Shown: positions 1 to 64,000 of the stretch, in pieces | How the letters are laid out: every line of letters begins with the position of its first letter | How positions within the stretch are numbered: the first letter of the stretch is position 1 | Sequence record: NC_023568.1 | Direction: 5' to 3' (one strand) | Length of the DNA: 64,000 bases | The notes under the pieces: generated by a model | What the model saw: only the letters and a program-made list of their open reading frames with translations | What the model was told of the DNA's origin: nothing | The model's database searches: none | Translations under genes and position numbers: made by a program

Positions 1-383
1 ATCTCTGCGAACAAGTCATCGGCAGATTTCTCAAGTTCAGCTTCTTCTTGTGCGTCTAGCTGCTTGAGTTCTTCTTCTGGCTTATCTGCACAGCAGTTGT
101 ATTCCGCTTGAATTTCAGTTACGCCATTGCTGTTCATATACATGTGCATGAACAAGTATTCAGCATCACCAACCGTTAGGTCTTCCATCTTGATGTCTGA
201 AACAATACAGTTTTCAAGACATTGCTCGATTGCATCAACCTTTTCATCTGATTCGTTAGCGATCAACAGTGTTTTATGCTCTTTTGCAAGCATGGCACGT
301 AACTTGATCTCTTCGCCAGTAGATGGTAGTTTTACAGTATATTGAGGCGCAGCAAGTACGCTCAAATCAAATGGTTTTGTCAT
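1..383 (-). CDS. gp26: Baseplate hub subunit gp26 (5' part; runs off the left edge)
   Basis: Hand translation from the ATG at 383: MTKPFDLSVLAAPQYTVKLPSTGEEIKLRAMLAKEHKTLLIA, matching the gp26-type P-Y-V-LPSTG-I--R-L-KE-K-LL pattern. Not in the ORF track because it is truncated. Confidence 0.75.
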   Translation of the reverse strand, partial: MTKPFDLSVLAAPQYTVKLPSTGEEIKLRAMLAKEHKTLLIANESDEKVDAIEQCLENCIVSDIKMEDLTVGDAEYLFMHMYMNSNGVTEIQAEYNCCADKPEEELKQLDAQEEAELEKSADDLFAE

Positions 384-395
384 GATATTTTTGCC

Positions 396-1142
396 TTAAA
401 ATAAGTTTGGAAATGTTTCTGCCGCAGTATTGTAAATGCTGTTATATGTTTTTTCGAAATTCTGTGTTATATCTAACGTGTCTGCGATTGTGCTAGATAA
501 ATCTTCAGTCATGTACGTTGCACTTTCGTAAACAAATTCAACCTCGAATTCGGCAACTGCATTGCTATTTTCATAGCCCAACTGAACTCCACCGACTCGA
601 ATAGGAAACGCATTTTTTAAACTGGTCATAGTAACCATGTTCGCGTTGCGGTCGTACGTGTAAATCTCGATAGTGCGTGCGTAATTCGAGAAGAACCCGA
701 CTTGCGCAGAATCGTTTGAATAAATCTGTTTGAACCAACCTAATAGCATTTTACGCTCAGGGTGTGAGGGTGAAAGATACAGCGACATCGTTACCGTTTC
801 ATCAGTTTTCGTTTTGATTACATGATGCGGACGTCTTCTCGATCTATCAATATCTGTTTCGTATGATGACCCAGGTATATTTACTGATTTAACCATCATC
901 CCGATGTTTCGCTCGAATTCAAACCCACTACCGAATAACGCAGCAGTCGAGGCTAATGCATCTTTAACCCCGATACCGTTTACTCTAGTCGATGCAGCAT
1001 TCGAGAACGTTTCACCAGTGTTCATTAACTGCTTTGCTGTATCTTGCAGCGATGCAAAACGCACCGCATACAAGTTTTGTCTTGCTAAATCGTTCTTATT
1101 GATCTGAGATAAGAACTTTTTAACGTCAATACCGATTGCCAT
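396..1142 (-). CDS. gp54: Baseplate tail-tube initiator gp54 (gp19-like fold)
   Basis: N-terminal F...DLARQNLYAVRF, then VKSVNIPG, and C-terminal FPIRVGGVQLGYENSNAVAEFEVEFVYE: the tube-protein pattern of T4 gp54. Confidence 0.75.
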   Translation of the reverse strand: MAIGIDVKKFLSQINKNDLARQNLYAVRFASLQDTAKQLMNTGETFSNAASTRVNGIGVKDALASTAALFGSGFEFERNIGMMVKSVNIPGSSYETDIDRSRRRPHHVIKTKTDETVTMSLYLSPSHPERKMLLGWFKQIYSNDSAQVGFFSNYARTIEIYTYDRNANMVTMTSLKNAFPIRVGGVQLGYENSNAVAEFEVEFVYESATYMTEDLSSTIADTLDITQNFEKTYNSIYNTAAETFPNLF

Positions 1143-1145
1143 TCG

Positions 1146-1742
1146 TTATCTCCTTCTATAACGATCATCGTACGCACGAACAGCAGAAATGTTACGACCA
1201 TTTTTAGCAACGAATTGCTGTAGTGGCATGTGAATAACATTGTACCAATCATGTGGTTTGACTTCTTCAAGTGAACCTTTAATTCGCTTTAGAATGTACA
1301 ATTTAACCATATGTTTACTGAACTTGATGTTTTTCACTCGACCCCAATCAACCGATAGTCGAGTTGTGTTACTTACTGTTTTTGTAGTTGCGTATCGTAG
1401 TAAAATTGTTAAAAACTTCTCGCGATCTTTCGGTGGGATGTAGTGCAAGTTCAAGCCTAACATATATCCCTTTTCGACCCCGAGACAGATAATACACGGG
1501 AATTTATCCCAATACGGAAGTTTGTCTTTGTGTTTAGCATCATATGCGAATACATACATGTTGCCTTTGTGTGGTCGCTGTACTTTTCGACTACGTATTG
1601 CATCATGAACACGCTTTTTGAACCATGCTAATGATTTGCGTTGATTCTTCGCGATTGGTTGACGACCAAGCTCGTGCGTTTGAGCTTTGAAGCTATCAAG
1701 CAAACTTTCCTTTTTCTTCTTTGCTCGTTCTGGTCTAGCCAT
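1146..1742 (-). CDS. gp2: DNA end protector gp2
   Basis: GNMYVFAYDAKHKDKLPYWDKFP and GLNLHYIPP motifs; lies next to gp4 as in T4. Confidence 0.92.
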   Translation of the reverse strand: MARPERAKKKKESLLDSFKAQTHELGRQPIAKNQRKSLAWFKKRVHDAIRSRKVQRPHKGNMYVFAYDAKHKDKLPYWDKFPCIICLGVEKGYMLGLNLHYIPPKDREKFLTILLRYATTKTVSNTTRLSVDWGRVKNIKFSKHMVKLYILKRIKGSLEEVKPHDWYNVIHMPLQQFVAKNGRNISAVRAYDDRYRRR

Positions 1743-1743
1743 A

Positions 1744-2199
1744 TTACACTCTCAGTCCTATCAATTTTCTCAGTCCGTGTTCAGTCAAGACTTTGAATTG
1801 CCAACCTTTCTGCTTTGCGAATTTAATCGCAGCAGCCCATTTATCTTGATTCACTTGAAACGTATATACTTCTTTTAAAAGACGTTTCTTAGCCTTTTCA
1901 GTAAGCCTCTGTGGCTTCTCAGGCGGCATCGTTTCTTTGTGCGGTTTAATTTCAAATATGAATTCGCGCCCATCACTGAACTTCACGTAAAAGTCCATAA
2001 AATATCTACGTTTTTTCCCGCCGTCAGCCGAACTAACATATGGGATTACAATCTCTTCAGAATTCCAGCGAACTACGTGTGGGTTGTTGTCACACCAACG
2101 CATAAACGACAATTCCCATGAGCTTCTATACTCAATCTTTTGATAATTGCCTTTGTATTTTGACTTGTTCGACGGAACAAATTTTCCAGAATATGCCAT
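1744..2199 (-). CDS. gp4: Head completion nuclease gp4
   Basis: MAYSGKFVPSNKSKYKG, YRSSWE, RRYFMDF, EIKP and NQDKWAA motifs (TnsA-like PD-(D/E)xK). Confidence 0.95.
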   Translation of the reverse strand: MAYSGKFVPSNKSKYKGNYQKIEYRSSWELSFMRWCDNNPHVVRWNSEEIVIPYVSSADGGKKRRYFMDFYVKFSDGREFIFEIKPHKETMPPEKPQRLTEKAKKRLLKEVYTFQVNQDKWAAAIKFAKQKGWQFKVLTEHGLRKLIGLRV

Positions 2200-2217
2200 G
2201 TAGCGCCTCCTTTCATA

Positions 2218-2239
2218 TATTTAGTATCGCATCTAAATA
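2218..2239. promoter_or_regulatory. Divergent late promoters (ACTAAATA on -, TCTAAATA on +)
   Basis: One-mismatch variants of the T4 late TATAAATA box at 2218-2225 (-) and 2232-2239 (+), between divergent gp4 and gp48. Confidence 0.6.
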
Positions 2240-2266
2240 CAGATATATATTTTTAAAAAGGAGATC

Positions 2267-3403
2267 ATGAAAATGAATCTTACTAGTACAATCGCTGCAA
2301 AAAGTAGCACTCTAGTAGAAACAATATCAGGAGGAGTTCAAAGTACTACACAAGAGCTTTCGACAGGTGAAGATGTTACTAAACTCGGTCGTGACTCGAA
2401 TAATGTAGCATTGACATACCCGCTTAATTTAGGGGCTGAGTCTGGACACCCGAATTTCTTTATTTTTAGAGCGTATGACTTGGCACACACAACAAAACAA
2501 CACTATACGGACATGCGTAGTTCGTTTACTGCCGCGCAAACTGAAAATGAACAATCTGGTGAAGTTCCTAGCGAACTGAAGGCTACACTTGCACTTTACG
2601 CGCCTAATATCGTTGAAGAAGTGTCTCACGAATATGATAAAACACCGACTTCAGTGTTAAATGACTTTCTTGCTAGTGCAGCTTCAGCAGCAGGCTCAGA
2701 TACAGTGTCTGAAGGTGTTGATCGCGGTAAACGAGCAGTCGCGACAGCAGCAGGCGCAACACTGGCTCAGATTAAACGTTCATTCATTCAATCGAATGCA
2801 GCAGGACAGTTGGAGAAGAACAGCAGTGTCGTAACAGACAACGTGACTGTAACTGCGTATAAAGGTACAGCGCAGCGTACACAAACAATGGTATATCAAT
2901 TCCACCCTAAGTCGTTAGATGAATTGAAAGTAGTTGCAGAGATTATAAAGACGTTCTATGGGCTATCGTTGCCAGTGAAAGGTCAGATTGATTCGCAGTT
3001 ATTAGATACAGGTACAGCAAATTTAGGTTCAGGTTTTGCAGCAGGTTTTGCGAAATACGCGACTTTATTGAAAACTCCGCCTGTATGGATGATTGAAGAA
3101 GTGTCAGACACAGACGCGACGCGATACACACCTCGCTTTATTTTCGGTCCAGCGGGTATCACGTCTGTGAAGTTGAATCGTACACCTGATCAGTACTGGC
3201 GCACATTTAGAGGTACGGCTGGTGACCCAGCGGGTATTGAGCTTGAGATTACATTTAGCGAACTTATCCCACTTGATCGTGCTATGTATCAACGCGACCT
3301 TAACAGTAATGTTCGAGGTTATGACAGTGGAACGAAAACGGCTAGTGGTAGTAATACAAACTCTGGTTCGTTCTTTGGTGATATTGAGGGATTGATTAAA
3401 TGA
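2267..3403 (+). CDS. gp48: Baseplate tail-tube cap gp48
   Basis: LTYPLNL...FFIFRAY, RTQTMVYQFHPKS, FGPAGITSVKLNRTPD and IELEITFSELIPLDR; precedes gp53. Confidence 0.85.
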   Translation: MKMNLTSTIAAKSSTLVETISGGVQSTTQELSTGEDVTKLGRDSNNVALTYPLNLGAESGHPNFFIFRAYDLAHTTKQHYTDMRSSFTAAQTENEQSGEVPSELKATLALYAPNIVEEVSHEYDKTPTSVLNDFLASAASAAGSDTVSEGVDRGKRAVATAAGATLAQIKRSFIQSNAAGQLEKNSSVVTDNVTVTAYKGTAQRTQTMVYQFHPKSLDELKVVAEIIKTFYGLSLPVKGQIDSQLLDTGTANLGSGFAAGFAKYATLLKTPPVWMIEEVSDTDATRYTPRFIFGPAGITSVKLNRTPDQYWRTFRGTAGDPAGIELEITFSELIPLDRAMYQRDLNSNVRGYDSGTKTASGSNTNSGSFFGDIEGLIK

Positions 3404-3978
3404 TTTTTTCGATATTTGAAAAGACTGATTATCAAGGGGTTGAAACTGCGGACATATTCAAGAATTTGAATTATTATCATAAGCAGATCATCCCGTCGTT
3501 TACGACGATTCAGTATAAAATCAGGGGTGATTATCGCCCTGAACAAATTGCATATGAATTGTACGGTGACACGTCGTTGTATTGGTTGATATTACTTCTC
3601 AATCAGCGCGTTGACCCGTTTTATGATTGGGTTCAGCCCAATGAATCTGTAGCTGAGAATGCTATTTATCGTTATCAGTATATTGGTGGGAATGAGCAAG
3701 TTCATCATCACGTCGATGAACAAGGTCGTTGGTGGTTTGATATGATTGAAGACCCTGAAAACCCGCGTAATTGGTATAACAAGTTCGACTGGGAAAATAA
3801 TGTACCTGAAGAAGGTCAGGAAGATTTTCGAGAACTGTTGTATCACGGCGTTATGATTCCAGTATCAGTTGATGAGTTTGAGTTCAATAAGAATGAAACG
3901 AATCGCGTGATTAACATTCTTTCGCGTGACGATATTAGTACATACATCAGCACGTTTATGAAATTAGCAGGGGTATAA
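3400..3978 (+). CDS. gp53: Baseplate wedge gp53
   Basis: YKIRGDYRPEQIAYELYGDTSLYWLILLLN..DPFYDW LysM-like gp53 motif. Confidence 0.93.
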   Translation: MIFSIFEKTDYQGVETADIFKNLNYYHKQIIPSFTTIQYKIRGDYRPEQIAYELYGDTSLYWLILLLNQRVDPFYDWVQPNESVAENAIYRYQYIGGNEQVHHHVDEQGRWWFDMIEDPENPRNWYNKFDWENNVPEEGQEDFRELLYHGVMIPVSVDEFEFNKNETNRVINILSRDDISTYISTFMKLAGV

Positions 3979-3979
3979 C

Positions 3980-5251
3980 ATGTTTGAAATGCGCTCCGCT
4001 AACCCAATTGAGAACTTTGTGGTTAGCAAAATTCACATTCGTGGTGTTGATTTCGCCTCGGCTGTTGAAAATGAAATCACACACATGGAAATTTATGAGT
4101 CGCTTGACGGGTTAGTTTCGGGCATGTTCATGTTCACAGATTCAGTCGGAATCGTAGACACTGTTCGAATGACGGGGTTTGAAGCTATCGATGTTGATTT
4201 TGCTTCATATGTCGGGGAGCAAGCAAATAAGGTATATCGAAAAACGTTTCGTGCTACTGGCATATCAAGAATGCCGTCAACGACTGGTGGTTTCGAAACT
4301 ATAATTGTTCGTTTTACTAATAATCTATTGACATTGAATGATTACGTTAAACGCCCGTATGTGTTCAAGAAAACTAGTATATCGAACATAATCAAAACGA
4401 TTTTAGACAATTTGGGTGATGAGAAGCCCGTGTATGAAATTGAATCTTCTCTTTATCAACGTGATTACGTGACCCAGATCGGTAAACCTTACGACATCAT
4501 CAGCAGTCTTGTAGACCATGCAAGTACTGACGTGAATAACAGTTGTAAGTTCATGTTTTACGAAGATCGGGACTCGGTTAAATTCACGTCTCTCGGTACG
4601 ATCAGAAACAAAGATTACGATTATATAATTCGTAAAGGTGCTGATACAGGTGACGGTAAATGGACATCTGGTCGCGGTAAAACAATCACAGCATTGCGCG
4701 TTGTGGTGAAAGAACAGTCTAATATGCATGAGATTTCTAGTGGTTTATTCGGTTCTAGAACATATTCTCATAGTTTAATTCGCAAAAAGTTGACGACTAA
4801 AGATGTTCGTCGTGGTGATTATATTGAAAAGGTTGGGATTTTAAATGACAAAGCTCATATGTACACGAGTGAATCAGAATTTCCTAGTGAAGTTCCAGTA
4901 ACCGAACAACCGTTGAATAGCATTCAATTGATATCAAACGACGGCTTTTACGAGCATGACAATAAACACCCTTTGGGGTCTGTTCATGGCGTTTCATTAA
5001 TGGAAGAAACGTACTTGAATGCAAAACAGATACTTGTAGAAATACCAGGTAATACGAACATTACAGTTGGTGATGTTGTGTTTCTTGACTATCACGCAGT
5101 AACTGGTGACAACCATTCGAGTCTTGATGTGTCAGGGAAATGGATTGTTCATGAATTGAAGCATCGCGTTGAGCCTAATTCATTCATTACTACGCTTGAA
5201 TTATCAAGTGACTCGTCGATGAATGTAGCAGTTGCGGGGAGCAAGAAATAA
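3980..5251 (+). CDS. gp27: Baseplate hub gp27-like
   Basis: IYESLDGLVSGMFMFTDS, FMFYEDR and VEIPGNTNITVGDVV..GKWIVHELKH hub pattern; directly before gp5. Confidence 0.7.
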   Translation: MFEMRSANPIENFVVSKIHIRGVDFASAVENEITHMEIYESLDGLVSGMFMFTDSVGIVDTVRMTGFEAIDVDFASYVGEQANKVYRKTFRATGISRMPSTTGGFETIIVRFTNNLLTLNDYVKRPYVFKKTSISNIIKTILDNLGDEKPVYEIESSLYQRDYVTQIGKPYDIISSLVDHASTDVNNSCKFMFYEDRDSVKFTSLGTIRNKDYDYIIRKGADTGDGKWTSGRGKTITALRVVVKEQSNMHEISSGLFGSRTYSHSLIRKKLTTKDVRRGDYIEKVGILNDKAHMYTSESEFPSEVPVTEQPLNSIQLISNDGFYEHDNKHPLGSVHGVSLMEETYLNAKQILVEIPGNTNITVGDVVFLDYHAVTGDNHSSLDVSGKWIVHELKHRVEPNSFITTLELSSDSSMNVAVAGSKK

Positions 5252-6468
5252 TGTTTATGGGATTAGATGGGTTTGATTGGTGGACTGGTGTTGTTGAAGA
5301 TAGAACAAACGACCCACTCAAACTCGGTAGAATTAAAGTCAGAATGATTGGGTTTCACCCTGAGAAGAAAAGTTCAAATCAAGGTATTCGAACTGAAGAA
5401 CTTCTTTGGGTTCACCCTATGCAGTCGCTTGATAACGCTGCGATGAACGGGATTGGTAATACACCAATAGGGGTAGTTGAAGGCACATGGGTATTCGGCT
5501 TTTTCAGAGATAAGTTGCATCAAGATGCAATTGCGATGGGTGTTTTGCCCGGTATACCTGAAGAATTAGCTAACGGCAGTAAGGGGTTTAATGACCCAAA
5601 CGAAAAATACCCGTTAGCTGATAAACTTAATGAGCCCGATACAAACCGTTTAGCTCGAAACGATGTAGATCCCGATGTGTATGATGAAAACCAATCTCAG
5701 AGCGATTTTGATAGTGGCGATGCGCCTTATGTGTATAGACCACATGAAATAATCGCTAGTAAACGCGCAGCCGAAGAGAAAGACATTCCGATTGCGGGAT
5801 ATAATCAAAACGGTCCCGTTTATAACGAGAAAGGGACGCCGTACGCAGCGCAGTACCCGTTCAATCATGTACACGAGTCTGAATCTGGGCACATCAGAGA
5901 GGTTGATGACACAGAGGGTGCAGAGCGTTTACATACGTATCATCGAACAGGTACATTTGAAGAAATTCACCCTGACGGTAGTAAAGTTACAAAGATTGTT
6001 GGTGATGATTTTGAGATTGTTCAAAAAGATCAGAATGTCTTTATCAAAGGGAACTTGAATATAACCGTTGTCGGTGACGCGACGTTCTATTGTCAGCAAA
6101 ATGTCACGCAGCAAGTTGATGGTGATTTGAAGCAGCATGTTAAGGGTAATGTTGATCAGCATGTTGAAATGAATGTTACTCAAACAGTTGATAAAGATGT
6201 TAGTCAGACAGTGCATCAGAACGTCACACAGAACGTTGACGGGAATGTTAATCAAACTGTGGGCGGGAATGTTCAAAGTAACGTCACGGGCGATTACACG
6301 CAGAATATCAGCGGTAATTACACAATAACAGTCGGTGGCTCGATGTCAGAAAGCGTTAGTTCGTCTTATACACGTTCGGCGTCATCAATTAGTGATGACG
6401 GTGGTGGCGCAACGCTTAGTCTCGCAGGGGCTGCGGCATTAGACGGTTCAACAGTGAGCCTAGGGTAA
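5251..6468 (+). CDS. gp5: Baseplate spike gp5 (OB fold plus beta-helix, no lysozyme domain)
   Basis: WWTGVVEDR..DPLKLGRIKVR, YPFNHVHESESGHIREVDDT and 8-aa V-x-G-N-x-x-x-x repeats. Confidence 0.93.
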   Translation: MFMGLDGFDWWTGVVEDRTNDPLKLGRIKVRMIGFHPEKKSSNQGIRTEELLWVHPMQSLDNAAMNGIGNTPIGVVEGTWVFGFFRDKLHQDAIAMGVLPGIPEELANGSKGFNDPNEKYPLADKLNEPDTNRLARNDVDPDVYDENQSQSDFDSGDAPYVYRPHEIIASKRAAEEKDIPIAGYNQNGPVYNEKGTPYAAQYPFNHVHESESGHIREVDDTEGAERLHTYHRTGTFEEIHPDGSKVTKIVGDDFEIVQKDQNVFIKGNLNITVVGDATFYCQQNVTQQVDGDLKQHVKGNVDQHVEMNVTQTVDKDVSQTVHQNVTQNVDGNVNQTVGGNVQSNVTGDYTQNISGNYTITVGGSMSESVSSSYTRSASSISDDGGGATLSLAGAAALDGSTVSLG

Positions 6469-6472
6469 TTGA

Positions 6473-6958
6473 ATGGCTAGTATTACACCAATCACTTTAC
6501 CGATCATTACAGAAGGGGAGAACGTCGATGTGACGTTCTCCGCGGTTATGGACGAAGGTGAGACACTTGTTCAGATATCAATAACTGATCATCGGGCGAA
6601 TGCGGGTATTAATGTCTCAGGCGCAAGATATTACGGTCAGTATCAAGATTCGTTTGATCTGGGACCTAGTGGTCTGAAATACAGGGATACACGAGACAAT
6701 AGCTATCATGAAGTGAGTAGATTTAGCGATCTACCGAACAACCCTGAACATGGTCACGTGTATCGATTCGAAGCGCCGAGCGTGTTATCAACTGAATACA
6801 CATATACAGTTACAGTTGATTACGAATACGAAGACCCGCTTGTACCGGGAGTAATTGAAGAGCGGCAGCTCGTTGAAACATTTACTCAGAACGTTAAAGG
6901 TAAGTGGGATACATGGGCGCAGCAACTTAGAGATTATATAGCAGCAGGAGGTAACTAA
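6473..6958 (+). CDS. gp5.1: gp5.1-like baseplate protein
   Basis: VDVTFSAVMDEGETLV, LKYRD, YTYTVTVDYEY and VKGKWDTWAQQLRDYI match the T4 gp5.1 pattern and position. Confidence 0.8.
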   Translation: MASITPITLPIITEGENVDVTFSAVMDEGETLVQISITDHRANAGINVSGARYYGQYQDSFDLGPSGLKYRDTRDNSYHEVSRFSDLPNNPEHGHVYRFEAPSVLSTEYTYTVTVDYEYEDPLVPGVIEERQLVETFTQNVKGKWDTWAQQLRDYIAAGGN

Positions 6959-7254
6959 TGCCAGCTCTAGCAGGTGCAGATGAACCAACAACAGGTCACG
7001 GGACATACCCGCCAACAGTAGTAACGGGTGGGAGTGGGAAAGTAACAGTGCAAGGTAAGCCTGCGTTGTCTAAAGATAACTTAGTTCACGTAACGCACTG
7101 TAATACAGTACCGAACTATGATTGTCATGCAGGTAGCGCAGCGACTTTTAGTCCGAAAGTGTTTATAGAAGGGAGTAATGCAATCCGTATCGGTGACACG
7201 CTAACATGTGGCGATACGGTTGCAGGGGGCGCAGGGAAGGTTACAAGTTCTTAG
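6958..7254 (+). CDS. gp5.4: PAAR spike-tip protein gp5.4
   Basis: GHGTYPPT, KVTVQGKPAL, VTHC..CH and KVFIEGSNAIRIGDTLTCG. Confidence 0.9.
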   Translation: MPALAGADEPTTGHGTYPPTVVTGGSGKVTVQGKPALSKDNLVHVTHCNTVPNYDCHAGSAATFSPKVFIEGSNAIRIGDTLTCGDTVAGGAGKVTSS

Positions 7255-7600
7255 TGTGATTTTTGATACGCTCTTCGCTGTCTAGCGTAGTAACATCAAC
7301 ATCTTCAGCTTTGAATGACTTGTCTTCTAGTACAGGTGCTTCAAGCTCAGTGAATTCGTCTACTTTGTACTTGGCTGTGTCGTTGACTGCTTCGTTCATG
7401 GTAGGACGAGTAATTGGCGACGTTGCAATTTTAAAACCACTCGCAGCAACTGTGAGTAGAAGTGCAGCAGTGATGATTTTACCGTAAGGTAGTTTAATGT
7501 CTAGCTTGAAAATCTTCGCCATGAAGAAAGACACTGCTAGAATTAGAAGTAATATTACAAACATGCCAATAATTGGCAAAACAGGTAGAAGAAATTCCAT
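7241..7600 (-). CDS. Hypothetical membrane protein with two N-terminal TM helices
   Basis: Two hydrophobic stretches (aa ~3-30 and ~42-58), RBS AAGGA, downstream of the SPFH gene. Confidence 0.75.
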   Translation of the reverse strand: MEFLLPVLPIIGMFVILLLILAVSFFMAKIFKLDIKLPYGKIITAALLLTVAASGFKIATSPITRPTMNEAVNDTAKYKVDEFTELEAPVLEDKSFKAEDVDVTTLDSEERIKNHTKNL

Positions 7601-7619
7601 TACGTTTCCTTTTTAAGAG

Positions 7620-7640
7620 AGGGCAGTGAAACACTGCCCT
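7620..7640. terminator. Hairpin AGGGCAGTG-AAA-CACTGCCCT
   Basis: Perfect 9-bp stem, followed by only a short T run on +. Confidence 0.5.
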
Positions 7641-7649
7641 TTGTGGTTA

Positions 7650-8525
7650 TTATTTGATTGGTGTTTGTACTGCGATATCATCAAGCATTTTCGTTGGTAC
7701 GAACACTTTGTTATTCGACTTCGCAAGTTCACGTAGAGTTTTTTGCTCTTCGATGAATCGTACGTTAGAGTTCATCAGCTTGTCAGCTACTAGCTTTTTA
7801 GTTTCAGCTTCGTACAGTTCGATTTCACGCTGACGCTTTGACACTTCTTCACGAGTTGTGATTTGTAGCAAGTCTAGCTTACGTTGTGCTTTAACTGTGT
7901 CTTCTTCTTGACGACGTTCAGCAGATTTGATTTGTGCGTCTGTGATTGTCTTAGGGTAATCTACGTTAGTAACACCCACGACTTTAAGAACGAACGGCGT
8001 ATCTTTCAGCTCTTGATTCAAGCGATTAAGAACGAACGAGTTCAGTTTTTGACGTTCAGATGCAACCTGTTTGATGCTGTATTCAGCTACAATACTAGGT
8101 ACAATCGTATTCAGTTTAGCTTTCGCATAACGTTTAAACACGTCTTTCTGATCAATTACACCTAGCTGATCTGTCTGTGCTCGGAACGGTACTTTAGCGA
8201 ATACGAAGTTGTACTTCGCAGGGTCAATCGCCATCGTCATTTCGACTGAGTAAGCAAGCATAAGCTCATCTTTTGGCATGAACGTGTTGAAGTTCATTTG
8301 GTAGAAGCTGTCAGATACGTCAAGAAGTACTAGACGATCTGGGTAGCGCCATGCCCAATCGAGACGAAATTTAGACGGTTGTCGCGGCTCTGCTTCTAAA
8401 TTGAAGCCATTAGGCGTTTGAATCTTACCGACGAAACCCGTTGGGATTTCAGCAGGTGTGCCACAGCCTACAAGTGCTAGACCTAGCGCAGATACTGATA
8501 ATAGTTTTGCAAGTTTCTTAAACAT
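7650..8525 (-). CDS. SPFH/band-7 domain lipoprotein
   Basis: Signal peptide with lipobox LALVGC, EIPTGFVGKI, FVLKVVGVTNVDYPKTI, and a C-terminal coiled coil ending NNKVFVP. Confidence 0.8.
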   Translation of the reverse strand: MFKKLAKLLSVSALGLALVGCGTPAEIPTGFVGKIQTPNGFNLEAEPRQPSKFRLDWAWRYPDRLVLLDVSDSFYQMNFNTFMPKDELMLAYSVEMTMAIDPAKYNFVFAKVPFRAQTDQLGVIDQKDVFKRYAKAKLNTIVPSIVAEYSIKQVASERQKLNSFVLNRLNQELKDTPFVLKVVGVTNVDYPKTITDAQIKSAERRQEEDTVKAQRKLDLLQITTREEVSKRQREIELYEAETKKLVADKLMNSNVRFIEEQKTLRELAKSNNKVFVPTKMLDDIAVQTPIK

Positions 8526-8599
8526 GTTTTGCTCTCTTAGTTAATGAAGTTAATATCACAATCTATTTTGTTTGTGCGCTTCGTTGCGCTGAGGAGTAC

Positions 8600-8628
8600 A
8601 TAATAGGTAAATAAGATATGCCTGTCAA
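8600..8628 (-). promoter_or_regulatory. Sigma70-type early promoter for the SPFH operon
   Basis: TTGACA-17 bp-TATTAT on the - strand. Confidence 0.8.
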
Positions 8629-8636
8629 CACTTTTC

Positions 8637-8644
8637 TATAAATA
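8637..8644 (+). promoter_or_regulatory. Late promoter for gp25
   Basis: Exact TATAAATA 23 nt upstream of the ATG. Confidence 0.85.
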
Positions 8645-8667
8645 AATTTAAAATCGGAGAAAAAACT

Positions 8668-9087
8668 ATGGCAATTGCAGAGTTGAACACGTTAAAGCCA
8701 GGGAGTTTCTATTTCAGTGACATCCCTGCAAACTTTAATAAAAGTGTTGTAAACAATGACTTGAGCGCATCGTATGACTTAAAAGCAATACAAGAATCTA
8801 TCGTAGGTATCGTGAGTACGAATAAAGGAGAACGACCGTTCAACCCTGAATTCGGCTGTGACATTAACAATCAATTGTTTGAGAATATTTCTCCAGCAAG
8901 CGCGTTCTCAATTAAATATAGTATTGAAAACGCAATTTCAAGATGGGAACCTCGTGTTGCTATTCAGCGAATTGATGTCATCCCTGTATATGATGAAAAC
9001 ACGTATGACGTGTCTATACAGTATCACTTAAAAACTAACTTCGATAGATTGTTTGCCTTGTCAACTAGACTAGTAAATCGTCTATAA
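8668..9087 (+). CDS. gp25: Baseplate wedge gp25
   Basis: FYFSDI, AIQESIVGIVSTNKGERPFNPEFGC and ISRWEPRV. Confidence 0.95.
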   Translation: MAIAELNTLKPGSFYFSDIPANFNKSVVNNDLSASYDLKAIQESIVGIVSTNKGERPFNPEFGCDINNQLFENISPASAFSIKYSIENAISRWEPRVAIQRIDVIPVYDENTYDVSIQYHLKTNFDRLFALSTRLVNRL

Positions 9088-9092
9088 ACGAT

Positions 9093-9118
9093 AGCCCGCT
9101 CATTGAGTGGGCTTTTTT
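9093..9118 (+). terminator. Intrinsic terminator after gp25
   Basis: AGCCCGCTC-ATT-GAGTGGGCT followed by a T run. Confidence 0.8.
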
Positions 9119-9172
9119 GTATATTAAATATAAGAAACGAAATTTACATAATTTTACCAACAGGGGAATAAC

Positions 9173-11131
9173 ATGACAACTAACTCGAATTTGCCTGTTA
9201 GTTCTGGCTCGTTTGAGACAATCAAGCAAGATCTTATTCAATATCTGAAAGGTCAAGACGAGTTCAAGGATTATGACTTCAAGGGAAGTCGTCTGAACGT
9301 ACTAACAGATTTGCTTGCATACAGCACAATGTACATGCAGCACTACTCGAATGCAGCATTGTTCGAGAGTTTTATTCGCACTGCTCAAAAACACAGCAGT
9401 GTAGTTCAGCACGCTCAAGATATGGGTTACGCGCCTAGTTCTTTATCGGCAGCAACACATACAATCGGTATCAAAGCGTATCACGCTGAAAACCCAGTTG
9501 AAATTACGCTAGGTACGGGTACTCGTTTCAGTGCTGACGTTGATGGGGTTGATTACTACAGCTACATCGTGTGGGAACCTCACATTCTAATCGGTGCAAA
9601 GCAGGACCCATTAGACCCACAAAGCCCGCTTGTATATCAAGACCAGATAGACCTCGTTCAAGGCACTTTAGGTCGATATGAGGCGCTATTTAGTGAAACC
9701 GAATCGATTACGATCAAAGACCCAGATTTAGATCGAAACTATGTGCGTGTGTTCGTTGATAACACGGAATGGACTAACTGGACAGACAAATCGATAGTCA
9801 ATGTAACAGGCGGTTCAAACGTATTCTATCTGCGTGAAACTGTAGATGGTTACACTGAGGTTTACTTCGGTGAAGGCGAACTAACTGACTTTGTAGAAAG
9901 TGGTGGTGCTTACGACCCGGGTTATATCGGCGGTCTGCGTCCAATCGAAGGTCAGCGCATTCGTGTTCAATATGTGAAAACACAGGGACCAGTTGCTAAC
10001 GGCTCAAAACGATTCACATGGGCAGATGACATTCCTAACTTCCAGTTAGATGATAAAAACATCGACGATAACCCGAATAACGATGAAAACTTTGTTGGTT
10101 CGATTGGTGGTGGTTATGCTGAAGGCACGGAGCGTATTCGCGAACTAGCCCCTATTTTCAGAGAGTCGCAGCGTCGTTGTGTTACTAAACTTGACTATGA
10201 AACATTTGTTTCTCAGAAGTTCGGTAACATCGTTCAGTCTGTTCAGGCGTTCGGAAGCTCAGATAAGCCAGGTTATGTGTTTATCTCGATTAAGCCGAAG
10301 AGCGGGTTGACACTACCACAAGTAGCGCGACAAGACATCGAAGAATATTTGAAAGAATTCAATATCGTTACAGTGACACCTAAAGTCGTTGACCCAGATT
10401 ACTTGTATGTAAAACATAATCTGAGAATCAACTACCGTACAGGTTCATTGGCTGAAGGTGCTGATTATTTGAAAGCTCAAATCATCAATGCGATTTCAGA
10501 TTATTACTACAATGATGTTGAGATCTTCAATGCATCGTTCCATGTTTCTAAGATGTTGAGCTATGTTGATGAAGCTCACCCGTCAATTCTAGGTTCTAGA
10601 TGTGACATTAGCTTAATTCGTGAATTAGCGAATTTCGCTCAAACGCCTATGAGTGGCTATAGTTTCTTAAACCCGATTACTGAGCGTTCTGTAAAATCAG
10701 AAGATATCATGTTCACCCCGGGCGGGTATGACGTGCAGATCAGAACGACAGCCGCACGAACTGCACCGACCGAAGAAGATATCGGTACGATGTTATTGGG
10801 TCCATTTGCACCCGGTGATATTACAAACCCGCTAGACCCAGAAACTGGCTTGCCTACGGGTGCTTATACTGATAACGACTTTGATCGTGAAGTAATCGGC
10901 TCGCGCAGCTTATACTACCGAATTGGTACTATCAACTACGCATCAGGTATGATGGACTATGATTTCATCAACTTGGGGATAAACTCAGCAGATTGGGATG
11001 TGACTGGTAATTTGATTGTATCAGCTTCGCCTACACGATCTAATATATACACAGATGACGGTAGCTTGATCGTATATGAGAACGAGCTTCGTCCTCAATA
11101 CACAGATATCGTTCTTGAGGGTATTTCTTAA
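9173..11131 (+). CDS. gp6: Baseplate wedge gp6
   Basis: FKDYDFKGSRLNVLTDLLAY, ESFIRTAQ and QRRCVTKLDYETFV. Confidence 0.96.
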   Translation: MTTNSNLPVSSGSFETIKQDLIQYLKGQDEFKDYDFKGSRLNVLTDLLAYSTMYMQHYSNAALFESFIRTAQKHSSVVQHAQDMGYAPSSLSAATHTIGIKAYHAENPVEITLGTGTRFSADVDGVDYYSYIVWEPHILIGAKQDPLDPQSPLVYQDQIDLVQGTLGRYEALFSETESITIKDPDLDRNYVRVFVDNTEWTNWTDKSIVNVTGGSNVFYLRETVDGYTEVYFGEGELTDFVESGGAYDPGYIGGLRPIEGQRIRVQYVKTQGPVANGSKRFTWADDIPNFQLDDKNIDDNPNNDENFVGSIGGGYAEGTERIRELAPIFRESQRRCVTKLDYETFVSQKFGNIVQSVQAFGSSDKPGYVFISIKPKSGLTLPQVARQDIEEYLKEFNIVTVTPKVVDPDYLYVKHNLRINYRTGSLAEGADYLKAQIINAISDYYYNDVEIFNASFHVSKMLSYVDEAHPSILGSRCDISLIRELANFAQTPMSGYSFLNPITERSVKSEDIMFTPGGYDVQIRTTAARTAPTEEDIGTMLLGPFAPGDITNPLDPETGLPTGAYTDNDFDREVIGSRSLYYRIGTINYASGMMDYDFINLGINSADWDVTGNLIVSASPTRSNIYTDDGSLIVYENELRPQYTDIVLEGIS

Positions 11132-14100
11132 TGGCAAACGTATTACAAGCACCTCCAATTATGGGGGTGTCTATTGACAAATTGACGCGAAACTATGCGG
11201 AACTTTCATGGTCAACCGTGGGCGAAAACTTTCGCTACGAGATTCATGTTCGTTCGGCTGTTAGTGCAGAAATTCTTCTAACACAAAGTTTCACAGCGTT
11301 ATACCCTAACCCGTTTACTAGCGAAACGAGACTGTTTACGAATATTAACAGTTCTGTTCGTTATTATCAATGGAGAATTCGTTCTGTTTACAAGGGTTTT
11401 GAACCGAGTGAGTGGGTTACATCTGATATCGGGTATACGTCGGACACAAACGATTACGACATCACGACTCAAGACGAATTCATTCCCGCATCTTCATTCA
11501 TTGAAGAGCGTTTGAATAACGACAACGACCAATACCTAAACAGTCGTAACAACCTACAAGCTACCCTAGTGCGACCAGGTTTTGAATTTGACCCTAATAT
11601 GTTTAACGTCGATTCAGCGGCATATTGGTTTGTTACAAATCCCGGTTTTAGTGCAAATTATGGCAAAGTCCCAACTGTATGTCAGAACGTTGATCGCGTA
11701 ATCCCTGTTGTTATAGACGATGTTATATATGCGTTCGAACGCTGGCAACAAGTTTGTAAAGTGTCTAACGACGGCGGTAGAACATGGCAGACATATAAAG
11801 CAACGAACTCAAGACTAGGGAACCCAGTCTATGATTGCATCTGTAAGCAGTCTAACGCATTTAGTTATCTACTAGGGTATGATTACCTTATTCAAGGCGT
11901 ACAATCGAATGACGTTGATTACTCGCACGATAATGGGCTTGAATATTCACATGCATCGGTTGATTTGACGTTCGATAAACTAGACTTCGACTTAGGGTTT
12001 GGGTTCGATGTTGAGCGTTTCAAAGATTTGGCTATATTACCACCACAAGTGCGTAACAAAGCAGACGCTTTCGGCGTTGATGATGTAATGTCCGTTGTAA
12101 CATACGCAAACACCTACGTGTGGCATAACAACAGAATCCCGCGCATTTTCGATAACGTATTATCAGAACTATATGGCGAACGTATTTTCGAAACAACAGG
12201 CGAATTAAACAACGAACCTGTTTACTTTGAAGATAAGATTGTGAAAAACGACGCGAGTCGACCTAATTTTGATGAAAACACAGCAGATGTGTGTGTTAAG
12301 AAAATTCAGTACTTCGACGACCCAGAGCAAGGTCTCGATTATCAAGACGGAAATATGTTCGCGCTAGTCATAGGTGAGTGGGAGCATGACGAGAACGGTA
12401 AACGAATCGGTACATCTGACCCGAATGGGATTCGCGGTGTTTATCGACTAAATCGCACAGCGACATTGAGAGATGGTATCGTTATTGGTTACACTGGCTT
12501 GACATGGGAACGTGTATACGGAAACATTGAAGAAGAACGCGAACTTCTAAACGAACGTTCAGTTATTTCACGTGACAACACTCATTTGATTGTAGGTCAC
12601 GATCTAACAAAGAACTACGGTGAAGAAGGCAACCCAGCTTACGACAATCGTCAAGAGTCTAGCGGTGCACCTGGTAATTTCCACTCAACTGCGGGTGATA
12701 ACTACGGTACAATAGATGACCCGTATCTAGTTTCAGACAACGATGAAGTTGACGAAGCTGTTCGTATGTTCACTAAACCGTTCTTTACAACATACGTTAA
12801 GCCGATGACACAGATTATCGCGACGAAAGACGGTGATGATTGGTACTACAAGCCGCAAGATTATTACGGATCCGCGCATTTCAACTGGATGCAGCGTGCT
12901 GAAACACGTGATTGGAAATCTTGGGCAAATGAAATCATGTACTACAAGAAAGAGTCAATTTTCAGAAGCGATTTTGAAGATCTAGACGAATATAAATGGA
13001 AAGAGACATTTGACGAAGGTGAATACAAACTGGAAGCACCTAATCTATCGATTTTCGGGTTTAATGGTTATGCAGCAGGTGCGATCATTCACAGCGCGAA
13101 CGACAACAAGGTAATAGGTTACTACAAGTTTCCATACCGCGTTGATATCACAGCGCCAATTCGCTGGTCGCCTGAGCGTCGTGTAATCACGGCTAGTTTG
13201 TCTAATTATTCTCCAGTAATTATCGAGCCGCCTGAAGAAGACCCAACAAGTATGCTCGACCCGACTCTGACACCATTGATTTACAAGATGATGCCAGAGA
13301 ATTATCTCGATGCAGACGGGTTTTACAAGAGTTTTGCAAAGCACTACTTAGATTTCATCAGTAAAGGTGATGGTACGGCTTATAATAACGTGTATAACTT
13401 GCTTAACAGCAAAAACCCACTTGACGACCATTACACTGAGTATCTACACAAATTAGTATACGAGCGAAATCGTATTCTAGAGCCAGAGAAACGTGATGCA
13501 GTTGTTAAATTTTTCTTGGCACGACGTGCAGATTTTTACAGCACTAAAGGTATTTTAGACTCATACAAGTTCTTGTTCAAGTTACTGTACAACGAAGATG
13601 TTGAAGTTGAAATAGAATCGCTTAACACGTTTGAATATTCAATCGTTGTTAACTCAAATGACGTAACCGATGATGTGGTAGGTCGTAGAATTTATTCAGA
13701 GACAGGCAACGCAGACGTGACATATGTTGACCGTCATTACATTGAAGGTAAACGTTACTGGAAATTGACTTTGAACAACTTAATCGGTGAGTTGAACATC
13801 GGCGACACGTTAGAAATCGACGGTCTGGAATTCACTGCAACTGCGATTACTCGCGTACAAGGTGAACGAATCGACTACGATTCAAATGAATTTCTTGATC
13901 GAAGCAAATCATACTACGTTATGAAGATTCGTTCTGAGATTCAGCTTAGTCAGTACAAAGATGATGTAATTCGATTTGTACACCCAATTGGGTTTGGGTT
14001 CTTAGGTATTACGTTGCTGACAGTATTGATCAATCACGGTATCTCAGTCAACCACCACGAAACGATTGTAGATTCATACAGATTGATTCGCTATGACAAC

Positions 14101-14628
14101 GGTATAGGGAATAACTTCACTGAAGAAACTTCATTGCTTGATGGTAACGACGATAGAATTTACAACTCGTTCGGTGAACTTCAATTGAAGCCACACCCGT
14201 TAGCACTAGAAGACCCGCTTGATCATGCGATTCAAGATCGATTGACTAATACACAGGGTATTACAATCATCGACTACAACAACTACTGGGCTAATGATCG
14301 TGTGATTGCTTTAGATGAGTATTCAGCTATCGACGAGCAACGATATATAGAAACAGACACGGGTGATATCAACGATGAATGGGGCGGTAAGAAACGTGTT
14401 CTGAATCCCAATTACAACCCAACTGCGAAAGTTCAATCAGCAGACGCAAACGGGTCGGTATATTGGGGAATGACAGCATACGAACGAACTCCTGCATTTA
14501 TGTTTGACTGGTCAGCAGCATCGACGAGTATTTCAGATATGTACGAAGATTCTGATTACAGATTGAAAGACAACGTTGGCAACCCATATGACCCAGTAAC
14601 GCCGACTCAAAAACAAATAGGTGAATAA
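11131..14628 (+). CDS. gp7: Baseplate wedge initiator gp7
   Basis: N-terminal FN3-like region (LSWSTVGENFRYEI), FYSTKGILDSYKFLFKLLYNEDV and RFVHPIGFGF. Confidence 0.93.
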   Translation: MANVLQAPPIMGVSIDKLTRNYAELSWSTVGENFRYEIHVRSAVSAEILLTQSFTALYPNPFTSETRLFTNINSSVRYYQWRIRSVYKGFEPSEWVTSDIGYTSDTNDYDITTQDEFIPASSFIEERLNNDNDQYLNSRNNLQATLVRPGFEFDPNMFNVDSAAYWFVTNPGFSANYGKVPTVCQNVDRVIPVVIDDVIYAFERWQQVCKVSNDGGRTWQTYKATNSRLGNPVYDCICKQSNAFSYLLGYDYLIQGVQSNDVDYSHDNGLEYSHASVDLTFDKLDFDLGFGFDVERFKDLAILPPQVRNKADAFGVDDVMSVVTYANTYVWHNNRIPRIFDNVLSELYGERIFETTGELNNEPVYFEDKIVKNDASRPNFDENTADVCVKKIQYFDDPEQGLDYQDGNMFALVIGEWEHDENGKRIGTSDPNGIRGVYRLNRTATLRDGIVIGYTGLTWERVYGNIEEERELLNERSVISRDNTHLIVGHDLTKNYGEEGNPAYDNRQESSGAPGNFHSTAGDNYGTIDDPYLVSDNDEVDEAVRMFTKPFFTTYVKPMTQIIATKDGDDWYYKPQDYYGSAHFNWMQRAETRDWKSWANEIMYYKKESIFRSDFEDLDEYKWKETFDEGEYKLEAPNLSIFGFNGYAAGAIIHSANDNKVIGYYKFPYRVDITAPIRWSPERRVITASLSNYSPVIIEPPEEDPTSMLDPTLTPLIYKMMPENYLDADGFYKSFAKHYLDFISKGDGTAYNNVYNLLNSKNPLDDHYTEYLHKLVYERNRILEPEKRDAVVKFFLARRADFYSTKGILDSYKFLFKLLYNEDVEVEIESLNTFEYSIVVNSNDVTDDVVGRRIYSETGNADVTYVDRHYIEGKRYWKLTLNNLIGELNIGDTLEIDGLEFTATAITRVQGERIDYDSNEFLDRSKSYYVMKIRSEIQLSQYKDDVIRFVHPIGFGFLGITLLTVLINHGISVNHHETIVDSYRLIRYDNGIGNNFTEETSLLDGNDDRIYNSFGELQLKPHPLALEDPLDHAIQDRLTNTQGITIIDYNNYWANDRVIALDEYSAIDEQRYIETDTGDINDEWGGKKRVLNPNYNPTAKVQSADANGSVYWGMTAYERTPAFMFDWSAASTSISDMYEDSDYRLKDNVGNPYDPVTPTQKQIGE

Positions 14629-15652
14629 AGTGGCAAAAATTTACAGATCAACAATCACAACAGAGTATCGAGTTAATAACTTGATGAACTTCTACGAAAA
14701 CGTAGGTGATGACGACGACAAGAACACAATTTACCTTATGTTCGGTCGTAACGAGCCTTGGTCAGACCGCGAAGATGAAATAAACTTCGCGCCACCTTAC
14801 CCAAACGATAGCCCAGATGGGAAAGCAGACGTTTGGGCGCGTGCGCTAGGTCTGATTAAGATTCCAAAATCACAGCTTCGCCCTGTTCTTCCTCGCAAGG
14901 ACTGGGGCGACCCTGACCTAAACGATTCACTTCGTTTCACATTTGGCGATATCGTGACAGTTAATACGATGTCAATCAACAGTCACCCGAGCGCATTGAA
15001 CGGCTATATGGTTTATCGATGTGTCGATATTCCAGAGACTGACCCGAATAACACAAACATTCGTGGTACATGTTCAATATCAACAGTCACAAATAAAAAT
15101 GATTGTGTAGCAGTTGGGGGTGAATGGAATGCACCGTCATCACCCGGTAACCAAGAGAATATCCCTCATGGTACAGGGAATGCGATTGAAACAGGTGACG
15201 GTTACGTATGGGAATATCTATACACTATCCCGCCGAATGAAGTCTTAACGAACGTGACAAAAGAATACATCGTTTGTCCGTTCCCTAACGACATCATCGA
15301 AAATCGAGTTGCGTGGGGTCTTGATCAGAATATCGTATTCAACGAGAACTACGACGAAACTATTTTCAACGTAGGTGCAGTTCAGTTACGATTCCGAGCT
15401 AAATTAGCAGGCTCTGACTTTATTCACTTATTCGGTCCCGGGAATAACGGGTATCGTCAGATTTCACTTGTTCAGAACCCATTATTGATTCGTCAAGAAG
15501 GTGATACCGAAGACACGAAAGCGACTGAAGTTAGATACGACCCGCATGAGATACAAGCAGGAACAGGTCAAATTATCTACATGGAAAACCGTCAGCCGAT
15601 TCGTAAAACATTAGACCAGGTAGAAGAATTCAATCTGATCTACAACTTCTAA
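14621..15652 (+). CDS. gp8: Baseplate wedge gp8
   Basis: IYRSTITTEYR, MFGRNEPW, VYRCVD, GDGYVWEYLYTIP and IIYMENRQPI. Confidence 0.96.
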   Translation: MNKVAKIYRSTITTEYRVNNLMNFYENVGDDDDKNTIYLMFGRNEPWSDREDEINFAPPYPNDSPDGKADVWARALGLIKIPKSQLRPVLPRKDWGDPDLNDSLRFTFGDIVTVNTMSINSHPSALNGYMVYRCVDIPETDPNNTNIRGTCSISTVTNKNDCVAVGGEWNAPSSPGNQENIPHGTGNAIETGDGYVWEYLYTIPPNEVLTNVTKEYIVCPFPNDIIENRVAWGLDQNIVFNENYDETIFNVGAVQLRFRAKLAGSDFIHLFGPGNNGYRQISLVQNPLLIRQEGDTEDTKATEVRYDPHEIQAGTGQIIYMENRQPIRKTLDQVEEFNLIYNF

Positions 15653-15673
15653 TAAATACAGTAAATAACTCAT

Positions 15674-15691
15674 AAGGCGCATATGCGCCTT
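15674..15691 (+). terminator. Perfect palindrome AAGGCGCATATGCGCCTT between gp8 and gp9
   Basis: 18-bp palindrome followed by TCTT, just upstream of the gp9 RBS GGAGA. Confidence 0.5.
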
Positions 15692-15705
15692 TCTTGGAGA
15701 AAGAA

Positions 15706-16662
15706 ATGGGACGTAATAGATTAGAAACTGGTACGGCGGGTTCGGTCGGTACTGGTGATACAATTCACAATGGTGGTAATAAGCTGCGTGATAACTCAGA
15801 TGAGTTTTACCATATTAATGCAGACTTTGAGCTAACCGATGCAGGTGAAAACTATATCCCTGCATATAATGACATCGCACCTAGACCTCATGCAGGTGGT
15901 TATTGGCAGAGAATTCCACCGAGTTCTACTGCGGGCGGTTCGGGTGGTCCGAACAATACAAACTTACTGACATCAATCGTAACAGGTGGTAAATATGACA
16001 TCGACACGTCATCATTAGGCGGCGGTGCATCGATGACGTTGAATTTACCGAAGATTGGCACGACAGCAGGGATGGCAAAACGCGGTGAGCGAATAGAGTT
16101 TCAGAACACAACAGCAACATTAGATACAAACCCGATTGTACTAGCACCATCATCAGGAGACGCTATTGTAGGTGCCCCAGAACTTAACGGAACTCAAATT
16201 GTTCGTACAAATCGATGTCATATCATCTGCACTGTCATTGACGATGGTACGGGATTAGCAGGAACGCCGCAGTGGGGTGTCAAAATCAACCCGATTGCAG
16301 GTGACTTCGGTGCGCCAGTTAATGACACGATTTACTCAATTCCAGACACGGTGACAGTTACAATGCCGCTATTCGATATTCAATCGTATGCAGCATGTAA
16401 ATTGATGGTTTATGCAGAGAATAGCGACCCTCTACAGGGTGGTGCTGTTACTCGACGCATGTCATCGGAATTGTTGCTGCTAAATAACATAACAGACGTT
16501 TATATTGATGAATATTCAGTAATCAATACAGACAAAGATTTTGGTAACTTGATTCTGATTGAACCGCGAGTTGACGCTGGCAACATCGTTCTTGATATTA
16601 CATCAAACGACGACAATGTTTCAATTGCTATCAAATCTATCGAAACAATCAGACTATCGTAA
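15706..16662 (+). CDS. gp9: Baseplate wedge gp9 (long-fibre socket)
   Basis: LETG..GSVGTGDTIHNGGNKLRDN N-terminus and position between gp8 and gp10. Start set at ATG 15706 after GGAGA (track uses TTG 15694). Confidence 0.88.
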   Translation: MGRNRLETGTAGSVGTGDTIHNGGNKLRDNSDEFYHINADFELTDAGENYIPAYNDIAPRPHAGGYWQRIPPSSTAGGSGGPNNTNLLTSIVTGGKYDIDTSSLGGGASMTLNLPKIGTTAGMAKRGERIEFQNTTATLDTNPIVLAPSSGDAIVGAPELNGTQIVRTNRCHIICTVIDDGTGLAGTPQWGVKINPIAGDFGAPVNDTIYSIPDTVTVTMPLFDIQSYAACKLMVYAENSDPLQGGAVTRRMSSELLLLNNITDVYIDEYSVINTDKDFGNLILIEPRVDAGNIVLDITSNDDNVSIAIKSIETIRLS

Positions 16663-16671
16663 GGGACAATA

Positions 16672-18918
16672 ATGAAACAGACGATCAACGTCGGACAAAT
16701 TGTTGATGACGGTACTGGTGATTACCTAAGAGTAGGTGGCATTAAGACCCGTGACAACTTCGACGAAATATACAGTCAATTAGGCGACGGTAGCAGATTA
16801 TATGCTGCCGGTGCTTGGCGCAATTGGAAATTTGCATCTACATATCTAAACGGTGATACATCGTACAACCCTGCTAACGCTGAACTGTATTTCGACGAGA
16901 ACGGCGATGGTCAGGGACCTGAATTGCGCGTAAGCTTTGGTGAATCATGGACTATCGATACGTCACTGGGTCCAGTTGATGTATATCTACCTAGTGGTGT
17001 TGAAGAAGCAGACTACGGTAAAGCGATTCGTTTACGTGACGTTAAAGGCACATGGTCTAAGCAGCTTGTAACAGTATACCCAGACCCTAAAGACTCGATA
17101 AAACGTGTCGCAGGTTCAACTCAAAACGACTTAGGTTCTGGCGCGGAATTCGGGAATGCATATCAAGATCTTGAGCTTGTATTCACCCCACCACGTCATT
17201 GGGAATATGTTGCACAGAAATACGTAAACGGTTTGACATTCGGTGACATCCCTAGTGTTCTACGTCGAGCAATCATCGCACGACAAGATCAGCGTGACTT
17301 CAACGTATCACTTGAATTAAATGGCGGGTTATACAATCAAGCTGCGGTAGAAGTGTATCGTCGTGGTAACTTGTTATACTTCGGTGACGAACTTAGCGAC
17401 TTCAGCGACTATGGTTCAATCCCGCTTCACACTGTTGAAGCATGGGTATCAAACAACCCAGAAACATATCACGTTGGTGATTTAGTACGAGGTGACGCTG
17501 TTACAGGTCGTGATGACCGCATCTGGCAATGTCTAGAAGAACACAACAGCATCGGCGCATGGGAAGAGTCTAAATGGGCTGAATTCGCAGATTTCCCAGA
17601 GTATGTAGACCACGCGGGTAGTACTGCATATGCAGTTGGTGATATCGTAACTCAAGACCACAATGGTTACTCTCAGACATTTGAATGTTTGATTTCACAT
17701 ACATCAGCATCGGGATATACAGATCTAACGGCTGATTCTCGTTGGAGACAGTTGACAAACGATGATCTAGCTCCGCTTGACGGTAGAACGATTCGTTTGC
17801 GTTTGGCTGCAAATGACGCTGACCCAATTGCGTTTATTACATACTTGAGTGACGTGTCGAGCTTCCGTAGTAGCTACGTTTTAAAATCAATTAAAGTAAT
17901 CGACCAAAACAACTACGCGGTAGACGAATCACCGGGACAAATCGTACGTAAAGATTTCGTACCTGACATGCAAATCACGTTGAGTGATTTCGGTCTTCCT
18001 GATTATACGCAGTTTAACACCGAAACACTAGAAGTATTAGTCAATGGTTCTCAGTTAACCAAGTCGAATACAGCAGGTAATGGTGATAGTCTAGCAGGCG
18101 GTGAGTATGATTACGATTATATTCAAGACTCGGAAGGTCGTTGGAATACGATTGTTTTCGCTGACCCGTTAATCGATAGCGACATTGTAACAGTTCGTTG
18201 GTATGACAACGTGATAGGTACATTGCTTACGTGGGATGACGGCGACGATAACTTGCAACAAAGAACCCGTGAGATTTTCGTTTCACGTGACGACTGGGCA
18301 GACGTACGACGCTCAAATAAGATCATGTACACCGACCCGCAAAACCCATCAGCGGCAGTAACTGAAGTTCTGCCAGACCCTGAGACGTTTGCACCGGGCG
18401 GTACGCTGACATCACTGTTTGAAAGTATCTTCCCTATTGGTTCGGTATACACAAATGCAAACAACCCGAATAACCCAGCCGATTACATGGGCTTTGGTAC
18501 ATGGGTTCGATATGCAGAGGGGCGTACAGTCGTGGGTTGGAACCCAAATGACGACGGTAAGTTCCACCGAAACAATAACAATGAAAATATCGTTCAAGCA
18601 GGTGGTACGGGTGGTTCAATTGGTGTGACTCTTACTCAAGAGAATATCCCTGAGCTAATCAGTACAACAAACCCAGATTACGCGAATGATTCTTCGCGTG
18701 ATATTAACAACATCACAGAACAATACAGCTTAGTTGCACGTTCAGCTACTTCAGGCGGTGACATTAACTTGAATGGTTGTTTAGGCGACCCTGAAAACAC
18801 TACGCCACTAGCTTACTACAAAGAAGAGCCAATCAAGGTCAATCATGGTCAGGTGGCTCAGGCGGTTGACGTAACTCAGCCATATATCACTGCATACACT
18901 TGGATAAGGACTGCATAA
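16672..18918 (+). CDS. gp10: Baseplate wedge gp10
   Basis: MKQTINVGQIVDDGTGDYLRVGG, FPIGSVYTNANNPNNPADYMGFGTW and QPYITAYTWIRTA. Confidence 0.95.
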   Translation: MKQTINVGQIVDDGTGDYLRVGGIKTRDNFDEIYSQLGDGSRLYAAGAWRNWKFASTYLNGDTSYNPANAELYFDENGDGQGPELRVSFGESWTIDTSLGPVDVYLPSGVEEADYGKAIRLRDVKGTWSKQLVTVYPDPKDSIKRVAGSTQNDLGSGAEFGNAYQDLELVFTPPRHWEYVAQKYVNGLTFGDIPSVLRRAIIARQDQRDFNVSLELNGGLYNQAAVEVYRRGNLLYFGDELSDFSDYGSIPLHTVEAWVSNNPETYHVGDLVRGDAVTGRDDRIWQCLEEHNSIGAWEESKWAEFADFPEYVDHAGSTAYAVGDIVTQDHNGYSQTFECLISHTSASGYTDLTADSRWRQLTNDDLAPLDGRTIRLRLAANDADPIAFITYLSDVSSFRSSYVLKSIKVIDQNNYAVDESPGQIVRKDFVPDMQITLSDFGLPDYTQFNTETLEVLVNGSQLTKSNTAGNGDSLAGGEYDYDYIQDSEGRWNTIVFADPLIDSDIVTVRWYDNVIGTLLTWDDGDDNLQQRTREIFVSRDDWADVRRSNKIMYTDPQNPSAAVTEVLPDPETFAPGGTLTSLFESIFPIGSVYTNANNPNNPADYMGFGTWVRYAEGRTVVGWNPNDDGKFHRNNNNENIVQAGGTGGSIGVTLTQENIPELISTTNPDYANDSSRDINNITEQYSLVARSATSGGDINLNGCLGDPENTTPLAYYKEEPIKVNHGQVAQAVDVTQPYITAYTWIRTA

Positions 18919-19604
18919 TGACGACTAAAGCAAGACATGCGTCACAAGTGTGGAGTAATGACTCACGCATGAAAGTTTTCGATCAAGATGCGATTAGCGA
19001 CTCGGGATTATTCCCGGGTGATCGCTTCAATTTCCGCGGTGCGGTATTGGGCGATTCGACAGTCGATGAGATTCAAGACGGTGCGTGGGACCCAAACGTG
19101 CAAGCTGCGATTATGCAGCTTGCTATGGCAGCAATTATGCCAGTAGGGACAATCATTGCTTCAACTGACGCTTCGAACCCATTCAACACAAATCAATTTA
19201 ATGAAACGATTACGTACAACGGTACATCGGGAGTTGAATACATAACGCTATACGGTGTTCCTGTTCAACTAGAAGTAGGCGATTCTGATAACGATATTGC
19301 AGAGAAAGTGTTCACTGCGTTACTAGAATCAGATCTGTTTGACATGGTTCCGACAGATCATGTACCACCATCAAATACGTTTCTTTTGAAGCACCGAAGC
19401 TCAAGACCGCACAATACAGCGTACACAGCGACGTTTGCAGACATTCTAGACCCTTTAGGGGCACCAACTGGGATTCAAGCGAAAAGCGTTGTCACGGGTA
19501 CATCAGACGGTCAGACGAGTCTTGGTTACGGCGAGTGGGAATTATATCACACTGATTCAACTACATTCACAGACCCTGTGTATTATTACAGAAGGATTGC
19601 ATAA
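18918..19604 (+). CDS. gp11: Baseplate wedge gp11 (short-fibre connector)
   Basis: Position, NVQAAIMQL..MPVGTII, LGYGEWELY and YYYRRIA. Start at ATG 18918 after AAGGA. Confidence 0.88.
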   Translation: MTTKARHASQVWSNDSRMKVFDQDAISDSGLFPGDRFNFRGAVLGDSTVDEIQDGAWDPNVQAAIMQLAMAAIMPVGTIIASTDASNPFNTNQFNETITYNGTSGVEYITLYGVPVQLEVGDSDNDIAEKVFTALLESDLFDMVPTDHVPPSNTFLLKHRSSRPHNTAYTATFADILDPLGAPTGIQAKSVVTGTSDGQTSLGYGEWELYHTDSTTFTDPVYYYRRIA

Positions 19605-21142
19605 TGTCAGGAACAAACATATTCACGCACGCTAGTGATGCAGCGCAATATGTTTACCTACAGCCCTTCACATCGCCTGGTTCAGCGTTTGAGTCAGGCG
19701 GTGATGTGCAGAGTATAATGGAGCTATTTGACGATAGCGCATTAGCACCACTTCCGTCACTTCCGTATGCGACAACGACTGAGGCTGGTATTGTTGAGTA
19801 CGCAACTCAAACAGAAGCTAATGCACTTGACGACTTATTAACTGTAATCACACCAGCGTCACTAGACGGGGTTGATCAGTTCGTGTCACCAGCAACCAGT
19901 ACTCAGTTAGGTAATCTACAAGAATTGCGTAATACTGATTTGACAAGAACATATTCGTCATCAGATGCAAGTCGTTTGCTGTCATATCGCCGTCTAAATG
20001 AAATGATGACGACTCGTAATGCACTAGCAGATGACACAACAAACGAATCACAAGGTTTTGCTGAGTTTGCAAATCTAAGCGAAACTTTAGCATATAACCC
20101 TGATCGATTCATTTCTCCACTTAGAACGTGGAACTTAATTAAAGCAGAGATACCAAACCCTTGGGCTCAAGCGACAGAAACATACACGGGCGTGCTTCGT
20201 ACTGTAGCAGAACGAGACGGGTATAAATCAGACGGTTCGATTGCAATTACAGTTAAAGGTCTTAATTACGTTAAAGCGACGACATCTAAGCGTGGTGCAT
20301 TCAAATTAACACAGAACAACTATGACCGTAATGCAAGCGATTCAGATGAATATGCTATAACTCCCGGTACAATTGACAATCTAATAGCGACACCGACTAA
20401 GCACGGGTTCTTTGAACTACCAAGCTCGTATGTAAACGACTCAACGAAAGCCACAAGTGCTGCACTTGGTGTTGATTTGAATACACTATTGGGCCCAGAC
20501 GGTGGTACAATTACTGGTGTTTTGAAGTGCGACAACATTTACACAAACATCATTTCTCGTCAAAAGCAGAGCAGCTATGGTGGAACATATTACACAACTG
20601 TGCGAGAGCAGAGAGAAATGTTCCCAAACAACCAATTAGACGCGAAGATCGGTCTCGAAGGGCGCCCTGTGGGTAGTATTTTTCACTGTACTTCATCAGT
20701 TGACCCGAATGAGATTTTCGGTGGCGTATGGTATAAGATGAGAGCAGGTCGAACTATGATGGGGCAGGGTATCGGTGATGATGGGTTCACTCGCAGATAT
20801 TACGCAGCGGGTTCGTTCAGTGACATCGACCGTGTTCAGTTATACGAGAGTAATTTACCACAACACCAACACGCAGGTTGGGGTGAAGCATATACAGGCT
20901 CACGCGAGGGGTGTATTCGCTACGAAACTCATCGAAGCCCGTATGGTGTAACATATACGTGTGATGAATATAATACTGTCAGTTACTGGAGATTCGGTAT
21001 AACAGGTTCGCGTAATAATCCCGGTTCGAAATCTACTGATCGTGATAATTACATGTATTACAACGAAGCAGTTGGTGGTAATGAGCCGCATGAGAATATG
21101 ATGCCATACTACCCAGTTTACATTTGGAGACGAGTTAAATGA
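19604..21142 (+). CDS. gp12: Short tail fibre gp12, paralogue 1
   Basis: N-terminus resembles gp12; ATTTEAGIVEYATQ repeats; collar PVGSIF; HQH metal motif; PHENMMPYYPVYIWRR. Confidence 0.85.
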   Translation: MSGTNIFTHASDAAQYVYLQPFTSPGSAFESGGDVQSIMELFDDSALAPLPSLPYATTTEAGIVEYATQTEANALDDLLTVITPASLDGVDQFVSPATSTQLGNLQELRNTDLTRTYSSSDASRLLSYRRLNEMMTTRNALADDTTNESQGFAEFANLSETLAYNPDRFISPLRTWNLIKAEIPNPWAQATETYTGVLRTVAERDGYKSDGSIAITVKGLNYVKATTSKRGAFKLTQNNYDRNASDSDEYAITPGTIDNLIATPTKHGFFELPSSYVNDSTKATSAALGVDLNTLLGPDGGTITGVLKCDNIYTNIISRQKQSSYGGTYYTTVREQREMFPNNQLDAKIGLEGRPVGSIFHCTSSVDPNEIFGGVWYKMRAGRTMMGQGIGDDGFTRRYYAAGSFSDIDRVQLYESNLPQHQHAGWGEAYTGSREGCIRYETHRSPYGVTYTCDEYNTVSYWRFGITGSRNNPGSKSTDRDNYMYYNEAVGGNEPHENMMPYYPVYIWRRVK

Positions 21143-22566
21143 GCAAAGGAACTCAAATTTTCAATCACGTGATTGACGATGCGGGTACGGTTACAGTTGA
21201 AGTCGAAGGTACTTCCTTTGATGGTCTTACTGGGGGTAATAACGATCTCCAAACGTGTCTTGAGCTTGTACAAGCTCATGCACTTCAACCATTACCCGAT
21301 TACCCTATAGCATCAACATCTGTCGCGGGTATTACATTGTTAAGTGATAATGCAGCAGTCGCAGATGAGCTTAATAACACAAGCGCGGTGACACCATCTG
21401 CATTAAATTATTGGATGGAAAATCACGCGACTGCAACAGAACTTCAATACGGTTTTGTGAAGCTGATTACAAACAGCACGATTGATAACATTGACCCGAC
21501 AGCCGCAGTAGAAGAAGCACAGAAACATGCATTCACGCTTAAAACATTGAACTACGCGTTGAATACTCGTTTCTATGCAACTGAATCTTCGCCGGGTGCT
21601 GTACGGCTAGCGACATATGCACAAGCAACGACAACAGGCACATTGTCTAATAGTGTGGCTATGACCCCACAGCGAGTTAAGGAAATGCTTGACGTGTGGG
21701 CGAATACTACCGCATCAGATGCTACAGAAACGACGAAAGGGTTGATTCGATTAGCAAATGCAACTGAAGTAAACAGCACATCAGCATCAGAAAACAATCT
21801 AGCAATTTCACCGTATCGATTCAATGAACGCACAGCGACAACTACGAGAAAGGCAGGTTTCTATCTACCGAACTCAACAGTTGCAAATGCGCGTACATCT
21901 AATGACCATGCAGTCACAGTCGGTACATTAGATTTATTCACTGCGACTAGCTCACGTGTTGGTGTTGCGAAACTTGCAAACAATCTAACAACAAACGACG
22001 CGACTCAAGCACTAAGTGCTGCAATGGGTTATAAGTTGAATAATGAAAAGATTGGGGTTTCAGGCGGGACAGTAACTGGTACATTGAAAATTGACGATGT
22101 TCAATCTGTAAGTGGTACTCAGTTAATGACGAATGGTCTGATTGAATCATCAGCCATGTTGAATATGTACCCTGTTGGTGCTATTTACATGTCACTTGAA
22201 TCTACATCACCAGCTACGCTATTCGGCGGGACATGGTCTAGAATTGCAGAAGGTCGTGTGCTTGTATCTGAAGGTACACATGGTGGTAGAACATTCAACG
22301 TAAGACAAACAGGTGGTGAATACGAAGTTATCTTAACTGAAGAAACAATGCCAACTCACAAACACGCGGGTTGGGGTGATCGTTGGACTTACGGTGGCAA
22401 CGGACTAGGGTTTGGAGTTGCATACGAATATGGTAGAAGCAACCCAGGTTCAGGTCGCACTGATAATGACAACTACTTGTATTACTCATCACCAGAAGGT
22501 GGTGGTCAACCACATAATAACGTACAGCCGTACTATACTGTTTACATGTGGGAAAGAACTGCATAA
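21139..22566 (+). CDS. gp12: Short tail fibre gp12, paralogue 2
   Basis: ATETTKGLIRLAN repeats; MYPVGAIYMS collar; HKH motif; PHNNVQPYYTVYMWERTA. Confidence 0.85.
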   Translation: MSKGTQIFNHVIDDAGTVTVEVEGTSFDGLTGGNNDLQTCLELVQAHALQPLPDYPIASTSVAGITLLSDNAAVADELNNTSAVTPSALNYWMENHATATELQYGFVKLITNSTIDNIDPTAAVEEAQKHAFTLKTLNYALNTRFYATESSPGAVRLATYAQATTTGTLSNSVAMTPQRVKEMLDVWANTTASDATETTKGLIRLANATEVNSTSASENNLAISPYRFNERTATTTRKAGFYLPNSTVANARTSNDHAVTVGTLDLFTATSSRVGVAKLANNLTTNDATQALSAAMGYKLNNEKIGVSGGTVTGTLKIDDVQSVSGTQLMTNGLIESSAMLNMYPVGAIYMSLESTSPATLFGGTWSRIAEGRVLVSEGTHGGRTFNVRQTGGEYEVILTEETMPTHKHAGWGDRWTYGGNGLGFGVAYEYGRSNPGSGRTDNDNYLYYSSPEGGGQPHNNVQPYYTVYMWERTA

Positions 22567-22606
22567 AGACAAGCATATTATAGCTTGAAAGTCAATGCTA
22601 ATAAAC

Positions 22607-22634
22607 GGGTGAGATTGATTTCTCACCCTTTTTT
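22607..22634 (+). terminator. Intrinsic terminator after the gp12 pair
   Basis: GGGTGAGA-TTGATT-TCTCACCC-TTTTTT. Confidence 0.85.
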
Positions 22635-22658
22635 GTATTAGCGCAGCGAAGAAATGGC

Positions 22659-22737
22659 AAGAGGCGGAAAAATTCCGTCTCATCTTAGTAGTATTAGTGG
22701 TTTTAGTGAAGTTAGGGATATTAGTATGATTAGTATT
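22659..22737 (+). repeat. Hairpin plus six TTAG units at 9-bp spacing (copy A); inverted repeat of 48690-48764
   Basis: 22659-22709 equals the reverse complement of 48714-48764 at 50/51 nt. TTAG starts at 22685, 22694, 22703, 22712, 22721, 22730. Confidence 0.92.
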
Positions 22738-22816
22738 AAATACGTGTTTAAAACCATGAATATGCTTGCTATTATTAAACACATAAAGACATTCCCTCTC
22801 TGTTTCTTTGTATTGC

Positions 22817-22824
22817 TATAAATA
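22817..22824 (+). promoter_or_regulatory. Late promoter for wac
   Basis: Exact TATAAATA. Confidence 0.85.
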
Positions 22825-22863
22825 GTAGTAAGCTATGTTCATTTACAATACAAGGGAACAAAA

Positions 22864-24546
22864 ATGACAATTCAAAAGCCTATCATTGAAGAGCTTAGAT
22901 ATGTAAATGGTCAACCAGATCCTTCTCAACGTCCCGATCAGACTCGAATCAATTGGGCTAAGAACGGTGAAAGCATTAACGGTGCTTCTGGTGACACGAC
23001 TTCAGACGGTGTATTAAACCGCGCAGGAGTACAGATTCAAGAAAACGTTCTAAACTCTCATTACAACACAAAAGCACAGCAAAGCGCAATTGAAGAACTT
23101 GTTGATACTGTTAACGAACTGACAGGTGGCGGTGACGCTAACTTAGGTTCTCGTGTGTCACAAAACGAGTTTGATATTGATGTACTTGAAGGTCAAATGA
23201 CTAACGTCATTGATGACATCGGTGTACCGAGTAGCGTTGACGTACTTGCAACAGGTCTGCATAAAGGCATCGAAGATGTTGAAGCAGATATTGGTGTTCG
23301 TAACAGCCTAGATATTCCAAACGAAGTTGAAAACAACGATACAGTTCGTAAAGATCTATATTTCATCAAGCGTCGTATTGGTAATGACCGTAACTACGAT
23401 GTCAACGGCAACCCATCGCCTAGTACAAACCCAACTGGTATGAAATATCAGATTGAAGATCTGTACAACAAAACAGCCACGATCAACGCTGAAATTGGCG
23501 AGAACGCAATCCCGCTTTCAATCAACGGTCGTTTATACGAACTAGAGCAAAACTCGCAAGTTGGTTCTGTTGATCAGATTCGTGATGAACTAGGTGAAAC
23601 GGCAGATGCCGACCCTGCTCGTCCCGTGTATCTTCGTCTTGATGATGCTGAAAGTTCTATTTCAGACAATGCATCAGATATTGCATTATTACAACAGGAA
23701 GTTGAAACGCCGACTACCGGTCTACTTGATCGCGTTAGCGCGAATGAAGTTACAATTGCAGATAATCAGTCACAGATTGGCTCCGTTACTAATTTATTTA
23801 TTGAAATGTCAACTGATATCGGTTCATACGCAGTAGATGACGTGTACTCGGGTAGCATGAAAGCTCGTCTATCGACGTTTAACGACGATATCAATAGATT
23901 GTGGGGTCGTTTAGGGGCTACTGACGCAGAAACTGGCACAGTGTCTTACAGAGTGTCACAGCTTGAGTCTAGTCTAGGTGAGCGTACAAACCCTGTTGAA
24001 TTTACTGCATGGTACACGATTCAAGAAAACCGTGGCTTAGTTGAATCTGCTCAGGCAGACGTTGACGGTCTATTGACTGTAGTTGGTCAGAGTGATAGCG
24101 AAGTGGGTACATTGCGTGCTCGTGTTCTGGAACTTGAAGCACAGTTGGATCATGCATTATTGTCTTCGGATACTCCGAGTACAGTTGATTTGACAACTAC
24201 ACCTACAGATGTATTCAGTTTATTCAATCTTGAGACAGACGTGAGTGGTTACACGTATGCAGGTGGTGTATTGACACGTAACGGTCTATCATTGAGCAAA
24301 ACGATGTCTATTCATTGGGTTGTTGTTTCACCAGTAAACACTACAATCACGATTCGAATTGATTTCGATCATGATAACGGCACAAGCTCATCAATCGAGA
24401 AAACACGTACGCTTCGTGCAAACCAAGTTACTCCAGTTACAATCACTAACGTTGCGAATCTAGATGACTTGAGTGAGATTCGAGTATTGGCTAGTACAGC
24501 GGCTAATGTTACTATCGACCATGAATCATTTGTACTAAAAGTATAA
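22864..24546 (+). CDS. wac: Fibritin (whisker)
   Basis: LRYVNGQPDPSQ..RINWAKNGE..GAS..DGVLNRAGVQIQEN N-terminus, then a long segmented coiled coil. Confidence 0.92.
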   Translation: MTIQKPIIEELRYVNGQPDPSQRPDQTRINWAKNGESINGASGDTTSDGVLNRAGVQIQENVLNSHYNTKAQQSAIEELVDTVNELTGGGDANLGSRVSQNEFDIDVLEGQMTNVIDDIGVPSSVDVLATGLHKGIEDVEADIGVRNSLDIPNEVENNDTVRKDLYFIKRRIGNDRNYDVNGNPSPSTNPTGMKYQIEDLYNKTATINAEIGENAIPLSINGRLYELEQNSQVGSVDQIRDELGETADADPARPVYLRLDDAESSISDNASDIALLQQEVETPTTGLLDRVSANEVTIADNQSQIGSVTNLFIEMSTDIGSYAVDDVYSGSMKARLSTFNDDINRLWGRLGATDAETGTVSYRVSQLESSLGERTNPVEFTAWYTIQENRGLVESAQADVDGLLTVVGQSDSEVGTLRARVLELEAQLDHALLSSDTPSTVDLTTTPTDVFSLFNLETDVSGYTYAGGVLTRNGLSLSKTMSIHWVVVSPVNTTITIRIDFDHDNGTSSSIEKTRTLRANQVTPVTITNVANLDDLSEIRVLASTAANVTIDHESFVLKV

Positions 24547-24556
24547 GGGGTAAGTT

Positions 24557-25486
24557 ATGCAAGCGTATAACGCTACATCGCCTCGTGAAATGAAAGATTT
24601 GATTTTAAGGCGCCTTGGTGCGCCTATTGTCAACGTCGAAGTATCTGAAGATCAGATATACGACTGCATTTCACGTGCGCTAGAACTTTACATTGAATAT
24701 CACCCAGATGGGGTGAACAAAACATATTCTATCATTTCATTGTCTGAAGAACAAGCTCAAACAGGTATCATAGATCTTGATATCCCCGCGACTGCGATCA
24801 CGAAAATTTTGCGCGGTGAAAGTAGCTTCTTCACTATGGACGGAACTGCGACATACTCATGGTTCAGCGACTTTTTACAAGGTCTAGCGGGTGGTGCAGG
24901 ACAAGGTTCATGCAATTCGTATCATCAAGGTATGTTAGGTGGTAGTGGTGGCGGTTTAAGTGATTATTGGAACTTGATGTCATACAAAAGTTTGATGATG
25001 GACTTAATGTCACCAGAACACGATTACTGGTATAATGGTGTTAACAAACAATTGCGCATCAATGCCAATTTGCAACCGAATGAAGTTGTTGTAGTCGAAG
25101 CATATGTTCCGAGTGCATTGTTAGTTTCTGAATCTGCGACTGGTATCATCGGTAACAAAGCAGCAACAATTGGTTCATATGAAGACACTACAGCGCAAGA
25201 GCGTTGGGATGACCCGTATGCGATTCTAAGACAGAATAACACAATCGGTAACCCTAACCAGTTCGCTGAACAGAACGCATATTCGGTGCGTTGGGTTAAA
25301 GACATGGCTACTGCTATGGTTAAACAGCTTAACGGTACGATTCTGAAGAAGCACCAAGGGCTTCAATTACCAGGTGGTATTACAGTAGACGGTAAAGAGA
25401 TTTACGCAGAGGCAGAAGAAGAAATGAATCGCTTGCGTGAAGAACTTATGTCACTGACCGTTCCGCTTGGCGTATTCATGGGGTGA
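24557..25486 (+). CDS. gp13: Neck protein gp13
   Basis: SPREMKDLILRRLGAPIVNVEVSEDQIYDCI, WVKDMATA and LPGGITVDG. Confidence 0.96.
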   Translation: MQAYNATSPREMKDLILRRLGAPIVNVEVSEDQIYDCISRALELYIEYHPDGVNKTYSIISLSEEQAQTGIIDLDIPATAITKILRGESSFFTMDGTATYSWFSDFLQGLAGGAGQGSCNSYHQGMLGGSGGGLSDYWNLMSYKSLMMDLMSPEHDYWYNGVNKQLRINANLQPNEVVVVEAYVPSALLVSESATGIIGNKAATIGSYEDTTAQERWDDPYAILRQNNTIGNPNQFAEQNAYSVRWVKDMATAMVKQLNGTILKKHQGLQLPGGITVDGKEIYAEAEEEMNRLREELMSLTVPLGVFMG

Positions 25487-25489
25487 TTT

Positions 25490-26329
25490 ATGGGAGCATA
25501 CGACGACAATACAGGTGGTATGTTCGCTAAGTTGGAAAGTCAAAAAGGGTTTGACAAGATCTACAATGATCATTTAGTCAACCCTTATTTCAACTGGGTA
25601 AATCATACCAACGAACAGAATTTAACAGACATGCTTGTTGCAGAGTCTATCATCAACCGTGGCGTTGAATGTGTTTACATTCGACGTGAAATGCAAAACG
25701 TCGATCTTGTATTCGGCGAAGACCCGTTGAGTAAATTTACCAAGAACTTCAGAATGGCGTTGTATGTTGAATCATTTGACGGGTGGGATGGCGACGGTGA
25801 TTGGTATAGTAAGTTCGGTTTTCAAGTTAATGATGAAATGAATGTCTGTATCAACCCAAAACTGTTCGCTCAACAAGGAGATGGCAATCAACCGCTAATG
25901 GGTGACTTGATATATTTCCCTCTTGCTAACAGTCTATTTGAGATTAGTTGGGTTGAAAGAGAAGACCCGTGGTATATGAATGGTGTTTTGCCTATGCGTA
26001 AGATGAAAATGACGAAATTCGTATACTCTGGTGAGGAAATCAATCTTGAGAAGCCAGACGCAGTTGTTGACTCGATTGACGACATTTTAAACTTTGGTCA
26101 AGATACTGACGAAATGATTGATATTGACAAAATCAATTCACTTGATGGTCGTTGGGACATCGGAATCGAGCAGGGTGATGAAATTACTCAAATCGAAGAT
26201 GAAGTTGAAAAATACTACGAATCTGAGCAAGTTGTGCCTCAGGGTAGTGATGTTAAACCAACAGACCCACGTCAAGAAGCACCAGTTGGGTTTAGTGTAA
26301 ATAACAGTAATCCATTTGACAGTTTTTAA
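25490..26329 (+). CDS. gp14: Neck protein gp14
   Basis: NPYFNW, LVAESIINRGVECVYIRRE, FGEDPLSKF and GDLIYFPLANSLFEISWVE. Confidence 0.96.
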   Translation: MGAYDDNTGGMFAKLESQKGFDKIYNDHLVNPYFNWVNHTNEQNLTDMLVAESIINRGVECVYIRREMQNVDLVFGEDPLSKFTKNFRMALYVESFDGWDGDGDWYSKFGFQVNDEMNVCINPKLFAQQGDGNQPLMGDLIYFPLANSLFEISWVEREDPWYMNGVLPMRKMKMTKFVYSGEEINLEKPDAVVDSIDDILNFGQDTDEMIDIDKINSLDGRWDIGIEQGDEITQIEDEVEKYYESEQVVPQGSDVKPTDPRQEAPVGFSVNNSNPFDSF

Positions 26330-26338
26330 GGGGGCATC

Positions 26339-27400
26339 GTGAAAGGGTATTTCTATCACAGATCGATACGCAAATACGTTCTCTTGATGGGAAACTTGTT
26401 CTCTAACATATACGTATCTCGCGGAGATACGTATAGAAAGGTGCCAATTACAGTTTCTTCAAAGGAGCAATTCGTTGCATCTTTGAATAGTCAAGAGCTT
26501 AACGGCGACAATAGTGTAGCTAATGTAGCTACGCTACTACCAAGAATTGGCTTGGACATGGTGTCGTGTACTTATGACGCGACGAGAAAAACTAACGTTT
26601 CAAACCGTAAGCTGACACGTGATTATACGGGTGATCGACCTAAATCGAATAAGCTCTTTAACTCAGTCCCTTACGACTTTGAATTTGAAGTCAGTGTTTA
26701 TACACGTCATCAAGATGATGCATTTCAAATTATAGAACAAATACTTCCTTATTTTCAACCGCAATTTAACACTATGATTAAAGAGCTTGATGAAAATGAG
26801 GTTGTAGTAGATGAGCGTGATATTCCTATTATATTAGAATCAGCCGTACCCGAAGCGACATTTGAAGGCGCTGCTGGCGATATGCGACATATCGAATGGA
26901 CATTGAACTTGCGTCTTAAAGGTTGGTTATACCCACCTACAAATGCTCAGTTCGGTGAGATTAGAACGATTTACTTGAACTTCCAAGACGAAGAGCAATC
27001 AATCATTCATGCAGAACGTGAAGCTGTTTCTAGTTCATGTGACATTGATTGGAGCGTTCGTTCTCAAGTCGATGCTGCTAGTTCAATTAGCTGGCGATAT
27101 AGAATCGAATCATCATACGATGTTGATTGGAATATACGTAGTGATATAAGTAGCGACCTTGATGTTGATTGGTCGAGACGATTTAGCACGAGCGGTAATA
27201 TTGATGTTGAGTATTCGACATATAGTTCAGTGAGCGCATCGAGTGAATTTGATTGGTCTACTCGCTCTACAATTGATAGCGATTATAACATCTACTGGTA
27301 TAACAGAGATGAAGTGGGCGCCTCGTACGGTGTAGTTTGGGATCATTCTCGTGAAGCTGTCATTAGCTCTACTGACGTGACGTACAACATTGAAAACTAA
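26339..27400 (+). CDS. gp15: Tail terminator/sheath stabiliser gp15 with a C-terminal repeat extension
   Basis: YFYHRSIRKY, KVPIT, LLPRIG, QIIEQILPYFQP and LKGWLYPP; the last ~130 aa are Ser/Trp-rich repeats. Confidence 0.93.
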   Translation: MKGYFYHRSIRKYVLLMGNLFSNIYVSRGDTYRKVPITVSSKEQFVASLNSQELNGDNSVANVATLLPRIGLDMVSCTYDATRKTNVSNRKLTRDYTGDRPKSNKLFNSVPYDFEFEVSVYTRHQDDAFQIIEQILPYFQPQFNTMIKELDENEVVVDERDIPIILESAVPEATFEGAAGDMRHIEWTLNLRLKGWLYPPTNAQFGEIRTIYLNFQDEEQSIIHAEREAVSSSCDIDWSVRSQVDAASSISWRYRIESSYDVDWNIRSDISSDLDVDWSRRFSTSGNIDVEYSTYSSVSASSEFDWSTRSTIDSDYNIYWYNRDEVGASYGVVWDHSREAVISSTDVTYNIEN

Positions 27401-27411
27401 TATGGTGGTCT

Positions 27412-27419
27412 TCTAAATA
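27412..27419 (+). promoter_or_regulatory. Late promoter variant TCTAAATA within hairpin GGTCTTC-TAAATAT-GAAGACC
   Basis: Box overlaps the stem and loop at 27407-27427, 33 nt upstream of the 27453 ATG. Confidence 0.6.
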
Positions 27420-27452
27420 TGAAGACCGTCCTTATCTTTTTGGAGAGAAATC

Positions 27453-28001
27453 ATGCCTATCGTAACAGGTGATTTAAGATTTAATAAAAGTCTGCACGTA
27501 GTTGCGGCTTCGCCGGGAAACGGCAACACAAACGATCAAGAAGTTGATTCACTGGGTGGTGGTATCAGTGCTACCGAGCTAGTTTCAGGTCAAGTTCATG
27601 ATCTTTTCGATGCGGTACCTTCATCTGAAGCTTCTTCAGGTCGTGTTGAGTATCGCTTAATTTACGTCAAAAATAACCACCCATCGCTAACTTTGTATGA
27701 TGCAATGGTGTATATGTCTGCCAATACAGCATCGGCAGATTCTACTATCGAGCTAGGTCTAGACCCAGTGGCGCTTAACGGCGTTGATTCGCTTATTACT
27801 CTAGATGACGAAGTTGATTCGGGTACTGAATTGTCAACAGTTATATTCGGTGAACATTCGACATTCGAATCTGGGCTTGATATCGGTAATTTAGCAGCAG
27901 GCGAATATCGAGCAATTTGGGTTAGACGTACTATCAATGCAGGTGCAGCGGCAGCATTAGAAACTGCAACTATTACTGTTCGTGGAGACACTGACGCTTA
28001 A
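27453..28001 (+). CDS. Hypothetical late (probably virion) protein, beta-rich
   Basis: Strong RBS GGAGAG; LGGGIS, HDLFDAV, EYRLIYVKN, GNLAAGEYRAIWVRRT resemble a widespread phage structural family (from memory). Confidence 0.8.
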   Translation: MPIVTGDLRFNKSLHVVAASPGNGNTNDQEVDSLGGGISATELVSGQVHDLFDAVPSSEASSGRVEYRLIYVKNNHPSLTLYDAMVYMSANTASADSTIELGLDPVALNGVDSLITLDDEVDSGTELSTVIFGEHSTFESGLDIGNLAAGEYRAIWVRRTINAGAAAALETATITVRGDTDA

Positions 28002-28014
28002 TACCTGTTTATAT

Positions 28015-28099
28015 CGCTGTGTGCTTAACGTACGCAGCGTTTGTCTATTGTATTGAGTGTTTGTACTCATATTATTGAAAAACGCTCACAGAGCGTTTT
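28015..28099 (+). promoter_or_regulatory. Three tandem hairpins upstream of gp16
   Basis: Stems at 28015-28039, 28054-28069 and 28079-28099. Confidence 0.5.
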
Positions 28100-28111
28100 A
28101 GAGAGGAACGT

Positions 28112-30422
<2,311 letters not shown>

Positions 30423-30423
30423 T

Positions 30424-30431
30424 TATAAATA
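30424..30431 (+). promoter_or_regulatory. Late promoter for gp18
   Basis: Exact TATAAATA. Confidence 0.85.
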
Positions 30432-30468
30432 TTAAATGAACAAACAACTTAATGGTAAGGAAAAATAA

Positions 30469-32484
30469 ATGACTCTTTTATCTCCGGGTGTCGAAAATAA
30501 AGAGATTAACCTTGCAAGTGCTATCGGTCGTGCGTCTACAGGGCGTGCTGCTATGGTGGGGAAATTTGAGTGGGGTCCAGCATACAGCATCACTCAAGTA
30601 ACTTCAGAGTCCGACTTGGTTACTATTTTCGGTCGTCCAAACGACTATACCGCAGCATCATTCATGACTGCGAACAACTTCTTGAAGTATGGTAACGATC
30701 TACGTCTAGTGCGTATCTGTGATGAGTCAAGTGCTCAGAACGCGACTGCATTATACAACGCTGTTGAATACACGCTAGGTGCATCAAACGGCTGTGTTGT
30801 TGGTGATGAAATCACAATTACTTACTCAGGTGTTGGTCCGCTTACTGAAAAAGGTAAAGTACTTGAAGTAGATGCGGGTAACAACAACGCAGCAACTAAG
30901 ATTTTCTTGCCTTCGGCAGAGATCGTTGCGGCTGCTAAAGCTGACGGGAACTACCCGGGCGTGGGTACAGTTACACTACAACCAACTCAAGGTGATATTG
31001 CACTTTCTGCGATTGAAATTATCGATACTGGTTCAGTATACTTCCCTAATATCGAATTGTCAACAGGCGCGTTAACAGAGATTGAAACTGAAGGCGGTGC
31101 ACTGAAATATGCTGATCTAATCGAGAAGCAAGGTTTCTCTCGTATTGCTGCACGTTATGTTGGTAGCTACGGTGACAACATTTCTGTTGAAGTGATTAAC
31201 TACGCTGACTATCAGACTGCATTTGCATTCGCGGCTGGTCATACACTAGGTGACATCGATCTACCAATCTACCCAGATGGTGGTACTCGTTCAATCAACC
31301 TAGCTAGTTACTTCACTTTCGGCCCTGCAAACAGCAACCAATACGCTGTAATTGTTCGCGTATCTGGTGAAGTTGAAGAAGCGTTCATCGTTTCTACGAA
31401 CCCAGGTGACAAAGACGTGAACGGTCAATCTATTTTCATCGACGAGTACTTTGAAAATAGCGGTTCTGCGTACATCACTGCGATAGCAGAGGGTTGGAAT
31501 ACTGGCTCAGGTGCATACAATCTTGGTGGTGGTTACGACGCTAACGCTGGCGCAGACGACTGGATGCTTGGTCTAGATATGCTATCTGACCCAGAAGTGC
31601 TTTACACAAACTTGATCATTGCGGGTAATGCTGCGGCAGAAGAGCTATCAATTGCATCGACTGTTCAGAAATACGCGATTGACTCAGTTGGTAATGTACG
31701 TCAAGACTGTGTTGTTTTCGTATCGCCACCGGGTGTTCACGTAATCAACAAACAAGCGCATGTTGCAGTAGCGAATATTCAAGGCTGGCGCACGGGTATC
31801 GACCCGACTAACGGTCAACCTGTAACTGACAATCTAAACGTAAGCACGACTTATGCAGTGGTTGACGGTAACTATAAGTATCAGTACGACAAGTACTCAG
31901 ATCGCAATCGTTGGGTTCCTCTAGCGGGTGATATTGCAGGTCTATGTGCTTACACTGACCAAGTTTCTCAACCTTGGATGTCACCAGCGGGCTTCAATCG
32001 TGGTCAAATCAAGGGCGTAAACCGTCTAGCAGTTGATCTACGTCGTGCTCACCGTGATGCGCTATATCAAATCGGTATTAACCCTGTAGTGGGCTTTGCA
32101 GGTCAAGGCTTCGTACTATACGGTGATAAGACTGCTACACAGCAAGCAAGTGCATTTGACCGCATTAACGTGCGTCGTCTGTTCAACTTGCTGAAGAAAG
32201 CGATCTCAGATGCTGCTAAGTATCGTCTATTCGAATTGAACGATGAGTTCACACGCTCAAGCTTCAAATCAGAAATCGACGCTTACTTGACTAACATTCA
32301 AGATCTAGGCGGTATTTACGATTTCCGTGTTGTATGTGATGAGACAAACAACCCAGGGTCTGTCATCGACAGAAACGAGTTTGTAGCAAGTATCTACGTG
32401 AAACCTGCTAAGTCAATCAACTACATTACGCTGAACTTCGTAGCAACGTCAACTGACGCTGACTTTGCAGAAATCATCGGCTAA
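30469..32484 (+). CDS. gp18: Tail sheath
   Basis: MTLLSPGVENKEI, GKFEWGP, WMSPAGFNRGQI, FDRINVRRLF and YVKPAKSINYITLNF. Confidence 0.98.
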   Translation: MTLLSPGVENKEINLASAIGRASTGRAAMVGKFEWGPAYSITQVTSESDLVTIFGRPNDYTAASFMTANNFLKYGNDLRLVRICDESSAQNATALYNAVEYTLGASNGCVVGDEITITYSGVGPLTEKGKVLEVDAGNNNAATKIFLPSAEIVAAAKADGNYPGVGTVTLQPTQGDIALSAIEIIDTGSVYFPNIELSTGALTEIETEGGALKYADLIEKQGFSRIAARYVGSYGDNISVEVINYADYQTAFAFAAGHTLGDIDLPIYPDGGTRSINLASYFTFGPANSNQYAVIVRVSGEVEEAFIVSTNPGDKDVNGQSIFIDEYFENSGSAYITAIAEGWNTGSGAYNLGGGYDANAGADDWMLGLDMLSDPEVLYTNLIIAGNAAAEELSIASTVQKYAIDSVGNVRQDCVVFVSPPGVHVINKQAHVAVANIQGWRTGIDPTNGQPVTDNLNVSTTYAVVDGNYKYQYDKYSDRNRWVPLAGDIAGLCAYTDQVSQPWMSPAGFNRGQIKGVNRLAVDLRRAHRDALYQIGINPVVGFAGQGFVLYGDKTATQQASAFDRINVRRLFNLLKKAISDAAKYRLFELNDEFTRSSFKSEIDAYLTNIQDLGGIYDFRVVCDETNNPGSVIDRNEFVASIYVKPAKSINYITLNFVATSTDADFAEIIG

Positions 32485-32494
32485 GAGCAATCAC

Positions 32495-32520
32495 GAGGGG
32501 CTTTTTAGCCCCTCTAAATA
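32495..32520 (+). terminator. Hairpin after gp18 overlapping late box TCTAAATA
   Basis: GAGGGGCT-TTTT-AGCCCCTC, with TCTAAATA at 32513-32520. Confidence 0.6.
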
Positions 32521-32535
32521 ATAAGGTAAGAGAAA

Positions 32536-33036
32536 ATGGCACTTAATGTAGACAACATTAAAAGAGCTTTCAGTAACGGTGATTTCGCTCGTCCAAACTT
32601 GTTCGAAGTTGAGATTCCGTATCTGGGACAAAATTTTAAATTCCAATGTCGAGCTTCTTCTATGCCACCGGGCAGCGTTGAAAAGCTTGAGGTCTCATAT
32701 CAGAACCGTAAATACAACATCGCAGGTGATCGTACTTTCGATGATTGGAACGTTACGGTTTACAATGATGAGAATCACGACATTCGTAAAGCTATCTTGG
32801 CATGGCAAGCTCGTGCAGTAGGCTTAGGTAAAGACATTTCAGGTGAGACGCCAGATCAGTACAAGCGTACTGGTACAATCACGCAATTAGACCGTAATGG
32901 CGACCCGACTACTTCAGCAACTGTATTCGGTATCTTCCCAACAATGGTCGGTGAAGTTGCGCTTGATTGGGACTCAAACAACGAAATCGAAACGTTTGAA
33001 GTAACATTCAGCCTAGACTACTTCACAATGGACTAA
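32536..33036 (+). CDS. gp19: Tail tube
   Basis: GDFARPNLFEVEI, AGDRTFDDWNVTVYND and EVALDWDSNNEIETFEVTF. Confidence 0.98.
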   Translation: MALNVDNIKRAFSNGDFARPNLFEVEIPYLGQNFKFQCRASSMPPGSVEKLEVSYQNRKYNIAGDRTFDDWNVTVYNDENHDIRKAILAWQARAVGLGKDISGETPDQYKRTGTITQLDRNGDPTTSATVFGIFPTMVGEVALDWDSNNEIETFEVTFSLDYFTMD

Positions 33037-33042
33037 AGACTA

Positions 33043-33062
33043 GGGGCTTAATTGCCCCTTTA
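33043..33062 (+). terminator. Terminator after gp19
   Basis: GGGGC-TTAATT-GCCCC-TTT. Confidence 0.7.
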
Positions 33063-33075
33063 TTGAGGTAAAAAT

Positions 33076-34626
33076 ATGTTAGAGTTTATGAAATTCTGGG
33101 CGAAAGAAGAAGAACAGGAAATACAACAAATCGATAAAAACCCTGTTCGTTCGTTTTCTGCGCCAGATAACGTAGATGGTGCTAAAGAGATTCATACTAA
33201 CTTATTAGCACCTCAAATGGGAACTAACTTTATCCCGACTGACGGTCAATCTGCTCAAGGGACAGTACCCGTAAAAGAGTTGATAAAGGGATATCGAGCA
33301 CTAGCAGAATATCACGAAGTCGATGATGCTATTCAAGAAATCGTCGATGAAGCTATCGTTTATGAAAACGATAAAGAAGTTGTGTGGTTGAACTTAGACA
33401 ACACTGACTTCTCAGAAAATATCAAGACTAAAATTAACGAAGAATTTGATCGAGTGGTTGGCTTACTACAGATGCGTAAGCACGGCTACAAGTGGTTTCG
33501 AAAATGGTACGTTGATTCTCGAATCTACTTTCACAAAATTCTAGACAAAGAAGATAATATCATTGAGTTGCGCCCGCTAGACCCGACAAAAATGGAACTA
33601 GTTCGCGAAATTCAAAAAGAGACTATTGATGGTGTTGAAGTTGTAAAGGGCACGCTTGAGTATTACGTTTACAAGCAATCTGATTACAAAATGCCGTCAT
33701 GGATGAGTGGTTCTTCTCGCTCACAATCATCATTCAGAATTCCGAAAGATGCTATCGTATTTGCTCACAGCGGGTTAATGAAGGGATGTGCTGACGAGCC
33801 GTATATTATCGGCTACTTAGATCGCGCAATTAAACCTGCGAACCAGTTGAAGATGCTAGAAGACGCATTGGTAATATACCGTCTAGCACGTGCACCTGAA
33901 CGTCGAGTGTTTTATGTTGACGTAGGTAACTTGCCAACTCAGAAAGCACAGCAATACGTAAACGGCATCATGCAAAACGTTAAAAACCGCATTGTGTATG
34001 ATACATCAACAGGTAAAGTCAAGAATACGACTAACGCAATGTCAATGCTTGAAGATTACTATCTTCCTCGCCGAGAAGGTTCGAAGGGTACAGAAGTAAG
34101 CACACTACCTGGCGGTCAGTCACTTGGTGACATCGAAGACGTTCTGTACTTCAATCGTAAGTTGTACAAAGCGATGCGTATTCCTACATCACGCGCAGCG
34201 ACAGAAGATCAAAATGGTGGTATCAACTTCGGTCAAGGCACTGAAATTTCGCGTGATGAGCTGAAATTCACGAAATTCGTTAAGCGTTTGCAGACGAAAT
34301 TCGAAACTGTAATCACTGACCCGTTAAAACATCAGTTGATTGTAAATAACATCATAACAGAAGAAGAGTGGGATGCAAACCACGAAAAACTGTATGTTGT
34401 TTTCAACCAAGACTCGTATTTTGAAGAAGCTAAGGAATTAGAGATTCTAAATAGTCGTATGAACGCAATGCGCGACGTGCAAGAGTACGCGGGCAAATAT
34501 TACAGTCATAAATACATTCAGAAGAACATTTTACGTTTGTCTGACGATCAAATCACTGCTATGCAGAGTGAAATTGACGAAGAAGAGACAAACCCAAGGT
34601 TCCAACAAGACGATCACGGATTTTAA
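33076..34626 (+). CDS. gp20: Portal vertex
   Basis: WYVDSRIYF, YLDRAIKPANQLKMLEDALVIYRLARAPERRVFYVDVGNLP and EDYYLPRREG. Confidence 0.98.
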   Translation: MLEFMKFWAKEEEQEIQQIDKNPVRSFSAPDNVDGAKEIHTNLLAPQMGTNFIPTDGQSAQGTVPVKELIKGYRALAEYHEVDDAIQEIVDEAIVYENDKEVVWLNLDNTDFSENIKTKINEEFDRVVGLLQMRKHGYKWFRKWYVDSRIYFHKILDKEDNIIELRPLDPTKMELVREIQKETIDGVEVVKGTLEYYVYKQSDYKMPSWMSGSSRSQSSFRIPKDAIVFAHSGLMKGCADEPYIIGYLDRAIKPANQLKMLEDALVIYRLARAPERRVFYVDVGNLPTQKAQQYVNGIMQNVKNRIVYDTSTGKVKNTTNAMSMLEDYYLPRREGSKGTEVSTLPGGQSLGDIEDVLYFNRKLYKAMRIPTSRAATEDQNGGINFGQGTEISRDELKFTKFVKRLQTKFETVITDPLKHQLIVNNIITEEEWDANHEKLYVVFNQDSYFEEAKELEILNSRMNAMRDVQEYAGKYYSHKYIQKNILRLSDDQITAMQSEIDEEETNPRFQQDDHGF

Positions 34627-34639
34627 GAGGTAGCACATA

Positions 34640-34807
34640 ATGAGCTTAGAAACAATGGTAGCAGCGGCACGAGACGGTAAATTGGCAGATTTTGAATCTC
34701 AATTTCGCCAAGAAATCGGTCAGCGTGTAGCGGCGCGTATTGACGACATGAAGCAAGAACTTGGTCGTTCAATTACAGTAGACGGTGAAATCAATCAGGA
34801 GGACTAA
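34640..34807 (+). CDS. gp67: Prohead core protein gp67 (55 aa)
   Basis: Hand translation MSLETMVAAARDGKLADFESQFRQEIGQRVAARIDDMKQELGRSITVDGEINQED; below the track cutoff; position between gp20 and gp68. Confidence 0.85.
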   Translation: MSLETMVAAARDGKLADFESQFRQEIGQRVAARIDDMKQELGRSITVDGEINQED

Positions 34808-35299
34808 ATGAAGTTCATTTCCGAAGCCGTTCAAGAGAAAATCGTCGAAGATTTGGTAGAAGCAGTTCTTGGTGGTCAGTTAGATCGCCAAGATATCAGC
34901 GACACTATCAAAGCGTTTGCTGAAGCTGAAGATATCGGCGTTCACAGCAATAAAGACATCACGAACGAAGTTGAAGTTGTACTTGACGTGCTAAGTTCTC
35001 TTGAAGACGGGTTATCAATCGATGAAGCGTGTGAAAAATTCGAACTTTCCGAAAAGCTAGTTAAGCAAGTTTCTATTGCTAACAAAAAAGCTGGCGGTAG
35101 TTTAATTACGAAGCGCAAAGACCGAAAAACCAGAGCGCGAAAAGCGACTCAAACAACTGGTCTAAGTAAATCGAAGAGACAAAAAACAGCGCGAAAAGCG
35201 GCTAAAACACGCAAGCGTATGAAAGGCACTAGTGCAGATCGTAAAGCAAAAAAATTGCGTAAGAAGTCGATGAAGAAGCGTCAACAAATGGGGCTTTAA
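34808..35299 (+). CDS. gp68: Prohead core protein gp68
   Basis: Acidic N-terminal half and highly basic C-terminus (RARKATQTTGLSKSKRQKTARKAAKTRK). Confidence 0.9.
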   Translation: MKFISEAVQEKIVEDLVEAVLGGQLDRQDISDTIKAFAEAEDIGVHSNKDITNEVEVVLDVLSSLEDGLSIDEACEKFELSEKLVKQVSIANKKAGGSLITKRKDRKTRARKATQTTGLSKSKRQKTARKAAKTRKRMKGTSADRKAKKLRKKSMKKRQQMGL

Positions 35300-35301
35300 T
35301 T

Positions 35302-35943
35302 ATGGAATTACAACTCTTAATTGAAGACTGGGGTTTATCTAGCGGTTGCGCTGATAGCTTCGGTGAAAAGCCTCTTGTTGAAGCGAAAATGCCCACGGAA
35401 AAGGGCGGTGACTTGTACATCGAAGGTATTTTCATGCAATCGAATGTCGTAAACCGTAATGGTCGTCGATACCCGAAAAAAGTCATGGAAAATGCTGTAT
35501 CTAAATACATGAAAGAACAAGTCAACACGAATCAAGCGTTGGGCGAGCTTAATCACCCAAGTCGTTCAAACGTTGACCCCGCTGAAGCTGCGATTCGAAT
35601 TACTGAGTTGTGGTGGGACGGCGATAACGTAATGGGTAAAGCTATCGTACTAAATACACCGAAGGGACAAATAGTTCGAGGTCTGATCGAAGGTGGTTGG
35701 GTACCGGGCGTGAGTTCAAGAGGTCTTGGTTCAGTTAAGCAAGTTGACGGCATCAACGAAGTGCAAGATTTCCGTCTTACAGTAGGCGTTGATGTAGTGT
35801 GGGGTCCTAGTGCACCTGCTGCTTACGTTAAACCAGTAACTGAGTCAAATGAAGCTGCTAAGTCAGTAAAAACAGAAGAAATTACAGAAAGTAATGACGC
35901 TGAATTTGCGAAACTAGCGGAAACGTTAAAAACTCTCTTATAA
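35302..35943 (+). CDS. gp21: Prohead protease
   Basis: LYIEGIFMQSNVVNRNGRRYP, GELNHP, GVSSRGLGS and DVVWGPSAP. Confidence 0.97.
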   Translation: MELQLLIEDWGLSSGCADSFGEKPLVEAKMPTEKGGDLYIEGIFMQSNVVNRNGRRYPKKVMENAVSKYMKEQVNTNQALGELNHPSRSNVDPAEAAIRITELWWDGDNVMGKAIVLNTPKGQIVRGLIEGGWVPGVSSRGLGSVKQVDGINEVQDFRLTVGVDVVWGPSAPAAYVKPVTESNEAAKSVKTEEITESNDAEFAKLAETLKTLL

Positions 35944-35946
35944 ATA
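35939..35946 (+). promoter_or_regulatory. Late promoter for gp22
   Basis: Exact TATAAATA. Confidence 0.8.
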
Positions 35947-35975
35947 TATAAAACATATTTAAGGAATTGAAGAAG

Positions 35976-36824
35976 ATGCAAATCAAAGAGCAACTACTTG
36001 AAGCTGTATCGCAAGACGATGCAAAAATCACTACTGCTTTGGATGGCATTTTTGAATCAGTTGAACTTTCCGAAGATGTTCGTAATAAGTTCAGCACTGT
36101 TTTCGAAAGTGTAATCAAAACTAAAGCCGTTGAGCTTGCTGAAGCACATATCGCTGAAGCTGCTGAAAAGGCAGAAGCAGTAATCAACGAACACAAAGCA
36201 GAGCTTGATGAAGCCGCTGAAAAATACGGTGAACATCTAGCAGAGCAAATGTCGAATAAACTAGATTCATATCTAGACCACGTTGTTGAAACATGGATGA
36301 CTGAAAACAAACTAGCTGTTGAAAACGGTCTAAAAGTTTCAATGTTCGACGGGTTGATGGAAGGCATGAAGAATGTATTCATTGAGAACAACGTTCACTG
36401 CCCAGACGAGAAGATCGATATGATCGAAGCTCTTGAAGAAAACATTCAAGATCTTGAAGGTCGTCTAGATACAGTTGTTATCGAGAACCGTCAACACAAA
36501 GAATACGCTAACTACGTAGAAAAAAATATCATCATCGAGCGCGTGACTGCTGGTATGGCTGACTCTCAAAAAGAGAAAGTTTCTGACCTAGCTGAATCAA
36601 TTCGCTTCGACGAGAACTTTGAAGACAATCTAAATAGTGTTATCAAGTTCGCATCAGGCATCAAACTTGCTGAAAAAGAAGATATGCCAAGTGATGACGA
36701 CAAAAAACCGGCTGATAAAAAAGACGGTGAAGACGACGCTGACAAGAAAGACGACAAAGATATGAAAGAATCCGCAGTACCATCTATGGCTGCATACTTG
36801 AAAGCTGCTCGTACTAATCGATAA
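35976..36824 (+). CDS. gp22: Prohead scaffold
   Basis: FESVELSEDVRNKFSTVFES, YLDHVVETWMTENKLAVENG and MAAYLKAA. Start at ATG 35976. Confidence 0.95.
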   Translation: MQIKEQLLEAVSQDDAKITTALDGIFESVELSEDVRNKFSTVFESVIKTKAVELAEAHIAEAAEKAEAVINEHKAELDEAAEKYGEHLAEQMSNKLDSYLDHVVETWMTENKLAVENGLKVSMFDGLMEGMKNVFIENNVHCPDEKIDMIEALEENIQDLEGRLDTVVIENRQHKEYANYVEKNIIIERVTAGMADSQKEKVSDLAESIRFDENFEDNLNSVIKFASGIKLAEKEDMPSDDDKKPADKKDGEDDADKKDDKDMKESAVPSMAAYLKAARTNR

Positions 36825-36848
36825 GCAATAAAACGTCAAAAAGCGTTA

Positions 36849-36856
36849 TATAAATA
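36849..36856 (+). promoter_or_regulatory. Late promoter for gp23
   Basis: Exact TATAAATA. Confidence 0.88.
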
Positions 36857-36894
36857 CATCTATAAATTTTAGAACAAATTAAGGAATCATTCAA

Positions 36895-38439
36895 ATGAAC
36901 CTAACTGAAAAATGGAAAGAATTGCTTGAAGCAGACGGTGCGGAAATGCCAGAGATTGCGACTGCAACTAAGCAAAAAATCATGTCGAAAATCTTTGAAA
37001 ACCAAGATCGCGACATCAACAACGATCCAATGTACCGTGACCCACAGTTAATCGAAGCATTCAATGCTGGTCTAAACGAAGCTGTAGTTAACGGTGACCA
37101 TGGTTACGATCCGTCTAACATCGCTCAAGGTGTTACTACTGGTGCAGTAACAAACATCGGTCCAACTGTAATGGGTATGGTTCGTCGTGCTATTCCTCAG
37201 CTTATCGCATTCGATATCGCTGGTGTTCAGCCAATGACTGGCCCAACTAGCCAAGTATTCACACTTCGCTCAGTATACGGTAAAGACCCGCTAACTGGTA
37301 AAGAAGCTTTCCACCCGACTCGTCAAGCTGACGCTTCGTTCTCTGGTCAAGCTGCTGCATCAACAATTGCAGATTTCCCAACTACTGGTGCTGCAACTGA
37401 CGGTACTCCGTACAAAGCTGAAGTAACTACTTCTGGTGGCGACGTTGACACTCGTTACTTCCTAGCACTTGGCGCTGTTACTCTAGCAGTTGCAGGTGAA
37501 ATGACTGCTACAGAATACACTGACGCAGTTGCAGGTGGTCTTCTAGTTGAGATCGACGCTGGTATGGCGACATCTCAGGCTGAACTACAAGAGAACTTCA
37601 ACGGTTCAAGCAACAACGAGTGGAACGAGATGTCATTCCGCATCGACAAACAAGTTGTTGAAGCGAAATCACGTCAATTGAAAGCTCAATACTCAATCGA
37701 GCTTGCACAAGATCTACGTGCTGTACACGGTCTAGACGCTGACGCTGAACTTAGCGGTATTCTTGCTAACGAAGTTATGGTTGAGCTTAACCGCGAAATC
37801 GTTAACCTAGTTAACTCTCAAGCGCAAATCGGTAAGTCTGGTTGGACTCAAGGTCAAGGCGCAGCGGGTGTATTCGACTTCGCAGACGCTGTAGACGTTA
37901 AAGGTGCTCGTTGGGCTGGTGAAGCTTACAAAGCTCTACTAATTCAAATTGAGAAAGAAGCGAACGAAATCGGTCGTCAAACTGGTCGTGGTAACGGTAA
38001 CTTCATCATTGCATCACGCAACGTAGTTTCTGCACTATCAATGACTGATACTCTTGTTGGCCCTGCTGCACAAGGTATGCAAGACGGTTCAATGAACACT
38101 GACACAAACCAAACTGTGTTCGCGGGTGTTCTAGGTGGTCGCTTCAAAGTGTTCATCGACCAATACGCAGTGAACGATTACTTCACAGTTGGTTTCAAAG
38201 GTTCTACTGAAATGGACGCAGGTGTGTTCTACTCACCATACGTACCGCTGACTCCACTACGTGGTTCAGACAGCAAGAACTTCCAACCTGTAATTGGTTT
38301 CAAAACTCGTTACGGTATTCAAGTTAACCCATTCGCAGATCCTACTAAGTCTGCTGAAAAAGTTGGTAACGGCGCGCCTGTTGCTGCTTCAATGGGTAAG
38401 AACGCGTACTTCCGCAGAGTATTTGTCCGTGGCCTTTAA
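36895..38439 (+). CDS. gp23: Major capsid protein
   Basis: GMVRRAIPQLIAFDIAGVQPMTGPT, EAKSRQLKAQYSIELAQDLRAVHGLDA and FQPVIGFKTRYG. Confidence 0.99.
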   Translation: MNLTEKWKELLEADGAEMPEIATATKQKIMSKIFENQDRDINNDPMYRDPQLIEAFNAGLNEAVVNGDHGYDPSNIAQGVTTGAVTNIGPTVMGMVRRAIPQLIAFDIAGVQPMTGPTSQVFTLRSVYGKDPLTGKEAFHPTRQADASFSGQAAASTIADFPTTGAATDGTPYKAEVTTSGGDVDTRYFLALGAVTLAVAGEMTATEYTDAVAGGLLVEIDAGMATSQAELQENFNGSSNNEWNEMSFRIDKQVVEAKSRQLKAQYSIELAQDLRAVHGLDADAELSGILANEVMVELNREIVNLVNSQAQIGKSGWTQGQGAAGVFDFADAVDVKGARWAGEAYKALLIQIEKEANEIGRQTGRGNGNFIIASRNVVSALSMTDTLVGPAAQGMQDGSMNTDTNQTVFAGVLGGRFKVFIDQYAVNDYFTVGFKGSTEMDAGVFYSPYVPLTPLRGSDSKNFQPVIGFKTRYGIQVNPFADPTKSAEKVGNGAPVAASMGKNAYFRRVFVRGL

Positions 38440-38455
38440 GCTATAGGTAAATCTC

Positions 38456-38482
38456 AAAAAAAGCTCCTACGGGAGCTTTTTT
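38456..38482. terminator. Bidirectional terminator between gp23 and cca
   Basis: A7-GCTCC-TACG-GGAGC-T6. Confidence 0.9.
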
Positions 38483-38486
38483 GCGT

Positions 38487-39584
38487 TTATAGACTATGCA
38501 AATATTTGTAGGCTATATTAACACGTTCATCTGTTAGAGCTTCGCCGTATGCAGGACCTGGTTCAACGTCAACTTTGACATTTCGAGTCAAGTCGATTAT
38601 TTCAGTGATTACAATTCGTTTAACTTCATCAGTAATCTGGGAAAGTGCAACTTGGAATGGTAGATGCCCTTTGTATGCGCCTATTTTCTCAAGAATTAAA
38701 ATGATTGTTTCATCAAAAACACTTGCATATTCCATCTGCATTAGCATCTGAGATGCCTTTCTGAATTGCTTAGTTTCACCGAAGTATGAACCGAAACGTT
38801 GGCGACGGTTTAACGCAGCCCATTTTGCCATCAACTGAACATCTTCACAGTGAAACGGCATTCGTCTGAAGTGTCGAAGAGATTGAAGCTCATGTACGGT
38901 TGGTCTCGGTGAGAACCCAACCTGACTTAGAAACACAAAGTACATGTGCGCGTCTTTCTCTGATAGTGCTTTTTGAGTCTCTAACCAAACACGTTCTTTC
39001 GGTAGATTGTCAAGCATACCGTTATTGATCATTTTCTTGCATAGCTCAATCGTTTCTTCTGCGACTGCAAATCCCATGCTGTAGTATCGAGCATAGAAAC
39101 GAGCGACGCGCAGAACACGTAACGGGTCTTCGGCAAACGCTTCAGTTGTATGACGAAGAATCTTGTTCTTCAAGTCATCTAGACCGCCGTACGGGTCAAT
39201 GACATCATCAGTCGAACCAAACATAAACAGACTATTTGGCGTCATGTCAGGTATAGCCATTGAGTTGATAGTCAGATCTCGTCGTGATAAGTCATCTTCT
39301 AACGTGACACCTTCAGTTGTGAAAGTGAAGTCAGTGGTTTTACCGCCAGTGCTACGCTCTACACGAGCAAGCGCGACTTCATTGTTGTCTTTATCGAGCC
39401 AAACAGGGAAATCAACGCCGATTGGTTCACCGTACATAGACATCATTTGTTCGTGTGTACAACCAGTGACGACGTAATCAATATCTTTCGGGAAGCTAGA
39501 CCAACCATCTACGTGCTTCAGTATGGAGTCGCGTACTGCACCCCCGACAATGTATTTTTGCATCAAGTTCATTTTCGCTTTCAT
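38487..39584 (-). CDS. cca: tRNA nucleotidyltransferase (class II CCA-adding enzyme, no HD domain)
   Basis: YIVGGAVRD, KDIDYVV, LSRRDLTINSMA, DPYGGLDDL and EDPLRVLRVARF. Start at ATG 39584 after GGAGA. Confidence 0.93.
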   Translation of the reverse strand: MKAKMNLMQKYIVGGAVRDSILKHVDGWSSFPKDIDYVVTGCTHEQMMSMYGEPIGVDFPVWLDKDNNEVALARVERSTGGKTTDFTFTTEGVTLEDDLSRRDLTINSMAIPDMTPNSLFMFGSTDDVIDPYGGLDDLKNKILRHTTEAFAEDPLRVLRVARFYARYYSMGFAVAEETIELCKKMINNGMLDNLPKERVWLETQKALSEKDAHMYFVFLSQVGFSPRPTVHELQSLRHFRRMPFHCEDVQLMAKWAALNRRQRFGSYFGETKQFRKASQMLMQMEYASVFDETIILILEKIGAYKGHLPFQVALSQITDEVKRIVITEIIDLTRNVKVDVEPGPAYGEALTDERVNIAYKYLHSL

Positions 39585-39608
39585 TTTTATTCTCCAATGT
39601 GAACCTAT

Positions 39609-39637
39609 ACTGTACAAGACTAAATAATATAAGTCAA
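39609..39637 (-). promoter_or_regulatory. Early sigma70-type promoter for cca
   Basis: TTGACT-17 bp-TACAGT on -. Confidence 0.6.
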
Positions 39638-39641
39638 CCTG

Positions 39642-39649
39642 TCTAAATA
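39642..39649 (+). promoter_or_regulatory. Late promoter variant TCTAAATA
   Basis: Upstream of the 39680 ORF, back-to-back with the cca promoter. Confidence 0.65.
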
Positions 39650-39679
39650 TAAACGAATGATTAAATTTGGAGATTCACA

Positions 39680-40177
39680 ATGAGTCAATTGAAAAAACAC
39701 GCAGAGTCGTTAACTAAAGAAAAACTAGACGAGTTTGCAAAAGAATATTACGGCATCGAACTTGACCGTCGTAAATCAAAAGGCGCAATGGCTAAGAAGC
39801 TTGTAGAAGAAGCTGAAGGTAAAACGCCATTGAAACAACTACCATGGGAAGAACTTCTTGTAGAGACGAAAGATGAAACCAAAGAAATTAAAGAAATTTC
39901 TGAAGTGAAAACTGAAGTCGTTGATAAAGTAGAACTACCAATCGATGAATCATTTGAACCAATGCCATTGCCATTCCGTCGTGGTCGTGAATTTTTCATG
40001 ACTGCTTCTGATAGCGCGGTTACATCTGCGGAAGCTATTATCGCAGGGGATGGTTCGCTTGATGATGTACTTGCATCAGATCTTCGCGTAGTTAAATCAA
40101 TCTTGCATTATGTCGATAAAGACGGCAAGGTGCTAGTGCGTGAAACTCGCAATAGTCAATTCATCACAATTAAATAG
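39680..40177 (+). CDS. inh: Inh-like protein (prohead protease inhibitor family)
   Basis: DEFAKEYYGIELDRRKS N-terminus and HYVDKDGKVLVRETRNSQFITIK C-terminus, close to T4 Inh. Confidence 0.85.
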   Translation: MSQLKKHAESLTKEKLDEFAKEYYGIELDRRKSKGAMAKKLVEEAEGKTPLKQLPWEELLVETKDETKEIKEISEVKTEVVDKVELPIDESFEPMPLPFRRGREFFMTASDSAVTSAEAIIAGDGSLDDVLASDLRVVKSILHYVDKDGKVLVRETRNSQFITIK

Positions 40178-40185
40178 GAACTGAA

Positions 40186-40524
40186 ATGACAACACCAATC
40201 TATACTGATATGAACCTTGCAGTCGAACTTGATGATGCGACTGTAGCAGCGGCAGACGCTGCGAAAAGTGGGTATGATGATGTAACAACGTCTGTGCTTA
40301 ATCACTCAGGCGAATCTTACATTATCGTAGACAAGCAAACTTATGAAGAGCTTAAAGCTGCGATTGAAACTGCTAGTCCGTTGAGTTCAATTACTGGTCT
40401 TTCTCAAGAATGCGTTGACATTCTTGCAGGCGCGGTTGATTCAACAACTACACTTTGCAGAGAACATACCAATAGCCGATTCTTCCGAATCGCGTGGACT
40501 GTTACTACACCTGCTCCCGAATAA
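40186..40524 (+). CDS. Hypothetical late protein; possible Inh/Hoc C-terminal-domain relative
   Basis: RBS AGGA; LNHSGESYIIV and VDSTTTLCREHTNSRFFRI. Confidence 0.75.
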   Translation: MTTPIYTDMNLAVELDDATVAAADAAKSGYDDVTTSVLNHSGESYIIVDKQTYEELKAAIETASPLSSITGLSQECVDILAGAVDSTTTLCREHTNSRFFRIAWTVTTPAPE

Positions 40525-40554
40525 AAAAAAAGCCCGCACTTAGCGGGCTTTTTT
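40523..40554. terminator. Bidirectional terminator
   Basis: A9-GCCCGC-ACTTA-GCGGGC-T6 between convergent genes. Confidence 0.9.
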
Positions 40555-40582
40555 GTGTCTCTAAATCGAGCTGTATGCGTTT

Positions 40583-41767
40583 CTAAGCGACGAACGCTAC
40601 ACGCTGTACGATTGTCTGTTTTTCGTCGCGAAACTCTTCGTGCGCTTTTACAGTCGCTTTTACAGTTACTGAAACGCCTTTCTCAATCGCTTCGCCGTCG
40701 TTATCACGTAGACGCTTTGAACCAAACCACACGATTAGATTGTTTTGTTCATCGCGAAACTTGTGAATGAACGTGTCACCGTAGTAGCCTTCAGAAACGA
40801 TAACCGCTTCAAGAGTGACATTAAAGTTCTCGCGTTTTTTGATAGTACCGACGTACTCAGATTCTGGCAAATCTGCTTTACGTTCAGCTTCGCGTTTAGC
40901 TAGAATCTCGCGCTCTTTTGCTTTGTTGAAAGCTAAGATAGCCGCTGCAATGTAACCAGTTTGTTTGTACTCGATGAATGGTGCAGAACAAGACGCGATG
41001 ACGTTATGCATGAAATCGTTAGTCGCTTCTTGAGTTGCAACCCATTCTAAAATCTCTTTTGCTTGCTCTTCACAATTGTCGTAATCATATTCATCTAACA
41101 TTGCATCGCGTTCGGTACGAAGTGCAGGTGTACCTGCATTAATCATGTCAAGAACCCATTGACGAGTCACACCGCCACCGTGATAACAACCTTTGTGTTC
41201 AACATACATAGCAGCCCAAGCAAGAATCTGAAGCGCGTTATATGAAATTTTACGAGAACCACCACCCCAAGACTCTTCATCACCGAAATCAGCGATTGCA
41301 GTGTAGAACGTCGCTAGTGAGTCGATAGATTTAGTCGGCAAGTAGTATTTCAAGCATGAACCACCGACGCGCATTTCTTCTTTAGTCTCTTCATTCTGAA
41401 TGACGTAAGTTACATTGCGTTGACGATTAGAGTTACAGTGATCGCATGTTGTGTCGCCTAGAAGATGACGGTGATTTGTTTCGTTGTTTGAACGAATAAG
41501 ATTTGTCGCGTGGTCAAGTTGAGTCAAGAAAGACCAACCTTTAGTTGACGGGTATTCACCGCGAATAGTAACATCAACGTAGTATTCACGATGCTTTTGG
41601 TGATTGATAATAATGACTTTTGAGTACACTTCACCGAACTCAAATGTAATTTCAGCAACACCGAGACGTTTTGCAATCTTGTTAGTAGATGCAATACGCG
41701 CTTCAAACTCGCTCATGTAGATTGATTTGATTGTGTAAGTGTTTTCGAATTTGTTTAGTGAAGTCAT
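40583..41767 (-). CDS. Conserved hypothetical early protein (CDHC...C metal-binding motif, C-terminal OB-fold-like region)
   Basis: TCDHCNSNRQRNVTYVI..RVGGSCL; C-terminal YVGTIKKRENFNVTL..IVWF..VTVKATVKAHEEFRDEKQTIVQRV. Confidence 0.8.
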   Translation of the reverse strand: MTSLNKFENTYTIKSIYMSEFEARIASTNKIAKRLGVAEITFEFGEVYSKVIIINHQKHREYYVDVTIRGEYPSTKGWSFLTQLDHATNLIRSNNETNHRHLLGDTTCDHCNSNRQRNVTYVIQNEETKEEMRVGGSCLKYYLPTKSIDSLATFYTAIADFGDEESWGGGSRKISYNALQILAWAAMYVEHKGCYHGGGVTRQWVLDMINAGTPALRTERDAMLDEYDYDNCEEQAKEILEWVATQEATNDFMHNVIASCSAPFIEYKQTGYIAAAILAFNKAKEREILAKREAERKADLPESEYVGTIKKRENFNVTLEAVIVSEGYYGDTFIHKFRDEQNNLIVWFGSKRLRDNDGEAIEKGVSVTVKATVKAHEEFRDEKQTIVQRVAFVA

Positions 41768-41809
41768 AATGTTCTCTCTTGTAATGGACGATTCGTTTCG
41801 TTGATAGAG

Positions 41810-41838
41810 ATATTACGGCTTTTTGGTGTTGTCGTCAA
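41810..41838 (-). promoter_or_regulatory. Early sigma70-type promoter
   Basis: TTGACG-17 bp-TAATAT on -. Confidence 0.7.
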
Positions 41839-41932
41839 CCAATAGATACAAAAAAAGCGCAAAAATGCGCTTTTTAATTATCAAGCAGGTACGAAATCTG
41901 CTGAATTCATGAAAATCTTGAAATGTTTTCAT
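41813..41932 (-). pseudogene. CTS-bearing mini-ORF or remnant (MKTFQDFHE...)
   Basis: RBS AGAGAG then MKTFQDFHE. In frame it runs through the terminator; a +1 shift gives SADFVPA-stop-stop just before the terminator. Confidence 0.45.
41850..41875 (-). terminator. Terminator closing the late 43456-41932 operon
   Basis: A7-GCGCA-AAAA-TGCGC-T5. Confidence 0.8.
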
Positions 41933-41939
41933 TGCTCTC

Positions 41940-42860
41940 TTATTTTCTAATGAAATATGTTTTAGTCGAGACTTTCCCTTCGACCGTTTTATATGTGTAA
42001 TTCGGTAATGTATCAGCATATCGTTTTACTAAACGATTGTATAGTTTTATTCTCGAATCACTGTCGTTTTTTATATCTCGCTCTGCACTGAAATAAATTG
42101 TTTCTGGCTCTCGCTCGTCTATAAATTCACGCATACCGCTCATTACTGTCGCAAACACACCATACATATTGCCTCGACCTGTTGCGCTGTAAGTATAATC
42201 ACCCGAACTGTTCATACCTAAGAACACAAGTTCCCATGCATCGTTTTGTTCTTGATACTGTATTGCAATCGCGTATTCGTCCCCGTTTACCGTGAACGTA
42301 CCACCCCAACTGTGAATTCTCTTCTCAACCCAGTGTATTTTAGATGGTCGGTCAAATGCCTCAGTCAAGTTAACTGAAGATAACCATTCACGCCATGTCT
42401 TCTTATTACCGATCTTGGCAAATGGGATATCGTCATGATCTAGCCACTGAGCCGAGCGGTCATATGACTGAGAAGTATCAAACCCTCTATAATCATCACC
42501 AACCCACAACCATTTGTGATGCCATATTTGGTTTACTTGACGTGGTTTAGAAACAACACCGTCTCTGTAAGTAATCATCATACCCGCGGCTGGTTCTTGT
42601 ACAGTATCAAATTCAACTGAATCGTAGAAGGCAACTCCACCTTTCTTGTAGTCAATTCGTACTACATTCGGAGTAAATTGTGGGTTTGCAATTGATACTT
42701 GAGTACGAGCATCAGCAACCATTTGCTTGAACTCATCTGGGATATAGTCAATGTGAACATATAATGAACCGCCAATGTCTTTACCCACGCCCCACTTGCT
42801 GCGTTTTACTGCACTACCTTTTCGAGTTTTCAATGTAGCGCGTTCAAAAATTATGCTCAT
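41940..42860 (-). CDS. Hypothetical two-domain late protein, candidate internal head protein
   Basis: 306-aa ORF with RBS GAGG under late box 43479; internal LTE/AFD junction. Confidence 0.8.
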   Translation of the reverse strand: MSIIFERATLKTRKGSAVKRSKWGVGKDIGGSLYVHIDYIPDEFKQMVADARTQVSIANPQFTPNVVRIDYKKGGVAFYDSVEFDTVQEPAAGMMITYRDGVVSKPRQVNQIWHHKWLWVGDDYRGFDTSQSYDRSAQWLDHDDIPFAKIGNKKTWREWLSSVNLTEAFDRPSKIHWVEKRIHSWGGTFTVNGDEYAIAIQYQEQNDAWELVFLGMNSSGDYTYSATGRGNMYGVFATVMSGMREFIDEREPETIYFSAERDIKNDSDSRIKLYNRLVKRYADTLPNYTYKTVEGKVSTKTYFIRK

Positions 42861-42862
42861 TA

Positions 42863-43456
42863 TTACCTCGTTGCTGCGTTTGTAATATTGCGAATCATAC
42901 GAATTGCGTATTCAGTATCGCCAGTCATAGCCGATGACGCTGCTTTATCGACGTAAAATGTGCTATCTTCAATCATGTTCAAGTGATGGTAAATCTCACG
43001 AAAATCATGACGGTCGTATTCTTTCACATTAAAACGAAACGCACCTGCCTGCTTATCTTCGTCATGAACACGCTTGTATTCATCTACGACACGAATCATT
43101 TCGGTTGCGTATTTCTTCATTTCCATGTTATCAAGCTTTAAACGCTTTGCAGCTTTCATTACTTCGTCACGAGGACGTTCAAGCTCGATTACGTCTTTAA
43201 GAACATTCAGACTGTGAATTGTGTTCACTGCTGCACGCTCCATTCTTAGCTTATGGTCTTCTAGTGACTTATTGTGCTTTCTAAGTTCACCCGATGCTGT
43301 CGCACTCGCGATCAAACCTGCAAACACACCCCAGAAGCCACCTTTGCGCTGCATACGCTTTTTAACTTCACCTTTCGAACCCGATGTTGCTGCTTTAAAT
43401 TGAGCCCATCTACCGGTTTGTTTAGCTTTGTCCATTTCTGTTAAAAATTCTATCAT
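42863..43456 (-). CDS. Hypothetical late helical protein, candidate internal head protein
   Basis: Starts MIEFLTE; first gene after TCTAAATA (43479-43486, -). Confidence 0.8.
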   Translation of the reverse strand: MIEFLTEMDKAKQTGRWAQFKAATSGSKGEVKKRMQRKGGFWGVFAGLIASATASGELRKHNKSLEDHKLRMERAAVNTIHSLNVLKDVIELERPRDEVMKAAKRLKLDNMEMKKYATEMIRVVDEYKRVHDEDKQAGAFRFNVKEYDRHDFREIYHHLNMIEDSTFYVDKAASSAMTGDTEYAIRMIRNITNAATR

Positions 43457-43478
43457 TGTTAACCCCTTTGTTTACTAT

Positions 43479-43486
43479 TATTTAGA
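43479..43486 (-). promoter_or_regulatory. Late promoter variant TCTAAATA
   Basis: Between the terminator at 43495 and the 43456 ORF. Confidence 0.7.
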
Positions 43487-43494
43487 CGCAAACG

Positions 43495-43522
43495 AAAAAA
43501 GGGCGACCGAAGTCACCCTTTT
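43495..43522 (-). terminator. Terminator with UUCG loop
   Basis: On -: GGGTGAC-TTCG-GTCGCCC-T6. Confidence 0.88.
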
Positions 43523-43534
43523 AAATTGGTTAAT

Positions 43535-44161
43535 TTAACCGTATACTGATTTGATATTGTCGAAAAACGCAGTTGAACCGTGTAGTTTCGCTACAACATA
43601 CGATGCATTCTGACGAACAAGTTGTTTAACGTTCAGTTCTTTCAACTGCTCTTTTGACAAGTTCGCGCTATGTACAAGCGTAAGAATAGAACGTGCGTGA
43701 TCTGACAATGCAAGCGTTGAAATATAACGAGCTTGCTGTTTCGGTTCAAGTTTTTTAAATGCATCAACCGCTTGTGGACCCGCAACAGCTACTGCACGCC
43801 CCAGACCAAGATTGAGAACACGTGTCAATAGAGATTCCATCCCTAATACAGGCTTACGTGGCGACTCGCGTTTTGGCATGAGTACTTCTAATTTACCGTC
43901 ACCTTTCAACGTGTATACAGGAATCTCGGTGTGACCGAACGTTTCGAATCGAGTGACCATGATTTCAGGTGCATTCTGAACGTTAGCTTGAACACGACGA
44001 CGAAGACGCTCATCATATTCACCACCATTAAGTGAATATACAATCTCTGCAACTGTCAAGTCACGCTTTTCAAGCAATTGAATTACTGCTTTGCGGAAGT
44101 TACGACGCTTAGGTGACTCGTTAGTTGCAAGTGCTTTACGTACGATGTCTAAATCTTTCAT
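43535..44161 (-). CDS. Hypothetical early protein, possible N-terminal winged helix
   Basis: FRKAVIQLLEKRDLTVAEIVYSL...RRRVQANV..IPVYTL pattern. Confidence 0.7.
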   Translation of the reverse strand: MKDLDIVRKALATNESPKRRNFRKAVIQLLEKRDLTVAEIVYSLNGGEYDERLRRRVQANVQNAPEIMVTRFETFGHTEIPVYTLKGDGKLEVLMPKRESPRKPVLGMESLLTRVLNLGLGRAVAVAGPQAVDAFKKLEPKQQARYISTLALSDHARSILTLVHSANLSKEQLKELNVKQLVRQNASYVVAKLHGSTAFFDNIKSVYG

Positions 44162-44176
44162 AATATATTTCTCTCA

Positions 44177-44443
44177 TTAAATTACGATTGGCTCTTGAAT
44201 AGCCATGAATGTCTTGCCAGTGAATTCTTGATATGCTTCATGAAAGCTGTCAAGTTCATCGTCAACAATTATTTTTTCACCAGTATCAAATGAATATAAA
44301 ATACTGTCATATTTACCAGTTGCAGTATTAAACATCGGTTCAGTTGTGAATTTAACGCCACACGGTGTATAAAACTCTCTAGGTTTTTCAACAGGAACTT
44401 GTACAGCGTTATGTTCAGCAAAAGCTGTTTCGAGTTTGTTCAT
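44177..44443 (-). CDS. Hypothetical early protein
   Basis: 88-aa ORF with RBS GAGAG directly after the early promoter. Confidence 0.75.
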   Translation of the reverse strand: MNKLETAFAEHNAVQVPVEKPREFYTPCGVKFTTEPMFNTATGKYDSILYSFDTGEKIIVDDELDSFHEAYQEFTGKTFMAIQEPIVI

Positions 44444-44480
44444 ATTCTGCTCTCTTAGTTATGTTGTGTTAACGATGACT

Positions 44481-44509
44481 ATAATAAGCAAAAACATTTG
44501 AGTTGTCAA
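44481..44509 (-). promoter_or_regulatory. Early sigma70-type promoter
   Basis: TTGACA-17 bp-TATTAT on -, the same hexamers as the 8600-8628 promoter. Confidence 0.8.
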
Positions 44510-44998
44510 CTACTTTCTTCGCCATCTCTCAAGTTTTTCATCATATTCGCTATGCTTCCATAAGTCGAATACGATTGTACCTCTCTGAAACCACCAGACC
44601 AATGAAATAGTATCATTTAACTTAGGGTCTTTTGGGTTTTTCCCTGAATAAAATTCACTACTAGGGTGTGAGTGATAAATCGACTTTTTAACTGCGAACT
44701 TATACCCACCTTCAGGTTTACCGACTTCTTCTGGCGGGTATAAGTTACCTAGATACGCAACTTGATATACAGTGTTCTTGAATACGATTCGACTTGAATC
44801 AATATTGAAGAGCAAGTTCTGGTATTGAGCAGCATTCGCAGCAATCTTCCACGGGTGCTTCGGTTTCGTTTCTAGTAACTCATCGATTTTCGGCTCAGGG
44901 ATTAGTTTGGCTAGGTTATGATTACCCCACCCCTCTTCAAGTGATAAACTCAGTTCGATACCGTAAAGCGTGTTTTCATATTCATTAAATCGTAACAT
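44510..44998 (-). CDS. Hypothetical late protein; CTS-like start, possible RelE/HigB-like C-terminal domain
   Basis: MLRFNEY start, RBS GAGG, C-terminal IYHSH...ISLVWW..GTIVFDLWKHSEYDEK. Confidence 0.75.
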   Translation of the reverse strand: MLRFNEYENTLYGIELSLSLEEGWGNHNLAKLIPEPKIDELLETKPKHPWKIAANAAQYQNLLFNIDSSRIVFKNTVYQVAYLGNLYPPEEVGKPEGGYKFAVKKSIYHSHPSSEFYSGKNPKDPKLNDTISLVWWFQRGTIVFDLWKHSEYDEKLERWRRK

Positions 44999-45001
44999 AA
45001 A

Positions 45002-45514
45002 TTACCTCAGATAAATGAAGCTGTTCGAAAGACGGTCGTGAACTAAAAGATGACCATTTCGCTTAACCCAATATTCAATCGTCTTCAATTCGTGAGAGTC
45101 GCGTCGACCTATATTCCAATCATGAATCACATCATGCGCAACTGGCTGATATAGCTCATCACCACGGCGATAAGTAGGCATCCATTTAGGCTTGAATTCG
45201 TCCTTGATTACTAATGTTACGTTTTCATCACCTAAAGGGGCATTAGCAGAAACACCTTCTAATTCTTTCTTAACGTCGTCTGAAAGCTCTTTGACTACAA
45301 TCGCGTCCGATTCATCGACTGATTCACAGCGCGTCTCAGACTCGATTACAGAGCATTCTAGTGGTAGTTCTTTAACCTCGCGTAGCTCGTGTGTGAATAA
45401 CTCGTCGATCATCTTGCTTTTAGTCAGAGATTTATCAAGTTCGATGTCGTAGTACTCTTTTGCAAATTCTGCAACTACGCGCTTGGTTTGTTTCTTTAGA
45501 TATTCTTTAATCAT
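45002..45514 (-). CDS. inh: Second Inh-like protein, at the T4 inh position next to uvsW
   Basis: AEFAKEYYDIELDKSLTKSKMIDEL and YWVKRNGHLLVHDRLSNSFIYLR; paralogue of 39680-40177. Confidence 0.75.
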   Translation of the reverse strand: MIKEYLKKQTKRVVAEFAKEYYDIELDKSLTKSKMIDELFTHELREVKELPLECSVIESETRCESVDESDAIVVKELSDDVKKELEGVSANAPLGDENVTLVIKDEFKPKWMPTYRRGDELYQPVAHDVIHDWNIGRRDSHELKTIEYWVKRNGHLLVHDRLSNSFIYLR

Positions 45515-45523
45515 AGTTTTACC

Positions 45524-45733
45524 TTAGCATTCAATTGTTACCCACACATTTCGATTTAAATCGAAAAATGTAAGTTCATTATCTGCACCGTTTTCATTTT
45601 TACGTTGTTCTTCTCGATTGCAATCAAGATGTGGTAGATAATGCTTGCATAAAGTCGCGTGATATTTCTTGCCTTTATGCTCAAACTTAAAGCAACCATC
45701 TTTCATCTTGTAAAACATTTCGTCTCTTGTCAT
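45524..45733 (-). CDS. Small hypothetical protein (possible WYL_2/DUF2693-like SH3 fold)
   Basis: KFEHKGKKYHATL..LP..LTFFDLNRNVWVTI; first gene after late box 45765. Confidence 0.65.
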   Translation of the reverse strand: MTRDEMFYKMKDGCFKFEHKGKKYHATLCKHYLPHLDCNREEQRKNENGADNELTFFDLNRNVWVTIEC

Positions 45734-45746
45734 GAATTTAGACCTC

Positions 45747-45772
45747 TATAAATACAGTTATACATATTTAGA
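45747..45772. promoter_or_regulatory. Overlapping-divergent late promoters (TATAAATA + for uvsW; TCTAAATA - for the inh operon)
   Basis: Boxes at 45747-45754 (+) and 45765-45772 (-). Confidence 0.75.
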
Positions 45773-45797
45773 CAAAACTCGCATAGAGAGAAAAATC

Positions 45798-47330
45798 ATG
45801 ACATGTGACATTAAAATTGAGTACCACGATGAGAGTTATGCGAGAGTCGTAGCCGAGCCAAGCATCACTCACGAAATGATTGACTATTTCTCATTTCTAA
45901 CAGATGGGTACAAATTTAACCCGAAATTTAAAATGGGCATTTGGGATGGCAAAATTCGACTAATGACGTATCAAGGTCTATTGCCATACGGTCTAGTCGG
46001 ACAAGCTAAAGCGTTTGCATCAAATATGATGTATACGATTGAAACCGATCCAATGCTAGATCCGATTGAGAAAATTTCTCGTGAAGATTTCGAAGCATGG
46101 GTTGAGTCTATTGACATCTACTCAGGGTCGAATAAGATTTCACCGTATTGGTATCAGATGGACTCTGTGTTTCACGGAATTAACAACCAACACAGTCTAT
46201 TGAATCTACCAACATCTGCGGGTAAATCATTAATTCAGTCGCTGATTACTAAATGGTTCTTAGCACAAGAAGAGCACGAACTTCAGAAAGTATTAGTGAT
46301 TGTACCTACAACTGCACTTGTTCAGCAAATGCGCGATGACTTCTTAGATTATCGTTTATTCGAACACAGCGACATTTATCAGATTCGTGGTGGTGTTGAT
46401 CGAGACGCAATCGGTGACTGCCGAATCGTTGTATCTACATGGCAATCTGCTGTAAAACAACCGAAAGAATGGTTTGACCAATTCGGTATGCTTTTAGTCG
46501 ATGAGTGTCACTTGGCAACAGGTAAGTCATTAGACGGTATAATCAAGAAAATGACAAACTGTGAATACAAAATCGGTCTTACTGGCTCACTTCGAGACGG
46601 TAAAGCGAATATTCTACAGTACGTTGGTTCATTCGGTGATATTTTCCGACCTGTTTCAACTGCACAGCTAATGGAAGAAGGGCAAGTAACAGATCTGAAG
46701 ATCAATTGCTTGATGCTTGAATACCCACAGCCGTTACGTGACGAGATGAAAGGTAGTTCATATCAAGAAGAAATGAAATTCATTCTTGAGAACAAGCAGC
46801 GAAATCGTTACTTGATTAAGCTTGCGCATCATTTAAGCGCGAAGAAAGGCGAAAATACGTTATTGCTATTCAAGAACATCAAACACGGTAAATTGCTTTA
46901 CGAAGCGTTGAAGAGCGTATATGACCCAGAGAAAGTGTTCTACGTATCTGGTGAGACTAAAACAGACGACCGTACGCATGTGAAGAAGATTGCAGAAGAT
47001 ATTGACGGGGCGATTATTGTCGCATCATACGGTGTATTCTCGACTGGTATCAGTATCAAGAAACTACACAATGTAATTTTCGCGCACCCTACGAAGAGTA
47101 AGATCATCAACTTGCAGTCGATTGGTCGTATTCTACGTAAACACGGTTCGAAAGTTACGGCGAAGCTGTTTGACATTATCGACAACTTGGCAATCAAGCC
47201 GAAACGTAAGAACGCTAAGAAGCCGTACACTCACGTAAATTATACTATGAAGCATGGTATGCAACGTATTGAGCTTTACAACCAAGAAGAGTTCAAATAC
47301 GCAGTCAAGAAAGTAGATCTTGCCGCATAG
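45798..47330 (+). CDS. uvsW: UvsW SF2 DNA helicase
   Basis: NLPTSAGKSLI, VDECH, GLTGS, ASYGVFSTGISI and QSIGRILR. Start at ATG 45798. Confidence 0.97.
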   Translation: MTCDIKIEYHDESYARVVAEPSITHEMIDYFSFLTDGYKFNPKFKMGIWDGKIRLMTYQGLLPYGLVGQAKAFASNMMYTIETDPMLDPIEKISREDFEAWVESIDIYSGSNKISPYWYQMDSVFHGINNQHSLLNLPTSAGKSLIQSLITKWFLAQEEHELQKVLVIVPTTALVQQMRDDFLDYRLFEHSDIYQIRGGVDRDAIGDCRIVVSTWQSAVKQPKEWFDQFGMLLVDECHLATGKSLDGIIKKMTNCEYKIGLTGSLRDGKANILQYVGSFGDIFRPVSTAQLMEEGQVTDLKINCLMLEYPQPLRDEMKGSSYQEEMKFILENKQRNRYLIKLAHHLSAKKGENTLLLFKNIKHGKLLYEALKSVYDPEKVFYVSGETKTDDRTHVKKIAEDIDGAIIVASYGVFSTGISIKKLHNVIFAHPTKSKIINLQSIGRILRKHGSKVTAKLFDIIDNLAIKPKRKNAKKPYTHVNYTMKHGMQRIELYNQEEFKYAVKKVDLAA

Positions 47331-47335
47331 ATACG

Positions 47336-47364
47336 AAAAAGGGAGCAATTTGCTCCCTTTTTTT
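47336..47364. terminator. Bidirectional terminator
   Basis: A5-GGGAGCA-ATT-TGCTCCC-T7. Confidence 0.9.
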
Positions 47365-47365
47365 A

Positions 47366-47476
47366 TTAGTCTGAAAAGATTGCTGAGAGAATCGCACCGA
47401 TTAACTCAAAAAATAATTCAAATGGCGCCCATAGCCAGTCGAAGAACCCGCGATCTCGTTTACGATTCTTGCTCAT
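47366..47476 (-). CDS. 36-aa putative membrane peptide
   Basis: Hand translation MSKNRKRDRGFFDWLWAPFELFFELIGAILSAIFSD; starts 5 nt after the uvsY.-2 stop and ends at the terminator. Confidence 0.6.
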   Translation of the reverse strand: MSKNRKRDRGFFDWLWAPFELFFELIGAILSAIFSD

Positions 47477-47480
47477 ATCT

Positions 47481-47651
47481 TTACCCGTTTAGCAGTTGTG
47501 TTTCTACAAGTTGCGTTTCGCCACCAGACTCAGAAATAGACATTTCTGATAAATGTTGCTGACATTGACCTGCGTGAACTGTGCCTTGTGGCGTATCAAT
47601 AGTGACATCGCCTTCTTTAATAGGTTGTTTACATACAACACAATGTGCCAT
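47481..47651 (-). CDS. uvsY.-2: UvsY.-2-like small Zn-binding protein (DUF2685)
   Basis: MAHCVVCKQPI..TPQGTVHAGQC..ISES..QLVETQLL matches the T4 uvsY.-2 pattern. Confidence 0.85.
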   Translation of the reverse strand: MAHCVVCKQPIKEGDVTIDTPQGTVHAGQCQQHLSEMSISESGGETQLVETQLLNG

Positions 47652-47815
47652 TAGTCTAACCCCTTTTTTATAAGTGATTGGTAGAGATAAAACCCATCGA
47701 CTTGTAAAGAGCCATGAAGTTCCCATCCCTCGTTAAGTAGTTTCTGCACTTCCTCTTCAAAAGTTCTTGAATTATTGCCATGCACTACTTTGTATTTAAT
47801 GTAATCAGTCTGCAT
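47651..47815 (-). CDS. 54-aa hypothetical protein (DUF1737-like)
   Basis: Hand translation MQTDYIKYKVVHGNNSRTFEEEVQKLLNEGWELHGSLQVDGFYLYQSLIKKGLD; stop overlaps the next ATG. Confidence 0.7.
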   Translation of the reverse strand: MQTDYIKYKVVHGNNSRTFEEEVQKLLNEGWELHGSLQVDGFYLYQSLIKKGLD

Positions 47816-47816
47816 A

Positions 47817-48230
47817 TTACAGACCGATTGCTAGTTTGAACAACTGAGACGCTTTACCACCATCGAAAACTTTACCTGTAGCTTTTAGAGCGCCCATTAG
47901 TTTACCCATGTCACGCATAGAATCAGCACCAGTTTCTAGAACAAAGTTAGAAACGAACGTGTCTAGATCTGATTCAGAGATTTTTGCAGGTAGTAGAGAC
48001 TCAAGAACTGCGTTTTCTGCGTTCAGAATGTCTACATGATCGCCTTGTGCGTGTTCAAGAGCAAGTTTGTTGTTGTCAATCGCGCTTGAGATTACTTTGA
48101 TGCAAGACTCGTCATCGTGTTTTTGACGACGGTCAAGTTCACCCATAATGACACCGAGTACAGACGCAACTGCGTTGTTACGGTCTTTACGAGCTTGTAG
48201 GCGTGTTGTTTTAATTGTTTCGATGATCAT
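47817..48230 (-). CDS. GatB/YqeY domain protein
   Basis: ARKDRN..VLGVIMGEL, ENAVLESLLPAKISE, SMRDMGKLMGALK and DGGKAS. Confidence 0.88.
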   Translation of the reverse strand: MIIETIKTTRLQARKDRNNAVASVLGVIMGELDRRQKHDDESCIKVISSAIDNNKLALEHAQGDHVDILNAENAVLESLLPAKISESDLDTFVSNFVLETGADSMRDMGKLMGALKATGKVFDGGKASQLFKLAIGL

Positions 48231-48640
48231 ACTATACCACTCTCAATTTTTCTGTTGTCAATAATGTGTTTGATTGTGAAGCCCATTTGACTAATGCCTT
48301 TCAAAGCTTCTTCGATGAATGATAACACATCTTTCATGTGTTGAAAAGTAGCAATTGCACGTTGAAGATATTCATCACCCGCAAGAGCATATTTCATTTC
48401 ACTCTTTTCTACGATGAAATCACAAACTTCATCGTCATGTTTGCCGCTATAAAAGAGCCAGCGGTCTTTTCTCACAGCTTCCATTTTCATTTCAGCTTTG
48501 ATAAGTAGTTGTCTTGCATCGGCTCGGTATGCAAGCCACTTCGCATGAAGAACGGGAATTCGAATAGCTGCTGTTTCTAAAGCAGTTGTGTCAATTTTCA
48601 CGTCTTCGTGATATTCAATTTTTAAATCTTGTAGCTTCAT
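48227..48640 (-). CDS. uvsY: Recombination mediator UvsY
   Basis: DVKIDTTALETAAIRIPVLHAKWL, WLFYSGK and GFTIKHIIDNRKIESG. Confidence 0.93.
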   Translation of the reverse strand: MKLQDLKIEYHEDVKIDTTALETAAIRIPVLHAKWLAYRADARQLLIKAEMKMEAVRKDRWLFYSGKHDDEVCDFIVEKSEMKYALAGDEYLQRAIATFQHMKDVLSFIEEALKGISQMGFTIKHIIDNRKIESGIV

Positions 48641-48689
48641 AATAACCTCGCGTCATCAAGTATACATTTCATCATTGGTGGCTTAAACA

Positions 48690-48764
48690 CTAATCCCTCT
48701 AATACTTCTAATATCACTAAAAGCACTAATACTACTAAGATGAGACGGAATTTTTCCGCCTCTT
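48690..48764 (-). repeat. Hairpin plus six TTAG units at 9-bp spacing (copy B)
   Basis: CTAA on + at 48690, 48699, 48708, 48717, 48726, 48735; core identical to copy A except one base. Confidence 0.92.
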
Positions 48765-48785
48765 ACCGTTTTTCGCTTCGCGTAT

Positions 48786-48804
48786 AAAAAAAGCCCCGAA
48801 GGGC
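48786..48804 (-). terminator. Terminator after gp35
   Basis: On -: GCCC-TTCG-GGGC-T7. Confidence 0.85.
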
Positions 48805-48808
48805 TCTT

Positions 48809-51502
48809 TTATTTCATTGCAAAGTCGATTGCAGTGAAATTGTCTTCAAACGAACTAGCAACATTGACTTCAGTGACAATTGGGAAAGCCCACATTACTT
48901 GATTTTCAACGGCTGTTTCATCTTTGTATCGAAGTATCAACTTATCATCATCAGCATTCCATCTAAAAGACTTGTCTGCGTTTGTGGTGTAATAACCTAC
49001 ACCCTTTGATGTCTGATATGTCGGATCATCTTCTGGGTTTATTACACCGAAATAGTTGTTAAACTTATCAGCAAACGCTTGATGTTGTGCATCTGTCCAA
49101 TCATGTGGTAGAATATACCCCTGCAATAAAACCCATTGATTGTTTGAAGCAGGAAACCCGTACACTCTGTCAACATTGATATATGTAGATGTTCGACTAC
49201 CGTCTGATAATCTCAGAGTTCTATAGTCACCAGATGAATTCTTGACACGTACACTGAAATATAAGAAGCTATTTTGCTTGTCTATAGCATTAACCCATAA
49301 CGATAAGAAGTATGGTCGAGATGGATCGATTGATACTTCTTGCATTTCAATTGGAGATGATGAGCCTGCTGTACGTGTGAAACACTTTTCACCGCCTGAA
49401 AGTACATAATTACCCCATTGAACGTTGTCAATTTCTTGTACTGGCATATTAATACCTGCATACAAGTTTGAATCTGCGTTATATGCTCGCCACCAGCTAT
49501 CGTCATCAACTACGTTACCTGTAATCGGTGAATTGACAATCTCTTGAGCAGCGATACCGTTTATGTTCGAAATCATATGAGGTATACCACTCGGGGTTGA
49601 CATTCCGCCTTTAGTCAATATGACGTAATCAAAGTACTCTGGTTGTAAGTCAGACCAAACTCCAAATTTAACTGCACCTGTTGGTACTTGTACGAAAAAT
49701 TCTTGAGTTTCTTTTTTCTCTGCACTGTAAAAATGAATATTCTGTCTGCCTACTTCATCGCCAACTACGTTGTAGAATCGAAGATTCGCCATTTTGTCTG
49801 CATTCGCGATTGCTGAATTTCGATCAATACATGCACGAGCTTTGTAAATCAAGTACTGTCCGTCGATTACACCATAATCTGAAAGAAGATAACGTTTATC
49901 AGTAGGAACAGTCATTGTTTCGAGTAAAGGAATTCCGTACCCGTTTGAACCAATCCCTTCTTTATCTTCGAATGCAGTATCAACAACACTGTCACCGTCA
50001 GATTCATGATCGAACATACAACGATCATATACAATACCTAATTGGCCTGTCCCGAATGCACAGTAACTATAACTGTATTGACTGAAGTAAGAGCTACCGC
50101 GATACTCAATCGGGTGATACTGTTGAATTGCAGCATCTACCGCAGAATCTGCGTACATTGACCCATTTGATAGAATAACAAACGGCTCTGTTGTTAACCC
50201 GTTCAGCCCGTTGATGAAGTTGCTACGTTCTGTAGAACTACTCAGAAGATATTTTCTATTAGTTTTGACTGTCATATCGTCGTTGAATATAATCAAACGA
50301 ACTTGATATTGTTGTTTAGCTTCGGGTGTGAATAGACTAACATCATTCAAATAACATGATGCTAGATTCGAACTACCGTTCGCGACACCTGTTGCTAACA
50401 GTCTGATATTATTATTTGAAAAATCTCTGATATGTCTAGCCGACACTTCATATTCACCGATTCTTGAACCGACGGGAGCATAAATCCATAATTCTGCTAT
50501 ATTTACGTTAATACCCGGTCCCGGGAATGTCGTAGTCGCGTCTGGCCAAGAACGTTTGGCACCGATAGCCCAATACCAATTTGATATATCGACTGAACCA
50601 TCTGCTAAAGTACTAGCTGAAACGCTGAATTCAATACCACCCCAATCGTTTGCAGTGCTTTCGATGTAAACAGGTTCATAACCCCTAACCCCACGAGCGG
50701 TAGCATCGTAATCGCCAGTATAGTTCTTGACGATTTGCGAATCCGTGATCATGAAGTTCGTCAACCAACGTTTTCCTGTTGGTAATTTCCCGGCATCGTT
50801 TGTGTAGCAACAATACCAGTACATGCTACTTGACGAAAGAGTACTAGGCGTTGTGAAACGAGCATAGTGACGTTTCCAAAGAATCCCGTCAACTATTATT
50901 TCGTTTCCTGCTGATTCGAACACGTCACCCGCAGTATGTTCGCCTAATGTATAATCATTATTGGAACCGTCATACCAACGAGCGTGAAATATAGCTGCTG
51001 TGTCGTGATCAGCGTCTACTTCATACCCAACCCAACATGACAATGTGTATGTTTTGTTTGGTTTTAAACGCGATTGTGGCACTTGAAATCGCAATTGATC
51101 TTCGAGTGCCGCAGTTGGTTGTTCTACAACGTATTTTGACGACCCTGGGTTTTCTTTTTCAACTATAACCCACGAACCTATTTTTGCGTTTTGCTCAGTA
51201 ACGTATTCGCCACCAGCCAAGTTACCGTTAGTTAGATATTGACCTACATCAATAGCTGCAAAGTTACTACTTTGCTTCCAAATGTTTGTTACATCTAATT
51301 CTGGGTAATGAAGCTTGAATTGGAATTTGCCGTCTTCACGGCGAAATTCCTCAAGTGAGTTCAACGCACTGAATTTTTGTTCAACGTCGGGATTTGTCCC
51401 GACGCTGCGTGCTTCAGCATCGGAGGTGAAAAACACACCTCCTGTTGAATCATGGCGAAAGATTAATAGCCAATCGCCGTCACGTTTAAGTCTTTCGTAC
51501 AT
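48809..51502 (-). CDS. gp35: Long tail fibre hinge gp35-like, with N-terminal lectin-like domains
   Basis: Follows gp34. Region from aa ~350 resembles the T4 gp35 domain (VRLIIF..KY..SNFINGL..VILSNG..YSYCAF..DTAFEDKEGIGSNGY). Confidence 0.7.
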   Translation of the reverse strand: MYERLKRDGDWLLIFRHDSTGGVFFTSDAEARSVGTNPDVEQKFSALNSLEEFRREDGKFQFKLHYPELDVTNIWKQSSNFAAIDVGQYLTNGNLAGGEYVTEQNAKIGSWVIVEKENPGSSKYVVEQPTAALEDQLRFQVPQSRLKPNKTYTLSCWVGYEVDADHDTAAIFHARWYDGSNNDYTLGEHTAGDVFESAGNEIIVDGILWKRHYARFTTPSTLSSSSMYWYCCYTNDAGKLPTGKRWLTNFMITDSQIVKNYTGDYDATARGVRGYEPVYIESTANDWGGIEFSVSASTLADGSVDISNWYWAIGAKRSWPDATTTFPGPGINVNIAELWIYAPVGSRIGEYEVSARHIRDFSNNNIRLLATGVANGSSNLASCYLNDVSLFTPEAKQQYQVRLIIFNDDMTVKTNRKYLLSSSTERSNFINGLNGLTTEPFVILSNGSMYADSAVDAAIQQYHPIEYRGSSYFSQYSYSYCAFGTGQLGIVYDRCMFDHESDGDSVVDTAFEDKEGIGSNGYGIPLLETMTVPTDKRYLLSDYGVIDGQYLIYKARACIDRNSAIANADKMANLRFYNVVGDEVGRQNIHFYSAEKKETQEFFVQVPTGAVKFGVWSDLQPEYFDYVILTKGGMSTPSGIPHMISNINGIAAQEIVNSPITGNVVDDDSWWRAYNADSNLYAGINMPVQEIDNVQWGNYVLSGGEKCFTRTAGSSSPIEMQEVSIDPSRPYFLSLWVNAIDKQNSFLYFSVRVKNSSGDYRTLRLSDGSRTSTYINVDRVYGFPASNNQWVLLQGYILPHDWTDAQHQAFADKFNNYFGVINPEDDPTYQTSKGVGYYTTNADKSFRWNADDDKLILRYKDETAVENQVMWAFPIVTEVNVASSFEDNFTAIDFAMK

Positions 51503-51510
51503 AAATCACC

Positions 51511-54500
51511 TTATATAGCGTGTCCGTACGTAAACTCCAACACGCCTTGATTATTAGTTGACATTCTTACAGAACCAACTTGAATGTAGTCTCTGTATTT
51601 AACGCTCTCACCTGTACCACCGTCTGGCGTGAACAAGTCGATACGCTCAGATAGTGTCTTACCAGCACCAGCCGATAGAGCTTGGTGTGGGTCTGAAGCA
51701 TTCACTGGGTCTGCTGTACGCACGTCACTTGTTACTTGTACAATACCTGAATTCGTGCGGCTTGATTTGCGCAGACGATCATTGTTAATTGTACCAGTTG
51801 TGATGTTCTCACCTGAGTGAGCGTGACTATAATCGTTAACTTGAATGTTTGAAGTAACGTTTCCGCTACCATCTAACGTAAAGTTACCAGATAAGTCGCC
51901 AGTGAACGTCACTGTGCGCGCTGTAACCCACTTCTCAGAAGCTTTAGCTACGTTGTTAATACCCAAGTACTTGTTACGAAGTGAACCGCTTGCAGGGCTT
52001 GAATAAGTCCCGTACGATGAATCAACGTTTGCAGTCGCTTCATTTTCATATACGGTATCACCGAACGATGCCCCACCTGGCTGAGCCGTATAGCCAGTTG
52101 AATTTACTTGCCAGCGAGTTGAATCGCCTGTACCTACGATTAAGAAGGGTGCAGAAGACCCTTCACCACCGCCACCAACACGAATGCGAGCTTCGTCATT
52201 TAACCAGTCGAGTTTTACACTTGCCGAATCGTTATTTGGGTTCTCAACGATGAAGTAACCACCATTTTTTGCAAGAACTATATGATTGTCAAACTTATAT
52301 GACGCATTGATTGTTTGATCAACGTCACGACGTGCAAATTGTGTACTGTTCAAGCCATCTAGTAATTCTGAGTCATCAGCTTTAGCGTTTAGTGGCAAGT
52401 AGTTACGCAATGCATAGTGCAACCCGTAAGGTGAAACTGCATATGGAACACGCAAGTACGACGTATACGCTTGTGTTGAACCGTCTGTACTGTTACCAAC
52501 AAATGTTTCTGCTGGTGTTGCGATTTGTACGTTACCATAACGACTTTCATTTGCACGTGAGCTGTCAGAGTAACGAGTCCAGTGTAGCAAATCACTCGGA
52601 GTAACAACAATTTCATTACTAGCTGTCGCTGCTTCGACTTCAGCTTGAGTCGCAAGACGCACGATACCGGTTTGCGTTTCAGTAGCACGACGCGCATTTA
52701 ACTTCTGTGGTGTGATGATTACATCATCAAGCGCACCAGTTTGAGCATTCGCTTCTACTTGAGTCGCAACTTGTAGTGTACCACGTTGTGTTTCAGTCGC
52801 TGACGCGATGCTGAATGTAACGTCGCCCCACACTGTACCAGTATGCGATAGACCATCTGTTCCTGCCGTCACGAAATGGTCACGATCAAGCCATGTCTTC
52901 AGTTTAAGTGGTGAAACAATACGAGTATCGTCTGTCCCTGAGTCAACTTCAGTTTGAGTCGCGATTTCAGCAACACCACGACGTGATTCAGTTGCTGTTC
53001 TGCTATTCAACGTTTCTGGTGTGATGAAGACTGTTGTCCACGATTCACCAGTTCCTGTTGTTGCATTTGCTTCAGACTGTGTAGCAGAACGAGCAATACC
53101 ACGAACCGTTGAGCTTGCTTTCCACGCTGCTAATTTCTTAGGCGTGATGATCGCGTTATCAACTGTTGAGTCGTTGATGCGAAGTTCACTGCTCTTAGCA
53201 ACCCATAATGTACCAGGTTGATTCTCTGTAGCGCGATACTCATCAAGCATTTTAGGCGTTACTATACGCAGATGATCAGTTTTATCATATACTGTATTGT
53301 CAAGACCATTTACTGAACGGTCTGAGCGCATATTCGCTGTTGATGTAACAATACCACCAGCATTGATGTTGTTCGACGCTTCGACTAGTTTTGCAACACC
53401 TGTTAGATCTTCTTCAGCTTGTGCAGCGTGGAATTTCATCGGTGTTAGAACTTGAACATCGTTAGTTGTGCTTCGCGTCTCGTTTTGAGTTGCGATTTCA
53501 ACTACACCGCGACGTGTTTCAGTTGCTGTACGCGCATTCAAACTACGTGGTGTTATGAACAGATCATGTCTGAAGTTTGTATCTGGGTAACGAACAAACG
53601 TACCAGAACGCGATTCTTCAAGTGCTTCATCAGTTCCAAGTGTAGCAACACGAGCCATACCAACTTGCTGTTCACCTGCACGACGAGCGTCAAGCGTCTC
53701 TACCGTGATTACGTGGTCTTTCAGTGGGTTTTGATCAGCCCAAGGGTCTGCTGCATCTTCAGGGTGCGCATATTCAATCCCGTGTGCTAGAGCTTCCGTT
53801 GGGTCAGCTAATGGCACGATACCCGGGCGTTTACGGTATAGTTCATCAGCGATATCGATACGAGTCGCGATGTTACCGAACGACCATACTTTACGACTCG
53901 CGTCGTAGTATAGAACTAGTGAATAACCGCTGTCATAATCACTAATTTCGAATGATTCAACGAAGAATGGAACGAAATCAACGTAATGACGGTATTTTTG
54001 ATAACGATATGTTTCAAAGTCCAAGAATACTTTGTATTCATCGGGGCCGTGACCTGGGTCATCATCACCGAAATTCGGGTGAACTTGAATCGTTACTTTC
54101 TTATGAGCTGTTTTGTTGTGTGAGATCTCAATCCAGTCACCATCGGCTGGTTTTTCTGGTAGTGTGATCGTCATTGCAGGAACAGCATCTGCGATTTCGA
54201 TAGCGTAACGAGAACGAGGCTTCAATTCAACCGCGCTTGAATCCCCGACATAGTTCCATAAATGCGGGTTGTTCGCGATTGTGATTACCCATACGCCAGT
54301 ACCGTTATCATCGATAAATGTGATATCAGCGCCGCCGATAGTATCAAGACTGATAACAGAACTACGTTCGCCTGAAATAGGGTCTTGAATAACCTGACCC
54401 GTAGCAGTCGGGTTCACACCGATTTGAATCGACGTTTGATTCTCAAGATACGCAACATCTTTAAGATGAATTGTATCGCCCACGTTCGGGTTCAGTGGTA

Positions 54501-55218
54501 CAGAAATTGCAATTTTCTTAACTGAACCGTCATATGTGACTGTCTCGCCAACGTTAGTGAAATAACCACCAGTTGATAAGTACCCACCCTGTTGAGTTGG
54601 GTGACTGTCGTCGATATACGTATTGTATAACTCTTGATTGATCTGATATGTCCATGCAATACCGTTGTACACTAAGAATATAGTGCTGTTAGGGGTATTG
54701 AATGAAATACTCGGTTTAGACTCAATTGAACCGTCAATGCCGTAATGTTGAATCGTCAAGCCGCCCGCTGCTGCAATCGTACAAGGGTAAGTTGTAAGAA
54801 CGCCTTTACCGTCTTTGATTGTAACTGTGTCACCTGTTAATGGTGTTTCAGGCAGTGTAATAGTGATTGCCGAGCTTGCTGTTAACAACAAGAAGTCACC
54901 GACGTTTGCGCCTACCGATGAATCAGTATCTTCCCATTCAGGGTCGGTACGCATTTTCTGCCACTTCTGCGAGTCAAAAGGTTCAGGTGCATTGATTTCG
55001 GTAATGTTTTTGTATAGACGTTGATTGAACTCAACGATAAAGTCTACTTTATAGTGATCTCGTGTTGGGTCATACTCTTGAACAGTGTTCTCTTCAATAA
55101 AGTAGCCTTGGTTAATACCGTCGAACAATTCATTTGCTCGTGGGTCTGCTACGTTAATGACATTCTGACCACTTGCATCAAGACCTGACGCACGAAATGC
55201 TCTGCGGAATTCTGACAT
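51511..55218 (-). CDS. gp34: Long tail fibre proximal subunit
   Basis: RAFRASGLDASGQNVINVA, repeated ATETRRGVAEIATQ units and YLPLNAKADDSELLDGLNSTQFARRDVDQT. Start at ATG 55218 after AGGAG. Confidence 0.95.
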   Translation of the reverse strand: MSEFRRAFRASGLDASGQNVINVADPRANELFDGINQGYFIEENTVQEYDPTRDHYKVDFIVEFNQRLYKNITEINAPEPFDSQKWQKMRTDPEWEDTDSSVGANVGDFLLLTASSAITITLPETPLTGDTVTIKDGKGVLTTYPCTIAAAGGLTIQHYGIDGSIESKPSISFNTPNSTIFLVYNGIAWTYQINQELYNTYIDDSHPTQQGGYLSTGGYFTNVGETVTYDGSVKKIAISVPLNPNVGDTIHLKDVAYLENQTSIQIGVNPTATGQVIQDPISGERSSVISLDTIGGADITFIDDNGTGVWVITIANNPHLWNYVGDSSAVELKPRSRYAIEIADAVPAMTITLPEKPADGDWIEISHNKTAHKKVTIQVHPNFGDDDPGHGPDEYKVFLDFETYRYQKYRHYVDFVPFFVESFEISDYDSGYSLVLYYDASRKVWSFGNIATRIDIADELYRKRPGIVPLADPTEALAHGIEYAHPEDAADPWADQNPLKDHVITVETLDARRAGEQQVGMARVATLGTDEALEESRSGTFVRYPDTNFRHDLFITPRSLNARTATETRRGVVEIATQNETRSTTNDVQVLTPMKFHAAQAEEDLTGVAKLVEASNNINAGGIVTSTANMRSDRSVNGLDNTVYDKTDHLRIVTPKMLDEYRATENQPGTLWVAKSSELRINDSTVDNAIITPKKLAAWKASSTVRGIARSATQSEANATTGTGESWTTVFITPETLNSRTATESRRGVAEIATQTEVDSGTDDTRIVSPLKLKTWLDRDHFVTAGTDGLSHTGTVWGDVTFSIASATETQRGTLQVATQVEANAQTGALDDVIITPQKLNARRATETQTGIVRLATQAEVEAATASNEIVVTPSDLLHWTRYSDSSRANESRYGNVQIATPAETFVGNSTDGSTQAYTSYLRVPYAVSPYGLHYALRNYLPLNAKADDSELLDGLNSTQFARRDVDQTINASYKFDNHIVLAKNGGYFIVENPNNDSASVKLDWLNDEARIRVGGGGEGSSAPFLIVGTGDSTRWQVNSTGYTAQPGGASFGDTVYENEATANVDSSYGTYSSPASGSLRNKYLGINNVAKASEKWVTARTVTFTGDLSGNFTLDGSGNVTSNIQVNDYSHAHSGENITTGTINNDRLRKSSRTNSGIVQVTSDVRTADPVNASDPHQALSAGAGKTLSERIDLFTPDGGTGESVKYRDYIQVGSVRMSTNNQGVLEFTYGHAI

Positions 55219-55258
55219 TTCATTGCTCCTTTGTTTAGATATGCAATTCGCTATGATA

Positions 55259-55266
55259 TATTTAGA
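55259..55266 (-). promoter_or_regulatory. Late promoter variant TCTAAATA for gp34
   Basis: About 40 nt upstream of the ATG at 55218. Confidence 0.7.
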
Positions 55267-55296
55267 CACACGATATAAACATATAGGAAACGACAC

Positions 55297-56229
55297 ATGA
55301 GTTTAGAGGGGTTCTTCAAGCGAAAGACAAAATCGTTTGATGGTATGCCAGCGGGTGTTAATCTCGTTGACTTCAGTCAGATTGTCTTGAGTACAATCAT
55401 GGCAACATACAAACCGACTGATCTATTAACAGTTGATTTGATTCGTCATATCGTTCTTAACACGCTACGTAGTAACGTGCTAAAGAACAAACTCAAATAC
55501 CCGCGTATTATCTTGTGTATTGATAACGGTAAAGGCGGTTATTGGCGCAAGAAAGAAGCTTGGTACTACAAATACAAACGTAGTGAGCAGCGTGATGACT
55601 CTGGCTGGGATTTCGAAACGATTTTCAATGCAATGGCGCAGATTAAAGAAGAAATCAAAGAAAACATGCCGTATTACGTAATGGACATTGAAGGCGTTGA
55701 AGCCGATGACCATATTGGTGTTTTGACTAATTATTACGTGAGTAAAAACGTTCCAGTTTTGATTACTTCTTCAGATGGTGACTTTACTCAGTTACACACA
55801 AGCAAGCTTGTACGTCAATGGTCTCCGATTCAGAAGAAATGGGTCAAGCCGAAGCATGGTTCACCAGAAATGGACATCATGTTTAAATGCATCAAAGGTG
55901 ATAAAAAAGACGGTATTGCACCGTTGAAAGCGCCGAATGATCACTACACACATGGCGATGGTCGTCGTGCACCATCTGTTCGCAAAGAAGAGTTGCGCAC
56001 GCTAATGACATCAACGCCAGATGAGCTTAAAAAGCTCTTAACTGAAGAGCAATTTGCTCGTTATGAAGAAAACAGAAAATTGTTAGATTTTGCGTTTATT
56101 CCTAAGAATATCAGTGATAGCATAATCGAACAGTTTGAAGCGCAGAAGCCAGCGCCTAGAAGTAAAATCATGATGTATTTTGCTTCTAAGAAGTTAGATA
56201 AGCTTATTGAAAGCATGAGCGAATTCTAA
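55297..56229 (+). CDS. rnh: T4-type RNase H (FEN-1-like 5' nuclease)
   Basis: LVDFSQI, YWRKKEAWYYK..R, EADDHIGVL, SSDGDFTQL and KGDKKDGIA. Confidence 0.97.
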   Translation: MSLEGFFKRKTKSFDGMPAGVNLVDFSQIVLSTIMATYKPTDLLTVDLIRHIVLNTLRSNVLKNKLKYPRIILCIDNGKGGYWRKKEAWYYKYKRSEQRDDSGWDFETIFNAMAQIKEEIKENMPYYVMDIEGVEADDHIGVLTNYYVSKNVPVLITSSDGDFTQLHTSKLVRQWSPIQKKWVKPKHGSPEMDIMFKCIKGDKKDGIAPLKAPNDHYTHGDGRRAPSVRKEELRTLMTSTPDELKKLLTEEQFARYEENRKLLDFAFIPKNISDSIIEQFEAQKPAPRSKIMMYFASKKLDKLIESMSEF

Positions 56230-56236
56230 AAAAATT

Positions 56237-56265
56237 GTTTAGAACAACATGTGCTGCTGTATAAT
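56237..56265 (+). promoter_or_regulatory. Early/middle-type promoter for dsbA-33-59
   Basis: A tract, GTTTAG-17 bp-TATAAT (T4 early -35 is GTTTAC). Confidence 0.6.
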
Positions 56266-56311
56266 GAGCAGCACGAAACAACGACATTGAACAAAACATA
56301 TTGAGGTAACG

Positions 56312-56593
56312 ATGGACATTCTTGAATACGAAACAATCTCTACTCCGCAAGATAAGCAAGAAGTAGTTAACATGGTTAAAGAAGCGTCTGCTTCCATGTT
56401 GCGCATTGATTCTGAACGCGATCTAATGAAAGACATTGCGAATCGCGCAAAAGAAGAGTTCGAAATCAAACCTGCCGATTTCAACAAAGTTGTGAAGATG
56501 TATCACAAACAAAACCGCCAAGAAGAACAGGCGAAGTATGAAAAGGTAGACAATCTATACGAGAAGCTTTTTGACGATGCAGATGATGAATAA
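56312..56593 (+). CDS. dsbA: dsDNA-binding protein DsbA
   Basis: VKEAS..RIDSERDLMKDI..AKEEFEIKPADFNKVVKMYHKQ; position rnh-dsbA-33-59-32. Confidence 0.9.
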   Translation: MDILEYETISTPQDKQEVVNMVKEASASMLRIDSERDLMKDIANRAKEEFEIKPADFNKVVKMYHKQNRQEEQAKYEKVDNLYEKLFDDADDE

Positions 56594-56879
56594 AGACAAC
56601 TACGTTTTAAAAGAAGAGCTTGGTGATTTAGTTCCGCCTATTAAAGGCAGTCTTAGACAGCAAATCTCTCTAGAAATTGAAGAGATTTATAATAGCTGTC
56701 CCGCCATGACCTATCTTGAAGCGTGTCTGTTCTTCATTGAGCAATACGATTACGACATTAGTCGCTTCCCGTATCTGATTAATCAGACGTTGAAAGACAA
56801 AATTGAGACTGAGGCGATAAATGAAAAGACTATTAGAAGTCGATTTGGTTCTGCCTCGGACTTGGGTCAATGGGTATAG
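56571..56879 (+). CDS. gp33: Late transcription coactivator
   Basis: SLEIEEIY..TYLEAC..FIE..LKDKIETEAINEK. Confidence 0.88.
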   Translation: MTMQMMNKDNYVLKEELGDLVPPIKGSLRQQISLEIEEIYNSCPAMTYLEACLFFIEQYDYDISRFPYLINQTLKDKIETEAINEKTIRSRFGSASDLGQWV

Positions 56880-57474
56880 CGTATTTCGTGTTTATTGTGC
56901 TGTAAAGGCGCATATGGGCGGAAAGTACGACATCTCCAAGTATAAACTCGGAATGAAAACACCTAGATCTGCGTTCGAGAAGCGTTCAGATAAGGTGTTT
57001 TTTGAACGGCTAGCCAAACGGCTAACATTGAATGATTGCTATCAGTTGCTTGTTAGTAACTTAGCAGCGAACCCCAATGCGATTTCTTATGAGATTGCAG
57101 GTGCTGACGCTCATGAATTCTGGTTGAAACATACGGGATTTATGGAAATTTACAGTCAACACTACAAAAATGAACTACTTTCGATTTTTACTCTTATAAA
57201 TAGAGAGAATAAAAAATTCAAAGATTTGTTTAGAGGCGAAGGGCATCCCGTTATAATGCAACTCGTGTTACGAAATACTATCTCAATTGAGACGTTCGTA
57301 ATTCTGAATAGATTATTGAACTTCGTACCTGTAATCGACAAAGATTACGGAGACGATATCTTCTGGCACGAGTTCAAGACACGAGCTTTAGCATACGATA
57401 AGTTGCTGAAAATCGACGAAGTTCTTGCTAAAGAAATGTTTATTCAAATAAAAAATCAAAGTAAAATACAATAA
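56821..57474 (+). CDS. gp59: Helicase loader
   Basis: NGYSVFRVY..KAHMGGKYDISKY, FEKRSDKVFFERLA and ISIETFVIL. Confidence 0.93.
   Translation: MKRLLEVDLVLPRTWVNGYSVFRVYCAVKAHMGGKYDISKYKLGMKTPRSAFEKRSDKVFFERLAKRLTLNDCYQLLVSNLAANPNAISYEIAGADAHEFWLKHTGFMEIYSQHYKNELLSIFTLINRENKKFKDLFRGEGHPVIMQLVLRNTISIETFVILNRLLNFVPVIDKDYGDDIFWHEFKTRALAYDKLLKIDEVLAKEMFIQIKNQSKIQ
57195..57202 (+). promoter_or_regulatory. Late promoter inside gp59 serving gp32
   Basis: Exact TATAAATA about 320 nt upstream of gp32. Confidence 0.55.
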
Positions 57475-57524
57475 CACACTATACGATACTATATCATACT
57501 ATAAAATACAAGGTAAAATACAAT

Positions 57525-58451
57525 ATGTCTATGTTCAAACGCAAATCTCCAGCAAAACTTCAAGAAAAACTAGAGCAAATGTCAAGCAAAAAGTCATTCG
57601 ACAATGCTGACGAGTGGAAACTTTCTACTGACAAGCTTGGTAATGGTTCTGCGGTGATTCGCTTCCTGCCTGCTAAAGGCGAAGACGACCTACCATTTGT
57701 AAAAATCTTCACACACGGTTTCAAAGAAAACGGTAACTGGTACATCGAAAACTGTCCTTCGACTATCGATCTTCCATGTCCATGCTGCCAAGCTAACGGC
57801 GAGCTTTGGAAAACTGAAAACGAAGATAACCAAAACATTGCACGTAAACGCAAGCGTACTCTTTCTTACTGGGCTAACATCGTTGTAATCAAAGATGAAG
57901 CTGCACCAGAAAATGAAGGCAAAGTTTTCAAATACCGTTTCGGTAAGAAAATTCTTGACAAGATCACTCAAGCTGCTCAAGCAGATGAAGATCTAGGTGT
58001 ACCGGGCATGGACGTGACTTGTGTATTCGACGGTGCTAACTTCAGCTTGAAAGCTAAGAAAGTATCTGGTTTCCCTAACTACGACGACTCTAAATTCGGC
58101 CCAAGCACTGAGCTATACGGCGGTGACGAAGCTAAACTGAAAGAAGTCTGGGACCAAATGCACGACCTAAACGCAATCATTGCACCGTCTGCGTTTAAAT
58201 CTGAAGCTGACCTTCAGAAGCGTTTTCTTCAAGTGACTGGCGCTGCTCAGTCTAAAGCATCTACGGCTGCTCAAAATCTTGAAGCTCAACTGAACACTGG
58301 TGCTCCTGCTCAAGCAAATGCACCTCGTACAGTTGCTAAACCAAGCGCAACTATCGACACTGACGACACTCCTGCTTCACAAGAGCCAGTGACTGATTCT
58401 GTCGATGACGAGCTAGACGCACTACTAGCTGACCTAGAGCTAGACGAGTAA
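57525..58451 (+). CDS. gp32: ssDNA-binding protein
   Basis: EWKLSTDKLGNGSAVIRFLP, HGFKENGNWYIENCPST, CPCC, YRFGKKILDKI and an acidic tail. Confidence 0.98.
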   Translation: MSMFKRKSPAKLQEKLEQMSSKKSFDNADEWKLSTDKLGNGSAVIRFLPAKGEDDLPFVKIFTHGFKENGNWYIENCPSTIDLPCPCCQANGELWKTENEDNQNIARKRKRTLSYWANIVVIKDEAAPENEGKVFKYRFGKKILDKITQAAQADEDLGVPGMDVTCVFDGANFSLKAKKVSGFPNYDDSKFGPSTELYGGDEAKLKEVWDQMHDLNAIIAPSAFKSEADLQKRFLQVTGAAQSKASTAAQNLEAQLNTGAPAQANAPRTVAKPSATIDTDDTPASQEPVTDSVDDELDALLADLELDE

Positions 58452-58460
58452 TGATTTAAA

Positions 58461-58479
58461 GGGGCTTAATTGCCCCTTT
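58461..58479 (+). terminator. Terminator after gp32
   Basis: GGGGC-TTAATT-GCCCC-TTT. Confidence 0.7.
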
Positions 58480-58500
58480 GTTCTCTTTATAGGAGATTAA

Positions 58501-59046
58501 ATGAAAGTTCAAATCGTTTTCGCTCACGGTATGAGTAAATCCCCGCACGCGCCCTTCGGCAATCAAAACAAACTCCCTTGGAAACATAACAAAGAAGACT
58601 TGGCTCGATTTAAAGCAGTTACTATGAATAGCGTGCTTGTAATGGGCTCTAAGACATTCGAATCACTTCCCGGTAAACTAGCAGACCGCCCGCACGTTGT
58701 GCTCAGTGGCAGCGATACAGCGACTGCAAAAAACGGTCAAAAAGCCGATGTTTACTGCAAGTGTGACTCCTTTCAAGACCTGATTAAAAACATCGAAAAT
58801 GTTTATCTGATAGAAGGTTTTGATAAAATAAGTGTTATCGGTGGCCCTAGTGTTATCGAGTCTGCATTACCTTTTGCAGACCACATATATAAAACTACAA
58901 TCGTTGATGAAATCGAAGCGTACGACGTTACGATTGATTTAACTAAAATTTTCTGGTATTTCCCACACAACGGGGAATCAGAGATCGTCGAATGCCAGAA
59001 CGGCTCTACGATTTTCATCGAAAAGTTAACAAAGGGTGACTTATGA
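58501..59046 (+). CDS. frd: Dihydrofolate reductase
   Basis: FGNQNKLPWK..EDLARFK, VMGSKTFESLP..RPHVVLS and VIGGPSV. Confidence 0.93.
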   Translation: MKVQIVFAHGMSKSPHAPFGNQNKLPWKHNKEDLARFKAVTMNSVLVMGSKTFESLPGKLADRPHVVLSGSDTATAKNGQKADVYCKCDSFQDLIKNIENVYLIEGFDKISVIGGPSVIESALPFADHIYKTTIVDEIEAYDVTIDLTKIFWYFPHNGESEIVECQNGSTIFIEKLTKGDL

Positions 59047-59759
59047 TTTTTAAAAATAACATTGGATGGTACGCAGGGGCTGGTTCTGTACGTCATGATT
59101 TCTACATCAACGGTGCGATTGAAGAGCCGAATGATTATGAAGAAATGCTTCAAATTCTGCATACGGCGTCCGAAACAGACGTGATTTACTTGCACTTGAA
59201 TACACCTGGTGGTAACTTCTATGCTGCATGTCAAATTTGTGATGCAATTATGCAATCTAAAGCAGGTGCAGTCATCGCGTGCGCAGAGGGTGAAGTGTGC
59301 AGCGCAGGTACAATGATTTTCTTAGCTTGTAATGGTTGGCACGTATCCCCATTTGCAACGTTCATGTTCCATACATCGAGCGGCGGTCAAATTGGTAAAA
59401 TGCCAGACACGTTGAAACAAGCTAAATCTCACGAAGAGCATTTAAACCGCGTATGTGGTCTTCTTTATGAACCGTTCTTTGATGCTGACGAGATCGACGA
59501 AATCATCAACCATAACCAAGACTTATGGCTGACGCCAGAAGAGGTTACAGAACGTCTTCAAGAAATGTCGAAGAAGTTCGAAGATGAAATGAAAGAAGCT
59601 GAAGCTCAACTTGCAGGTGACATTGAATCTCAACTTGAAGAACAGATTCAAGAGCGCGTAGCTGAAGAGCTTCGCAAACTAAAGGTCGACCCTGAAGATG
59701 AAGAAGTTGAAGATGAGCCCGTAAAGCCAAAACGCAAGCGTGCTGCAAAGAAAGCTTAA
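59043..59759 (+). CDS. ClpP-like serine protease with a charged C-terminal tail
   Basis: YLHLNTPGG, VCSAGTMIFLA (Ser), FMFH (His) and DLWLTPEE. Confidence 0.85.
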   Translation: MIFKNNIGWYAGAGSVRHDFYINGAIEEPNDYEEMLQILHTASETDVIYLHLNTPGGNFYAACQICDAIMQSKAGAVIACAEGEVCSAGTMIFLACNGWHVSPFATFMFHTSSGGQIGKMPDTLKQAKSHEEHLNRVCGLLYEPFFDADEIDEIINHNQDLWLTPEEVTERLQEMSKKFEDEMKEAEAQLAGDIESQLEEQIQERVAEELRKLKVDPEDEEVEDEPVKPKRKRAAKKA

Positions 59760-59825
59760 TTTAATCTCAGTTGTAATTTAAGGGGTAGCATTTTGCTGCT
59801 CCTTTCTTAGTTAGAAGGTAAAATA

Positions 59826-60926
59826 ATGTCAGATTTAATGAAATCGTTGAAAAAATCAAGCACATCTGGTTACGCGCAAGTGTTATCAGAAAGTCAGTTT
59901 ATGTTCGAAAAAGATCATACACGTACTTACGTGCCTGCGATTAACATTGCTTTTAGTGGTGAAGTAGATGGTGGTTTAACTTCTGGGTTGACAGTACTAG
60001 CGGGACCGTCAAAGCACTTTAAATCGAACTTGGGTCTAGTTGGCGTAGCTGCTTACTTGAAGAAATACCCTGAGGCAATTTGTGTATTCATTGATACAGA
60101 ATTCGGTATCACACCGTCTTATTTGCGCTCACAAGGTGTTGACCCAGACCGTGTTCTTCATATACAATGTGAGAGCGTTGAGCGTATGAAATTCGAAATG
60201 GCGAATCAGCTTAAAGACCTTGCAGAACGTAAGCGAGCTAAGAAAGCGGGTGACGAACCAGACCGCGTAATTTTCTTTATTGACTCGGTAGGTAACGTTG
60301 CTTCTGCAAAAGAAATCGATGACGCGCAAAACGAAAAGTCAGTTGCTGATATGTCTCGTGCGAAACAATTGAAATCATTGTTCCGTATCATCACACCATA
60401 TTTCACAATGCTCGATATTCCTTGTATCGCGATCAACCACACGTATCAAACTCAAGAAATGTACTCTAAAACTGTCATGTCTGGTGGTACGGGTATCATG
60501 TACTCTGCTGATACGGTAATCATTCTCGGTAAACAGCAAGAAAAAGACGGCAAAGAGATTGTCGGCTATCACTTCATTATGAATATCGAGAAATCACGTT
60601 TCGTGAAAGAGAAGATGAAAGTTCCGTTGACGGTTACATACGAAAACGGTATCGATATGTTCTCTGGTCTACTTGATATTGCACTTCAAACCGGTCATGT
60701 TGTTAAACCATCTAATGGTTGGTATCAACGTGCAACTGTTGATGAAGAAACTGGCGAAATGATCGTCGAAGAAAAGAAATATCGAGCGAAAGAAACACAA
60801 ACGCTTTCTTTCTGGAAAGACATCATCAATTCACCGACTTTCAAAGAAGGCGTGAAACGACTTTACTGCTTAGGTCAGTTAGACGAGTCTGAATTGAATG
60901 ATGAAATCGATAGCTTATTCGATTAA
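59826..60926 (+). CDS. uvsX: RecA-like recombinase
   Basis: LAGPSKHFKS, DTEFGITP, FFIDSVGN, DMSRAKQLKSLFR and MSGGTG. Confidence 0.98.
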   Translation: MSDLMKSLKKSSTSGYAQVLSESQFMFEKDHTRTYVPAINIAFSGEVDGGLTSGLTVLAGPSKHFKSNLGLVGVAAYLKKYPEAICVFIDTEFGITPSYLRSQGVDPDRVLHIQCESVERMKFEMANQLKDLAERKRAKKAGDEPDRVIFFIDSVGNVASAKEIDDAQNEKSVADMSRAKQLKSLFRIITPYFTMLDIPCIAINHTYQTQEMYSKTVMSGGTGIMYSADTVIILGKQQEKDGKEIVGYHFIMNIEKSRFVKEKMKVPLTVTYENGIDMFSGLLDIALQTGHVVKPSNGWYQRATVDEETGEMIVEEKKYRAKETQTLSFWKDIINSPTFKEGVKRLYCLGQLDESELNDEIDSLFD

Positions 60927-60933
60927 CGATACT

Positions 60934-60958
60934 GGCCCGCTTAATTGCGGGTCTTTTT
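60934..60958 (+). terminator. Terminator after uvsX
   Basis: GGCCCGC-TTAATT-GCGGGTC-T5. Confidence 0.8.
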
Positions 60959-60980
60959 CACCTTAGACGGGACGAATCGT

Positions 60981-61283
60981 ATGACTCCGAACCAAGTAAC
61001 AGAAATGCTAACCGAGCTTCAAGAGCGCGTGAAATTTAGTATAATGATTGACGATATTGAAGTTTATATTACTGACATTCTAGTAGATAATAGCGGCAGA
61101 CTCAAAATTGAATTTGTAACTCAACATCCAGACAAAGAAGAACAAATTCGTCCGCATGTTGAGGCGTGTATTATGAAACTTATTCGTGAAGAACAGAACA
61201 AGAATGGGGTAAAAGAACAATGCAAATCGAGAAGTCGATTTTCTCAAATCTTATCGAAAATCAAGAGTACTTTGCTACCGTAA
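60981..61283 (+). CDS. gp40: Head vertex assembly chaperone gp40
   Basis: EVYITDI..KIEF..EEQIRPHVEACI; position between uvsX and gp41. Start at ATG 60981. Confidence 0.8.
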   Translation: MTPNQVTEMLTELQERVKFSIMIDDIEVYITDILVDNSGRLKIEFVTQHPDKEEQIRPHVEACIMKLIREEQNKNGVKEQCKSRSRFSQILSKIKSTLLP

Positions 61284-62620
61284 TCCCTCACTTGAAAAAA
61301 GAATACTTTCAGTCAACTGCTCATCAGCATATCTTTATGATGATTAAGAACCACGCAGACGAGTACAAACGTCGTGCGACACCTGAAGTTTTGAAAGTAT
61401 GTCTTGAGTCATTGACAGGGATTAGTGAATACGACTATGCAGAGATACAACAAACAATAAATGAACTAGAACCTCACCCGAGTCACGACCTGAGATGGTT
61501 GATTGACACGACTGAACAGTTCTGTATCGAACAGAGCGTTTTTAACGCGCTTAGTGAATCACTTGCTATTCAAGAGAATGCAGCTAAACCACTTGATCAG
61601 CAAAACAAACGAATGAAAACGCTTGGTGCGATTCCCGATTTGATGCGTGATGCATTGAACGTTTGTTTTGACACATCAGTTGGTCATGATTATTTTGCAG
61701 ATTGGGAACCTCGATACAAATCGTATATCGAGAAAGCAGCAAAAATCCCATTCAAAATGAACATTTTAAACAAGATCACTCAAGGTGGTGTTGAAAGAAG
61801 TACTCTGAACCTACTTCTAGCGGGTTCTAACGTGGGTAAATCACTTGCGTTGTGTCATTTAGCAACTGAGTATCTTCTACAAGGCTACAACGTTCTATAC
61901 ATCAGTATGGAAATGAGTGAAGCGGCAGTGTCGAAGCGTATTGATGCCAACTTAATGGACATCAGTATGGACGATTTCGATACTATTACTGAAAAAACAT
62001 ACGGCACTAAGATTCAGAATCTTGAGAAGAAAACTCAAGGTAAATTATTCATTAAACAGTTCCCGACTGCGGGCGCGAATGTAACTCACTTCAATACGTT
62101 GATGAATGAGCTTCGCACCAAGAAAGACGTAATCCCAGACATTGTGATTGTCGATTATCTTGGTATCTGTGCAAGTTCACGTGTTGCAAGTTCAGAAAAT
62201 ACATACGTTCACGTTAAAGCTATTGCTGAAGAAATTCGTGGTTTTGCTGTTGAACATAACGTTGCTGTTTGGTCTGCTGCTCAGACTACACGTAACGCAT
62301 GGGATGCAAGTGACATGGGAATGGGTGATATTGCTGAATCGGCTGGTCTTGCTCATACTGCTGACTTGATTCTCGGTATTATGGAAACTGAAGAAACTGT
62401 CGCGCTCGGGCAACAACGAGTGAAACAGATTAAGTCTCGTTATGCTGACCGTAACCAAGACCAGACATTTATGATTGCTGTTAACAAAGGTAAACAACGT
62501 TGGGGTGATGTAGATGGTACTGCGAGTTATACGGCGCCTGCTCAATCTCAAACGCAATCGGCGACTCCTTTCGCGCAGAAGAAAGAACAGACGCAGAAAG
62601 CAGAGGCGGTAAATTGGTAG
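61220..62620 (+). CDS. gp41: Replicative helicase
   Basis: LAGSNVGKSL, YISMEMSE, RIDAN, IVDYLGI, AESAGL and KQIKSRY. Confidence 0.97.
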   Translation: MQIEKSIFSNLIENQEYFATVIPHLKKEYFQSTAHQHIFMMIKNHADEYKRRATPEVLKVCLESLTGISEYDYAEIQQTINELEPHPSHDLRWLIDTTEQFCIEQSVFNALSESLAIQENAAKPLDQQNKRMKTLGAIPDLMRDALNVCFDTSVGHDYFADWEPRYKSYIEKAAKIPFKMNILNKITQGGVERSTLNLLLAGSNVGKSLALCHLATEYLLQGYNVLYISMEMSEAAVSKRIDANLMDISMDDFDTITEKTYGTKIQNLEKKTQGKLFIKQFPTAGANVTHFNTLMNELRTKKDVIPDIVIVDYLGICASSRVASSENTYVHVKAIAEEIRGFAVEHNVAVWSAAQTTRNAWDASDMGMGDIAESAGLAHTADLILGIMETEETVALGQQRVKQIKSRYADRNQDQTFMIAVNKGKQRWGDVDGTASYTAPAQSQTQSATPFAQKKEQTQKAEAVNW

Positions 62621-62859
62621 AGATTATCGGGTCAAAATATTGTTTAGCTTGTCGCAAGTTGTGCGACTCGCTAAATGATAGAAACATTAAACATATTTTT
62701 TATGACGCATTTGTTCCTAGTGAACGCTATAAAGAACTTCAGAAAATCGCTGAAGATGATGGTTATATTGCCCACCCAATAGCGTTTTACAATGGCGAAT
62801 GTCTAGGCGAGGGTGTGAGCGTCTTATCTCGCATCGACAAATTGTTAGAAGAGGAATGA
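62614..62859 (+). CDS. Glutaredoxin/NrdH-like protein (CLAC)
   Basis: IIGSKYCLACRKL..HPIAFYNGECLG; directly upstream of nrdD. Confidence 0.8.
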   Translation: MVEIIGSKYCLACRKLCDSLNDRNIKHIFYDAFVPSERYKELQKIAEDDGYIAHPIAFYNGECLGEGVSVLSRIDKLLEEE

Positions 62860-64000
62860 ATGAAACACGACATTTTAGACATTGTTAGCGGTTCGGGTAA
62901 CAACAAAGAGAATGCAAATAAAGATTCGAAAGTAATCCCTACAATGCGTGACTTAGTAGCTGGCACAGTGTCGAAACATTACGCACTTGAAGACTATCTA
63001 CCGAAGCATATTGCAGATGCACATATCGACGGCGATATTCATTTTCATGACCTTGACTACAGCCCATTATTCCCGCAATTCAACTGTATGCTTATTGATA
63101 TCAAAGGCATGTTTGAAGGCGGTTTCAAAATGGGTAATGCTGAAATCGAAGAACCAAACAGTATTAGCACTGCTGCCACTGTTGTAACTCAGATTATTCA
63201 GCAAGTAAGTAGCCATATCTACGGCGGTAACACGATCAATAGAATCGACGAAGTCCTAGCACCTTATGTTCGTAAGTCATATTATAAATGGCTCGAAGTA
63301 GGTCGCGAAGAACATCCCGACTCTGATTCTAAAGCTGCTATCTTTGCACGAAAGCGTGTTGAAAAGGAAACGTTCGATGCATTCCAGACGTTTGAATATC
63401 AAGTCAATACGATGCAGACTTCAAACGGTCAGACACCATTCACGACAATCAACTTCGGGTTAGGTACGTCGTGGGAAGAAAAACTTATTCAAAAAAGTAT
63501 TCTTCAGAATCGTATTGCAGGTCTAGGTAAGACTAAGAAAACTGCTATTTTCCCTAAGCTTGTTTTCACATTGAGAGACGGCGTGAACCTAAAAGAAGGC
63601 GACCCGTGCTACGCCATCAAAAAGTTAGCTCTTGAATGTGCAAGTAAGCGTATGTACCCAGACATTTTGAACTATGACAAACTAGTTGAAACGACTGGTG
63701 GGTTTAAGTCTCCAATGGGCTGTCGCTCATTCTTGGGTGACTGGAAGAACGAAGATGGTGAAACGGTATTCGATGGTCGTAATAACTTAGGCGTCGTCTC
63801 AATCAATATCCCGCGTATTGCTATTGAAGCATCGGGTGATACTGAACGCTTCTTCGAGATCTTACACGAGCGTTGTACACTAGCTTACGAAGCATTGATG
63901 TTGCGTATTAAGCGTTTTGATGATGTAACTGCATCAGTTGCTCCGATTCTATACTGTGAAGGTGCAATGGGCGTGCGCTTGAAGCCAACTGATAAAGTCA
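62860..64000 (+). CDS. nrdD: Anaerobic ribonucleotide reductase large subunit (partial, runs off the right edge)
   Basis: Hand translation of parts: ENANKDSKVIPTMRDL, GDIHFHDLDYSP..NC, NGQTPFTTINFG, RMYPD, PMGCRSFL and GRNNLGVVSIN. Confidence 0.95.
   Translation, partial: MKHDILDIVSGSGNNKENANKDSKVIPTMRDLVAGTVSKHYALEDYLPKHIADAHIDGDIHFHDLDYSPLFPQFNCMLIDIKGMFEGGFKMGNAEIEEPNSISTAATVVTQIIQQVSSHIYGGNTINRIDEVLAPYVRKSYYKWLEVGREEHPDSDSKAAIFARKRVEKETFDAFQTFEYQVNTMQTSNGQTPFTTINFGLGTSWEEKLIQKSILQNRIAGLGKTKKTAIFPKLVFTLRDGVNLKEGDPCYAIKKLALECASKRMYPDILNYDKLVETTGGFKSPMGCRSFLGDWKNEDGETVFDGRNNLGVVSINIPRIAIEASGDTERFFEILHERCTLAYEALMLRIKRFDDVTASVAPILYCEGAMGVRLKPTDKV

Follow-up and report, generated by a model that had tools for sequence, protein, structure and literature searches.

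An intergenic hairpin and 9-bp repeat module of Vibrio phage VH7D and other KVP40-like phages, a putative entry site for replication proteins

The analysed window of 64,000 nt corresponds to positions 124001-188000 of the Vibrio phage VH7D record and carries two copies of an intergenic element. Copy A lies on the plus strand, directly downstream of an intrinsic terminator located 3' of the gene for a gp12-like short tail fibre (end at 22566). Copy B lies on the minus strand, between the gene for a gp35-like fibre (48809-51502, minus strand; identity as gp35 taken from the annotation in KVP40 and nt-1) with its terminator, and uvsY (48640-48227, minus strand), the product of which matches Pfam UvsY (3.6e-50). 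The features are as follows.

22607..22634, plus strand: intrinsic terminator on the copy A side, 8-bp stem with 5 G-C pairs (22607-22628), then T-run
22641..22647, plus strand: 5' box of copy A, GCGCAGC, a variant of the GCGNAGC mini-hairpin motif
22661..22681, plus strand: hairpin of copy A, GAGGCGGAA (22661-22669), AAA, TTCCGTCTC (22673-22681), 9 pairs, one of them G.T
22682-22684, plus strand: invariant ATC 3' of the copy A hairpin
22685..22738, plus strand: array of copy A, six 9-bp units, TTAGTAGTA TTAGTGGTT TTAGTGAAG TTAGGGATA TTAGTATGA TTAGTATTA
22747..22775, plus strand: sigma-70-like promoter 3' of copy A, TTTAAA, 17 bp, TATTAT, with TG before the -10
22817..22824, plus strand: T4-type late promoter TATAAATA, preceding the fibritin (wac) gene (start at 22864)
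48786..48805, minus strand: intrinsic terminator on the copy B side, AGCCC-TTCG-GGGCT stem and T-run
48775..48781, minus strand: 5' box of copy B, GCGAAGC, mini-hairpin motif
48742..48762, minus strand: hairpin of copy B, identical in sequence to that of copy A
48685..48738, minus strand: array of copy B, six 9-bp units, TTAGTAGTA TTAGTGCTT TTAGTGATA TTAGAAGTA TTAGAGGGA TTAGTGTTT
48659..48687, minus strand: weak sigma-70-like promoter overlapping the last unit of copy B, TTTAAG, 17 bp, TATACT

The anatomy and coordinates that a sequence-only reading had assigned to copy A were all confirmed in the window, namely the hairpin with AAA loop and one G.T pair at 22661-22681, six TTAG cores at exact 9-bp spacing (22685, 22694, 22703, 22712, 22721, and 22730), and GTGTTTAA 3' of the array. 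The reverse-complemented second copy was found as described, with 50 of 51 bases identical between 22659-22709 and 48764-48714 on the opposite strand, and the similarity reaches 89 nt with 85% identity (22652-22740 and 48683-48771). The box upstream of the hairpin (GCGCAGC in copy A, GCGAAGC in copy B) is an additional part of the element missed in that reading; in the copy A orthologues of KVP40, nt-1, and D480 it is GCGAAGC. The hairpin is the sole stable ssDNA structure in the element. Its G.T pair had been taken to indicate the strand on which it forms, and the top strand does fold better, but the pair does not discriminate between RNA and single-stranded DNA. Four TTAG at 9-bp spacing occur six times in the window, all within the two arrays, and three TTAG at this spacing eight times, while 0.00 and 0.02 matches, respectively, were expected from 100 shuffles, so chance is excluded for the TTAG arrays. 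The hexamers of the copy A promoter are kept in KVP40, nt-1, and D480, with a variable spacer. The copy B promoter is below the threshold of the consensus scan and was read by eye in KVP40, nt-1, D481, and F86; its position upstream of uvsY is kept in relatives. The late promoter at 22817..22824 belongs to the context of copy A and lies outside the repeat.

The element, described previously as duplicated, is in fact present in six dispersed intergenic copies on the VH7D genome, spaced by 26-56 kb and each co-oriented with its flanking genes. Their positions in the VH7D record are given below.

c1, 13.85k, plus strand
c2, 69.4k, plus strand
c3, 120.75k, minus strand
c4 (copy A), 146.65k, plus strand
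c5 (copy B), 172.74k, minus strand
c6, 215.5k, plus strand

When the genome and related Vibrio phages were searched for copy number and conservation, all 51 related Vibrio phage records, from the KVP40, nt-1, and D480 groups, had the element at the same six loci, and no other phage contained it. The phages bearing the element are KVP40-like, from genera Schizotequatrovirus and Mylasvirus. As these records were sequenced independently, the assembly artefact considered earlier is excluded. Identity to VH7D is 62-100% in the hairpin (four loci compared, three of them with 83-100%) and 62-98% in the array, against 51-95% in flanking coding DNA; the element is better conserved than the neighbouring coding DNA, and this across genera. 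Identity level often shifts across the module. A hairpin-anchored pattern matched only KVP40 and VH7D in IMG/VR, gave six true relatives among 44 matches in metagenomes, and had zero matches in 185,579 representative bacterial genomes. Two other patterns were discarded: five TTAG at 9 bp was unspecific in IMG/VR, with chiefly giant-virus tandem repeats recovered, and an exact 17-mer scan was too strict and gave chance matches. Genes flanking the copies encode fibre proteins, UvsY, dNMP kinase, glutaredoxin, and ORFs without assigned function. No Rep-like family was found among genes beside the copies, and no candidate for an array-binding protein among the neighbouring and replication-cluster ORFs.

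The order of parts is (usually) a terminator, the mini-hairpin box, a hairpin of 6-9 bp, ATCATC, five to seven TTAGTRRTA units, and, in five of the six loci, a sigma-70-like promoter that is itself conserved, an association missed in the sequence-only reading. The box has the form GCGNAGC or GCGNNAGC. Among 29 copies examined, 18 carry the motif at a fixed distance (-47 to -40) and one more at -26; none was found in c6 copies or in KVP40 c1. Variants GCGAAGC, GCGCAGC, GCGTCAGC, and GCGTTAGC differ at free loop positions only, and all retain the G...A loop closure and GC stems. In DNA, the GCGNAGC mini-hairpin has extraordinary stability, and its RNA counterpart is much weaker (PMC13037366). 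The direct repeats keep an exact 9-bp period in all 29 copies, and their number varies by whole units only, with exactly 9 bp missing in nt-1. In distal units, only the TTAG core and the phase had been thought to be conserved, but the unit consensus is TTAGTRRTA, with TTAG invariant, position 6 a purine throughout, and C at 12 of 1260 unit positions. Pair counts in the 29 copies revealed one double swap in the stem, from GG/CC to CC/GG, with pairing maintained; this covariation is a single event. Orthologous copies differ in the hairpin variant carried, and the hairpin is degenerate in 1.081.O c6, F86 c5, and islands L219 and L222.

The array has 75% A+T, a GC skew of +0.91, and no structure as ssDNA. 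Compared with the 54-bp windows up to 500 bp to its left and right, it has the lowest duplex stability at each of the six loci, and the six arrays belong to the 0.03-0.6% least stable windows genome-wide (0.17% for copy A and 0.6% for copy B, both local stability minima). Loci c3-c6 have the order terminator, module, promoter. In c1 an overlapping stem-loop and a promoter come after the module; c2 is without terminator and promoter and provides the Shine-Dalgarno sequence of the next gene. The adjoining promoters consist of a -35 GTTTAA or TTGACA, 17 bp, and a TATAAT-like hexamer, and no MotA box was found at their -30. The distance from array to -35 ranges from 1 to 33 bp among copies, with overlap between the last unit and the -35 in c5 and c6. 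No arrays were found at early promoters outside the six loci, and the array was thus rejected as a general feature of early promoters.

The array was also identified in the control region, about 1.2 kb long, of a Vibrio parahaemolyticus chromosomal island, in five variants. There it lies between divergent TATAAATA T4-type late promoters and upstream of iterons, about 365 bp away, and of a putative rep gene. These two modules, iterons and rep, differ between variants while the array is retained. Its orientation matches transcription in every island variant examined, and no sigma-70 promoter is found behind it. The islands additionally carry CCGAAGG. They encode a serine recombinase, Thoeris and restriction-modification cargo, and a homologue of the gp45 clamp, the N-domain of which is 56% identical to that of VH7D gp45. 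No Pfam domain was found in the insert of the island clamp, and its single-sequence AlphaFold model is too poor for use, with a mean pLDDT of 44. The island control region had no match in plasmids. The V. parahaemolyticus islands have copied the phage module. A published study of jumbo-phage islands deals with Pseudomonas and has no bearing on them.

Conservation above that of the flanks, whole-unit indels, the compensatory change in the stem, the mini-hairpin motif, meltability, and capture by islands beside iterons place the element in the class of selected cis-acting sites. A cis-acting origin, a helicase- or primase-loading site, or a protein-binding array had been proposed; the general class, a selected and strand-specific cis-acting site, is supported, with replication initiation and protein binding as putative roles. 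The element is here tentatively considered a putative cis-acting, origin-type entry site for phage replication proteins. Anatomy, copy number, orientation, conservation, strand bias, meltability, structural motifs, and capture by islands are observed features, and from them melting, hairpin extrusion, protein binding, and any replication role are inferred. The 54-bp array, near-free of C and rich in TA steps, would be the easiest-melting DNA at each locus and could be opened by negative supercoiling or by transcription from the adjoining promoter. The top (non-template) strand would then fold, and the GCGNAGC mini-hairpin and the hairpin of 6-9 bp could keep the bubble open. An oligomer of a phage protein might bind the array with one protomer per 9 nt or bp, and the primosome (gp59, gp41, and gp61) might be loaded, with gp45 clamp loading after priming. 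An R-loop formed by upstream transcripts is unlikely at the four of six copies located just 3' of strong terminators.

The position of copy B between gp35 and uvsY speaks for the origin reading, since oriF of T4 is the uvsY promoter region and every T4 origin is promoter-dependent (PMC3016281). Similar to T4 oriF and oriG, the module combines a promoter with an A+T-rich, easily unwound segment of about 50 bp, and the non-template strand is expected to be exposed. The number of sites per genome is also comparable (six, versus five or more origins in T4), with many of them in late-gene regions. Unlike in oriF and oriG, where the unwinding element is downstream of a MotA-dependent middle promoter, the array is upstream of a sigma-70-like promoter without a MotA box. 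Also, one repeated, hairpin-bearing sequence is common to the six sites, but no motif is common to the T4 origins, and the oriE repeats have an undefined function (PMC3016281). The oriE iterons had been named as an analogue; they are likewise evenly spaced direct repeats, and that origin is said to depend on an early-mode promoter (PMC3016281), but they are ATTACCTTCAAC-like 12-mers with a 24-bp period and without hairpins, situated in coding repeats of gene 5 and of unrelated sequence, and were rejected as relatives of the array. Synteny of c1 with T4 oriA was unsupported.

Several observations run against the origin reading. The unwinding segment is on the other side of the promoter than in oriF and oriG; c2 lacks both terminator and promoter, and the distance from array to -35 is variable (1-33 bp). 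The stem covariation is one event and a few copies have degenerate hairpins. In the islands, the array is farther from the iterons (about 365 bp) than a classical unwinding element.

The mini-hairpin motif is present at the primase origins of G4, St-1, and alpha3 and at RSF1010 ssiA (PMC13037366). The GCGNAGC or GCGNNAGC motif thus links the module to primase origins and ssi signals (G4, St-1, alpha3, RSF1010 ssiA, and N4 hairpin promoters); GCGTTAGC is the St-1/alpha3 variant and the CCGAAGG of islands is the ssiA sequence. As in ssi signals, several hairpins are found on one strand and are strand-specific, but those signals have no 9-mer array and act with DnaG or RepB' primases in ssDNA phages or plasmids. 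Iteron plasmid origins and operators of ribbon-helix-helix proteins (omega, ParG, and MetJ) consist of tandem short direct repeats occupied by multiple protomers. The island order of array, iterons, and rep is similar to that of iteron plasmid origins. The 9-bp unit differs from the 7, 8, or 13 bp of operator and unwinding-element repeats and from the 17-22 bp of iterons, and no gene for a cognate binding protein is adjacent to the module.

Less probably, and on balance unlikely, the array functions in double-stranded form as an operator or an upstream activating array, where a small phage or host protein binds the 9-bp units head-to-tail and regulates the adjoining promoter, as a delayed-early control in phages without T4-style MotA promoters. 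In agreement with this, five of six copies have a conserved -35/-10 pair 1-33 bp downstream, with overlap of the -35 in c5 and c6, and the invariant TTAG and constrained positions 5-9 resemble base-specific recognition. Genes downstream include uvsY, dNMP kinase, and glutaredoxin, which are middle genes in T4. However, neither the distance nor the helical phase relative to the -35 hexamer is constant, and a sigma-70 promoter is missing behind the array in c2 and in the island copies. Regulation would leave the hairpins, the compensatory change, and the near-absence of C on one strand unexplained; only six of many early promoters carry an array, and no candidate regulator gene adjoins any copy.

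It is quite improbable that the element works as RNA, with the hairpin and UUAG repeats of untranslated regions bound by an RNA-binding protein or serving in processing or decay. Such a role would explain why the element always runs with transcription, both at the six phage loci and in all island variants examined, why the G.U wobble is tolerated on the sense strand only, and why c1 and c2 lie within transcription units (c2 forms a 5' leader). The z score of the RNA fold is -2.2. Four of six copies, though, follow a strong intrinsic terminator and precede the next promoter, and transcripts are expected to reach them by read-through only. The predicted pairing inside the array is A-U/G-U self-pairing of repeats, and an Rfam 15 scan of the element gave no match (best at most 15 bits with E above 2, far under thresholds). 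The box variants GCGTCAGC and GCGTTAGC fit the rule of DNA mini-hairpins and not that of GNRA loops in RNA, and stability is much lower in the RNA form.

There is a low probability that the element is an entry site of the sliding clamp, a cis enhancer of T4-type late transcription (perhaps of packaging) and not an origin, where a stable unwound or primed structure lets gp44/62 load gp45 near late promoters. Polar loading of the clamp, as in T4 late transcription, would supply the orientation rule. The array is between divergent TATAAATA promoters in all five island variants, and these islands encode their own gp45 homologue. In VH7D, two of the 14 exact TATAAATA sites are 132 and 327 bp downstream of c4 and c6, respectively, but c1, c2, c3, and c5 have none within 1.5 kb. 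The site has no known 3' end or nick, and the mechanism overlaps with the origin model, as priming precedes clamp loading.

A similarly small chance is given to a recombination cassette of the PeSL type (promoter-early stem-loop), i.e., a terminator-promoter module spread and homogenised by gene conversion with no function beyond termination, promotion, and homology for shuffling, including phage-island recombination. Like PeSLs of nt-1 and KVP40, which are recombination sites, the module occupies a terminator/promoter junction, with an intergenic terminator stem-loop followed by a sigma-70-like promoter and repeated in the genome (PMC4122927). Paralogues are closer to each other than their flanks are, and this, together with the different hairpin variants in orthologues, indicates gene conversion. 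The frequent shift of identity levels across the module and its presence in an unrelated mobile element also agree. Published PeSLs, however, comprise a stem-loop, an A+T-rich spacer, -35/-10, and a Shine-Dalgarno sequence, without a second hairpin, mini-hairpin box, or 9-bp array (PMC4122927). The module has only six copies, located at fixed core and variable loci, and much tighter conservation, and the array is mentioned neither in that description (PMC4122927) nor in the Schizotequatrovirus plasticity study. Homology for recombination alone needs no retention of six loci in three phage groups, no whole-unit indels, and no constrained positions; the hairpin and mini-hairpin motifs are preserved, and islands retain the array while exchanging all its surroundings.

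A pac-like site recognised by the small terminase subunit and copied by islands for packaging is highly improbable. Satellites commonly copy packaging signals of their helper, and repeat arrays can wrap oligomeric rings of the small terminase, which would fit the array in islands. With six sites per genome in both orientations and no link to terminase genes found, this fits poorly to T4-type phages, which package by headful without a unique pac site (PMC4122927). Coding of a small protein by the array (ATG-initiated 55-codon ORF 22654-22821 spanning copy A, with similar small ORFs annotated in D480 and nt-1 records and some copy A/B differences that look conservative in one frame by eye), or a read-through extension of the upstream gene, was rejected as practically implausible, because the start codon is missing in copy B and KVP40 copy A, the frame relative to the upstream gene is inconsistent between orthologues (e.g., VH7D c1 and KVP40 c1), the hairpin swap would change Gly-Pro-Ser to Pro-Gly-His, TTAG has no synonymous variation, and no suppressor tRNA was found.

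Returning to the origin-type entry site, a stronger form of it is conceivable but doubtful: the array and hairpins may be the defining origin (or clamp/primosome entry) signal of KVP40-like phages, read by an oligomeric phage protein, and V. parahaemolyticus islands may pirate this signal for replication and expression during infection. If true, a shared origin motif would be known for the first time from a T4-like group, and an island family pirating a phage signal would be previously undescribed. The module links these virulent phages to host islands that resemble satellites or phage-responsive defence islands; if they are such, they would be the first system of this type connected to a T4-type helper by late promoters, a clamp homologue, and a cis element copied from it. 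The phage group is large and relevant in ecology and aquaculture, and the short module, with six copies per genome and easily mutated or moved to a plasmid, would make the question of origin choice in T4-like phages directly testable.

When the 126-bp element is compared by BLAST with the VH7D record, the TTAG array and its hairpin, which the sequence-only reading took for a duplicated element, prove to be a family of six copies per genome. The DNA surrounding the element matches Vibrio phage VH7D (KC131129 / NC_023568, Schizotequatrovirus) with 100% identity; subtracting 124000 from a record position gives the window position. Successive copies are separated by gaps of 55.6, 51.3, 25.9, 26.1, 42.8, and 45.3 kb, and no array of at least three units was found in the genome outside these six loci. 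All copies are intergenic and have the same orientation as the genes on either side (kb, record positions; others, window positions):

c1, 13.85 kb (+): 3' of an ORF of no assigned function, near rnlB
c2, 69.4 kb (+): between an ORF of no assigned function and a lipoprotein-like ORF
c3, 120.75 kb (-): between gp3 and gene 1 (dNMP kinase)
c4, 146.65 kb (+), copy A: between the gp12-like short tail fibre gene (21139-22566) and fibritin/wac (22864-24546)
c5, 172.74 kb (-), copy B: between the gp35-like fibre gene (48809-51502, 897 aa) and uvsY (48640-48227)
c6, 215.5 kb (+): between a SprT-like gene and a glutaredoxin gene

The gp12-like gene was recognized by Pfam Gp10_C and fibre repeats, and uvsY by Pfam UvsY (3.6e-50). 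Almost all minus-strand genes are missing from the VH7D annotation in RefSeq, e.g., uvsY, gp35, gene 1, gp3, and a 27-gene tRNA cluster; the regions at record 107.7-126 kb and 164.5-179 kb (window ~40500-55000) appear empty because such genes are unannotated there. At copy A, the 5' terminator, the 9-pair hairpin with one G.T pair, the six TTAG cores (22685-22730), and the match of 50/51 bases to 48714-48764 are present as first described, and similarity between copies A and B reaches a total of 89 nt, the 51-bp core included, with 85% identity. Four TTAG at 9-bp spacing occur as six matches in the window, confined to the two arrays, where shuffles expect 0.00.

The anatomy was drawn from 29 aligned copies, read 5' to 3' on the sense strand. 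A strong intrinsic terminator lies at the 5' end in c3-c6. It is followed by a mini-hairpin motif (box), GCGAAGC in 14 copies, GCGTCAGC in two, GCGCAGC in one (copy A), and GCGTTAGC in one, at -47 to -40 relative to the first TTAG (-26 in one copy); among the aligned copies, it was not found in those of c6 nor in KVP40 c1. After a variable spacer of 10-13 nt comes the hairpin, with core GCGGAA-AAA-TTCCG(C/T) or GCCCAA-AAA-TTGGGC, joined by ATCATC or CTCATC to 5-7 units of 9 bp. Distal units were thought to keep only TTAG and the 9-bp phase; TTAG is indeed invariant, but the 29 copies have the further consensus TTAGTRRTA. At unit position 5, T is commonest, then A, then G, with C never present; position 6 holds a purine in every unit, and C was found at 12 of 1260 unit positions. 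A sigma-70-like promoter is located 1-33 bp 3' of the array in c1, c3, c4, c5, and c6, with hexamers kept across phages and a variable spacer. There is no promoter in c2, where the fifth unit, TTAGGAGTA, provides the Shine-Dalgarno sequence of the downstream gene in VH7D, KVP40, and D480. On the 3' side of c1 in VH7D (L001 13905-13960; L-numbers denote the sequences compared), a terminator-like stem GGGGA...TCCCC with T-run overlaps a TTGACA promoter, while the stem in KVP40 (L146) is GGAGA...TCTCC, a compensatory change; this is typical PeSL.

Copy number and conservation, left to BLASTn by the sequence-only reading, proved to be six in VH7D with database matches in Vibrio phages only (51 records, typically six places each): the KVP40/VH7D group, nt-1 (Mylasvirus), D480/K5xx oyster-farm phages, F86, and 1.081.O. 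The element is absent from 185,579 representative bacterial genomes and from PLSDB plasmids. At c3-c6, identity to VH7D is 62-98% for the array, 62-100% for the hairpin (83-100% at c3, c4, and c5), 51-95% for adjoining coding DNA, and 42-88% for promoter spacer regions. The nt-1 c4 copy has exactly one unit fewer. Stem covariation is restricted to two adjacent pairs, changed on both sides in three sequences; pairing holds in 82.7% of cells, and in 34-54% after a shift of the partner strand by 1-3 columns. The c1 hairpin differs between orthologues (GCCCAA/TTGGGC in VH7D, GCGGAA/TTCCGC in KVP40), and paralogous copies of one genome are nearly identical with unrelated flanks, a combination that indicates gene conversion among the copies.

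Several features favour action of the element as DNA. The box obeys the "mini-hairpin DNA" rule GCGNAGC/GCGNNAGC, its four variants differing at unconstrained loop positions only. Such mini-hairpins have extraordinary stability in DNA form and are much weaker in RNA form, where r(GCGAAAGC) melts at 39 °C; they are known from primase start sites of G4 (GCGAAAGC), St-1 and alpha3 (GCGTTAGC), from RSF1010 ssiA (CCGAAGG), and from N4 hairpin promoters (PMC13037366). When folded as ssDNA, the hairpin alone forms and the array remains open; the complementary strand folds less well. As to its physical properties, the array has 75% A+T and GC skew of +0.91. In nearest-neighbour calculations, duplex stability at all six loci reaches its minimum at the array (54-bp windows, 500 bp to each side), and genome-wide the arrays rank among the 0.03-0.6% least stable windows; a DNA-unwinding element behaves in this way.

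The array was also found in host genomic islands, reached by a metagenome pattern scan, then by following one gene to L215, and then in V. parahaemolyticus chromosomes. Besides the phage-like contigs L176 and L183, the scan returned four others in which a bona fide element has surroundings that do not resemble a T4-type phage. L215 is an 18-kb contig (1-18004), and L218, L219, L221, and L222 are V. parahaemolyticus chromosomal loci; hosts of the family are V. parahaemolyticus and V. diabolicus (chromosomes and metagenome contigs). The islands have genes for a small resolvase, an HTH protein, and a large serine recombinase, the last seen in L215 and L219. Their cargo varies: Thoeris ThsA/ThsB occurs in four variants (L215, L218, L221, and L222), whereas L215 and L219 carry restriction or restriction-modification genes. 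A T4-type sliding clamp homologue of 323-347 aa is also encoded; that of L215 has an N-domain 56% identical to the VH7D gp45 N-domain and a 135-aa insert. Shorter forms have 227-249 aa (249 aa in L221 and L222). The 1.2-kb non-coding control region has one layout in 5/5 variants: TATAAATA motifs, two leftward and one rightward, each upstream of co-oriented genes; extra mini-hairpin motifs on the same strand (GCGAAGC, GCCGAAGGC, GCGTAGC); and ATCATC with a TTAG array of 6-7 units. TATAAATA is the T4 late promoter motif, conserved upstream of island genes. Iterons and a putative rep gene follow ~365 bp beyond the array, in modules of TATACAACTACG or GTACTCGAAA type. L219 and L222 have a degenerate hairpin; every variant retains the array, always oriented toward the rep gene. 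A host mobile element with the phage late-promoter motif and a clamp homologue has thus also copied the array, whose presence there is hard to explain unless it is recognised by something phage-supplied. The islands look like a satellite or phage-responsive island of KVP40-like phages.

Other repeats were met along the way. A separate, unrelated 9-bp-period family has AATTAG arrays facing CTAATT arrays as inverted sets (L151, L155, L178, L179, L190, L207, L211, L213) in candidate-phyla and gammaproteobacterial metagenome-assembled genomes and on two contigs (432-508 kb); these arrays, too, may bind a protein or act as an origin. Many Ga0049105 and Ga0209255 contigs (L150, L152, L156, L172, L174, L180, L182, L186, L187, L191) start or end with CAGGGCTGGAAAAAACCTAGG, then runs of TTTTAGG or TTTTTAGG, suggestive of a single element with telomere-like or terminal repeats. 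In the window, a 10/20-bp tandem repeat TAAAATACTA (57462-57511, 4.8 copies) lies in the gap between gp59-like and gp32-like genes and, by analogy with T4, may be an unstructured leader for gp32 autoregulation. Diverged direct repeats of 49-76 nt (52638-53559, 63-79% identity) inside a minus-strand coding region are probably internal repeats of a long tail fibre gene. A 35-nt inverted repeat, 89% complementary, has its arms (39731-39765 and 45435-45469) 5.7 kb apart.

Taken together, these features suggest DNA that melts easily and serves, on one strand specifically, as an assembly site for a multimeric factor, and the element is tentatively considered an origin-type entry site. The array would melt, aided by negative supercoils behind the adjoining promoter; top-strand hairpins would hold the bubble open; a protein with 9-nt register would assemble on the array; and primosome loading, then clamp loading once primed, could follow. 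T4 has at least five origins that depend on promoters; late regions hold many of them, and uvsY is the site of oriF (PMC3016281). The model fits this T4 biology and the island data, but not the layout of oriF, where the unwinding element lies 3' of the promoter; c2 and the terminators argue against a simple R-loop route. The initial proposal of an origin, loading site, or protein-binding array is partly supported, namely in its general class of a cis-acting site. Its analogy with T4 oriE iterons fails, as those are 12-mers with 24-bp spacing within beta-helix coding repeats of gene 5, and the array is unrelated. The oriE iterons coincide with the 24-bp-period gp5 beta-helix repeats (L217 2927-3058; T4 record 79426-79557), and their periodicity may be a by-product of the protein repeat.

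Alternatives are weighed here in descending order. A dsDNA operator array controlling neighbouring promoters is unlikely, as array-promoter spacing varies, c2 has no promoter, and the islands have none behind the array. Action as RNA would agree with strict co-orientation with transcription, the G.U pair on the sense strand, and the fact that c1 and c2 lie within transcription units, but it is rather improbable: the box variants fit the DNA rule, the loops GTCA and GTTA do not belong to the RNA GNRA type, Rfam gave no match, and little RNA is expected at four of the six copies because they follow a strong terminator and precede the next promoter. A variant of clamp entry or late-transcription enhancer would suit the island control-region layout and the TATAAATA sites 132 bp 3' of c4 and 327 bp 3' of c6 (14 exact sites genome-wide), and is given a low probability. 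A PeSL-type recombination cassette that does nothing else is given the same low probability; the PeSL cassettes of nt-1 and KVP40 have the terminator-promoter frame in common with the element, but not its hairpins and array. A pac-like site is very improbable. Records of the D480 group and nt-1 carry annotations of small hypothetical proteins that overlie the element (L127 359-532, L194 162-323, L197 263-403, L198 279-398, L199 376-465, L196 306-407), and a matching 55-codon ORF, unannotated in the VH7D record, covers copy A (22654-22821); these ORFs are almost certainly spurious, created by the repeat, and a protein-coding role is practically out of the question.

No mention of the array was found in the literature searched, which did not include the KVP40 genome paper. 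The element is notable for its sharply defined motif, six conserved copies, and link to the islands.

Follow-up and report, generated by a model that had tools for sequence, protein, structure and literature searches.

Predicted late genes with leader-like N-termini in the vibriophage VH7D: plausible packaged cargo with counterparts in particles of a related phage

In phage T4, each head contains the internal proteins IPI, IPII and IPIII in hundreds of copies. The capsid-targeting sequence (CTS) of this phage is a propeptide of 10-19 residues with Leu/Ile-x-Glu at its end, and the packaged ADP-ribosyltransferase Alt carries an N-terminal propeptide that is removed by gp21 (PMC9026906). Here we compare with these systems a nine-gene, minus-strand block, flanked by inh and uvsW, of the T4-like Vibrio phage VH7D (a KVP40-like Schizotequatrovirus); the window analysed is a stretch of 64,000 nt that corresponds to bases 124001-188000 of the record. 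A sequence-only reading had singled out four open reading frames (ORFs) of this block as late genes, interleaved with early ones, whose CTS-like N-termini marked them as packaged and injected anti-defence or host-takeover proteins. All four ORFs lie where that reading had placed them, and three, referred to here as genes A, B and C, are real, conserved genes (Table 1). The fourth, the 39-aa MKTFQDFHE ORF, was judged not to be a gene since it overlies both a terminator (41852-41875) and an early-type promoter (41810-41838), lying downstream of the former with overlap, and is not conserved: it has no counterpart in KVP40, 6E35.1a, F86, 1.081.O or nt-1 and is unannotated in ValKK3.

Table 1. Features of the VH7D block and its surroundings, in window positions; late and early assignments, promoters and terminators are predictions.
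Feature	Position	Strand	Remarks
Late-promoter-like box TCTAAATA	45765-45772	-	31 nt upstream of 69-aa ORF; heads unit 69 aa / Inh paralogue / A
Canonical box TATAAATA	45747-45754	+	upstream of uvsW; opposite strand to box 45765-45772
69-aa ORF (phrog_18485)	45524-45733	-	first gene of late unit
170-aa Inh paralogue (prohead protease inhibitor)	45002-45514	-	phrog_8608, E 8e-69, full length
Gene A, 162 aa	44510-44998	-	MLRFNEY start; orphan family
Leader of A	44933-44998	-	residues 1-22
Sigma-70-like promoter TTGACA-17-TATTAT	44481-44509	-	11/12 matches; precedes 88-aa ORF; read as early
88-aa ORF	44177-44443	-	predicted early
208-aa ORF	43535-44161	-	predicted early; basic
Intrinsic terminator	43497-43522	-	closes early unit; hairpin kept in six relatives
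Late-promoter-like box TCTAAATA	43479-43486	-	22 nt upstream of gene B
Gene B, 197 aa	42863-43456	-	MIEFLTE start; basic (pI 9.5)
N-terminal heptapeptide of B	43436-43456	-	residues 1-7
Gene C, 306 aa	41940-42860	-	MSIIFE start; begins 2 nt past B stop
N-domain of C	42381-42860	-	residues 1-160
C-domain of C	41943-42380	-	residues 161-306
MKTFQDFHE ORF, 39 aa	41813-41932	-	within listed ORF 41813-42019; judged non-gene
Intrinsic terminator	41852-41875	-	closes B-C late unit
Sigma-70-like promoter TTGACG-17-TAATAT	41810-41838	-	precedes 394-aa ORF; read as early; conserved in relatives
394-aa ORF (phrog_2319)	40583-41767	-	predicted early
Terminator	40526-40554		3' of 394-aa ORF
Neighbouring late unit	39642-40524	+	TCTAAATA box 39642-39649, inh 39680-40177, 112-aa ORF 40186-40524

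The order of signals and genes in the block suggested an alternation of two late units with two early units: a late unit (69-aa ORF, Inh paralogue and A) is followed by an early one (88- and 208-aa ORFs), a terminator, a second late unit (B and C), a second terminator and a second early unit (394-aa ORF). B is thus the first gene behind its late box, C the second, and A the third behind the box at 45765. The boxes themselves, named late boxes in the sequence-only reading, are enriched, conserved and situated before genes, but they consist of TCTAAATA, a variant of the T4 late box with one mismatch, rather than of the canonical TATAAATA, which is absent as an exact match from the minus strand of the entire 64-kb window. 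A CTAAATA-type late box is already known from the T4-like Aeromonas phage Aeh1 (PMC1524935). In the window TCTAAATA occurs 10 times against 2.7 expected, a count reached in none of 100 shuffles, and at least 7 of the 10 copies, that of inh among them, lie 15-40 nt 5' of a long ORF with a ribosome-binding site. Both boxes of the block are conserved in position, with the same genes downstream, in five or six diverged relatives; the box at 45765-45772, which in VH7D forms a predicted divergent late promoter pair with the plus-strand box at 45747-45754, is kept in KVP40, 6E35.1a, F86 and 1.081.O, and the box at 43479-43486 is kept in all six Schizotequatrovirus-type relatives, with CATAAATA at the equivalent position of D479. 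Across KVP40, 6E35.1a, F86, 1.081.O and nt-1 the bases that flank the boxes, terminators and sigma-70-like promoters vary while these signals themselves are conserved, the promoter at 44481-44509 being retained in 6E35.1a, F86 and nt-1. Late-type promoters therefore alternate with conserved early-type promoters and terminators, as the claim of interleaved late and early genes had held, and on these signals A, B and C would be transcribed late, together with the head genes.

The gene immediately upstream of A ends 3 nt short of the A start codon. It is clearly paralogous to T4 Inh, the gp21 inhibitor, and is labelled prohead protease inhibitor in the ValKK3 and KVP40 annotation; A, B and C themselves are not relatives of Inh. 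The pair formed by this paralogue and A is retained in all relatives, D479 included. The 208-aa ORF of the early unit is missing in nt-1 and 1.081.O. In D479, a more distant phage, the major head gene is directly followed on the same strand by B and the N-domain of C, which stand behind a third Inh paralogue.

Each of the three proteins starts in a leader-like manner. The aligned A orthologues show no variation at F4, E8 and E22 and very little at E6 and N9; the conserved leader of about 20 residues is predicted to be disordered (pLDDT 35 for residues 1-20) and ends in L-E-E at residues 20-22, while the Glu nearest to the start is preceded by Phe-x rather than Leu/Ile-x, and the remainder of the protein forms a small alpha/beta domain. 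The B heptapeptide, MIEF(L/I)TE, with L-T-E at residues 5-7, is invariant in every full-length homologue aligned, down to 37% identity. In C the tripeptide I-F-E occupies residues 4-6, its E6 being retained in at least 90% of 25 homologues. The style recurs in proteins of these phages known to lie inside the head: the Alt-like protein starts with MIGFQ followed by L-(N/T)-E at residues 7-9 (VH7D, KVP40 and 6E35.1a), and the gp68-like core protein starts with MKFISE. In 6E35.1a, 11 of 23 genes that carry the wider start pattern are detected in particles, compared with 83 of 419 other genes (Fisher p=0.003, with the pattern defined post hoc on data already looked at), and the pattern occurs in none of the annotated tail, baseplate, neck and fibre genes. 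The proposal of CTS-like N-termini is partly supported, in that the starts of A, B and C look like leaders and are of a type enriched among particle-detected proteins; L/I-x-E alone is common, being found inside the first nine residues of 18% of all called genes.

C is built of two parts that differ in their evolution. Between VH7D and KVP40 the conserved N-domain is 97% identical and the variable C-domain 30%, the mosaic break falling exactly at the N-L-T-E junction that follows the N-domain, and the C-domain is swapped or lost between close relatives. Fold comparison suggested for it a GNAT fold, with a beta-alpha topology like that of the acyltransferases RimL and SpeG (Foldseek probability 0.99-1.00 over about 131-137 columns, E 3.5e-3 to 1e-2; target-normalised TM-scores of about 0.35-0.45); it matched no GNAT family of Pfam. 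The domain matched phrog_6387 (E 2.4e-20) and resembled DUF6934 (PF22028) at 24.2 bits, below the Pfam cut-off of 27 (E 3.7e-5), and DUF6934 was matched in 7 of 26 relatives (best E 2.5e-10). Our best guess for this domain is an enzymatic role in acyl transfer. Three stand-alone, leader-bearing DUF6934-like paralogues are encoded elsewhere in these genomes; in two of them, as in C of VH7D and nt-1, the domain starts right after an [LI]-x-E / A-F-(D/S)-(R/K)-P junction.

In Foldseek the best PDB matches of A, none of which reached E 1e-3, were Cami1, through its RelE-like domain (E 0.035), and the Helicobacter pylori toxin 4ltt, which we take to be RelE-type (E 0.059; TM 0.60 on the target, a weak match); comparison of A with a viral structure library gave nothing informative. 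According to the UniRef name given to its nt-1 orthologue, A would be a JAB/MPN metallopeptidase; this was rejected, as none of 13 orthologues matched the JAB, MPN or RadC families of Pfam at E values up to 10, the JAB fold is absent among the Foldseek matches, and D479 has Lys in place of the second His in the conserved H-S-H. B was also considered as a holin or late membrane protein and rejected, as it has no transmembrane segment; its highest 19-residue hydropathy is 1.09 (residues 40-58), and the same stretch is even less hydrophobic in D479.

To relate the block to particle composition, we drew on published proteomics of the related phage 6E35.1a, in which the only products of the nine-gene block to be detected were the A, B and C orthologues (PMC12028318, Tables S4 and S8). 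All three were seen in both replicates, with spectral counts of 17 and 14 for A (VP6E351A_0022), 21 and 34 for B (VP6E351A_0019) and 9 and 14 for C (VP6E351A_0018), and the orthologue of the 112-aa ORF next to inh (VP6E351A_0016) gave 24 and 40; in the same data the prohead protease reached 17 and 28 and the Alt-like protein 122 and 233, and the orthologues of the 69-, 88-, 208- and 394-aa ORFs and both Inh proteins were not detected (PMC12028318). All four DUF6934-like proteins, C and its three paralogues, are particle-detected in this phage. The orthologues share 73% (A), 69% (B) and about 51% (C) identity with the VH7D proteins. The particles were PEG-precipitated and crude, not gradient-purified, and also contained the non-structural proteins nicotinamide phosphoribosyltransferase (16 and 23 counts), dUTPase (7 and 10) and spanins (12 and 10) (PMC12028318). 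Per unit mass, the counts of C fall inside this contaminant range and those of A only slightly above it. The predicted presence in virions is accordingly borne out for A, B and C as orthologues in 6E35.1a particles, that is, in another phage and in a crude preparation with contaminants at similar counts.

Compared with T4, the likenesses concern setting and architecture. As with IPI, IPII and IPIII, the genes (here by prediction) are late, the phage is of T4 type with the same prohead protease family, the products occur in particles (here through the 6E35.1a orthologues), and diverse, unrelated mature parts stand behind similar short starts, here putative leaders, with Leu/Ile-x-Glu at the end. 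IPIII is moreover similar to B in being basic and about 200 aa long. The leaders of B and C, however, comprise 6-7 residues rather than 10-19, the T4 internal proteins occupy a hyperplastic locus whereas A and B are conserved core genes, and the counts of A, B and C fall far short of what hundreds of copies in each head would give, which points to a much lower copy number. No match to the families of IPI, IPII or IPIII was obtained with PHROGs, Pfam, PDB profile or tblastn searches, nor was a fold relation to T4 internal proteins returned by any search. With Alt and the vibriophage Alt-like protein A, B and C have the leader style in common, but past it they are without homology to Alt. Also as claimed from the sequence, none resembles a known structural protein in sequence searches of Pfam, PHROGs, NCBIfam, PADLOC and PDB.

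The packaging reading thus retains its late-type promoters, its particle-detected orthologues and its leader-like starts; no search linked A, B or C, by sequence or by fold, to the internal proteins of T4. Because A, B and C are real genes, predicted to be late, with counterparts in the particles of a related phage, it is plausible that they are cargo packaged in the capsid, and capsid targeting is partly supported by those particle-detected orthologues together with the conserved leaders and their shared start style. On balance we lean, with moderate confidence, towards lineage-specific late particle proteins with head-targeting leaders, C being modular. A, B and C would then be produced along with the head genes and be incorporated into the particle. 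Each leader would consist of Met, one to three residues, Phe and an acidic residue, with a Leu/Ile-x-Glu site within the first 7-22 residues, and, by analogy with the T4 propeptide, might bind the scaffolding core, bring the cargo into the prohead and be cut after Glu by the prohead protease. In C a second L-(S/T)-E junction links the strongly conserved N-domain to the exchangeable DUF6934-like domain of probable GNAT fold. We infer that head-interior targeting and cleavage after Glu would be followed by release of the mature proteins into the host cell along with the DNA.

Two readings dispense with head targeting. A, B and C might be late, abundant, non-packaged proteins (chaperones, degraded scaffold accessories or lysis-phase proteins) that co-precipitate with particles and whose N-termini reflect codon or translation preference: the PEG-precipitated preparation holds clear non-structural proteins at 5-25 counts, a range into which C falls per kDa, L/I-x-E near the start is frequent among called genes, and, as the codons of Lys, Phe, Asn, Ile and Glu are presumably A/T-rich, the start pattern could in part stem from A/T-richness in the first codons of genes with high expression. 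We consider this unlikely, given that roughly 35 tail, baseplate and fibre genes, all highly expressed, lack the pattern, that the protein sequence of the B heptapeptide does not vary even in distant homologues, that the L-x-E / A-F-D-R-P junction repeatedly marks the start of a domain, that the Alt-like protein, the counterpart of a T4 protein known to be packaged, starts in the same way, and that the two Inh proteins and the 69-aa product went undetected though they come from the same late units. Alternatively, the three could be minor structural parts outside the DNA-filled head (neck, tail, baseplate or capsid surface) with no role in the host cell, as their counts resemble those of neck and baseplate proteins present in 6-12 copies, a homologue of the C N-domain lies directly 3' of the tail sheath gene on a metagenomic myovirus contig, and some neighbouring particle-detected unknowns are classed as tail morphogenesis in the published table (PMC12028318). 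The location in a head-accessory region (inh-uvsW), the pairing with Inh paralogues and the D479 copies directly behind the major head gene speak against such a role, a swapped or lost enzyme-like domain would be unusual for a fixed structural part, and the leaders resemble those of the Alt-like and core proteins, unlike tail proteins, which together make it improbable.

The full claim of the sequence-only reading goes further, in that A, B and C would be injected with the DNA and, like T4 IPI*, block host defence or take over the host. It draws on all the support for packaging and on the C-domain of C as a rapidly exchanged cassette with paralogues, typical of conflict genes, and the C orthologue was hand-tagged 'Defense?' by the authors of the 6E35.1a study, with no defence or anti-defence model match recorded for it (PMC12028318). 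Yet A, B and C gave no match to defence or counter-defence families in PADLOC, Pfam or NCBIfam, the fold searches yielded nothing more specific than a generic GNAT fold in C and a weak likeness of A to RelE, and A and B belong to the conserved core of the genus, their dN/dS being low in the published table (PMC12028318), unlike typical fast-evolving arms-race genes; the claim in this full form is doubtful. Equally doubtful is a broader extension of the preferred reading, in which KVP40-like vibriophages would possess a modular capsid-delivery system, with a short Phe/Glu leader or, in C, the conserved 160-residue N-domain, an L-x-E junction of protease type and exchangeable GNAT-fold payloads that are injected as enzymes. 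The four payload paralogues per genome, all four in particles, would be its cargo; such injected payloads would modify host targets, and cassette turnover would reflect conflict with Vibrio defences. This phage group has three instances of an Inh-like gene immediately 5' of a gene for a particle protein, and in a modular delivery system these duplicated genes upstream of cargo might act as dedicated escorts or processing timers.

The window was found to be 100% identical to Vibrio phage VH7D (KC131129 / NC_023568), a KVP40-like Schizotequatrovirus, with window coordinates equal to record coordinates minus 124000. A nine-gene minus-strand block (40583-45733) is bounded by the prohead protease inhibitor gene inh and by uvsW (Table); since hoc, inh and uvsW are adjacent on the T4 map, this block represents an insertion into the head-accessory region relative to T4. 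All nine genes are unannotated in the VH7D RefSeq/GenBank record, as is the gene for an Alt-like protein (L020, 1501-3130). The near-identical phages ValKK3 and Va3 do annotate both; in ValKK3 and KVP40 the block genes are hypothetical, save one named 'prohead protease inhibitor'. The four N-termini from which the sequence-only reading had proposed packaged, injected anti-defence or host-takeover proteins were all located, at 44998 (MLRFNEY; A, 162 aa), 43456 (MIEFLTE; B, 197 aa), 42860 (MSIIFE; C, 306 aa) and 41932 (MKTFQDFHE), and its observation was largely correct. The last of these, a 39-aa ORF (41813-41932), was rejected as a gene: it sits over a terminator and the next promoter, and none of the relatives, KVP40 at 80% DNA identity included, carries a counterpart.

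Table. Positions of features in the window or, where named, in fetched loci of related phages, with spectral counts of 6E35.1a orthologues in PEG-precipitated particles (PMC12028318)
Feature	Position	Strand	Detail	6E35.1a orthologue; counts, replicate 1 / 2
uvsW	45798 (annotated start)	plus
late box	45765-45772	minus	back to back with uvsW TATAAATA at 45747-45754
69-aa ORF	45524-45733	minus
Inh paralogue (Inh2), 170 aa	45002-45514	minus	phrog_8608, E 8e-69
gene A	44510-44998	minus	start 3 nt past stop of Inh paralogue	VP6E351A_0022; 17 / 14
sigma-70-like promoter	44481-44509	minus	TTGACA-17-TATTAT
88-aa ORF	44177-44443	minus
208-aa ORF	43535-44161	minus
terminator	43497-43522	minus
late box	43479-43486	minus
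gene B	42863-43456	minus		VP6E351A_0019; 21 / 34
gene C	41940-42860	minus	start 2 nt past stop of B	VP6E351A_0018; 9 / 14
terminator	41852-41875	minus
sigma-70-like promoter	41810-41838	minus	TTGACG-17-TAATAT
394-aa ORF	40583-41767	minus
terminator	40526-40554	minus
112-aa acidic ORF	40186-40524	plus	co-transcribed with inh	VP6E351A_0016; 24 / 40
inh	39680-40177	plus
inh copies in related phages	L005 5213-5842; L006 5592-5999, 7795-8325
TCTAAATA copies	2232, 27412, 32513, 34446, 35500, 36629, 39642	plus
TCTAAATA copies	43479, 45765, 55259	minus
stand-alone C N-domain homologues	L011 2811-3353; L012 8001-8579
84-aa 6E35.1a protein	L015 10254-10508	minus
197-aa 6E35.1a protein	L015 20004-20597	minus
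288-aa 6E35.1a protein	L015 31332-32198	minus

The regulatory signals of VH7D were compared with those of KVP40, 6E35.1a, F86, 1.081.O, nt-1 and the more distant D479, revealing promoters, boxes and terminators of the block that are conserved among the compared phages while the adjacent bases drift. Late boxes, sigma-70-like promoters and terminators alternate along the block, which bears out the description of its late genes as being interleaved with early ones. The two sequences at 43479 and 45765 that had been called late boxes both read TCTAAATA, one mismatch from the T4 consensus, and the exact TATAAATA is absent from the minus strand of the window; the variant is real, being conserved and strongly over-represented (10 copies in the window versus 2.7 expected; 10 reached in 0 of 100 shuffles), with 10 copies to 7 of canonical TATAAATA. 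For at least seven copies, a long ORF with a ribosome-binding site follows at 15-40 nt; among these ORFs are inh, one of tail-tube size and a fibre-sized one of 1235 aa. At 45747-45772 the two forms are divergent, TATAAATA facing uvsW on the plus strand and TCTAAATA the 69-aa ORF on the minus strand, an arrangement kept in four relatives. A CTAAATA-type late box has been reported from Aeh1, a T4-like phage, and the first position of the KVP40 late box is reported to be variable (PMC1524935). As a late-promoter box of VH7D, TCTAAATA is apparently no rarer than TATAAATA; A, B and C, judged by these upstream signals, would be expressed late. A literature search found no transcriptome of the KVP40 group and no virion proteome of that group other than that of 6E35.1a.

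A 2025 Schizotequatrovirus study conducted mass spectrometry on particles of 6E35.1a (PMC12028318), in which the syntenic block corresponds to VP6E351A_0015 to _0025 with published PHROG assignments that agree with our own. Of the minus-strand block, the orthologues of A, B and C alone were seen in these crude particles; both Inh copies and the orthologues of the 69-, 88-, 208- and 394-aa ORFs are absent from the detected particle proteins (PMC12028318). A serious caveat is carry-over, as the particles were PEG-precipitated and clearly non-structural proteins reached similar counts in replicates 1 / 2: nicotinamide phosphoribosyltransferase 16 / 23, dUTPase 7 / 10, GTP cyclohydrolase 13 / 7, and spanins 12 / 10 and 8 / 6 (PMC12028318). 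Normalized to mass, B reached ~1.2 counts per kDa, A ~0.8 and C ~0.3, with 2.8 for the Alt-like protein, 3.7 for the portal and 0.3-0.7 for the listed contaminants, so that all three are low-copy components at best, and C is by abundance alone inseparable from background. The orthologue of the 112-aa ORF, VP6E351A_0016, showed counts above those of A, B or C and is placed under tail morphogenesis in the published table (PMC12028318).

The N-termini were then considered alongside the internal proteins of T4, whose N-terminal propeptides of 10-19 residues, known as capsid-targeting sequences, bind the core; gp21 removes them by cutting behind the Glu of an L/I-x-E motif, and T4 Alt likewise sheds an N-terminal propeptide (PMC9026906). 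The VH7D candidates differ in leader style from the T4 propeptides, and the mature domains of A, B and C would be unrelated to those of the T4 internal proteins. Residues 1-7 of B, MIEF(L/I)TE, are invariant in all full-length homologues, including that of D479 at 37% overall identity, and the next 20 residues are variable. A keeps F4, E8 and E22 without exception and E6 and N9 almost always, with an L-E-E site ending at the invariant E22; AlphaFold predicts residues 1-20 to be disordered (pLDDT 35) and the fold to begin from about residue 25, a leader conserved yet seemingly unstructured, as one expects of a linear signal. In C, I-F-E occupies residues 4-6, and E6 is retained in at least 90% of 25 homologues. 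Similar starts are found in known head-interior proteins of the window (gp68-like core protein, MKFISE; scaffold, MQIKE; prohead protease, L-I-E at residues 6-8), and the Alt-like protein of VH7D and KVP40 begins MIGFQQL(N/T)E behind a CATAAATA box; the conserved leaders of A, B and C are similar to those carried by the Alt-like and core proteins of VH7D itself. L/I-x-E occurs within the first nine residues of 18% of all called genes, so the motif alone proves little.

A start pattern (Met, 1-3 residues, Phe, 0-2 residues, Glu) was searched across 250 kb of the 6E35.1a genome (436 genes called), and each of the 23 carriers, including the A orthologue whose start the gene caller had misplaced, was checked in the published table. 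Detection in particles was more frequent for carriers (11 of 23) than for other genes (83 of 419; odds ratio 3.7, one-sided Fisher P=0.003, pattern chosen post hoc), and the eleven detected carriers comprise the Alt-like protein, the gp68-like core protein, A, B, C and six hypothetical proteins. A narrower tetrapeptide, Phe-(Asn/Ser/Gln)-Glu-(Phe/Tyr/Leu), was found just ten times among the 78,496 residues of the called proteins, and in five cases (counting the A orthologue with misplaced start) it lies at residues 3-8 of a particle-detected protein. Both pattern and tetrapeptide were picked after seeing the data, which makes the P values optimistic, and A/T-rich early codons are a possible confounder. 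No 6E35.1a gene annotated as tail, baseplate, neck or fibre carries the start pattern, which is therefore not merely a sign of strong late expression. Phe-(Asn/Ser)-Glu-(Phe/Tyr) also lies at residues 3-8 of 6E35.1a proteins of 84, 197 and 288 aa, all three particle-detected, which are candidates for the same cargo class.

On balance we lean slightly towards A, B and C being packaged cargo with capsid-targeting-like leaders, an idea better founded than a mere pattern match would suggest; they would then be targeted to the head interior, cleaved after Glu and ejected, as new members of the known class of capsid-targeted cargo of T4-type phages. That they are injected and act against host defences is improbable, and an anti-defence function is a guess: in its favour stand only the cassette-like turnover of a GNAT-like domain in C and an unexplained 'Defense?' tag on the C orthologue in the published table (PMC12028318), and against it that A and B are strongly conserved. 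Should the leaders be true capsid-targeting signals, a packaging code of its own would exist in a second T4-like genus, together with no fewer than seven or eight cargo proteins that have no relation to T4 internal proteins; marine T4-like phages could be scanned by a sequence rule for proteins that are packaged and perhaps injected, and a block wholly unannotated in the VH7D record would gain a role. Otherwise the gain is a clearer description of the region than before, as late and early units plus a spurious ORF.

With A as the query profile, 1.84 billion representative proteins yielded only three true clusters, making the family an orphan, and the sole match in the viral structure library was its own orthologue; its best fold matches have a weak likeness to RelE-type ribonuclease domains (E 0.035-0.06), a possible resemblance that serves as a lead only. 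A JAB/MPN assignment, prompted by UniRef naming the nt-1 orthologue (P0028) a 'JAB domain-containing protein', was rejected, as none of 13 orthologues gave a Pfam match and the Foldseek matches contained no JAB fold. B is basic (pI 9.5) and had no relatives beyond this phage group in the searches run; PHROGs at lenient thresholds and tblastn gave no named match to T4 internal proteins. A hydrophobic stretch (residues 40-58) suggested a membrane protein or holin, which hydropathy and the D479 sequence ruled out, B being without a transmembrane segment. PDB sequence searches with single proteins and profiles returned nothing significant, and PADLOC and NCBIfam gave no matches.

C comprises two domains. 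The N-domain (residues 1-160, pLDDT above 90) had no fold match in the structure search; in other large myoviruses, members of its family also stand alone as proteins of about 170-190 aa, one adjoining a tail sheath gene and one on a contig with a multisubunit RNA polymerase gene, and in one protein (P0024) it is fused behind an N-terminal extension resembling, by eye only, a nucleotidyltransferase domain. The C-domain is DUF6934-like, matches phrog_6387, has a putative GNAT-type fold, and recurs in VP6E351A_0094, _0154 and _0242 (mean particle counts 38.5, 44 and 19), all three with a leader-style start. An [LI]-x-E / Ala-Phe-(Asp/Ser)-(Arg/Lys)-Pro junction stands immediately before this domain in C of VH7D and nt-1 as well as in two of the paralogues; in these two the leader ahead of the domain has 5-12 residues, and in C the junction, reading N-L-T-E, comes after the entire N-domain. 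VH7D and KVP40 (window 41943-42860; L002 4463-5425) share 97% identity in the N-domain and 30% in the C-domain, VH7D and nt-1 92% and 77%, and the C-domain is missing from 1.081.O and D479. The mosaic boundary is sharp and falls exactly at the conserved L-(S/T)-E junction; C would be a clean case of domain-level exchange in a virion protein, between genomes about 80% identical.

The gene inh is duplicated in all compared phages and triplicated in D479, and each Inh copy lies directly upstream of a gene whose product or orthologue was particle-detected, giving three pairings: Inh then the 112-aa ORF, Inh2 then A, and D479 Inh3 then B and C. It is speculation that the Inh paralogues time or escort cargo. 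In D479 the major head gene is followed directly, and on its own strand, by B and the N-domain of C, which stand behind the third Inh paralogue, and A is still coupled to its Inh paralogue beside uvsW.

Follow-up and report, generated by a model that had tools for sequence, protein, structure and literature searches.

The gp35-uvsY intergenic region of Vibrio phage VH7D (NC_023568.1) carries a hairpin followed by phased TTAG repeats, and the question raised by this locus is whether they mark a replication origin, as an earlier note had proposed, or another kind of control element. VH7D belongs to the genus Schizotequatrovirus and is a KVP40-like, T4-type phage; KVP40-like phages are large marine and aquaculture phages and are widely studied. 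The window analyzed here is a 64,000-nucleotide stretch of the VH7D genome, in which positions 47800-51600 align at 100% identity to record positions 171800-175600, so that window coordinates equal record coordinates minus 124000, and for whole-genome scans it was joined to the rest of the genome (246,964 bp in total). Most of the window falls within ~110-186 kb of the RefSeq record, where almost no genes are annotated; uvsY, genes 34/35, gp12, wac, gp19, and the dNMP kinase gene are all without RefSeq annotation in VH7D. The element next to uvsY, termed copy B, belongs to a family of composite terminator-promoter cassettes with six members per genome, which seems specific to KVP40-like (Schizotequatrovirus) Vibrio phages. 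The parts of copy B and its neighbors are as follows.

48809..51502, minus strand: gp35-like long-tail-fiber hinge gene, 897 aa, the upstream neighbor (ORF; the KVP40 orthologue is annotated as gene 35)
48786..48806, minus strand: intrinsic terminator of gene 35, with an AGCCC/GGGCT stem, TTCG loop, and T-run (sequence and ssDNA/RNA folding)
48775..48781, minus strand: GCGAAGC mini-hairpin motif, ~44 nt upstream of the array
48742..48762, minus strand: main hairpin, 9-bp stem with one G.T/G.U pair and an AAA loop (sequence, ssDNA and RNA folding)
48685..48738, minus strand: array of six TTAG boxes with an exact 9-bp period (sequence, pattern scan, and TRF)
48738-48735, 48729-48726, and 48720-48717, minus strand: TTAG boxes 1-3
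48711-48708, 48702-48699, and 48693-48690, minus strand: TTAG boxes 4-6
48659..48687, minus strand: sigma70-like early promoter TTTAAG-17-TATACT (8/12 matches, by eye)
48227..48640, minus strand: uvsY, 137 aa, with its ATG at 48640 (ORF; Pfam UvsY, E = 3.6e-50)

This is the order that had been noted on the minus strand, namely tail-fiber gene, terminator, hairpin, six 9-bp-spaced TTAG units, and downstream gene. The GCGAAGC of copy B folds with a 2-3 bp stem and a 3-nt loop, ATC separates the main hairpin from the first TTAG box, and TRF reports the period-9 array at 48688-48738. Folded as ssDNA, the region forms three hairpins and then an open array. The terminator hairpin of copy B was also flagged in the opposite orientation.

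The boxes are followed by GTGTTTAAGCCACCA, which contains the -35-like hexamer TTTAAG (48687-48682). The start of this hexamer lies 6 bp beyond the start of the last TTAG, and the -10 hexamer TATACT (48664-48659) lies 17 bp past it. The copy B promoter scores under the threshold of the scan tool, and the orthologous promoters at the uvsY site score 10/12 (TTTACA-17-TATACT in KVP40 and TTGATC-17-TATAAT in F86). The stretch earlier written as 'GTGTTTAA..CCA' corresponds to the -35 region of this sigma70-type promoter. An extended -10 was dropped for copy B, as TG directly abuts the hexamer. A Mot-box middle promoter was also rejected; there is no TGCTT-type box at -30, and a -35-like hexamer is found at 17 bp instead. 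Ahead of uvsY lies GAGG (48649-48646).

A second copy in the window, copy A, lies in the gp12-wac intergenic region on the opposite strand.

21139-22566, plus strand: gp12-like short tail fiber gene (PHROG 'tail collar fiber protein', E = 1.4e-114)
22607..22634, plus strand: terminator after the gp12-like gene, 8-bp stem and T-run
22661..22681, plus strand: main hairpin, identical to that of copy B (sequence and alignment)
22685..22738, plus strand: array of six TTAG boxes with a 9-bp period (pattern scan)
22747..22775, plus strand: sigma70-like promoter TTTAAA-17-TATTAT with a TG extension (9/12)
22864..24546, plus strand: wac (fibritin) (PHROG 'fibritin neck whisker', E = 2.2e-103)

The layout is common to copies A and B. 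Their units 1-3 are nearly the same and units 4-6 are different with the 9-bp phase retained, in agreement with what had been said of the distal units. The TTCG-loop terminator attributed to both copies is found in copy B; the terminator stem-loop of copy A is a different one. Within the window, TTAGN5TTAGN5TTAG occurs eight times, all in these two loci, as compared to 0.02 occurrences expected from shuffles, which excludes chance as the source of the arrays. The sequence TATAAATA at 22817-22824 (plus strand) is situated past the copy A sigma70-like promoter, 40 bp ahead of wac. We take it to be a T4-type late promoter, and with this assignment wac seems to be served by two promoters, one early-type and one late-type.

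Two copies had been implied by the earlier note. A scan of the whole VH7D genome found exactly six arrays of at least three phased TTAG boxes and no others, all of them co-oriented with the flanking genes, at the following sites.

between gp023 and gp024, then a DNA methyltransferase gene
between gp149 and the lipoprotein gene gp150
between the gp19 tail tube gene and the dNMP kinase gene (gp19/gene 1)
between gp12 and wac (copy A)
between gp35 and uvsY (copy B)
between a SprT-like gene and a glutaredoxin-like ORF, then gp24 and gp55

The same six sites are occupied in KVP40. F86, taken as the outgroup following PMC12028318, has five copies, each with exactly six boxes and each at a VH7D site, and only the lipoprotein copy is missing; the uvsY copy is present in 6E35.1a as well. 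By blastn, the element occurs in 51 records, all from Vibrio phages, at about six places in each. When IMG/VR, JGI metagenomes, and GTDB genomes were scanned for the pattern, KVP40 and VH7D were the sole true copies among the matches listed, and the others were chance matches or perfect 9-bp tandem repeats without the hairpin. T4 has no array ahead of uvsY, nor does it have a counterpart of site A, since its gene 12 overlaps wac; in Aeromonas phage P19, uvsY has no preceding intergenic space. Phage 1.081.O carries a tandem duplicate at the gp19/gene 1 site with 7 + 6 boxes (1480-1787 of fetched piece L128), each copy with its own GCGAAGC and hairpin. The glutaredoxin-like ORF encodes 79 aa (27599-27838 of fetched VH7D piece L005), and RefSeq gives only a 39-aa fragment of it.

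Gaps between neighboring copies in VH7D range from 26 to 56 kb. Compared with random placement, this spacing is even (in VH7D, P = 0.007 for a minimum gap of at least the observed size and P = 0.005 for a variance no greater than observed; 0.03 and 0.13, respectively, in F86), in a test that is post hoc and applied to syntenic sites, so that the two genomes are not independent.

A sigma70-type promoter lies 0-30 bp past the array at five of the six sites and is conserved among the phages. Besides the promoters of copies A and B, these include TTGACA-17-TACTAT at site 1 and TTTAGA-17-TATAAT at site 6. The -35 boxes are weak (TTTAAG, TTTAAA, and TTTAAT) at the sites whose array abuts the promoter. 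Measured from the start of the last box, the -35 lies 4-6, 17, or 20-31 bp away across sites and 27, 28, or 31 bp away among site 6 orthologues; the last box falls at about -40 in copies A and B and at site 4. An upstream terminator, 25-45 nt from the array, shields four or five of the sites, and at sites A, B, 4, and 6 the promoter is preceded, at a distance of 0-90 bp, by a terminator and/or hairpin. The lipoprotein copy is the exception. It has no promoter, and its array runs into a Shine-Dalgarno sequence (SD; AGGAG in unit 5) and a start codon at the array end in both VH7D and KVP40. As a side observation, no other copy is embedded in an mRNA leader. At this site the element's 5' part extends over the end of the upstream CDS (VH7D record 69358-69501; also KVP40), and a TTA-GNN-NNN frame runs from the upstream stop codon to a stop overlapping the lipoprotein start, an open frame that is probably due to chance.

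Sequence conservation was assessed with 20 copies from five phages. The TTAG boxes are intact in 117 of 120 cases, and not one indel occurs within the 54 bp. Among orthologues, box identity is 0.96-1.00 and the 5-bp spacers fall to ~0.57 in comparisons with F86, a contrast that indicates strong selection on the boxes as well as on how many there are and how they are phased. The near-invariant stretch extends from 5 bases before the array to the first base after the second box, with a sole variable column at unit 1 position 8 (A or T); unit 1 is TAGTA in 6/6 VH7D copies and TAGAA in most KVP40 and F86 copies. Paralogues have an identity of 0.74-0.84 in the proximal half and ~0.53 in the distal half. 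A coding reading of the repeats (TTA-GNN-NNN, a Leu-x-x peptide) was rejected on the grounds that the A of TTA is invariant, unlike a wobble position, and that the copy A array contains an in-frame stop.

Covariation in the main hairpin was evaluated with 19 distinct copies. In these, 85% of stem cells are paired, and the observed values were reached in 0 of 500 shuffles. Two pairs show compensatory changes (GG/CC to CC/GG), and several G.T/G.U pairs are valid on the sense strand only; fold energies average -9.4 kcal/mol on the sense strand and -7.9 kcal/mol on the antisense strand. A single event spread by conversion may account for the compensatory change, and the main hairpin is degenerate at the uvsY site in F86 and 6E35.1a. 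Together these suggest the hairpin is less essential than the array. The GCGAAGC motif lies at a fixed upstream distance in 4/6 VH7D copies. A search of Rfam 15 gave a best match of 26 bits against a gathering threshold of 60, with all matches at chance level.

The arrays are ~75% A+T, and the sense strand of the spacers is nearly C-free (A 261, T 192, G 133, and C 14). In VH7D each of them falls within the 0.03-0.6% of 54-bp duplex windows that are least stable genome-wide, with copy B within 0.6%. The hairpin segment upstream has above-average duplex stability, and downstream of the promoter stability is near the genome mean, which places the minimum in the array itself. An unstructured sense-RNA platform is unsupported, as the sense arrays fold like random 54-mers (-7.9 vs -8.5 kcal/mol); only the G-free antisense strand is unstructured on folding. 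A separate idea is that the G-containing, C-free arrays could be targets of 7-deazaguanine modification. VH7D carries a 7-deazaguanine gene set (QueC, QueE, and GTP cyclohydrolase; fetched pieces L002 ~5300-9100 and L003 ~35200-36100), and its relative nt-1 has only ~350 such modifications per million nucleotides (PMC6884629).

The order of parts in these cassettes matches that of the PeSL (promoter-early stem-loop), in which a stem-loop lies just upstream of a promoter and is accompanied by an AT-rich region, -35/-10 elements (N17), an SD, and a start codon (Comeau 2014, PMC4122927). PeSLs are multi-copy per genome and have been reported for nt-1/KVP40 (PMC4122927). The likeness includes the 17-bp spacer between -35 and -10, and an AT-rich tract followed by a promoter is found at all sites except the promoterless lipoprotein site; at copy B the GAGG and ATG of uvsY come next. 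PeSL cassettes of T4-like phages were reportedly also described by Arbiol in 2010. The present element differs from a PeSL in that its AT-rich region is an exact six-TTAG array of 9-bp period with a second conserved hairpin and in that only 5-6 copies are found per genome. PeSLs are found preferentially in hyperplastic regions beside indels or ORFans, whereas the present copies lie at conserved core positions outside such regions; five syntenic core sites (12/wac, 35/uvsY, 19/gene 1, SprT/glutaredoxin-24, and gp023/gp024) are shared by VH7D, KVP40, and F86. TTAG is not mentioned in the PeSL paper (PMC4122927).

We favor, tentatively and at a probability of roughly 40%, a reading in which the array is a fixed-stoichiometry protein-docking platform on DNA that controls the adjoining early promoter. 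From the contrast between boxes and spacers and the invariant count and phase we infer a sequence-specific factor of fixed stoichiometry. This predicted factor, probably phage-encoded, would bind the six sites as a hexamer or as three dimers, in a complex that would spiral around the DNA, since 9 bp is off the helical repeat. The upstream terminator would stop transcription from displacing the bound complex, which in turn would set the strength or timing of the promoter. On this reading a small set of genes would be co-controlled, consisting of uvsY, dNMP kinase, the block of glutaredoxin, gp24, and gp55, the wac region, and gp024 with the methyltransferase. Promoter control is ranked first because terminator, array, and promoter keep the same order, because the -35 boxes are weak next to an abutting array, and because of the PeSL precedent. 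An activator that touches the polymerase is an awkward fit given that the distance from array to -35 is not fixed. In searches of Pfam, PHROG, and PDB sequences, the flanking gp023, gp024, gp149, and SprT-like proteins had no DNA-binding domain. Ribbon-helix-helix arrays, such as those of TP228 ParG and pSM19035 omega, are likewise built of short direct boxes with AT-rich spacers at an off-helical period, and they abut or overlap the -35 of several promoters on one replicon. Box number varies in those systems and the binder is known and encoded nearby, whereas here the number is fixed at six and the binder is predicted. Also counting against promoter control are the lipoprotein copy without a promoter and the placement of two copies before genes that are late in T4 (wac and gp24). 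Plain promoter control also fails to predict the sense-only G.T/G.U pairs, the compensatory hairpin changes, the C-free strand, the extreme duplex instability, and the even genome spacing.

Several of these same features are compatible with the six hairpin and TTAG arrays being iteron-type replication origins or origin enhancers, an origin being the proposal of the earlier note. We regard this as unlikely and rank it second. Judged from sequence features, a hexameric or cooperative initiator would bind the boxes and the easily melted C-free tract would open, aided by negative supercoiling behind an RNA polymerase departing the adjoining promoter; the extruded GCGAAGC and 9-bp-stem hairpins would then mark a single-strand loading or priming site. 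In such a scheme the arrays would be a set of initiation sites of identical sequence and even spacing, coupled to the early promoters, and a predicted hexameric factor may read them in opened or single-stranded form. The T4 background of the proposal is sound, as oriF coincides with the uvsY promoter region, gene 34 contains oriG, and both have MotA-type middle promoters (PMC3016281, T4 record). Copy B occupies the place of oriF, in a uvsY promoter region after a co-directional late structural gene (gene 25 in T4), and a promoter is integral both here and in the T4 origins. The argument from position next to uvsY and genes 34/35 is weak nonetheless, because the five other copies lie elsewhere, at gp12/wac, gp19/gene 1, SprT-like/glutaredoxin-gp24, and two early-region sites. 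What does remain compatible with an origin is the presence of 5-6 copies at conserved sites, where T4 has at least five origins, several of them within late-gene regions as here (PMC3016281); the even spacing (P ~0.005-0.007 in VH7D and 0.03-0.13 in F86, subject to the post hoc choice of the statistic and the synteny of the genomes); the duplex instability, 0.03-0.6% by rank; the strand asymmetry, with a sense-strand spacer G:C of 133:14; the adjoining early promoter and absent Mot-box; and a hairpin that is more stable on the sense strand and has compensatory changes. An evenly spaced direct-repeat cluster at an easily unwound tract is found here, as at iteron-type origins. GCGNAGC mini-hairpins occur at phage ssDNA priming origins and ssiA, and also in N4 hairpin promoters (PMC13037366). 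T4 oriE likewise pairs an early promoter, on which it depends, with about six evenly spaced direct repeats (PMC3016281), which differ in being 12-mers of 24-bp period within the gene 5 coding sequence, as compared to 4-bp boxes at 9 bp in non-coding DNA at six loci. As an aside on T4, the gene 5 repeats (3903-4070 of fetched piece L410) adjoin the annotated oriE, and their coding position complicates a reading as protein-binding iterons. Against an origin of the T4 R-loop type, oriF and oriG have a Mot-box middle promoter with an unwinding element downstream of it (PMC3016281), whereas the cassettes have sigma70 -35/-10 elements, no Mot-box, and no A+T-rich unwinding element downstream; the easily melted tract lies upstream of the promoter. 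Moreover, the 9-bp period is off the helical repeat typical of iterons, T4 origins have no common motif (PMC3016281), and no initiator gene was found among the neighboring genes by Pfam, PHROG, and PDB sequence searches. In sum, instability, strand asymmetry, hairpins, even spacing, late-gene placement, and the uvsY site favor an origin, an unstable tract that lies upstream and the absence of an initiator among the neighbors weaken it, and ordinary promoter control with a PeSL terminator-promoter layout explains the cassette at least as well.

The hairpin and (UUAG N5)x6 might instead act at the RNA level, as the target of a ring-shaped or cooperative RNA-binding protein through which the downstream message would be controlled in its translation, stability, or processing. 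TRAP and HutP act in this way on NAG triplets at fixed spacing, with a repeat number that matches the ring oligomer and several targets per genome, and the UAG-containing box at fixed spacing is a likeness to them. An exact 9-nt period with exactly six units would suit a single strand wrapped on a hexamer, all copies lie on the sense strand, the hairpin has sense-only G.U pairs along with compensatory changes, and the lipoprotein copy places an SD (AGGAG, unit 5) and start codon at the array end. We nevertheless consider an RNA element improbable and rank it third, as terminators precede the array and promoters follow it. TRAP/HutP targets lie in transcribed leaders, which is the case here only at the lipoprotein site, the promoter being downstream of the array at 5/6 sites; with a strong terminator 25-45 nt upstream and a promoter downstream at 4-5 sites, the main transcript of uvsY and its counterparts would exclude the array. 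The sense arrays are also not unusually unstructured (mean -7.9 vs -8.5 kcal/mol for random 54-mers), and Rfam gave no match. Less probable still, and last of the four, is a PeSL-type cassette that requires no factor at all, its TTAG tract being an AT-rich or UP-like region that is homogenized by recombination (concerted evolution) and serves mainly as a substrate for modular shuffling. The PeSL definition fits such a cassette, paralogues share lineage-specific changes (TAGTA in unit 1 of VH7D vs TAGAA), their proximal halves are more alike than their distal halves, and phage 1.081.O has a tandem duplicate. Boxes that stay invariant as their spacers drift, a count that is always six, and the absence of any indel argue for sequence-specific reading in place of mere AT-richness, however; the array also occupies syntenic core positions, whereas PeSLs cluster in hyperplastic regions, and is found at only 5-6 of many early promoters. 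The probability left beyond these four readings is reserved for functions we have not thought of.

Elsewhere in the window, three ~11-nt A/U-rich units occupy 57461-57524 (plus strand), between gp59-like (56821-57474) and gp32-like (57525-58451) ORFs. Lying before the gp32-like start codon, they look like a putative gene-32-type autoregulatory translational operator, as judged from their sequence.

As an element of exact geometry held at 5-6 copies throughout a genus, the cassette is a candidate mark of either a small regulon or the origin set of a 250-kb genome, and in both cases it points to a missing protein partner. Origins in the T4 family share no motif and hence are not predictable from sequence in any T4 relative; were the origin reading true, the KVP40-like phages would offer the first case in the T4 family of multiple origins that share one recognizable motif. 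For PeSL-type cassettes, the array means that at least some of them carry more information than a terminator and a promoter.
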